A stretch of DNA of 34,067 bases. Origin: a virus. The notes below the pieces were generated by a model. That model made no database searches and was not told the DNA's origin. It saw only the letters and a program-made list of their open reading frames with translations. The stretch spans positions 1 through 34,067 of the IMG/VR virus record IMGVR_UViG_3300010339_000008; one strand, written 5' to 3'. Both the position numbers and the translations under genes were made by a program. Below, piece after piece: positions 1-34,067 of this stretch. Each line of letters opens with the position of its first letter. Within the stretch, counting starts at the first letter, position 1.

Positions 1-182
1 TAGCCGAGGCCGCGAACAGGATCGACAGTCTTTGTTTCTGAGATTGTGAATGACGAGGTCACGCCCAACTTGATAAACCGTCCCACATCAACAAGATCGG
101 TGAAAATCTTGAATCGACTGGAGATAACGGTCTCGGTGTTGGGGCTCGTGCCCTGCTGATAAACGTAGCCGCCTTGTGCCAT
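1..182 (-). CDS. hypothetical protein, N-terminal part only (gene runs past left edge)
   Basis: ATG at 182-180 with GAGGAA Shine-Dalgarno upstream; frame open to position 1 (MAQGGYVYQQGTSPNTETVISSRFKIF...); same strand, 70 nt downstream of preceding gene. Confidence 0.4.
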   Translation of the reverse strand, partial: MAQGGYVYQQGTSPNTETVISSRFKIFTDLVDVGRFIKLGVTSSFTISETKTVDPVRGLG

Positions 183-252
183 AGTCTGTTCCTCTGCCCC
201 TTACGGGGTCTTCTGTACTAAAACCTGATATTCGCCAAACTCAATTTGGCTA

Positions 253-1800
253 TTACTCCGAAGCCGCCACGGCCAGACCGAGGAACGAACTCTTCTTGCC
301 TTTGTTCTCTGCCTTGATCTTGGCTGCCGCCTCTTCGGATTCCACCTGTGCCTGCTGTTTGCTCAGAACCTTTGTAGCCTCGTTGAACAGGTCAGCCGCA
401 CGGAAAATTGCCTCTACCGCCTCGCGCACCGGGCGGGTATCGTTCACGTTTGTGAGCGGCTTTGCCTCAAGGTATATGCGCTTCAAGTCCGCACCGAACT
501 TCTCGGACTCCTTGACCGCCTTGCCGATGGTCATGTCGGCCGCTTGCTTGTTCAGCCTGATCGGGGGAGTCGTTTCCGGACGTTCCAGCTTTGCCGGGGA
601 CTCGTCGAGCTTGGAGTGCGCCTCTGCGATTTCCGGGGTGCGCCCGCCGTCTTCGGTCACTTCGATTGGCTTACCGCCGCCGATAAACCATGAGCCGCCT
701 TGTGCATTGGCGATCTTGTCGAGCGCAGCAAACACTTCCTTCAGGCTGCCTTCTTTCTCGTTGTGAATCTTCCATGCCGTAGCATAGGCCTTGTCCTTCT
801 CGCCGGGGTATTGCTTCTTGAGCTTATGCATCAGTTCCTCGCTGATGCCCGGAGGCGTAACAGCAACTTTTTCTGTGGATGCAACGACAGGCTCCTCTTC
901 CGGAGCGGCAGTCGCCAAGCCGCCGAGGCTCACTTGCGCTTGGGCGGGGTTGTCAGTGGCTTTCTTCTTGGCTGACGCCACGGGTGCGGGGATCGGGGCC
1001 GGAACAGGTGCCGCTACTGGCGCTACTGCGCCTGCGGGAGCCGCCTTGGGCTCTTCCTGCTCGATTGGACGGGTCTTCAACTCTTCTGCCATCTGCTCAA
1101 TAAGGGCCTGAGCGGACTTGTCTTCCTCAAATTCCTTGATGCTGACCAAAGCCTTGATCGCCTTGGCGAGAGCCTCGGTGCTGAGGGTCTTAATATCGAA
1201 TGTACCGTTCTCCGGGATCGGAGCGGGAGCGGCGACTGGTGCTACTGGAGCGGGAGCGGCAACTGGCTTCTGCGCCTTCTTGTCCTTGGCTGCCAAGCGG
1301 AGTACTTCTACCTTCTCGGGTGCCTTGGCTACGCCCTTCTCGTCGCGATCCGTGGAAAATGCCGCGCCGCCGTCGGCCTTCTTTTTCGCCGACGCCATGG
1401 GCGCGGACATCGTCGCCGGAGTCCGAACTGCGGCTGGCTGGCCGACCGGGACGTTCTGCTGCACTTCTGATTTTTGGGGACGTGACTCCCTGCGCCATTT
1501 TGCAATCATGTCTACCTCTTGTTTGATCCTGTTGGCCACATCCGGCTTGACCGCATCGTCGAAGTACTCCTCGACGGTACTCACGCCGTCCTGCGCCATC
1601 TCCTGCGGGTTCTTGTTCAAAATCGCCGACAGGAAATCTATGGAGCCTTGAAGCTGCTCCAGCCGGGGATCGTTCTCGTTTTCCGCCTTCCAATACTCGG
1701 ATAGCGTCTGGGCGTATTGAAGCGCGTCCTCGACAGTCTGCTTGGAGGCCTTGATCGTTGCCTTCTTGGCTTGCTGGCGGCGTGCTGTGAATTTCATCAT
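253..1800 (-). CDS. Pro/Ala-repeat protein of tail/structural module (function unknown)
   Basis: 515-aa ORF; ATG overlaps TAA stop of upstream tube-like gene (TAATG); two Pro/Ala low-complexity linkers (AAPAPVAPVAAPAPIPE and AAPAGAVAPVAAPVPAPIPAPVASAKKKA); K/E-rich helical ends. Confidence 0.6.
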   Translation of the reverse strand: MMKFTARRQQAKKATIKASKQTVEDALQYAQTLSEYWKAENENDPRLEQLQGSIDFLSAILNKNPQEMAQDGVSTVEEYFDDAVKPDVANRIKQEVDMIAKWRRESRPQKSEVQQNVPVGQPAAVRTPATMSAPMASAKKKADGGAAFSTDRDEKGVAKAPEKVEVLRLAAKDKKAQKPVAAPAPVAPVAAPAPIPENGTFDIKTLSTEALAKAIKALVSIKEFEEDKSAQALIEQMAEELKTRPIEQEEPKAAPAGAVAPVAAPVPAPIPAPVASAKKKATDNPAQAQVSLGGLATAAPEEEPVVASTEKVAVTPPGISEELMHKLKKQYPGEKDKAYATAWKIHNEKEGSLKEVFAALDKIANAQGGSWFIGGGKPIEVTEDGGRTPEIAEAHSKLDESPAKLERPETTPPIRLNKQAADMTIGKAVKESEKFGADLKRIYLEAKPLTNVNDTRPVREAVEAIFRAADLFNEATKVLSKQQAQVESEEAAAKIKAENKGKKSSFLGLAVAASE

Positions 1801-2234
1801 TAGACTGTCACCGGACCAATAACTGGAACCAGAGTTTGAGTACGCAGAGCCAGCATCACCTGTTTAATGTTTGTAACCATGATGCTGAACCAAGCGACTG
1901 CGGCCTCGCTCGGGTCGGTCGTGATGCAATCCATCGGCCCTTGGATCGGCGCTGGCTGATTTGGATTCTGCGCCATAGGCAGAGCCAGCATGAACCGCGC
2001 CACTTGGGAGCTAAGCTGCGTCGTGATCCCAACATAAAGCTGGGTCGTCGGGAACTGGAAAGTGAACGCCGGGGTGTTCGGGTCGGTGAACGAGCCAGCG
2101 ATGTTGATTTCCGGATCGCCGAACGCAGCGATTCGCGCCTTGTCCGTGCTGTCCGTCATATCGCCGACGAACAGGCATTGGATCGTCATGCTGATGACGC
2201 CGTTCGCTTGAGTTACGACAGCTTGAACCTTCAT
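1800..2234 (-). CDS. putative tail tube protein (144 aa)
   Basis: Directly downstream of sheath-like gene; ~15 kDa size typical of tube proteins; AAGGGG RBS before ATG at 2234; track ORF 1800..2315 trimmed because its first 27 codons run through the antisense tRNA. Confidence 0.45.
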   Translation of the reverse strand: MKVQAVVTQANGVISMTIQCLFVGDMTDSTDKARIAAFGDPEINIAGSFTDPNTPAFTFQFPTTQLYVGITTQLSSQVARFMLALPMAQNPNQPAPIQGPMDCITTDPSEAAVAWFSIMVTNIKQVMLALRTQTLVPVIGPVTV

Positions 2235-2278
2235 CCTTGGCCCCTTATTAAACCTGCTTCTTAAGTGCCTTAGTAGGT

Positions 2279-2370
2279 GGCGGGGTGGCAGAACCCGGCA
2301 ATGCGCCCGACTCAAAATCGGAGGCTAACCCGCGACGGTTTTGTGGGTTCAAATCCCACCCCCGCCGCCA
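2279..2370 (+). tRNA. tRNA-Leu(CAA), type II (long variable arm), CCA encoded
   Basis: Acceptor GGCGGGG/CCCCGCC 7 bp, U8, 3-bp D stem, anticodon stem CCGA/UCGG, loop CUCAAAA (anticodon CAA), ~20-nt variable region with CCG/CGG stem, T arm GUGGG-UUCAAAU-CCCAC, discriminator G then CCA. Confidence 0.7.
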
Positions 2371-2418
2371 CTACTAAATTTTTAGTCCCACCAAGAAGCA
2401 GTTGCCCGCCCCTCTGGA

Positions 2419-5400
2419 TTACAAACTCGTCTGCACGACGAAGGTGACACTGGCGTAGAGCAAGCTGAAGATCGGCTTGAACGTGACCGTCACGTCAACT
2501 TCGGTCGGGTCTTGCGGGTTCACGACAACACTGAGGTTCTCGTACCCGCTGAGGATAACGTTGTCCACGAGCGACTTCAGGCGTGCGTTGCAAACCACCT
2601 GAATGTCCGTCACAAGGCTGTCCACCAGCTTGCGACCAATGAATTGCTGCAAGTCAAGGCGGAACTGCTGGGCCACGTAGTCGGTGATTGTCACCGAGGT
2701 CGGCTCGCTCGTCAGGTCGTTCGCCGGGTCGGTCGTCTTGTAGTGGCGAATCTGGAGCGCCCCGCTGTTGTTGAGCAACAGGGTCAAGCCGTTGGCTGCC
2801 ATGTTGTCCATCGTCGGGTCGTCGTAGGTGATGAGCAGGCGGCTGAACCCGACCAAGTTCTGGAGGGTAAGAGTCGTCGCCACGTCGTTCGACGGGTTGC
2901 AGTTCAAACCTGCCATGGCGGCTGCCATGAAGGTGCCGTCAACCGGGTACTCAACTGCTACGCCAGTCGTCAGGTTGGTGATGAGGATGCCCGCGGCTGC
3001 GTTGCCGATGGCGACCATACGGCTGTTCTTCAATGCAACAGCGTTTGCCGAAGCTTGAGCAGCGGTCGTGAATTGAGAGTAACCCACAAAGCCGATTGCT
3101 TCGCCCTTGTAGCGGGCTCCAGCTTGAGTGATAAGCTGGCGGCTCAGTGCTTGGTGCACCGTGGGGTCGTTGCTCAGGGGCACGACCACATTCACCTTAT
3201 GGTTGAGGCCCGGTATGTTCTTCGTGAGTTGCTGGAGGGCGGAGGTGTAGTCCGAGGAGGAGGCGTAGTTCGTGCCGGGCTGCACTGGGACTTGGATCGC
3301 GCCGAAGGTCTGCACGCCGTTCTGTGACATCAGGCTGATGCCGAGGGACAGGCGGTTGACCGTGCTGGGCTGCCCATACTGGGCGTAGGCGTCGGACGGG
3401 TTGGTGAAAATCTTCAGGGCGTAGTCTGCGGCGGTCTTGTTGGTCGTGAAGGTCACGTAGTAGAACGTGCCGACTGATGGGCCAGCGCCGGAGCCGCGGA
3501 ACGTGCTGACGACCACCGTGTCGCCTGCGGTCGAATTGTAGGTTGAAATGACCGTGGTGTGCAATCCGGGGATCGCAACAAGGTTGTTCGCCTGTGCCGG
3601 AAGCGTTCCGGGCGTGCCGCAGTAGCGGACAGCAGCATTAGCGCCTGCCTTGACGTTGTAGCGAAGAATGTCGCCATTCGTGAAAGCGTAAGCTGACGGA
3701 ATCGCCGGATTGCCATAGAGGCTCAAGGAAGTGCCAGACGCGTCAAGGATTGTGACGCGGAATCCTGTCACAACGTCCTCGTAGGTCTGGTTGATGTAGC
3801 CGATGTTGCTGCTCCCACTGCCCGAGCCAGCGTTTGGCCCAAGGCTGGAACTTACGGTGTAGCTGTGGGTCACGGGAGCCGTAATTGCGTCCGCACCGCT
3901 GCCCAAGCTCTGAGCCGCCGTTGTAATAACAGCCGTGCCGACAGTCACAGCCGAAGTTGTGATCTGACCGCCATTCTGTGTTTCAGCGGACGGGAAATGG
4001 GCTGCGATCTGGGTCAGGTTCTCCAACGTGCCAGTCCAATTGGCGTAGATGGTGACCAAATCGCCATTGACAGTCACGGGGACCGAGTTTGTTGATGCCG
4101 CATCAAGAGCGATCTTGACCTTGTTGCCGTTGATGCCCGGAATCATCGTTGAAAATGTTATGGAGCCAGTCGAACCAAATGTGGTTGTCAAGCTCGCTTG
4201 CACGGCGGCGGTAATTGTGGCTAGACCGTCATGGTTGAATGTTAGGGTGACATTCTCGTCCACCGCAGCGCCAGCTTGGGCTTGTGCGTCAAGCTGACCG
4301 AACGGATAGATTACACCGCTCGCTGCAAAACCTGCGCTAGCGGCGACTGTGCCGCTCGTGAAGGTCACGAGAGGAGCCACACGGTCAAGTTCGTCTTGGA
4401 TGATGTATGTGCCGTGCCCGCTGTAGCCGGGGGTCACGACCTGCACGGAGTACTGGTGCGTCTCCAAGGTGTTGCGGTAGTAGGATGCCCACACGCCCAC
4501 AGCCTCAAGTGGCTCGATGGTAGTGCTGCTCGATGGAGCCGGAGGGTTATACAGGGTGACTTTCTGGCCGCTCAGCCCCGCTACCTTCACTGGGCCAGCG
4601 AGGTATGCTTCGAGCGGATCGGAGCCTATATAGACATAAACAAGCAGGGGATTTTCCGTTGGACGACCGAGCCCGCTGCCATCCGTTGGTACATCTTCAA
4701 GAGTGAAGGCTGTGTTTCTGCTGTTGACTACACCGGAACACGGACGGAGGAATACCCACTCGTCTACGAGGGAAGTAGTCACATCGGTCTGGTCAAAGTT
4801 CGCAAGCTCGCCTGCGGCGGACACGCCAATGGCTTCACTGACTGAGTTGCCCCAGTTGATTGTGCCGTTGCCGTCCGCATCCACACCAAGGGCGAAGTCC
4901 ACATTCTGGATGTAGTCGCTGCGGTTCGGGCCAAGCCCGACGCTCACGACAGAGGCGATGTTTGACGCCGGAAGCAGGTCGAACGTGTTCTGCCAAGTGT
5001 TGGTGTAGTACGTGAAGGTCAAGGTCGAGCCGTATGCCACCGGAGATGCCAAGGTGACAAGACCTGCTTGCCCGTTGACTGCGGAAACGGGTACTGATAC
5101 CCCATTCACTTCGGCTGTGACAAGGGCGGGATTGGTCGTGATCACGCCGCCGTTGGTGCCGTCCACGATGTAGTTCCCGGCTTGCAAGTCCAAACCCGGC
5201 TGGTTGGCAACTGCTGCCGTCAAGCCAACTTTGAACACCGTGTTGCTGTTGTTGCCCAAACCGCCTGCGAAAGGCAAAGCGGCTGTTGCAACCAAGGGAG
5301 TCGTCTGGTCGCCTGAAGAAGACGCCACAATCAGGTATCCACCATCGAGAGTCGGAATACTCGTGGTGTTCACGAGGGTCGCGAGGTCCGCCAAGGTACG

Positions 5401-6087
5401 AGTGGCAGAAACTCCGGTGATGTTGATGACGATCGCGTCAGTGCCAGCGCCAGTCACAGCTTGCGCGGCGGGAACGGCCAGACCCGCTACCAACTGGAGC
5501 GTGACAAAGTTGCCAGCGGCTCCCGGATTCGTGAGACTCAGCACCACAGAGCCAGTCTTCGGCGGGCTTACCGACGTGTCACTGACAGTTAGGGTCGCAT
5601 ACTTCGGAATTTGGAAGGTATCGTCTTCGTTCGTGATGAGCGTATCGCCGCGCTTGAAGTTGTAGGTGATCTCAAGCGTCCAGCCAGAGGGGATGATTTC
5701 CTGCGTGGAGAAGACGCCTGTCGCGCCAACCAAGGAGATCACAGTGACAGGGAGCACGTTGCCGTCCGTATCGACGGCTTCGACCTGAACCTTGCTCGGA
5801 TCGTTGGTGACGACGCCCTTGCCCGTTCCATCCGTTACCGGGTAGTAGGTGGTCTTGAAGCTGCGGGTAAAGCCAGAGACCTGATTCGAGATATTCTCGT
5901 CCACCGCTTGGTCGTCCTGCACCGAGGAGGAGCCACGGAACAGTTCGACGTTCGGGAAGCTAAAGAACTGCTGTCCCTCACCGATGATTACCGGGATGCG
6001 GGAAGTACCGATCGCGGCCGAGGCCTGCGGATTGAAGATTTCGGTTGTATAGACGCCCGGAGGAGCGTAACTGGTAAACAGTGCCAT
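2419..6087 (-). CDS. contractile tail sheath protein, unusually large (1222 aa)
   Basis: N-terminus MALFTSYAPPGVYTTEIF carries the PGVY motif conserved at the start of phage and contractile-injection sheath proteins; GAGGGA RBS; tube-like gene directly downstream; long T/S/G/V-rich beta-type middle region suggests inserted surface domains. Confidence 0.6.
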   Translation of the reverse strand: MALFTSYAPPGVYTTEIFNPQASAAIGTSRIPVIIGEGQQFFSFPNVELFRGSSSVQDDQAVDENISNQVSGFTRSFKTTYYPVTDGTGKGVVTNDPSKVQVEAVDTDGNVLPVTVISLVGATGVFSTQEIIPSGWTLEITYNFKRGDTLITNEDDTFQIPKYATLTVSDTSVSPPKTGSVVLSLTNPGAAGNFVTLQLVAGLAVPAAQAVTGAGTDAIVINITGVSATRTLADLATLVNTTSIPTLDGGYLIVASSSGDQTTPLVATAALPFAGGLGNNSNTVFKVGLTAAVANQPGLDLQAGNYIVDGTNGGVITTNPALVTAEVNGVSVPVSAVNGQAGLVTLASPVAYGSTLTFTYYTNTWQNTFDLLPASNIASVVSVGLGPNRSDYIQNVDFALGVDADGNGTINWGNSVSEAIGVSAAGELANFDQTDVTTSLVDEWVFLRPCSGVVNSRNTAFTLEDVPTDGSGLGRPTENPLLVYVYIGSDPLEAYLAGPVKVAGLSGQKVTLYNPPAPSSSTTIEPLEAVGVWASYYRNTLETHQYSVQVVTPGYSGHGTYIIQDELDRVAPLVTFTSGTVAASAGFAASGVIYPFGQLDAQAQAGAAVDENVTLTFNHDGLATITAAVQASLTTTFGSTGSITFSTMIPGINGNKVKIALDAASTNSVPVTVNGDLVTIYANWTGTLENLTQIAAHFPSAETQNGGQITTSAVTVGTAVITTAAQSLGSGADAITAPVTHSYTVSSSLGPNAGSGSGSSNIGYINQTYEDVVTGFRVTILDASGTSLSLYGNPAIPSAYAFTNGDILRYNVKAGANAAVRYCGTPGTLPAQANNLVAIPGLHTTVISTYNSTAGDTVVVSTFRGSGAGPSVGTFYYVTFTTNKTAADYALKIFTNPSDAYAQYGQPSTVNRLSLGISLMSQNGVQTFGAIQVPVQPGTNYASSSDYTSALQQLTKNIPGLNHKVNVVVPLSNDPTVHQALSRQLITQAGARYKGEAIGFVGYSQFTTAAQASANAVALKNSRMVAIGNAAAGILITNLTTGVAVEYPVDGTFMAAAMAGLNCNPSNDVATTLTLQNLVGFSRLLITYDDPTMDNMAANGLTLLLNNSGALQIRHYKTTDPANDLTSEPTSVTITDYVAQQFRLDLQQFIGRKLVDSLVTDIQVVCNARLKSLVDNVILSGYENLSVVVNPQDPTEVDVTVTFKPIFSLLYASVTFVVQTSL

Positions 6088-6146
6088 GGGTTTCCCTCTT
6101 AAAAATGGACTTCATCTAGGGACATAAAAGTCCAAATTTTCTAGTG

Positions 6147-6503
6147 TTAATCTTCCTTCGGCTCAGGAGTTTGGACCGAAACGAGCTTTTTGTCGGTCGC
6201 CACGTACTCGCCTACGGCGACCGCCGTAATGCCCGTTTTGCCGCTCTCCCGTCGAATCTTGTCTCGCCGAGCCTTCCGTTCATTGACCTTTTCCCACCGG
6301 GCCTCGGCGTCCTTGCCAATCGCCACATCTATTGTCTTGTGGTCCATGTTGGCGGTCAGGACGCCCGGAGCGATCAGAAAGACATGGAAAGAGTCCTCCC
6401 CGCACCTCGGGCACGGCAGGCTTTCCGGCAAGGGCTTGTGGATAGATTGGACGAATTCCTGAACCACGCCGCAGCTATCGCATTTGTAATCGTATGTTGG
6501 CAT
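6147..6503 (-). CDS. FmdB-family zinc-ribbon protein
   Basis: MPTYDYKCDSCGVVQEF...CPRCGE matches the FmdB/CxxC-x17-CxxC zinc-ribbon signature at the N-terminus. Confidence 0.7.
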   Translation of the reverse strand: MPTYDYKCDSCGVVQEFVQSIHKPLPESLPCPRCGEDSFHVFLIAPGVLTANMDHKTIDVAIGKDAEARWEKVNERKARRDKIRRESGKTGITAVAVGEYVATDKKLVSVQTPEPKED

Positions 6504-6516
6504 GCGCCCTTTCCGG

Positions 6517-8199
6517 CTATTTGTACGATGGAATGAAGGATGTGGCCCCTAGAGCCTGCATCCGATTTGCCATCTGTAATTTACCCTGAAAGTCGGGATT
6601 TGACAGGGTATCGGTGATTTCGTACCGCACCATGCGGGTCACGAGCGGCACGTACACCTTCCAATCGGCGCTTGCCGTGACGCTGACCGTGTAGATGTAG
6701 CTCGGGGCGGTGGCTGACGGATCACGCGCCACGCCTTGGAAGTCGCGGGTAGCCTCGAAGACCGTCAGACCGTCCGCCTCGCAGTTCTCTCGCCCGAGGA
6801 TCAAAAGCTGCTGCTTGAGCATCTCGCTCAGGTCGGAGGAGGTCTGGAGGTCGTTGGACTTGACCTCAAGGGTGAAGCTGATGTTCTCCTTGGAGCCAAA
6901 TACCTCATAAGTCTCTGTAATTGTTGGACTTACCACTATCGCCGCTTGATCCCCGACGATGACTTGATCCCCGATGGCCAAAACAAGCCCCGGCAGAAAG
7001 TACTGCTGCTGTCCGTTGGCGAGCAAGGGATTACCCACGGAGACCTGAATTGGGGCTGGCTGGGGCTCTCCCTGTGCGGCTGGGGGCCGCTTAAACTGGA
7101 TCGTGTTGGGATCGACGACAATCAGGCTGTTGAGTTCCCATTTCTTGGCGCTGGCCTTGGCCTGCGGGGTCTCGATCCTGACCTCCCAGTGGCAGTATTC
7201 CCCCGGCTGAAGAAGCTGAGGCAGGACGATGGTCCCGTTGGGCTCCGCCGTCAAGTTGGGGAAATCCCCTGCCGTCGTGTGGATGAAGACTTGGCCGGGG
7301 GCCAATATCTCGTCCGACTGGAGCCCGATCTGGAGGATGTTCTCGGGGTTGGTGCCGGAAGTCGTCATGGGATTGAGCTTCACCATGGCGTTACAGTACA
7401 GAGTGGAACCCGAGGGTGACCATGTGGCAAGCTGGATGAAATTGCTGCCGTACATCGTGTAGTCAAGGTTTGGACGCAGCATGTAGCCGTCTTGATCTGT
7501 GACGGTGAACCCGAGATTCGTCGGGATGCTGACCAATTCGGAGCCACCGAGGGTTTGCTGGCAGATCGTCGTGGTCTGCTGGCGCTCGTACCAATAGTCT
7601 ACGAGCGGCTGGAGGCTTTCCGCGCTTGCAGTCCACGTGCACCTCAGTTCGTTGACTGGAGTAAGAAGATTAGCGAACGCCCCGTTCGTTTGGTTGAAAC
7701 CAACAAACTGGATTTGGTTGCCCGTTTCCTGATCCCACATGGAGATTAGACTCGTGTCAATGCCGGGGCGGAAGAACACCTGCGAACCCACGGCATTCAC
7801 GATCTTTCCCTCTTCCCACCTGAAGTACTGGCAGGTGAGCCCAATGTCGTTGGTTTGCTCGTTGAAGTAATCGACGTTCAAATAGTACACGCCAGCGGCG
7901 GGCGTCTGGCGGGTCTTGTCGGTCTCGCGCACCCACTCGATAAGCTGGCCGGGCTTGTCGCTGACTTTGGCGAGGATCGCGCGCCCCTGCTGTGTGCACA
8001 TGAAGTAGTCGGGAGACAGACGGGTGCCTGAAGTAGTCACGTTGCGGATAGAAATCCACACGTCTTTCCATGCGATGATGGTGTTCGCGGGAAACGTCAC
8101 AGCGCCGAGAGTATTTTTGAAGCGGGGATTTCGTTCTACGATGTCACGGATCACCCGCAACAAGTAGGCGACTAGATTAGCCCCAGTGAGGTCGATCAT
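6517..8199 (-). CDS. hypothetical structural-module protein (560 aa)
   Basis: Long ORF with high GC3, same strand and tight spacing with neighbours; no motif recognised. Confidence 0.7.
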   Translation of the reverse strand: MIDLTGANLVAYLLRVIRDIVERNPRFKNTLGAVTFPANTIIAWKDVWISIRNVTTSGTRLSPDYFMCTQQGRAILAKVSDKPGQLIEWVRETDKTRQTPAAGVYYLNVDYFNEQTNDIGLTCQYFRWEEGKIVNAVGSQVFFRPGIDTSLISMWDQETGNQIQFVGFNQTNGAFANLLTPVNELRCTWTASAESLQPLVDYWYERQQTTTICQQTLGGSELVSIPTNLGFTVTDQDGYMLRPNLDYTMYGSNFIQLATWSPSGSTLYCNAMVKLNPMTTSGTNPENILQIGLQSDEILAPGQVFIHTTAGDFPNLTAEPNGTIVLPQLLQPGEYCHWEVRIETPQAKASAKKWELNSLIVVDPNTIQFKRPPAAQGEPQPAPIQVSVGNPLLANGQQQYFLPGLVLAIGDQVIVGDQAAIVVSPTITETYEVFGSKENISFTLEVKSNDLQTSSDLSEMLKQQLLILGRENCEADGLTVFEATRDFQGVARDPSATAPSYIYTVSVTASADWKVYVPLVTRMVRYEITDTLSNPDFQGKLQMANRMQALGATSFIPSYK

Positions 8200-8208
8200 G
8201 CGACCCCC

Positions 8209-8745
8209 TTACCAGCCGCTAGGTACGTCCGAAGTGCGTCCTGCTTCGCCCTTGCTGAGTTCGTCCGGGCGGCCATAATTGGTCGGGCCATCTGTGATCT
8301 TGACAAGCAGAGCGCCATAGTCAACGCCCGGTGGAGGAGCGGGAACGTACTGCTGAATAGGCTCGATCCACTGCTCGATGGAACGGCGGATATCGTTTAT
8401 GCCGACCCGTCCGCCGAGACGCGGATACCAACGGTTCTCGATCTGGATATATCCCTGCCATGGGTAGTCGAGGATGTTCCATTGGCTGCCGTCGCGAGCT
8501 TGGAAAGCAGCGCCGGGGATCATGTAGGCGAAGAAAATCTCGTCACCTTCCAGTGGGGAGAGGGGGTTGGGAAGCTGTGTGTTGCCGGGGTTGGGAGCAA
8601 ATTGAACATAGGTACTAATTCTTGAATCATCAGGGTCTCCAACTATCGCCTGAAGGTCTGGGTTCGAGTTCGGCGTATCAGATTCATCGAGAACTCGGGC
8701 CGTTTTCACCAGTTCATCTGCTGTTTCTTTAAGGTCAAAAGCCAT
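8209..8745 (-). CDS. hypothetical protein (178 aa)
   Basis: ATG at 8745 with AGAGAGG RBS (MAFDLKETADEL...); the upstream Met at 8772 lacks an RBS. Confidence 0.6.
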   Translation of the reverse strand: MAFDLKETADELVKTARVLDESDTPNSNPDLQAIVGDPDDSRISTYVQFAPNPGNTQLPNPLSPLEGDEIFFAYMIPGAAFQARDGSQWNILDYPWQGYIQIENRWYPRLGGRVGINDIRRSIEQWIEPIQQYVPAPPPGVDYGALLVKITDGPTNYGRPDELSKGEAGRTSDVPSGW

Positions 8746-8800
8746 AGTGGTGCCTCTCTTAAGTGGTTGCAATAGTCAGGTTTTCGGGTAGAATAGGAAA

Positions 8801-9052
8801 ATGAGCAAGATGCGTAGGTCATTGGGGCAGCGGAGGCCCACATGCTTCCCAACAGCGCCGGAATACTGGGTTGACTTTCCCTACCACAACTACGGCACGT
8901 TGCACCACGTCGGCAAAGCCGGGCTGTATTTGGACGAATTCCTCGATGTACTTGAAAACTGGGCCGCCAGCCGCGATTTTGGCGACCATATATTCATCGA
9001 AGACATCACGTCCGACGACAACGCCCACTACCACGTGAGTCTCGGGAGCTAG
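8801..9052 (+). CDS. hypothetical small protein (83 aa), plus strand
   Basis: High GC3 in this frame; lies in a gap between minus-strand genes; weak AGGAAAATG context. Confidence 0.4.
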   Translation: MSKMRRSLGQRRPTCFPTAPEYWVDFPYHNYGTLHHVGKAGLYLDEFLDVLENWAASRDFGDHIFIEDITSDDNAHYHVSLGS

Positions 9053-9062
9053 GAGAAAGAAA

Positions 9063-9257
9063 ATGCTGACACTTCAAGATGTACGATTCCAGCCGAAATC
9101 CAAATGGCAGAAAAAGTTCTGTTTGTTCTGCCCGCACAAAGCCACGCTTGAGGCGGTTCTTGCGGAAGGCATCGCCTCTTCTAATGTTCGCTGCTGCGAC
9201 GACGAACTGTGCAAAAAGTATGCCGCGGAAATCGCCCTCATACCGTTCGAGCGTTAA
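9063..9257 (+). CDS. small Cys-rich protein (64 aa), plus strand
   Basis: Strong AGGAGAAAGAAA RBS before ATG; CLFCPHK...CCDDELC cysteine pattern. Confidence 0.5.
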   Translation: MLTLQDVRFQPKSKWQKKFCLFCPHKATLEAVLAEGIASSNVRCCDDELCKKYAAEIALIPFER

Positions 9258-10540
9258 GTCTGTATCTTCCCAAACGTGACTGTCCGCCCGATCTGTGGAT
9301 TGACATTTTCGAAGTCCTTGCCCGGCACGGTGCGCGGATCGTAAATAGGCTCTCCCCCGCCCCGCCCGTCAAGGGGATCGGGCCTCACGACGGGGTTGAA
9401 TATCGTCGGAAGCGAGGTGTTCAGCGGGATCAGGTAGCGGGTGTCGCCCGGCGAAAGCAAGCTCACCGTGAAGTCCTGCTGGAGTATGACGCCGCGGGGC
9501 ATCTTGTAAACCATATTGCTGATGACGTTCCGGTCGCCGTTGCGCCGGACGATGAGGTCGCCGTTCTGCACGATGGGCGTGCGGGTCAAAAAGCTCCGGC
9601 TGTCGCGGGTCGTCTTGATGCCGCCTTCGTTCAATTCCCTCATGATCGCCGAGTCAGGTGGCACGAACAGGAGGTCGTACGGGCCGATGTACCCGCCGAC
9701 GAAGCCCGTCTCGAAGCATGTACGGCACCCGGTCTTGCCTTGTGTCAAACCCGTAGTGCATCCGCAGGGCTCGCCGCGCCACTTGCGGAACAGCACGTAG
9801 GCTGGCTCGCCGACTTCCTCGAAGACCCACTGGTTGCGGTTGACCATCTCTTGGAATTCCCAGCTTATCTGATCAACTTCCTGTGTGTTCTTGATCACAC
9901 TGTCCCGAGCGCCGGGGGCGTGCGTCTCGCGCCCGTCCTTGCCGATGGGCACGACGGTGTAGTACGTGCGGTTCAATTCCGTGTAGATATCCACGAGGTT
10001 GCTGATCTTGTAGTAGGTGGCCTTGAACGCCGCGATGCCAGACCAGTCGCCCTGCCACACCACGCCGTTGCTTGCGAGCGGGAAAGCACTCACCGCTCCG
10101 CCTTCCGGAAGGGTGTTGTCCATCTTCAGCCAAATCGTACGGTCGAAGCCGTCCACCTTTGCCGGGCGGAAAGTCTGGGCGTCATCAAAGTTCCCCGAGA
10201 CGGAGGTGGTAACAAGCACATCCGCGGGATCGTTGCTAACCACGGGGCGTCCCTGCACCGCACGGGAGAACGGGGGATCGGGGATGCGGAATACCCAGCG
10301 CCCAAGCTCGCCGCGCTCGATCCAGTCCGAATCCTGTATGCCGTAGACGACCTCGACCAGCGAGGTCATGTCGCGGTAGAAGTGCCCGCCTACGGGGACG
10401 GCGCTGATCTTCGTCCAGTTCGCCGGGTAGTCGAACGCCCGGTAGATTGAGTAACCTTTGGCAGCTTCAGGATCGTCTAACCACCATAAATCCCGCGATC
10501 CGACGTACGAGCTATTCAAAATTTGAAGATTAGTGACCAT
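9254..10540 (-). CDS. hypothetical structural-module protein (428 aa)
   Basis: ATG at 10540 (MVTNLQILNSSYVGSR...) with AGGAAA RBS; the track's 42-codon N-terminal extension is basic junk and overlaps the upstream gene. Confidence 0.7.
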   Translation of the reverse strand: MVTNLQILNSSYVGSRDLWWLDDPEAAKGYSIYRAFDYPANWTKISAVPVGGHFYRDMTSLVEVVYGIQDSDWIERGELGRWVFRIPDPPFSRAVQGRPVVSNDPADVLVTTSVSGNFDDAQTFRPAKVDGFDRTIWLKMDNTLPEGGAVSAFPLASNGVVWQGDWSGIAAFKATYYKISNLVDIYTELNRTYYTVVPIGKDGRETHAPGARDSVIKNTQEVDQISWEFQEMVNRNQWVFEEVGEPAYVLFRKWRGEPCGCTTGLTQGKTGCRTCFETGFVGGYIGPYDLLFVPPDSAIMRELNEGGIKTTRDSRSFLTRTPIVQNGDLIVRRNGDRNVISNMVYKMPRGVILQQDFTVSLLSPGDTRYLIPLNTSLPTIFNPVVRPDPLDGRGGGEPIYDPRTVPGKDFENVNPQIGRTVTFGKIQT

Positions 10541-11264
10541 TCGATTTCCTGCGAGTTGCCCACGTCCCCACCATTGCCCGCCGTATTTTTTCCTTTGATG
10601 CGACTGTATGCAAAACGCCGGGCTTTCCGGCAACCCATCCCGCCCTAATTTTCTCTTCCGTTTCACGTTCTGGCACGAGCTTCATTCCCAACTGGGGATG
10701 ATGCATCCATCGTAGGCGCTTATGCTTGAGCGTGAAGGATATTTGTTGGCGTGTTTTTCTCGGCACAGGCACATCTTTATTCCAAGGCGGTATGCCGATC
10801 CTATCTATCCGTCCACGCACCCAGCCCCTATCCAAGTAAACGGGTATTTCAGATTCCCGAACCTTCTTCATTCCAAGTTCTGGGTGGCTAATCCATAATT
10901 GTCCAAGGTGTGATTGACGTAGTTTTTCTCGCGTCTCTACCGATGCACGGTTTCCCTTGTTTGGGGAAGATGCTGTTGGGCTTGAATTGTAACCGTTGCG
11001 GTAAGAGTCAAACAGATCGAGGTAGTGCTGCTCACGAACAAGCAGTTGATTCTCTGGGCATTCCTCCAACACAACCCATTTCCATACCGTCGCTCCATGC
11101 TTGTTCCATGAGCGTTGCAGTTTTATTGAATGATTGATTCCCCTGCGCAGTTGCTTTTTATGGGCGTGCCAGCGCTTAACCGCATCCTTCGTGCTTCCGA
11201 CATAAGACTTTCCTGTGACGGTGTTTTGGATGGCGTAAACGCAAGATATTTTTGGTTGGGACAT
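10530..11264 (-). CDS. GIY-YIG homing endonuclease
   Basis: ATG 11264 (MSQPKISCVYAIQNTVTGKSYVGSTKDAVKRWHAH...) carries the GIY-x10-YIG motif with conserved R and H; local DNA visibly AT-richer than surroundings; track ORF 10530..11702 over-extended upstream. Confidence 0.8.
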   Translation of the reverse strand: MSQPKISCVYAIQNTVTGKSYVGSTKDAVKRWHAHKKQLRRGINHSIKLQRSWNKHGATVWKWVVLEECPENQLLVREQHYLDLFDSYRNGYNSSPTASSPNKGNRASVETREKLRQSHLGQLWISHPELGMKKVRESEIPVYLDRGWVRGRIDRIGIPPWNKDVPVPRKTRQQISFTLKHKRLRWMHHPQLGMKLVPERETEEKIRAGWVAGKPGVLHTVASKEKIRRAMVGTWATRRKSNGH

Positions 11265-11394
11265 AGCTTCTCTATATAAATACCGCAAAATCAGGTTTTT
11301 GAGGACGGTTGTCAATATAAGACGTTGAATTTTAAGGAGTTGAGGACTAGCTAAAATACCCCCAACCGCTGTATACTGTGGGTGGGAGGAGAAA
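11265..11394. promoter_or_regulatory. AT-rich divergent intergenic region (likely promoters for 10530..11264 and 11395..11712)
   Basis: 130-nt AT-rich spacer between divergently oriented genes; TTGAAT ... TAAAAT-like elements; GGGAGGAG RBS before the plus-strand gene. Confidence 0.3.
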
Positions 11395-11712
11395 ATGACC
11401 GGAACCAAGGCAGCCCTAATCTCTCTAAGTTTCTTAGTAATCGGCACGGCCTTGACACTTTGGATTTTCCACGTAAGTCCCGAAAAAGCTGCCCGTGAAG
11501 ACGCTGCAATCCAAGCGGAACAAGCCCGAGGAATACGTTCCCCACAGATAGACCCCAAGAGACGGGAACGCGATGAACTGCAAAAAGCAATCAATGAAGC
11601 AAGAAAAGAACTCAATTGTCCGGGTTTCCTCGACGCTCCAATAGGTTTCAAGCCCTGCCCAGAGCGCGAATACTTGAACAAATTGCAAGACGAATTGGAC
11701 AATCTTAATTGA
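11395..11712 (+). CDS. small membrane-anchored protein (105 aa)
   Basis: GGGAGGAG RBS 5 nt before ATG; N-terminal hydrophobic helix (ALISLSFLVIGTALTLWIF) then charged coiled region. Confidence 0.6.
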   Translation: MTGTKAALISLSFLVIGTALTLWIFHVSPEKAAREDAAIQAEQARGIRSPQIDPKRRERDELQKAINEARKELNCPGFLDAPIGFKPCPEREYLNKLQDELDNLN

Positions 11713-11771
11713 AAACCCTAAGTGTGTGCTTAAAGGGATAGTTCCTCAAAACAGTTGTTGACAACCCCCGC

Positions 11772-14378
11772 TTATGTGCCCTTTTCTGCTTCATCCCGCA
11801 ATAGCGATGTCCGGAACGAAGTCTTAGGCTTCGCATATGTGTCCTGAAGTTCGTCTTCGTGGGGCTTTCCAAGCATGCTAGTCTGTCGGGAATCGGAGCG
11901 TGCTTTTTCCGTAGGTGTCTTCGGAGATTTGGAAGTCAGGTCGCGGATCATTACTGGGAATACTGCACCTGAGATCGGCACCAGCTTGAACCCCTGCCCT
12001 TTATACCAGCCGATCAGGTCGAAGCCCTCGCGCTGTTTCCCGGCTGTGTCAACTATGGCTACAATCGCGGTGGCACCAAGAGTCTTGGCTTCGGCTATGA
12101 AATCATAAAGCAGTGTCTTACCCAAGCCTTGACCCCGCTTTTCCTTGCCGACCTCTATCCCCTCCAATGTGGCTATTTTCTTGTGGTCCTTCAACAGGCG
12201 AACGAGCTTTGCGATCCCGCGTGTTACGCCCGGCAAATACTCGGCGGCCCACCTGTCCAGTTCCTTTATTGGAATGACGTTTCCGTAGGCACTGCTTTCG
12301 TCGTCCCCGACAAGGATATCCGTGTCGGCCTTCTTGCTGAATCCCGCGATCTTGTCGATATTGTACCGCTGGTTGAATTCTTTCACCCATTGCCATACCC
12401 GAGGCTCGCACGAAATCATAGATTCGATGTGCGCAGGGTTTCCAAAGAAGTCCTTGTCGTGGTAGAACGTCTCTTGATCCCACAGGTCGGTCAGGTCAAT
12501 GATGCGATCCGGCGTCTTGAGAAGCTGGTGGTCTGGATTGCCCCTGATCTGCCCGCCGAACAGAGCTTGGGCGAACAGGGAGGCGAACTTGCATGCGCCT
12601 TTCATGTCCATCGGCTCGCCTTCGCGCCCGAGTTCAAGATGACGCTCTGCCCATTTCTCCTTCAGGAAATTCTTGGCCCGGTTGATCCATTCGTCAGTCG
12701 CAGGATAGAGCTTGGCGGCTTTCTTTTTCCTTGCCGCCGTGCGGACCCAGAAGTTGCCCCGAAGGTCGCCCACGTCCACCTGCTGCTTCCTGAAGCCGAA
12801 CGACTTTGCGAGGCGGTCGTAGTACATGTGGACTTTCTCGCCCTCGACTGCTTCGTCCCTAGTCGAGATGGTTTCCGCGGTGTGGATCGCCACGTTCTTG
12901 ATGCCGTGCCTGCGAGCAAGCTCAATGAGGCTGGCGATGCCGTACTCCGCCCAGTTCTCGAACAGGTGGATAAGCTTTCGCTTGATTTCTTCAAGGCTGT
13001 CAAGGTTGTAGCCGTGCTGAAGCATTTGGGCTTTGGCTTGCCGGAACGTCGCGGCGTTGATGCCCTTCTCCGCTACCATCTCACGCATCTTATCGCTGCG
13101 GAGGCTTGCCATGAAGTCGTCGAAGCTGTCGGCTTCGAGGATGAGCTTCGCTTGCGAGACGGAATTGACGAGATCGGACTGCACCTCGTCCACCAGCAGC
13201 CAGTCCTCGTCCACAAAGTCCACCCGCAGCCAGCCCACGGTCTTTTTGGCGGCTGGGTGCCCGCTCATTTCGCTGGACTGGCCAACCATGTCCACGTATT
13301 GCGCAAGGAGGGGGTCTTGGGCCAAGATGCGCGAGGCGTCGGCGCTTTGGTTGATCCTCAGCACAAGCTGCTCGGCGTCCCGGTAGGAAGTTTCGGGATC
13401 GTGGTACGTAGCGTGCTCAAGTTCGTAGCTCTGCTCCTGCGGCTTGTACTCGTCCATCCAGCGTTCCATGTCCGCAGTTGTGATATGCGGGCGGTTCTGC
13501 CGCACGTCCATCCACACCTTGGGGTACTTCTGGGCGAACTGCTGGAACTTCTTCTGGAAGTCTTGCCATGAAAGCGACTGGATGCGGTTGTCAAGATACT
13601 GCTGGTAGACCCAGCGGACGGCGTCGTATTCCTTGGCGACCGGAGCGTCAAGCTCCTGAAGCTGCGGCACGTCGGCTTTCTTGAGCAGGTTGGATGTGAC
13701 CGGAACGCCCCGCTCGGGAGCGAATATGCCGGGTTCCTGTTTTATGATCGCGGGCGTTCTCGGGGCGGACTCGCCTTCCGTGGTATCCAAATGGCAGTCT
13801 AAAGCATCTGCTCCTTGTCCCTTTTCGGTGCCATAATCCAGCGAACTGTGTGACCATTTGCCATCGTTGCGGACAACGACGGAATCCAATCCCTTATGAA
13901 ACATGCCCGGCACGCTTTCGTCCGGCTTGTAGCCGTACCGCAGGGCGATGGCTCGCACAGGCTCCTCTTGGGCGGTGTCCACGCCGCCGCTCCATACGGC
14001 GGCGAGAAGGCTTGCGCCTCTCTTCATCCAAGGGGCTTTGTCCACCACCTTTAGAAACTGGCTGAGCGTGCCACTCCCGTGTTGAGCCACACCCCAATCG
14101 GGATGCAAATCCCAGACCATTCCTTCCTTGCTGATGCGATACATGCGGGCTATTTCCGCCCGCTGCTGATCCGTGGGACTCTTCACGATCTCGAAGGCCG
14201 TTGGACCCGCTACCCGTATGGCCCCTTCCTTGATGGGCAGCCGCAAGGAGACGCTGTCGTGCTCCTGATTGAAGTCGTCAACGCCGAACCACGACCCGTC
14301 CGTGAGCAAGAACCAAGTCCCACCGTGCACTCTTTCTGGCGTCATCTCGCCGGGCTGAAGCTGCACGCATTTCCTCAT
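11772..14378 (-). CDS. large protein (868 aa) with C-terminal GNAT N-acetyltransferase domain
   Basis: C-terminal ~150 aa contain GNAT motif A (KRGQGLGKTLLYDFIAEAK...AIVAIVDTA...GF); N-terminal ~700 aa without recognisable motif. Confidence 0.8.
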   Translation of the reverse strand: MRKCVQLQPGEMTPERVHGGTWFLLTDGSWFGVDDFNQEHDSVSLRLPIKEGAIRVAGPTAFEIVKSPTDQQRAEIARMYRISKEGMVWDLHPDWGVAQHGSGTLSQFLKVVDKAPWMKRGASLLAAVWSGGVDTAQEEPVRAIALRYGYKPDESVPGMFHKGLDSVVVRNDGKWSHSSLDYGTEKGQGADALDCHLDTTEGESAPRTPAIIKQEPGIFAPERGVPVTSNLLKKADVPQLQELDAPVAKEYDAVRWVYQQYLDNRIQSLSWQDFQKKFQQFAQKYPKVWMDVRQNRPHITTADMERWMDEYKPQEQSYELEHATYHDPETSYRDAEQLVLRINQSADASRILAQDPLLAQYVDMVGQSSEMSGHPAAKKTVGWLRVDFVDEDWLLVDEVQSDLVNSVSQAKLILEADSFDDFMASLRSDKMREMVAEKGINAATFRQAKAQMLQHGYNLDSLEEIKRKLIHLFENWAEYGIASLIELARRHGIKNVAIHTAETISTRDEAVEGEKVHMYYDRLAKSFGFRKQQVDVGDLRGNFWVRTAARKKKAAKLYPATDEWINRAKNFLKEKWAERHLELGREGEPMDMKGACKFASLFAQALFGGQIRGNPDHQLLKTPDRIIDLTDLWDQETFYHDKDFFGNPAHIESMISCEPRVWQWVKEFNQRYNIDKIAGFSKKADTDILVGDDESSAYGNVIPIKELDRWAAEYLPGVTRGIAKLVRLLKDHKKIATLEGIEVGKEKRGQGLGKTLLYDFIAEAKTLGATAIVAIVDTAGKQREGFDLIGWYKGQGFKLVPISGAVFPVMIRDLTSKSPKTPTEKARSDSRQTSMLGKPHEDELQDTYAKPKTSFRTSLLRDEAEKGT

Positions 14379-14402
14379 ATTTCTCCTCTAAAGAGTAAAT
14401 CG

Positions 14403-15098
14403 CTAGTCAGCTAAATAACTGCAAAGAGGGCACTCTGGGTTCGTTTGTTTTCGGTTGACATGCCAACGCACATGCCGAGGTATGGGGCTCTTTCCGCCCA
14501 ATCGTCCAGCTTTTTGCTTGTTCTCCCTAGACCCGGCTTTACCGCCCAGCACATGGGCTTCGTGGGATAGACGTGCGGATGCTTCCTGTTTATGCGACTC
14601 CACCCATTTCCGGCAACCTTCAACTCGACTGGATTCGTCTTGAGTGGCGCGGGCGGCTTTGATTTTTTCTACGGTTTCAAGTGTTGTGGTATGTCCTTTC
14701 ATTTTGGCGCTAAAATTTTCCCGAATTTCGGGACGCTGCCACATACGACGAGAAGCAGCGGCGTTCTTTTTCTTGGCTTCCTCAGAATGTGGCCCGGTGA
14801 ACCCCTCTCCACCTCGGCAGATGTTGTAGCCGATATTGGGATGCCGAGTCTTGAGGACTTTGATGAGCAGCCTTTCGTGCTCGCAGATTTCCTCATTGGT
14901 TTGCCCCCGAAAGAGCGGGTAGATGTGGAAATGCCCACGACCGTATTTGCGGATGGCGGCATAGAGATGGGAACGTAGACTTATGTGCTTGTGTGCCTCA
15001 GAAAATTTCTGTTGAAGATATTGCACCAAATTAGAACGGGTAGTTTTTCCAACATAAATCTTCCAGTTCACATCGTTGACAATCAGATAGACGAACAT
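14403..15098 (-). CDS. GIY-YIG homing endonuclease
   Basis: MFVYLIVNDVNWKIYVGKTTRSNLVQYLQQK...H matches the GIY-YIG motif; basic K/R-rich C-terminal DNA-binding tail; lower GC than neighbours. Confidence 0.85.
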   Translation of the reverse strand: MFVYLIVNDVNWKIYVGKTTRSNLVQYLQQKFSEAHKHISLRSHLYAAIRKYGRGHFHIYPLFRGQTNEEICEHERLLIKVLKTRHPNIGYNICRGGEGFTGPHSEEAKKKNAAASRRMWQRPEIRENFSAKMKGHTTTLETVEKIKAARATQDESSRVEGCRKWVESHKQEASARLSHEAHVLGGKAGSRENKQKAGRLGGKSPIPRHVRWHVNRKQTNPECPLCSYLAD

Positions 15099-15144
15099 CA
15101 GAACCTCCGCTACTTAATACTGCGGAAGTTAGATTTTTAAGTCA

Positions 15145-16098
15145 CTATCCGAGCAACCAACGCTGCTGGCGAAGACCTGCGCTGTACGGGCGGTTCGCCG
15201 TCAAAAGCGGAGCCCATGTGTTGAACTGCTGGTCGTATGTCGAGCCGAGCGTGTGGTACATGCCGGACTTGTTGATGTCGAGTGACACGCCGTTCAGGCT
15301 GTAGCTGAACTCGTCGGCCGTCCAGCGAGCGGACTCGCCGAGCAAGCAAAACGCCGCAGCGCCGATTGCTGCGCACTTGCCCCAGTCCATGGGGATCGAA
15401 TCGAGCGTCCAACCCGTGTAGTTCATGGGGTTCCATGTGTTGAGCTTGCCGATGCTGATGTCGAGGTTGATGAGGATGTCCTCGTCCGTCCAGATGAATC
15501 CAACGCGGGTGCTGTACCCTGCGACCACGCGGCCGGGCGTCGGCGGGCGGAAATGATAGTTGCGGTCGGGATTGTCGTCGCGGAGCAACTTGCGGACGTA
15601 GCGGATCGCCTTGGCGTACATATCGGGCGAGGTCTGGGCGCTGGCGATGCTCAGGGTCTTGCCCACGATCATCGACGGGGCCTCGAATGCCGGGTCGGCG
15701 GGATCAACCGCCTGAACCACGAAGTCCTCGAACACCTGATTGACCGGGGAAGCTGGGTACTGCTGGAGGTACCATGTGAGCCGGAAGATGCCGCTCCAAG
15801 TTGTCGGGACGGTAATGTTGACCCAGTACACTCCTTGCGAGGCTCGCTTCGGAATACAGTTGGGCTGCCCAACCAGCGCCAGCCCCTCGGGTGGCAGCGG
15901 CGGGCCGCCTTGCATGTTGACCGGCTGCAAAAGATCATATTCATAGGCTTGAGTCGGTTTCACAGGGATGGACTGGCTGATCTGGAAAATACTGTAGGTG
16001 ATGTTCTGTGGATCAAGGAGGGCTCCCTGAGCGTCACGAACGAGGATCGCCAAGTCACCTGCGGTGAGTGTTTTGCCTTGGGTCAGTGTTATTGCCAT
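15145..16098 (-). CDS. hypothetical protein (317 aa)
   Basis: GAGAGGGA RBS before ATG 16098; high GC3. Confidence 0.7.
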   Translation of the reverse strand: MAITLTQGKTLTAGDLAILVRDAQGALLDPQNITYSIFQISQSIPVKPTQAYEYDLLQPVNMQGGPPLPPEGLALVGQPNCIPKRASQGVYWVNITVPTTWSGIFRLTWYLQQYPASPVNQVFEDFVVQAVDPADPAFEAPSMIVGKTLSIASAQTSPDMYAKAIRYVRKLLRDDNPDRNYHFRPPTPGRVVAGYSTRVGFIWTDEDILINLDISIGKLNTWNPMNYTGWTLDSIPMDWGKCAAIGAAAFCLLGESARWTADEFSYSLNGVSLDINKSGMYHTLGSTYDQQFNTWAPLLTANRPYSAGLRQQRWLLG

Positions 16099-16637
16099 TT
16101 TTGTCCCTCTCTATTGCAACGGATAGCACGCAGATGCGGCCCCAACTGTCGCATTTCTTCATAGGAAAGGTGGTTGTTTTTGATGATATTGCAGACTTTG
16201 CAAGCGACCACTAAATTCTCTTTTGCGTACCCTAGATCACTATTTTTACGATCCAAATGGTACCCGTGATTGGGGGATTGTCTTCCATGAGAAACCCACA
16301 GCACAAACCCCCCGCAATAGTGACACTCGTTTATCTTTGTGAATTCCAAAAAATCATCATACGTAAGCGAGACAGAAATCTCATCAAGCTTAGCGCGTCG
16401 AACCAGACCGCTGTTATATAAGGATTCGAAGGGGCGTTTCCGGCGACTCAGATGTTCTCTGCAATGCTGAGCACTACAACAAGACCTACAAAACCCCGTT
16501 CGATCATCACGAAGATAGCAAGACATGACCCACATTTCTTTGTCGCAACCCCGGCAAAGAAAGACCCATCCGCCCCTTTTTTGACCCCCAACAAACCGAA
16601 CTTCACGGCGAAGGGCATCTTCTGTGTTCAATTGCAT
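16089..16637 (-). CDS. HNH homing endonuclease
   Basis: ATG 16637 (MQLNTEDALRR...) with GGGGA RBS; CHYCGG...HLDRKNSDLGYAKENLVVACKVCNIIKNN matches the HNH Cys/His pattern; AT-richer DNA. Confidence 0.8.
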   Translation of the reverse strand: MQLNTEDALRREVRFVGGQKRGGWVFLCRGCDKEMWVMSCYLRDDRTGFCRSCCSAQHCREHLSRRKRPFESLYNSGLVRRAKLDEISVSLTYDDFLEFTKINECHYCGGFVLWVSHGRQSPNHGYHLDRKNSDLGYAKENLVVACKVCNIIKNNHLSYEEMRQLGPHLRAIRCNREGQKWQ

Positions 16638-16725
16638 ATTTTGTCCCCATTGAAGAGGACAAAAGTCAGATTTTAAGGGGAAATAGACTTGTGAGATTAA
16701 CCTGCGCTGGGTAAATATACCCCGC

Positions 16726-17478
16726 TCATCTTTCGATCTCCACCTTTTTGATGTTGTTCGCGGCCGGGATTTCAAGCACGAGGCTCCATGCGATCAGGCT
16801 GTAGCCGAGCAGGTCGCGTGCGGAATCCTGCAAGGGCTCAAAGTTGGGAACGATGCCCCCTTGGGACGCAAGCTGGGTATACCGGGCGATCTTGTCCCAC
16901 AGCCGGGGCAGCAATCCCACGACCCCGTGCCTGCGGAAGCTCTCGCCGTAATCCTGCGCTTTGCGGCAGAGGTTTTCGGCGGCGATCTCGATCCGGGCCT
17001 TGACCATGTCTTCGGATTCGCAAAAGCAGTCCAAGGGAACGTCCGTGACGACGATCCGCTCCTCGATCAGGCAAAGCAGTGCCGCCATGTAGACCATGAA
17101 ATGCAGCCCCCGCACATACATGTCGAGGAACATCGGTGGCCATTCGGCCACCGGGGTCTCGGGGTTCACCTTCGCCAGCGCCTCCAGGATGAAAAACTGG
17201 TAGAGCCACTGGAGGACGATGTTTTCGGCCGTGAGGCGATCCGGGGGAAGATGCCCGAGAACAATCTCGGGATCGGGCGTGGCGTAGGTCGGAACCCCCG
17301 CCAAATGCGCCACCCCCCTCAAGCCGCAATGGGCCAATTGGTCTGCGGACTGAAGCAGGGGGCGGGCCTCGGCGGCGTTTATTCGGCCGGGGAGACCGCT
17401 TACGATACGTGGCCAGTCCTCGCCGCGGAGCATGACGGTGCTGCTTATTTCTTGCCAAAACCGGGTTTTATCATCCAT
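16726..17478 (-). CDS. hypothetical protein (250 aa)
   Basis: Long ORF on the gene-dense strand; overlapping ORFs 16838..17458 and 16861..17532 are Arg/Gly-rich shadows. Confidence 0.65.
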   Translation of the reverse strand: MDDKTRFWQEISSTVMLRGEDWPRIVSGLPGRINAAEARPLLQSADQLAHCGLRGVAHLAGVPTYATPDPEIVLGHLPPDRLTAENIVLQWLYQFFILEALAKVNPETPVAEWPPMFLDMYVRGLHFMVYMAALLCLIEERIVVTDVPLDCFCESEDMVKARIEIAAENLCRKAQDYGESFRRHGVVGLLPRLWDKIARYTQLASQGGIVPNFEPLQDSARDLLGYSLIAWSLVLEIPAANNIKKVEIER

Positions 17479-17500
17479 GAGTACCTAATACTGGAAGGGC

Positions 17501-17719
17501 CTAATGCTTCTTGGGTATGTCGATTTGATTGATGTTGAGGAGCCAGTCGAGGATTTTCTGGGCTTTCACTCTGGCGGTTATTTCAGCTATCCCCAAGTCC
17601 CCGTGATGTATGTCCATCAGGATGGCAGTGAGGTTGTCAATGGTCCACTTGCTCTGGTACAACTCTCCGATTCGTTCATCGGTGAGCTTGGCCTCTTCTT
17701 CAGGAACGGCCATCAACAT
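17501..17719 (-). CDS. hypothetical small protein (72 aa)
   Basis: ATG 17719 with GAGGG RBS (MLMAVPEEEAKLTDERIGELYQSKW...). Confidence 0.5.
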   Translation of the reverse strand: MLMAVPEEEAKLTDERIGELYQSKWTIDNLTAILMDIHHGDLGIAEITARVKAQKILDWLLNINQIDIPKKH

Positions 17720-17904
17720 ATCAGACCCTCGCTTGCTTCTTGGTGAGACGGCGGATGTTCCGCCAGTTCGTCCACATGCCTTCAAATCCCTGCCCTATGA
17801 AATACCAAGGCCCGTCCAGCTTCACGTCGGACCCCGGATAGTTCCGCCCGGTGGACTTCCGGTGGATGACCCCGAGCCCCATCGGCCCCCAGACCACTTG
17901 GTCT

Positions 17905-18114
17905 TTATGAAACTTGCGCGGACTTCTCACGTCTGTCCTTCCCAGACCTGCGTTCGACCTTGTGCTCCTCGCAGCGGTAACCCCACACAACGGGCTTGCC
18001 GCAAAGCGTCGTGCCGAAGTCCCCGGCTAACTCGGAGCCGTAGGTATTCCAGATTGACAGGTTCTCCGCGTAGTGCTCTTCGTCAAAGACTTGCTCTAGG
18101 CATCCTTCATCCAT
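17905..18114 (-). CDS. hypothetical small protein (69 aa)
   Basis: Internal ATG 18114 with GTGAGG RBS; upstream part of track ORF is low-quality sequence. Confidence 0.3.
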   Translation of the reverse strand: MDEGCLEQVFDEEHYAENLSIWNTYGSELAGDFGTTLCGKPVVWGYRCEEHKVERRSGKDRREKSAQVS

Positions 18115-18164
18115 GCTGTTTGCCTCACTGCTGTTTAATACCCGCTGGTGCTGGCGACCTGATA

Positions 18165-18515
18165 TTATTGGTCCTCTGGCTCCCCCCGCATCAGTTGGTC
18201 GAGTCTGTTGCCCTTTTGGATGACCGCCGGGTTTCCCTTGCTCAGGCCCAACAAAATCAACACCCGCGCATCTGGCACAAACTTGGTCTGCCACCCGTAG
18301 CTGTCCGCTATCCTGCGGAGGGCGTCCTGCGTCTGGTCATCCCACTTGCCGGACGGCGGGCCGGACATAAAGTCGTGGGAGATCAAAACCTCTTGGATTT
18401 CGACGATACGCCGCGGATCAATCTGTTTTTGCCCCTTCTTGGGTTTATTGGGAGCCGCGGAAAGGGGCACCACAAGAATCAAAAAGAAGGCTATGAGCTT
18501 AACCAGACGTTTCAT
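18165..18515 (-). CDS. secreted protein with peptidoglycan-binding (PG_binding_1-like) domain
   Basis: ATG 18515: MKRLVKLIAFFLILVVPLSAAP signal peptide; IQEVLISHDFMSGPPSGKWDDQTQDALRRIADSYGWQ resembles the peptidoglycan-binding repeat. Confidence 0.6.
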   Translation of the reverse strand: MKRLVKLIAFFLILVVPLSAAPNKPKKGQKQIDPRRIVEIQEVLISHDFMSGPPSGKWDDQTQDALRRIADSYGWQTKFVPDARVLILLGLSKGNPAVIQKGNRLDQLMRGEPEDQ

Positions 18516-18714
18516 TTTTTGACTCGCGATTCTTCTGAACGGAATTGTTGCATTGCGTAAGCGCCCAAGGCAGCCGTTCCCGGCCCACCCCGTTTGGATA
18601 CATGAGATTGAAGATGCGCCGCTGCTCATCCGTGCACTGAGCAAGCAACTCGGCTAACCGCTCGCGCTGGAATTGCTCGGTGACGTTTTCACCGTAATTC
18701 ATGTCTAGCTTCAC
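18499..18714 (-). CDS. hypothetical small protein
   Basis: Clean hydrophilic ORF; start uncertain (18714 or 18702). Confidence 0.3.
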   Translation of the reverse strand: MKLDMNYGENVTEQFQRERLAELLAQCTDEQRRIFNLMYPNGVGRERLPWALTQCNNSVQKNRESKNETSG

Positions 18715-18961
18715 GGTTTTCCTTCCATTGAGCCAGCAGGGCGCTCATCTCATCCGGAGTGACTTTCTTCACGCTGGCGTCTTTCTTGATCCTCTGCTCT
18801 GCGCTCTCAGTCACATCACAATGAACATACCACGTTTTGGGGTATTGAATCCACGACATCGGGATTTTCTGCGACTTGACATACCGTCGTAGTTCCTGCT
18901 CCGAGTCCGCCATCAGGCGGCTGAATCCGTTGTGCAAATCTTGAAGGTAAACCATGGTCAC
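18689..18961 (-). CDS. hypothetical small protein (90 aa)
   Basis: GTG 18961 overlaps upstream TGA (GTGA) or ATG 18955. Confidence 0.45.
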   Translation of the reverse strand: MTMVYLQDLHNGFSRLMADSEQELRRYVKSQKIPMSWIQYPKTWYVHCDVTESAEQRIKKDASVKKVTPDEMSALLAQWKENREARHELR

Positions 18962-19140
18962 TCTTCGTCCTCAATTTCCTCGTCGTCTGGGATTTCCTCG
19001 CCACAGATGTCGCAGCAGGTGCCATAGGGTACATCAACTTCAACGGCGGATATCTCCTCGCTTTCGCAACAGCAATTGTCGCCCGCTTCCGTTAGGACGA
19101 CCTCTCCGCGTGCCGTAAATACTTTACGTGCTCTGACCAT
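18958..19140 (-). CDS. small acidic Cys-rich protein (60 aa)
   Basis: ATG 19140 with GAGGA RBS; CCCESEE...CCDIC pattern and acidic tail. Confidence 0.5.
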   Translation of the reverse strand: MVRARKVFTARGEVVLTEAGDNCCCESEEISAVEVDVPYGTCCDICGEEIPDDEEIEDEE

Positions 19141-19255
19141 CGTCGTCCTCGTCGTCGTAAACCCAACCGTCTCCCCCACAAGTCGGGCATACTCCGTTAC
19201 TCCAGCCGCCCCCGCCGCAGGTCGGACAGTCTTTTGTTGCGCAGCACGCGATCAC
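19124..19255 (-). CDS. small zinc-ribbon protein (43 aa, GTG start)
   Basis: GTG at 19255 overlaps TGA of upstream gene (GTGA) with AGAGG RBS; CPTCGGGGW...CPTCGGDGW double CxxC; the rest of track ORF 19124..19453 is Arg-rich shadow. Confidence 0.4.
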   Translation of the reverse strand: MIACCATKDCPTCGGGGWSNGVCPTCGGDGWVYDDEDDDGQST

Positions 19256-19524
19256 AGCTTCGCCTCTTTGATCCCATACTGCTCTAAAGCCGACCAGTCG
19301 CCGACGAAAGGCGGTAGCGAGGCATCGATTCGGATGACGCCCACCCTGACGGTGTAACCGTCCTTCTTCCACACGCGACCGACCCCGGCGATGAAGTTCA
19401 CCGCCCGCTTTTCGCTGGTGAACGGCGGATTGTTTTGTTTCTTGCGGTTCCACGGCGGGTGGATGAGCATGGTGTGATGCTCACCAAGGCTCAGGTATGT
19501 CAGGAAAGTTGCTTTGGATTTCAT
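19252..19524 (-). CDS. hypothetical protein (90 aa)
   Basis: ATG 19524 with GAGGAGG RBS, overlapping TGA of upstream gene (ATGA). Confidence 0.5.
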   Translation of the reverse strand: MKSKATFLTYLSLGEHHTMLIHPPWNRKKQNNPPFTSEKRAVNFIAGVGRVWKKDGYTVRVGVIRIDASLPPFVGDWSALEQYGIKEAKL

Positions 19525-19757
19525 ACATCCTCCTCTTCTTCCGCGTCCAGTCTTTCGTTGAGACAATCATCGCACAACCGTATCGGGGGCTTGACCCGCG
19601 AATCGTACACGGGAATTACATCGTTGCGGCTGCCGCCGCATTCGTCGCATGTGTGCGCCGGACAGAACATCATGTGCGGCGCTCCTATTTTGTAGGAACG
19701 GCCGCAGTCAGGGCATTTCACGGTGTCTTTCTTTGCAAACTTGGCTTTCTTTTTCAT
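19521..19757 (-). CDS. small zinc-finger protein (78 aa)
   Basis: MKKKAKFAKKDTVKCPDCG...CPAHTCDECGG...CDDC: multiple CxxC pairs. Confidence 0.55.
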   Translation of the reverse strand: MKKKAKFAKKDTVKCPDCGRSYKIGAPHMMFCPAHTCDECGGSRNDVIPVYDSRVKPPIRLCDDCLNERLDAEEEEDV

Positions 19758-19878
19758 GATTTCTTTCGATACGCGCCCGTCAGAATGCCAAGCATCCACA
19801 ACGGTGCTGTGACTGTGAGCAACAGCGCAGCCTTGACGCCTGTGACTTTCCGACCGGAATGCAGTACGACTTCTGGCA
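19753..19878 (-). CDS. micro-ORF (41 aa), not in ORF track
   Basis: GGAGG RBS 9 nt before ATG 19878; TGA overlaps downstream ATG (ATGA); hydrophobic core LLLTVTAPLWMLGIL. Confidence 0.35.
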
Positions 19879-19888
19879 TAAATGCCTC

Positions 19889-20179
19889 CTACGGATTCGG
19901 GTTAGATGGAGGAACCATCTTCACCAAAGACTTTGTCCAAAAAAAGAGTCCAACAAGGGAGATCAGAAGTATGGGGCCGCAAAGCTCCAACGCTGGCAAG
20001 TTGCGCATCTCAATCATCACCCATCCTGCCGTGACCGCCGAGCCGGAGAACATGAACATCGCCATGAGGCGTGCAGTGACGGGCATCTTTATCCTGTCAT
20101 AGACATACACGAAAAGAAAAGGCAAGAGCAACATCGTCCCGAACATGGAGTAGATTCTGATGATAGCGAAAGGATTCAT
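19889..20179 (-). CDS. small integral membrane protein (96 aa, ~3 TM)
   Basis: Three hydrophobic segments; AT-richer codons; start overlaps stop of nadV. Confidence 0.5.
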   Translation of the reverse strand: MNPFAIIRIYSMFGTMLLLPFLFVYVYDRIKMPVTARLMAMFMFSGSAVTAGWVMIEMRNLPALELCGPILLISLVGLFFWTKSLVKMVPPSNPNP

Positions 20180-21621
20180 GCGGTTGCGCCAGCAGCCTCC
20201 TCAACATAACGGTCGTAGGACTTCGCCGTTTCGCGGACCTCGTCCAACGTGAAGTCCTTCTTGAGTTCCCCGTCCTCGAACACGGTCTTGAGTTGGTTGC
20301 CGAGGGCGTCCTCCTCCGTGCTCTCGACGGTGTGGAAACGGTGCCCACCCATGTCGATCAGGTTGAAGCGCCCGCCCATCGACGCCTTGGTGATGTCAGT
20401 CACGGGGTTCTTGTAGACGTTGTGCCACACGCCAGAACGGTCGATTGCGCTGCACTTGATGGCAAAACGCATGGTGTCGCGGTTCTGCTGCTGAAGCAGC
20501 GCCCCGCCCATGCCGTAGCCCCAGTTGTCCATTGACCAGCCGTTGCGGATCAGGTGCGAGTTGATCCTCAGGATATTCTGGTAGTTCACGCCGTCGCCCT
20601 GTATGACGCGGACTTGTTTGGGCAGCACCTTCCAGCCCTTGGCGTTGGCCTCAAAGCCGAACTTCTCGGCGACGGAATTGAAGATGTCCTCGATCACGAC
20701 GCAGGGGTCGCCGGAGTCCGGGCGGAGCACCACTGTGCCATTGCGCCGGAGGATTTCCTCCCGAAGCTCCCCGCCGAAGATGTTCTCGACGGCGTTGTGG
20801 GTGTCATAAGAGTCAATGACGCACGCTACGAGGGGCGTAGGGCTCTTGCGAATCTGGTTGCGGTACGCTTCCGCCTCATGCTCCTTGCCCCACGAGCAGA
20901 CCGTGGAGTGCTCCATCGCAGCAATAGAATAGCCGGGCATCACTGTAGCGCCATAGAACTGCCGCAGCATCGGGATCGCCGCCAGCGTATCAGTGCCAAG
21001 GAAATTCACCAGATGCGCTGCGCCGCCGATAGCCGCCGTCTCTCGGGACGAGACCCCGCGGTAGCCGAAGTCGTGCAGCTTGAACGGCAGGAGGCTCGGA
21101 TCGCCAGTGCGGACAAGGTCTTTGCCGATGGCCTGCTTGATCTCAAAGGAGAGCGTGCCGACCGTGATGGGGTACCAGACTTGGAGGAGCAAAGTCTCCG
21201 CCCAGTTGGTGAGCCACGGGAACTCCTCGTCCGTGTTCTGCATGGTCATGAGGGCGTTGTGCGTCTGCACGACCGTGCCTTCCGGGACCGCCCTGATCCT
21301 AAGGGGCAGCTTGCCGTCATGCTTTTCAAGCAGCCGGGTCCAGCCCTTGTAGTTGAACACCTTGTCAGTTCCGAAGTGCGCGGCGGACAGGGCAACCGCC
21401 TCGTCAATATCGGCCTTGGTGAAGACCTTGCCCACGAAACAGGACTTGAGAATGTATTGAAGCCCGAAAAACATCGTGTGCTTCCAGAAGCCGCCGCGGG
21501 ACTGGAGGTACGAATACACAAACCGGGCGTCCGGAGGATACTGCCACCAGTGTGTGTGCTTGTAGCTGTCGGTTGTCTCGAAGATCGGGTTAAACCGCAG
21601 TGCTTGTGGCATACTTGACAA
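20176..21621 (-). CDS. nadV: nicotinamide phosphoribosyltransferase (Nampt/NadV)
   Basis: N-terminus ...TDSYKHTHWWQYPPDA and FKLHDFGYRGVSSRETAAIGGAAHLVNFLGTDT match the conserved Nampt signatures. Confidence 0.85.
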   Translation of the reverse strand: MSSMPQALRFNPIFETTDSYKHTHWWQYPPDARFVYSYLQSRGGFWKHTMFFGLQYILKSCFVGKVFTKADIDEAVALSAAHFGTDKVFNYKGWTRLLEKHDGKLPLRIRAVPEGTVVQTHNALMTMQNTDEEFPWLTNWAETLLLQVWYPITVGTLSFEIKQAIGKDLVRTGDPSLLPFKLHDFGYRGVSSRETAAIGGAAHLVNFLGTDTLAAIPMLRQFYGATVMPGYSIAAMEHSTVCSWGKEHEAEAYRNQIRKSPTPLVACVIDSYDTHNAVENIFGGELREEILRRNGTVVLRPDSGDPCVVIEDIFNSVAEKFGFEANAKGWKVLPKQVRVIQGDGVNYQNILRINSHLIRNGWSMDNWGYGMGGALLQQQNRDTMRFAIKCSAIDRSGVWHNVYKNPVTDITKASMGGRFNLIDMGGHRFHTVESTEEDALGNQLKTVFEDGELKKDFTLDEVRETAKSYDRYVEEAAGATA

Positions 21622-22507
21622 CCTTTCCTTTCAGGATTGCAAACAGAACCCGGTGCTCTGGCACGAAAGTGTTCTCGGTGAGTTGATCAAACTTGAACCA
21701 CCGAACTTGGGCGATGTCGTCCTTTGCCTTCGCTCCCTTAGTCCTCGCACAGCCCTTGAAGAAGGCGGTGGCGATCGCGTGGTCGGGGCTGGCGTTGTAG
21801 CGCCAGTCATCAATGTTGGAAGAACCCATGTATATAAGTGAGGTCAGGTCAAGACCCGTCTCTTCCATGGCTTCGGCGCGGGCAGCCGCCTCGTAGGTGC
21901 CGTGCTTCTTTTCGTAGTGGCCGCCAATGAAGCGCCACTCGGATTCGCCCGGTTTTTGCCCAAGAAGCAATTCGGATTCGTCGTCGCTGAATATGGCGAT
22001 GTCCACGCAGGGAAGAATTTCGGGCCAGCGGTGGTACATGGCATAGATCAGCCCGGCACGGAATTCCGGCGATTCGATGACTTTGTTGGAGAACTCGTTG
22101 CGGATGTCCGTGCCGCTGACTTTCTGGGTCTCGGGGGGCAAAGCAAGCTCCACGGGTTCGAGCTTCCCCGAGTAGTGCGGCACGAACGAATTGCGCCCGC
22201 CGTACAATGTGGCGGTGCCCGGACCAATGACGGAGGCGATGGTGGCGTCCAGTGTGCGGCTCCATTCCTCGTCGGTGCGAGTATCCTGCAACGGCAGCAC
22301 GATAAAGTCGGGGAATTTCGTTTGGATCATTGCGCGGCGGGTGGCGTAATCCAGCGGGTCGTTTTGGCTCAGCCCGCCGGGGTTAATCCCGATGAATACG
22401 ATCACGGCGTTGTGGCGGGCGCGAACTTGGCGGAACAGTTCCATGTGTCCATCATGCAGATCGTTCACCTGAAATCGTCCAACGACGACTCCGTATGATG
22501 GTTTCAT
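21590..22507 (-). CDS. natV: bifunctional NMN adenylyltransferase (NadM-like) / Nudix hydrolase
   Basis: N-terminal GRFQVNDLHDGH (cytidylyltransferase HxGH motif); C-terminal Nudix box GGHYEKKHGTYEAAARAEAMEETGL. Confidence 0.75.
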   Translation of the reverse strand: MKPSYGVVVGRFQVNDLHDGHMELFRQVRARHNAVIVFIGINPGGLSQNDPLDYATRRAMIQTKFPDFIVLPLQDTRTDEEWSRTLDATIASVIGPGTATLYGGRNSFVPHYSGKLEPVELALPPETQKVSGTDIRNEFSNKVIESPEFRAGLIYAMYHRWPEILPCVDIAIFSDDESELLLGQKPGESEWRFIGGHYEKKHGTYEAAARAEAMEETGLDLTSLIYMGSSNIDDWRYNASPDHAIATAFFKGCARTKGAKAKDDIAQVRWFKFDQLTENTFVPEHRVLFAILKGKVVKYATSTAV

Positions 22508-22698
22508 GGCTTGTCCTTACGCCGAGCAGCATCACGCTCCAACAACTCGATAGTCACACACACCCGGTCTTTGGGTTTGAACTTCTTTGGTACAGCGAGA
22601 ACCATCTGATGTAGGAAGCCTTTCTCCACGGATTGGTAGAGTTCTTGGTCTTCGCTAATGCGAAACTCTCCGCGTAGAACGGATTTGACCCGTTTCAT
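22504..22698 (-). CDS. hypothetical small protein (64 aa)
   Basis: ATGA overlaps at both ends with neighbouring genes. Confidence 0.45.
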   Translation of the reverse strand: MKRVKSVLRGEFRISEDQELYQSVEKGFLHQMVLAVPKKFKPKDRVCVTIELLERDAARRKDKP

Positions 22699-23012
22699 GG
22701 CTTGTCCTCATCTGGGAACACTTCCTCAAAAGAGTGTAATTTTCCCGCCCGCAAGTCTGCTTCTAGCGTCGGTGCGGCCCGCAACGCCTGCGCTATTTGC
22801 TCGGAAGACAAGTCGTTCTTGAGTCCCTCTTCCAGTTCCTTCACAGCCTCAGCCAGCGTGTCCTTCTGCTGCCGGGCGTTCTCTGCGATCCGGTGCAGCA
22901 GTTCGTCTCCCTTCCCCTCGATGTGGGCGTCTATCGCCTCGTCCATGGGGATTCCCGTTACCGCTTGGAATGCAGCGGCGAGAGGCGCAAGAGAATCCGG
23001 CAGCTTGCTCAT
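22695..23012 (-). CDS. hypothetical small acidic helical protein (105 aa)
   Basis: Clean hydrophilic ORF, coupled to neighbours. Confidence 0.5.
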   Translation of the reverse strand: MSKLPDSLAPLAAAFQAVTGIPMDEAIDAHIEGKGDELLHRIAENARQQKDTLAEAVKELEEGLKNDLSSEQIAQALRAAPTLEADLRAGKLHSFEEVFPDEDKP

Positions 23013-23185
23013 AATTTTCTCCGCACTTTAATGATAACCCAAACGAGGACGAGAATTGAGAACACAAGCGCCAGAAAAACAAGGATCGGAAGCAGGCGGA
23101 TAAGAATGAAGGCGTGGCTGAGGAGCCAAAGCGTCAGAAGAAGAATCAGAGCCATGCAGCAGACGACGATTGCGGTGGCTTTCAT
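23009..23185 (-). CDS. small membrane protein (58 aa), not in ORF track
   Basis: GGAGGG RBS 7 nt before ATG 23185; MKATAIVVCCMALILLLTLWLLSHAFILIRLLPILVFLALVFSILVLVWVIIKVRRKL (two TM helices); TGA overlaps next ATG. Confidence 0.45.
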   Translation of the reverse strand: MKATAIVVCCMALILLLTLWLLSHAFILIRLLPILVFLALVFSILVLVWVIIKVRRKL

Positions 23186-23406
23186 TTGCCCTCCGGGAAG
23201 AGTTTCTCTTCCAGTTCCGCCATCACGATGGGGTTATTGAGCACAAGGCGGGAAACCGAGTCCCATCTCGTCTGTAGCTTTTTGGCCCTCACCCGGTATT
23301 CCTGAGGTGTCGATGGCTCGTCTGCGATGGCGTACAGGAAGTTCGCCATCTGAGCGCCCACAAACTCCATTGCGGTAATCGGAATACCCTTCTTGCGCTT
23401 CGCCAT
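23182..23406 (-). CDS. hypothetical small protein (74 aa)
   Basis: ORF on the dense strand, coupled to downstream micro-gene. Confidence 0.45.
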   Translation of the reverse strand: MAKRKKGIPITAMEFVGAQMANFLYAIADEPSTPQEYRVRAKKLQTRWDSVSRLVLNNPIVMAELEEKLFPEGK

Positions 23407-23439
23407 TTTGCACCTCTTTCACGTCCAAGTATACCCCAA

Positions 23440-26286
23440 CTAGGCCCCAATCTCAAGCAAGAATCTTGACGGCATCAGCCTAGTCTCTTTGGCGGTGCCG
23501 TCTTGGCTGCGCTGTAATTGGCGCTCCGGCACGCACAAGACCAGCGAGTCCCGAGCCCGTGTACAGGCCACATAGAACAGCCTCCGCTCCTCCTCGATCT
23601 CCTCGTCGGAGCCGAGGGAGAACTTGTGAGGCAGGGAGCCCTCGTACAAGTTAGTGACGTAGACCCGCTTCCATTCAAGTCCCTTGGCCGAGTGGATCGT
23701 GGTGATGGTCACGGAACCTTGGTCGAGCACCTTGATCTTGGCGTCCAGTTCGTCCTTGGTAATCTTGCCCTCGTCATAGGCCTTCAGGACCGCCTCCCGC
23801 TCCTCGGCCTCGTCCCCCTTCGGGCGGTCGAGCGTGAGGTTGAAGATCAGGTCGTCGAGGCTCATGTTCCCTTCCTGCACCAGCATGATTATCATCATGT
23901 TGAACCGTTCGATGTTCTCCAGCTTGCTCTGCACCCTGCCGGGTTCCTTCTTGTATTTTTGCCGAACGTACTCCTTGTAGTTGCTCATCGCCACGACCTT
24001 CTCGACAGCGGCGATGGGGGAATCCTTGAACAAAGATACATGCTCAATGGTGTCGCAGAACATACCGAGCTTGCGTTGCTCGCGGGCGGCTTGGATCAGG
24101 TCCCCGTCGTACTTCTCGTTCGCCTGTTGGCGGATTTTCTCAAGGGTTGCCTCCCCTACGCCGCACTTCGGTGCGCCCGCCGCCCGGACGAGCGCCATGA
24201 AATCCTTGTGGTTGGCGGCCAAGCGCATGTACGCCATGATGTCCCTGATCTCCTCCGTGGTCAGCAAACCCCGCCCGCCGCGGACGACATAGGGAATCCG
24301 CCGCCGTATCAGTTCGCTCTCAAGGTCGCGGATTTGAATCCCCGCACGGACGAGAAGAGCATTGTCCTTGTACGCCAGACCGTTGCGGCTGTCCCGCTGT
24401 ATCTCTTGGGCTATGATTGCAGCGATGCTTTGCGGATATGCAGCAACTATTTTGCGGACCTCGCCATGCTCTCCGTTGATCCCCCGCCACGATTCCATTT
24501 GGATAGGAATAGTGGCAGTCATTTTTTTGCATATCAGATTAGCGAAGTCCACAATCTCCGGGATACTGCGGTGGTTGCGTGCGATCTTGTACAGGCTGGG
24601 AACGACTCCCCGCCATTCCTTGGAATAATTGATGAACAGTTCCGGTGAGGCCCCATTAAATCCATAGACCGATTGATTCGCATCCCCAACTACATACATG
24701 TTTAAGTTTTCCGGATGCAAAAGCCCGTTTATAAATTCCCATTGACAATTCTTCACCACGACACCGTTAGCGACATAAGTATGCCATGTTTGTACGTCCA
24801 GAGAATAAACCCACCCCCTATAGGGAACTCGTTTAACAGCATCAATACGCACCTGTGTATTGGGCTTCGTTGATGGCAGACTCATCAATCCCGGAATAAG
24901 ATTCACAGCACGAGTTTCAAAATATCTCTTCGATGGCAATTTGCGTTTGCCATCTGTCTCTCGTAAAAACAAGGGATACGCGGCCAAAAATTTGCAATCA
25001 ACTAAACACTCTTCCCCACGACCAGCCACATTTGCAAAAACTGTGGTAATATATTTTTGATGCTGTTCCCCGTTTGAGGGCTCGAATTGAGTTGTTGGAA
25101 TCCCGTACCTACAGGAAATGATTTGTTCCCATGCACGGGATTCTTGCTTTGTTTTACAAACACGGAGTATCCAACCCCTGTTCGCCTTTTCTTCTACAAA
25201 CCTCGCTCCTACACCGCCAAGCGACTTATGCTTTGTGTCTTGACAGTACCGTAGAGCACATTGTCCGACTCGATAGCCATACCCCTTACGCCACATCAGA
25301 TAAACAACGTAGCTATCCTCGCCGTCACCGTTAAGCATGGCGTACACCCTGTGGTCAGGCGTCATTCTTACGGTGTTTTCTCCACAAGTCACTTCAATCA
25401 AGTCGCCTTCATACCAACGCTTACCTACCTTGACTGGGGAGCCTTTAGCAGTGAGCTTGCCCCATCGTCGCCGCCATGCGACAACCATATCCCCGGCTTT
25501 CAATTGTTCGATGGGAACTTCGAAAGTCAAAGCCTTACGATTTTTATAGCCGATATATTTCCGAACCAACGTGCCCGGTGGATGACACTGATTCGTGTCC
25601 TGCACCTCATCCATCAAAACGTGGTCAAACTGCCTGTGCAAGACCGCCAGCCAACGCTCGTCCGTACGCATGCGGCGGACGCATAAGTGAATCATGTCGT
25701 CGAAATCTACGACCGAATTTTTTTGCTTCTCAATTTCGAACTCCTCCCAAAGCTCCAGTTCCGTCTCGTCCATGGCGTGGTACCCGGCGTGCATCTTTAG
25801 CGCCTGCTCGTGCACGTTGTCCGTGTACTCCTTGCGGAAGCCTACGCCCCGAGCCCGGTGGAACGAAATTTTGTCCAGCACTTGGAACATCATGGATGTG
25901 GTATCGTCTTCGAATTTATGGCGGTCAATGATTTTCTTCATCATCTGCTTCTGGTCATAGTCGTCGAGCGGAGTGACCTTGTCCTTCAGCCCGAATCCTT
26001 TAGGGTTCTTGCGAATGCCGCTGAGGGCGAGCGAGTGAATAGTGGAAATGCGAGGAACATTATGAGTCGCGTACTCTTCCAAATTCAAACGACGTGCCAT
26101 CTCGTTCGCCGCTTTATTCGTAAATGTGACTGCGCAGATGCGGTTGGGAGCCACACCGCTGTCCATGAGCCAGCGCACCCGCTCCGTGAGGACACGGGTC
26201 TTGCCCGACCCCGCCCCGGCTATGAGGCAGGCTGGTTTGTCCAGCGGATGCTCCACCGCCGCTGTCTGTTCTTCGTTTAACTGCAT
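23440..26286 (-). CDS. UvrD/Rep/PcrA-family DNA helicase interrupted by an intein (948 aa precursor, ~668 aa mature)
   Basis: Motif I CLIAGAGSGKTRVLTER and motif Ia; motif II DEVQDTNQ is followed directly by CHPPGTLV...VANGVVVKN and then CQWEFINGLL, which restores the UvrD motif II continuation. Confidence 0.85.
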   Translation of the reverse strand: MQLNEEQTAAVEHPLDKPACLIAGAGSGKTRVLTERVRWLMDSGVAPNRICAVTFTNKAANEMARRLNLEEYATHNVPRISTIHSLALSGIRKNPKGFGLKDKVTPLDDYDQKQMMKKIIDRHKFEDDTTSMMFQVLDKISFHRARGVGFRKEYTDNVHEQALKMHAGYHAMDETELELWEEFEIEKQKNSVVDFDDMIHLCVRRMRTDERWLAVLHRQFDHVLMDEVQDTNQCHPPGTLVRKYIGYKNRKALTFEVPIEQLKAGDMVVAWRRRWGKLTAKGSPVKVGKRWYEGDLIEVTCGENTVRMTPDHRVYAMLNGDGEDSYVVYLMWRKGYGYRVGQCALRYCQDTKHKSLGGVGARFVEEKANRGWILRVCKTKQESRAWEQIISCRYGIPTTQFEPSNGEQHQKYITTVFANVAGRGEECLVDCKFLAAYPLFLRETDGKRKLPSKRYFETRAVNLIPGLMSLPSTKPNTQVRIDAVKRVPYRGWVYSLDVQTWHTYVANGVVVKNCQWEFINGLLHPENLNMYVVGDANQSVYGFNGASPELFINYSKEWRGVVPSLYKIARNHRSIPEIVDFANLICKKMTATIPIQMESWRGINGEHGEVRKIVAAYPQSIAAIIAQEIQRDSRNGLAYKDNALLVRAGIQIRDLESELIRRRIPYVVRGGRGLLTTEEIRDIMAYMRLAANHKDFMALVRAAGAPKCGVGEATLEKIRQQANEKYDGDLIQAAREQRKLGMFCDTIEHVSLFKDSPIAAVEKVVAMSNYKEYVRQKYKKEPGRVQSKLENIERFNMMIIMLVQEGNMSLDDLIFNLTLDRPKGDEAEEREAVLKAYDEGKITKDELDAKIKVLDQGSVTITTIHSAKGLEWKRVYVTNLYEGSLPHKFSLGSDEEIEEERRLFYVACTRARDSLVLCVPERQLQRSQDGTAKETRLMPSRFLLEIGA
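24748..25587 (-). mobile_element. intein (~280 aa) inserted in helicase motif II
   Basis: Begins with Cys (block A CHPPGTLV), block B TPDHRVY, C-terminal WHTYVANGVVVKN followed by +1 Cys; DNA visibly AT-richer than flanking helicase sequence. Confidence 0.7.
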
Positions 26287-26307
26287 GAATATAAATACTG
26301 AGGGGGC

Positions 26308-26721
26308 TCAGTTGATGTGTTTCTTGCGCTCCGCGTCGATGTCGATTTCGACAATCTTCTTGTCCAGCATCTCATCGACGGAATCAATGTCTTCCACGTT
26401 GCTCCACCAGCACTCGTAGCCCCAGACGGTCTTGCCGTTGTCAAGCTTGATGCGAGGATTGCTGACTGTTTTCTCGACAAACTGGCGAATTTCAGAATCC
26501 GGTGGGTTGGGCAGGGATGGGAATATCTCGTGGGCTCTCTTGAGTTCGGCCTTCCAGAGTTTGAGTTCCTCTTCGAAATTGACAATCGGCGGAATGAAAT
26601 ACCCTTCGTACACGCCGTAGCCAAAGATATAGAGGGTGTCCCCCTCCGCGTGGCTTATGGCGATGACTCGTGTTCCCGGCTTGGGTTCCTGCTCCCGCGT
26701 TAGCCTTTCCATGGCCCTCAC
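26308..26721 (-). CDS. hypothetical protein (137 aa)
   Basis: ATGA overlap with upstream gene. Confidence 0.5.
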   Translation of the reverse strand: MRAMERLTREQEPKPGTRVIAISHAEGDTLYIFGYGVYEGYFIPPIVNFEEELKLWKAELKRAHEIFPSLPNPPDSEIRQFVEKTVSNPRIKLDNGKTVWGYECWWSNVEDIDSVDEMLDKKIVEIDIDAERKKHIN

Positions 26722-27161
26722 ACAGTCGGACGGCGGAGAAGAGCGGCTGGCGCATGGGAAATACGAATGGCTCCCTGCGGCGGCGTGTAGGGAATGGGCT
26801 TCTTGAACCGCTTCGGGTTCCGGATGATGACCACATGGGATTGTCCCAAGGTGCCGACCAATACCGGGTCTTTGTCGTAGAACTTCTGATACACTTCGTA
26901 ATGTTCAAATTCGAATTGCGGCACCACGTCTACGACCGTGGCGTAGCCGACGATGACACCCTTCGGGATGTCGGCCATCTTCATCCGCAATTTGTACTCG
27001 TATGCCCCCCAGTCGTCCATGCGGTTTGAGGACGTGTAAAGCAGGATCGGGCCGCGGTACTTCCAGTTGAACGACAGGGTTTTTACCCGCCGTTTGCCCC
27101 GGAGGACAAGCTCATTCCAAGGCGCTCGGTTCGCAAAAACTGGTACGGTTTCAAGTTTCAT
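26718..27161 (-). CDS. hypothetical protein (147 aa), possibly ASCH/PUA-like
   Basis: LRGKRRVKT near N-terminus weakly resembles the ASCH GxKxxExR motif. Confidence 0.5.
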   Translation of the reverse strand: MKLETVPVFANRAPWNELVLRGKRRVKTLSFNWKYRGPILLYTSSNRMDDWGAYEYKLRMKMADIPKGVIVGYATVVDVVPQFEFEHYEVYQKFYDKDPVLVGTLGQSHVVIIRNPKRFKKPIPYTPPQGAIRISHAPAALLRRPTV

Positions 27162-33668: not shown

Positions 33669-33743
33669 TGGTTGGCGGAGTGGGAGTCGAACCCACGGCC
33701 TGACGCTTATCGAGCGTCTGCTCTGCCACTGAGCTACCCGCCA
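33669..33743 (-). tRNA. tRNA-Ile(GAU)-like with U32-C33, CCA encoded
   Basis: 75 nt; acceptor UGGCGGG/UCCGCCA; D arm GCUC-AGUGGCA-GAGC; anticodon stem GACGC/GCGUC with loop UCGAUAA (C at position 33); T arm GUGGG-UUCGACU-CCCAC. Confidence 0.7.
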
Positions 33744-34067
33744 AAATCCCGTCTCGACGGCCCTTCTCCAACGCCTTCTCTACGGCCTGTCGGAAATTCT
33801 CTTGCGCCTGTTCCGTTGCGCTGCCCAGTAAGAACTCCGGGGCGACCACCATTCCCAAAACCGTTTCCTCGTAGCTCCGGGCGGTCGGCACATCGCCGCA
33901 ATCCCTGACGATGTGGACAATCGCAGCCTTCGCGCCCTCTTCTCCGAACTTCTCTTTCGCGTCCCGCACGCCCCGCCAATGGTGCCTGTACGGCCGATGC
34001 CGGGGGCCGAACTGGCGAAACAACTCATCGATCCATCGGTTAACGCTCTCGTGCCGTTCTCCAAGAA
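33744..34067 (-). CDS. hypothetical protein, partial (N-terminus beyond right edge; 3' end unresolved)
   Basis: Protein-like frame (…IVHIVRDCGDVPTARSYEETVLGMVVAPEF…) open to the window edge; the same frame continues without a stop through the tRNA at 33669..33743 to 33610, so the true stop position is ambiguous. Confidence 0.4.

Follow-up and report, generated by a model that had tools for sequence, protein, structure and literature searches.

A class-1 intein beside motif II of a phage UvrD-like helicase, with a candidate GIY-YIG-like nested domain

The stretch of DNA that we analysed (hereafter the window) comprises all 34,067 nt of the IMG/VR virus record IMGVR_UViG_3300010339_000008. One of its genes encodes a helicase of 948 amino acids, into which an insert of 280 amino acids is placed in frame (Table 1). 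The host protein retains the UvrD N- and C-terminal domains and the helicase motifs (I, Ia, II, III onward): it matches the Pfam families UvrD-helicase (PF00580; 5e-54) and UvrD_C (PF13361; 4e-51), PHROG 1967 (DNA helicase; 1e-107) and the TIGR models pcrA, rep and uvrD (1e-84 to 1e-98). All three TIGR scores are under the equivalog cut-offs of these models, so we regard the protein as a phage paralogue that is none of the three. With the insert removed, the sequence aligns end to end with the structures of PcrA (1pjr), Rep (1uaa) and UvrD (2is1), with E-values of 6e-68 to 3e-59. A protein identical to the precursor is encoded by two metagenome contigs, and a megablast search of the helicase gene against phage genomes gave no match.

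Table 1. Features of the helicase gene and its insert (positions in the window; aa, amino acids)
Feature	Position	Strand	Remarks
Helicase precursor CDS, 948 aa	23440..26286	-	UvrD/PcrA/Rep-like, SF1A; Pfam, TIGR and PHROG matches
N-extein, aa 1-233	25588..26286	-	Ends in motif II DEVQDTNQ (25588-25611); GC3 0.72
Intein, class-1 type, 280 aa, precursor aa 234-513	24748..25587	-	CHPPGTLV...VANGVVVKN
Intein ends	Cys1 codon 25585-25587; terminal Asn280 codon 24748-24750	-	
Hint N-lobe, intein aa 1-89	25321..25587	-	Blocks A and B; C1, P3 and TxxH conserved in family alignment
Nested middle domain, 147 aa, intein aa 90-236	24880..25320	-	Between blocks B and F
GIY-YIG-like beta-beta-alpha-beta-alpha core, first 76 aa of middle domain	25093-25320	-	Predicted fold
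Hint C-lobe, intein aa 237-280	24748..24879	-	Blocks F and G: VYSLDVQTWHTYVANGVVVKN; TIGR01443, PDB intein alignments
C-extein, aa 514-948 and stop codon	23440..24747	-	+1 Cys at 24745-24747
Low-GC3 tract, first ~116 C-extein codons (~350 nt)	24400..24747	-	Candidate co-conversion tract
Motif III, VVGDANQSVYGFNGA	24649-24693	-	Intact; in C-extein

The original prediction of an intein at this position was exact as to the extent of the insert, and the residues that it had named were all found: a Cys at the start, a TxxH in block B (TPDH, residues 76-79, with T76 and H79) and a VANGVVVKN end directly before a Cys at +1. Block F is represented by D264 and H269 and block G by Lys279-Asn280; the reading frame is open over the 840 nt of the insert, which is flanked by DEVQDTNQ upstream and CQWEFINGLL downstream. 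When the spliced helicase is aligned with PcrA (1pjr), there are zero gaps over the junction (DEVQDTNQCQWEF against DEYQDTNRAQYTL), and the alignments with Rep and UvrD are gap-free there as well; the two exteins are thus contiguous with respect to these structures, and in PcrA the insertion point maps to the step from R230 to A231. It was proposed that the insert splits motif II. It does adjoin the C-terminal edge of this motif, but it lies three residues past the DExQD core, which is uninterrupted.

A profile of the Hint portion alone matches 22 solved inteins and Hint domains (best match KlbA, 2.4e-10), including DnaB, PI-MtuI, RadA and PI-PkoII, and with the whole insert as query an exhaustive HMMER search finds 1,131 database clusters at E<=1e-10; together these matches speak against a chance resemblance. 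A word-indexed protein search with the same query gave no more than a fragment of 100% identity, and the family surfaced in the exhaustive HMMER search. Standard models find the window copy at the edge of their range: PF14890 (Intein_splicing) is matched by 26 of 28 family members (best 1e-12), whereas the window copy scores 24-26 bits, under the gathering threshold of 35.8, and TIGR01443 (intein_Cterm) matches it at 15.9-18.6 bits (cut-off 15.6). C1, T76 and H79 are invariant in a 28-sequence Hint alignment. On the Hint profile, the family matches, the junction residues and the PcrA alignment, all drawn from sequence, the insert is confirmed as a class-1 (Cys1/Asn/Cys+1) intein directly after motif II of a UvrD/PcrA-like helicase. 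A class-3 intein is ruled out by Cys1 and by the class-1 pattern of blocks F and G. There is no second intein of this family elsewhere in the window, and the intein has no counterpart among the PHROGs families. Two antisense open reading frames on the plus strand inside the intein (25261-25686 and 25476-25931) are without a Pfam match and are considered spurious.

Comparison with orthologues gives the insertion site in its empty form. The closest orthologues, four proteins of 664-670 aa that are 75-79% identical to the helicase, lack the insert and read DEAQDTNPVQWEF at this site. An intein-less allele (L006, 6001-8013), in which the site reads GATACTAATCCC/GTGCAGTGG (the slash marks the insertion point), is found at a locus syntenic with the window on a phage-like contig of 453,890 bp; the phage of the window is large and probably a jumbo phage. 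Relative to the intein-free alleles, the junction in the window shows two changes, P to Q and V to C, the latter at +1. The inteins and their hosts differ in their relatedness, in line with mobility of the element: two other precursors, P0219 and P0002, carry inteins that are 84-86% identical to the window intein in exteins that are only ~40-70% identical, whereas another helicase (P0154), with an extein 83% identical to that of the window, carries a family intein of only 36% identity, in motif III. Where orthologous helicases have their intein at the P-loop site, PF05203, PF05204 or PF14528 is present.

The intein family comprises 1,625 clusters at 50% identity. In UvrD-like helicases its members are found at 10 or more different codon positions, frequently with two or three in one gene, and DNA methyltransferases host them too; an insert that is homologous to the window copy and shares its codon position is present in at least 10 further database proteins. 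The replacement of the penultimate His by Lys, which was singled out in the original prediction, is present (Lys279) but is not peculiar to this copy. Among the members listed, only 44 of 126 copies (~35%) have a penultimate His, so this residue does not define the family, although block G here departs from the canonical pattern; all of the other members listed at the motif II site (10 out of 10) have Lys or Arg instead. The motif-II-site lineage may have fixed Lys or Arg at this position. Splicing without the penultimate His has reportedly been described before, by Chen and colleagues in 2000.

The composition of the intein differs from that of its host gene: its GC content is 47.1% (54.8% and 56.1% for the exteins) and its GC3 0.446 (0.72 and 0.74), in agreement with the predicted AT-richness of the insert relative to its flanks. 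The further proposal that this composition marks a recent mobile acquisition holds only as far as the composition is foreign. The low GC3 extends ~350 nt into the C-extein (change-point log-likelihood ratio 15.4), the same analysis finding no low-GC3 tract on the N-extein side, and the intein has a GC3 of 0.40-0.45 in three different hosts, in which the exteins range from 0.54 to 0.74. The low GC3 being kept in two other hosts and the tract continuing into the C-extein, a roaming element with a co-converted flank fits better than simply a recent arrival. The first 32 codons of the C-extein have a GC3 of 0.41, as compared with 0.71 at the same position in an intein-free orthologue, which suggests co-conversion of the tract past the intein during homing. 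However, the equivalent C-extein region of other alleles is also somewhat lowered (0.60-0.62), so that the tract may in part reflect the region and not the intein.

The nested middle domain between blocks B and F was suspected to be a degenerate endonuclease. Instead, no other part of the element is as well conserved, and its dN values (0.058 and 0.077) lie below those of the rest of the intein (0.11-0.29; with P0219 the values are 0.058 for the middle domain and 0.11-0.15 for the Hint lobes). The regional contrast in dN is used alone here, since dS is saturated (~1.6 or undefined) and dN/dS is therefore rough. Five residues are invariant in a 52-sequence alignment of the domain: Y96, R106, R129, W139 and E154 in intein numbering. 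An AlphaFold2 model of the domain with the alignment as input (pLDDT 88.8, pTM 0.84) has a three-stranded sheet and helices in a beta-beta-alpha-beta-alpha topology, and the invariant residues map to the elements that bear the catalytic residues in GIY-YIG enzymes; in domain numbering Y7, R17-V-G19, R40 and E65 are on the expected secondary-structure elements. (Modelling the whole intein from its single sequence gave a pLDDT of 31.) The matches ranked 4-50 in a Foldseek search against BFVD contain an excess of GIY-YIG, Seg and I-TevI-like homing endonucleases, the GIY-YIG matches having E-values of 0.03-0.8.

In topology the predicted core resembles the catalytic domain of I-TevI, the N-terminal domain of UvrC, SLX1, Hpy188I and Eco29kI. 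The likeness consists of an invariant Tyr in beta1, x-V-G in beta2, an invariant Arg in the first helix and an invariant Glu in the helix after beta3, and where the YIG element would have its Tyr there is a basic residue; Hpy188I, an active GIY-YIG enzyme (PMC3045582), has Lys73 there. There are differences as well: no sequence similarity to GIY-YIG nucleases is detectable, the middle domain has a longer loop from beta2 to the Arg helix, and it is set in frame into a Hint domain, without a NUMOD or other DNA-binding fusion. Four residues past the helix Arg, canonical GIY-YIG enzymes have His or Tyr, and the middle domain has Glu. Profile methods are silent on this relationship: a Pfam scan of 52 members gave no GIY-YIG or T5orf172 match (noise alone), the middle-domain profile against PDB sequences likewise gave noise and no match, and hhalign comparisons with a 13-sequence I-TevI-like alignment (probability 0.1%) and with the window's own I-TevI-like open reading frame were not significant. 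Foldseek of the model against PDB returned nothing with E<1, and a scan of IMG/VR with a single middle-domain protein gave only three weak loci. Neither the window intein nor any of 52 family members has a Pfam match to LAGLIDADG or HNH. We put it at an even chance that the middle domain is a cryptic GIY-YIG-derived homing endonuclease without a Pfam model, in a very abundant and essentially uncharacterised family of phage inteins. Tolerance in sequence recognition is typical of GIY-YIG enzymes, and under this reading it would explain the at least 10 sites and the spread to methyltransferases.

Alternatively, the intein may splice while its middle domain is a DNA-binding, structural or regulatory module and not a nuclease, the element spreading passively or by 'collaborative homing' with free-standing homing endonucleases that cut close by. 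The lack of a sequence-level link to any nuclease family and the negative Foldseek search against PDB agree with this reading, as does the presence of free-standing candidates: the phage has two GIY-YIG genes of its own (~10530-11264 and 14403-15098), and on a related contig a GIY-YIG/NUMOD3 gene lies directly downstream of an intein-bearing helicase. But the domain is placed where inteins usually hold their endonuclease and is under stronger constraint than any other part of the element; its invariant Tyr, Arg, Arg and Glu map to the strands and helices that bear the catalytic residues in the GIY-YIG fold, and two independent structure searches place GIY-YIG nucleases high (in BFVD at the ranks given above). 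That the domain has been kept through at least 10 sites and in unrelated host genes is also hard to explain if the intein had no nuclease of its own. We therefore consider a non-nuclease middle domain unlikely.

It is a good deal less probable that the insert is a domesticated or inactive Hint element that has lost splicing, in a helicase that works with the insert in place or is a pseudogene-like dead allele. The Lys in place of the penultimate His and the sub-threshold score of the window copy for Intein_splicing would fit such a loss, but C1, T76, H79, D264, H269, N280 and C+1 are all conserved, and with 65% of the family lacking the penultimate His this residue is evidently dispensable here. 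Moreover, 280 residues left in place three positions past a Walker-B-type DExQD would hold motifs II and III of the ATPase core apart, whereas the extein is otherwise intact and clearly conserved, and a splicing intein needs just the V-to-C change that is seen at +1 when the window is compared with intein-free alleles. The window derives from a metagenome assembly (ERZ27315278, a k141 contig) and its composition changes abruptly at the N junction, as it would if the assembler had joined AT-rich foreign DNA to a helicase gene; such a chimera has, however, almost no credibility given an insert in exact frame, free of stops and ending precisely on intein boundary residues, the identical protein on two contigs and the homologous inserts at the same codon in other proteins.

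We thus favour, with fair though not full confidence, a joint explanation from sequence and predicted structure: a splicing class-1 intein, a divergent homing endonuclease of GIY-YIG fold inside it and a co-converted flank downstream. The Hint domain would excise itself after translation in the usual four steps (N-S acyl shift at Cys1, trans-thioesterification to Cys+1, cyclisation of Asn280 and a final S-N shift), with the basic Lys279 occupying the position where most inteins have the penultimate His; splicing would restore DTNQ-CQWEF and with it an active ATPase. The nested domain of 147 aa would be the homing endonuclease of the element, its GIY-YIG fold highly divergent: VVY would correspond to GIY and FRVG to YIG (with Arg for Tyr, compare the Lys in Hpy188I), R129 would be the residue of the arginine helix and E154 the metal ligand. 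In mixed infections, the putative nuclease would cut helicase alleles that lack the intein and read DEAQDTNPVQWEF; its predicted cleavage substrate is the intein-less site GATGAAGCGCAAGATACTAATCCCGTGCAGTGGGAATTC and its flanks. Repair off the intein-bearing allele would then copy the intein together with ~350 nt of downstream extein, and co-conversion of this kind would leave behind both the junction changes (P to Q and V to C) and a low-GC3 tract on one side only.

Inteins in the ATPase motifs of helicases are textbook knowledge, and the bare finding of one is ordinary. The closest described relatives of the window intein are those of the Bacillus phage SPO1 (UvrD-type helicase gp34.33), CampHawk and RYC, which are 28-29% identical to it at 100% query coverage (tblastn, E-values 1e-17 to 1e-18). 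The annotated intein in the UvrD/Rep helicase of the Escherichia phage PaulScherrer (Bas60) is matched over 65% of the query, and the homologous insert in the helicase of Vibrio phage RYC is unannotated. Hosts of these inteins are, as in the window, phage UvrD-like helicases. The SPO1-type inteins and the window intein share a CxPxGT start, the TPxH of block B and an end of the form VYSLDVE..H.Y.A.G...N, and their middle domains share VYLM..G(F/Y)RVG...R..EKA..W(I/V)L...E...YGIP. They differ in their site: the inteins of SPO1, CampHawk and PaulScherrer lie in motif III (between GDxxQ and S/C-IYxFRG) and that of RYC three residues later, whereas that of the window follows motif II, so it is homologous to the SPO1-type inteins but not allelic with them. 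They also end in His-Asn, where the window intein ends in Lys-Asn, and the database records of the annotated ones say simply 'intein', with no endonuclease type found in them.

As in PI-SceI, PI-PkoII, PI-MtuI/RecA and Ssp DnaB, the Hint domain of the window intein is split between blocks B and F by an inserted domain. It has in common with canonical class-1 inteins the Cys1, the TxxH, the terminal Asn and the +1 nucleophile, an insertion point in a catalytic motif of an ATPase that serves replication or repair, and a sporadic distribution among orthologues; however, canonical members nest a LAGLIDADG or HNH domain, whereas the nested domain of the window intein matches neither model and has a GIY-YIG-like predicted fold, and the penultimate His is absent. 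Bacterial UvrD inteins number 16 in the survey of Novikova et al. (2016; PMC4760082); they share with ours the host family (COG0210) and the preference for P-loop NTPase motifs. GIY-YIG enzymes are stated as not known inside inteins (PMC2677866; within the searchable literature), and a 2025 list of intein endonuclease types does not include GIY-YIG (bioRxiv 10.1101/2025.01.02.630785). Overall, the element is a genuine intein at a variant insertion site, and its intein-nuclease architecture is probably new.

The family is among the largest intein families visible in metagenomes, and standard intein models barely recognise its members. For annotation, the lesson is that a phage 'UvrD helicase' with a length of 900-1,200 aa will often be a precursor that contains one to three inteins. 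If true, the interpretation would also provide compact inteins of 280 aa that splice without the penultimate His, which would be useful in protein engineering. From the one-sided co-conversion tract it can be predicted, in a way open to test, where the enzyme would cut relative to its insertion site; a cut on the C-extein side is expected. If the middle domain is a working nuclease of GIY-YIG type, it would add a further class to the short list of endonucleases inside inteins, and the family, with its many sites in one protein family, would be a natural system for studying how inteins change their target sites.

The only long ORF across the region encodes a UvrD/PcrA/Rep-type SF1A helicase, with matches to PF00580 (5e-54), PF13361 (4e-51), PHROG 1967 and the TIGR pcrA, rep and uvrD models (1e-84 to 1e-98, under their equivalog cut-offs). 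It contains an insert (CHPPGTLV...VANGVVVKN) flanked by ...FDHVLMDEVQDTNQ on the N side and CQWEFINGLLHPENLNMYVVGDANQSVYGFNGA on the C side, with exactly the coordinates and the 280-aa size originally predicted. All of the predicted landmarks are present in the product: a first Cys, an internal T76-P-D-H79 (the TxxH), the ending VYSLDVQTWHTYVANGVVVKN and a Cys directly after it. The 668-aa sequence without the insert aligns over its whole length with PcrA (1pjr, 6e-68), Rep and UvrD, and the junction is ungapped in the PcrA alignment (DEVQDTNQCQWEF versus DEYQDTNRAQYTL), which places the insertion between the residues equivalent to PcrA R230 and A231. The exteins are contiguous, and strictly the insertion lies three residues past the DExQD core of motif II.

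Taken by itself, the insert scores weakly as an intein: 24 bits with PF14890 (cut-off 35.8), 15.9-18.6 bits with TIGR01443 (cut-off 15.6) and E=0.01 against the KlbA intein (phmmer). Family context settles the matter. A Hint-only profile, made from the two Hint lobes of 28 family members after excision of the middle domain, matches 22 solved inteins or Hint domains (KlbA at 2.4e-10; others include Ssp and Npu-type DnaB, PI-MtuI, Pho RadA and CDC21, PI-PkoII and Spl DnaX), and PF14890 is matched by 26 of the 28 members (best 1e-12). The insert is a genuine intein, and the original prediction was correct on what it is and where it lies. Finding one at a helicase ATPase motif is in itself ordinary; 16 UvrD inteins are recorded in bacteria (Novikova et al. 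2016, PMC4760082).

Full-length tblastn matches in phage genomes (~29% identity) are of three kinds: inteins annotated as such in the UvrD-type helicases of SPO1 (gp34.33) and CampHawk, together with the annotated PaulScherrer intein (65% coverage) and an insert that lacks annotation in the helicase of Vibrio phage RYC; unannotated inserts in further phage helicases; and inserts that Streptococcus suis prophages carry in ParB-methyltransferase genes. When 1.84 billion cluster representatives were searched exhaustively with HMMER, 1,625 family proteins had E<=1e-3, of which 1,131 reached E<=1e-10 and 107 E<=1e-30. Junctions taken from the best hits (270 proteins, 175 full-length copies; ↓ marks a junction) lie in motif III (GDxxQ↓C...xN↓S/C-IYxxRG; 113 copies), after motif II (DExQDxx↓C...[KR]N↓CQW; 10 copies plus the window), in motif V/VI (TIH↓...↓SxKGxE; eight copies), before VDFDD (four copies), in the methyltransferase (YQWQHEP↓) and at half a dozen or more other positions. 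In several helicases there are two or three copies, and the orthologue group of the window helicase is a hot spot for inteins, at least six of its sites being occupied. The SPO1, PaulScherrer and RYC inteins interrupt motif III, whereas the window intein follows motif II and leaves motif III intact; it is therefore homologous to them, not their allele. Its position after motif II and its Lys/Arg-Asn ending make it a new site variant among SPO1-type inteins.

Two further observations concern the hosts of these elements. The deposited annotations of Streptococcus phage Javan558 and ~15 other S. suis prophages miss a 285-aa family intein (...YQWQHEP↓C...THN↓CLYGWK), the host genes being labelled 'adenine-specific methyltransferase' or 'ParB-like nuclease'. 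In the orthologue group of the window helicase, family inteins also occupy several other positions, and in three members (P0239, P0248 and P0251) the P-loop (GSGK↓T) holds LAGLIDADG-type inteins (PF05203, PF05204 or PF14528) that are unrelated to the family.

Lys in place of the penultimate His had been singled out as unusual. Lys279 is present, but it is not peculiar to this copy: of 126 complete family inteins, 44 have His at the penultimate position, 31 Leu, 20 Gly, 12 Cys, eight Lys, four Ala, three Met, two Arg, and one each Asn and Gln. The residue follows the insertion site, being basic in all 10 other motif-II-site inteins (eight Lys, two Arg), His in all eight TIH-site inteins and mixed at motif III. 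These counts and the link to the site make Lys279 a lineage trait rather than an oddity of the window copy; judging from the aligned copies, the penultimate His appears dispensable in this family. Splicing without it has reportedly been demonstrated experimentally in other inteins (Chen et al. 2000).

An extein search collected 6,214 helicase homologues (E<=1e-30). The nearest orthologues (P0152, P0155, P0156 and P0157; 664-670 aa, 75-79% identity over 100% of the length) lack the insert, and their site reads DEAQDTNPVQWEF. Relative to them, the window allele has P to Q at -1 and V to C at +1, the latter being the nucleophile that an intein requires. P0155 lies on a 453,890-bp JGI contig with the gene order of the window (MVP-like, PP2C, helicase, Nudix, NAMPT); the window is part of a 67-kb ENA contig and in all likelihood comes from a jumbo phage. 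The intein shares 86%, 84% and 76% identity with its counterparts in the homologues P0002, P0219 and P0254, whose exteins are only ~40-70% identical to that of the window; P0154 has an extein 83% identical to that of the window, yet its family intein lies in motif III and is 36% identical. The histories of intein and extein are discordant.

The predicted AT-richness is borne out by base composition: GC is 47.1% in the insert, 54.8% and 56.1% in the N- and C-exteins and 56.2% in the whole window, and GC3 is 0.446 against 0.72 and 0.74 in the exteins. Intein GC3 is 0.40-0.45 in three different hosts (exteins 0.54-0.74). The fall is sharp at the N junction, with no comparable low-GC3 tract on the N-extein side, and carries on into the C-extein: the first 32 codons have a GC3 of 0.41 (binomial p 5e-6 versus the distal extein; 0.71 at the same place in an intein-free orthologue), and by a two-state change-point the tract ends 116 codons into the C-extein, at window ~24400 (log-likelihood ratio 15.4). 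From this we infer a co-conversion tract imported with the intein, cautiously because the matching region is slightly GC3-poor in other alleles as well (0.60-0.62).

The middle of the intein had been thought to hold a degenerate endonuclease, and conservation argues against this. Across 52 aligned middle domains (intein residues 90-236; alignment Y7 is intein Y96), Y7, R17, R40, W50, E65, L106 and N140 are invariant and M9, G15, G19, E44, A46, L52 and P75 nearly so; the window copy retains them all. The first 76 residues of the domain have the lowest dN of the element: 0.058 versus P0219 (Hint N-lobe 0.146, rest of the middle domain 0.111, Hint C-lobe 0.114) and 0.077 versus P0254 (0.225, 0.236 and 0.285, respectively); as dS is saturated, the argument is from this dN contrast alone. 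The fold is also confidently predicted (AlphaFold2 with the 52-sequence alignment, pLDDT 88.8, pTM 0.84), with strands at 3-11, 15-23 and 48-55, helices at 37-43 and 58-72, and two more helices.

As to which fold this is, a Pfam scan of the 52 members gave no recurring family, and neither a profile search against PDB chains nor a PHROGs search matched the domain. GIY-YIG proteins make up nine of the 11 top structure matches of the model, among which are At-HIGLE and SLX1 (5.1, 5.1 and 4.9), the GIY-YIG restriction enzyme PD-T4-3 (4.7), the UvrC N-terminal domain (4.4), the I-TevI catalytic domain (4.4), EF2693 (3.7), T4 EndoII (3.6) and Eco29kI (3.4). Foldseek against predicted viral structures returned the same domain in a viral methyltransferase and helicases (E 2e-8 to 3e-7), then mostly GIY-YIG homing endonucleases (E 0.03-0.8; a NUMOD3 protein at probability 0.89, a 'homing endonuclease' at 0.80, and SegD, SegE-like and I-TevI-like proteins). 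In the model, the invariant residues lie at GIY-YIG catalytic positions: the beta1 Tyr corresponds to GIY and the beta2 R-V-G to YIG, with an Arg in the first helix and a Glu in the helix after beta3. The domain differs in having Glu four residues past the helix Arg, where canonical GIY-YIG enzymes have His or Tyr. A basic residue for the YIG Tyr has a working precedent in Hpy188I, in which Lys73 takes that place and touches the scissile phosphate; that enzyme uses the GIY Tyr as general base, Arg84 to position the water and Glu149 to bind the metal (PMC3045582). Foldseek of the model against PDB gave no match, hhalign against 13 I-TevI-like sequences gave a probability of 0.1%, and all GIY-YIG scores are in the grey zone. 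The model leans towards a GIY-YIG fold; we hold with greater assurance the broader claim that this domain is probably the endonuclease of the element.

Beyond the observed anatomy, homology, empty sites and discordant phylogeny, we propose that the precursor would be translated with 280 aa parting motifs II and III, and that class-1 splicing by the Hint domain would regenerate ...DTNQ-CQWEF.... The freed intein, or the precursor, may cleave intein-less helicase alleles of co-infecting relatives via its GIY-YIG-like domain, and recombinational repair would transfer the intein and its downstream flank. GIY-YIG homing enzymes recognize their targets tolerantly and cut away from the insertion site (e.g. 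I-TevI), which would fit the asymmetric tract and the many target sites of the family.

Two free-standing GIY-YIG ORFs bring the homing-type elements in the stretch to at least three. Another such gene lies on a related phage contig (L020) whose helicase (P0254) bears the same-site intein. If the 1,222-aa ORF encodes a sheath protein, it is a very long one and would fit a jumbo myovirus.

Coordinates of the helicase, its intein and other features in the window and related sequences
Feature	Sequence	Position (strand)	Size	Details
Helicase ORF	window	23440..26286 (-)	948 aa	
Intein	window	24748..25587 (-)	280 aa	product residues 234-513
I-TevI-like GIY-YIG homing endonuclease gene, free-standing	window	10530-11264 (-), in ORF 10530-11702		domain MSQPKISCVYAIQN...GYNSSP, 49% identical to I-TevI catalytic domain of T4-like phages; Pfam GIY-YIG 1.6e-10; ~150 more residues C-terminal of domain
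Second free-standing GIY-YIG ORF	window	14403-15098 (-)	231 aa	Pfam GIY-YIG 1.4e-5, 25.7 bits, over cut-off
Free-standing GIY-YIG/NUMOD3 gene	L020 (ERZ27313165 k141_1028681)	3775-4578 (-)		directly downstream of helicase, opposite strand
MVP-like protein	window	28750-31299 (-)	849 aa	major vault protein domains MVP_shoulder 2e-24, Vault_3 4e-10; unusual in phage
MVP-like protein	L006 (syntenic 454-kb contig)	1363-3954		same position as in window
NAD salvage pair	window	20176-22507 (-)	481 aa; 305 aa	nicotinamide phosphoribosyltransferase (NAMPT_N + NAPRTase); Nudix domain with N-terminal adenylyltransferase-like region; adjoins helicase, kept in related contig
PP2C-type Ser/Thr phosphatase	window	27151-27915 (-)	254 aa	two genes upstream of helicase; kept in syntenic jumbo-phage contig
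Seven-tRNA cluster	window	32869-33743 (-)		Gln-TTG x2, Thr-TGT, Thr-CGT, Thr-GGT, Ile-GAT x2; first tRNA-Gln unusually long (91 nt), could be intron-bearing or over-extended call
tRNA-Leu(CAA), single	window	2279-2370 (+)	92 nt	strand opposite to tRNA cluster; unusually long, same two possibilities
Long ORF	window	2419-6087 (-)	1,222 aa	C-terminus weakly like phage tail sheath C-terminal domain (E 8e-4, under cut-off)
Methyltransferase-gene intein locus	L004 (Javan558)	1625-3736		

Dassa et al. state that GIY-YIG enzymes are not known inside inteins (PMC2677866), and a 2025 actinophage-intein survey lists LAGLIDADG, HNH, Vsr-like and EndoVII-like types, in-frame GIY-YIG being absent (bioRxiv 10.1101/2025.01.02.630785). 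The open-access literature yielded no statement on the endonuclease type of the SPO1, CampHawk or UvrD inteins, and open-access full texts no in-frame GIY-YIG intein, an absence of report that is not proof of novelty. What merits follow-up is how large this family is and how promiscuous in its sites, together with its conserved nested domain, which belongs to no assigned family and is probably GIY-YIG-like.
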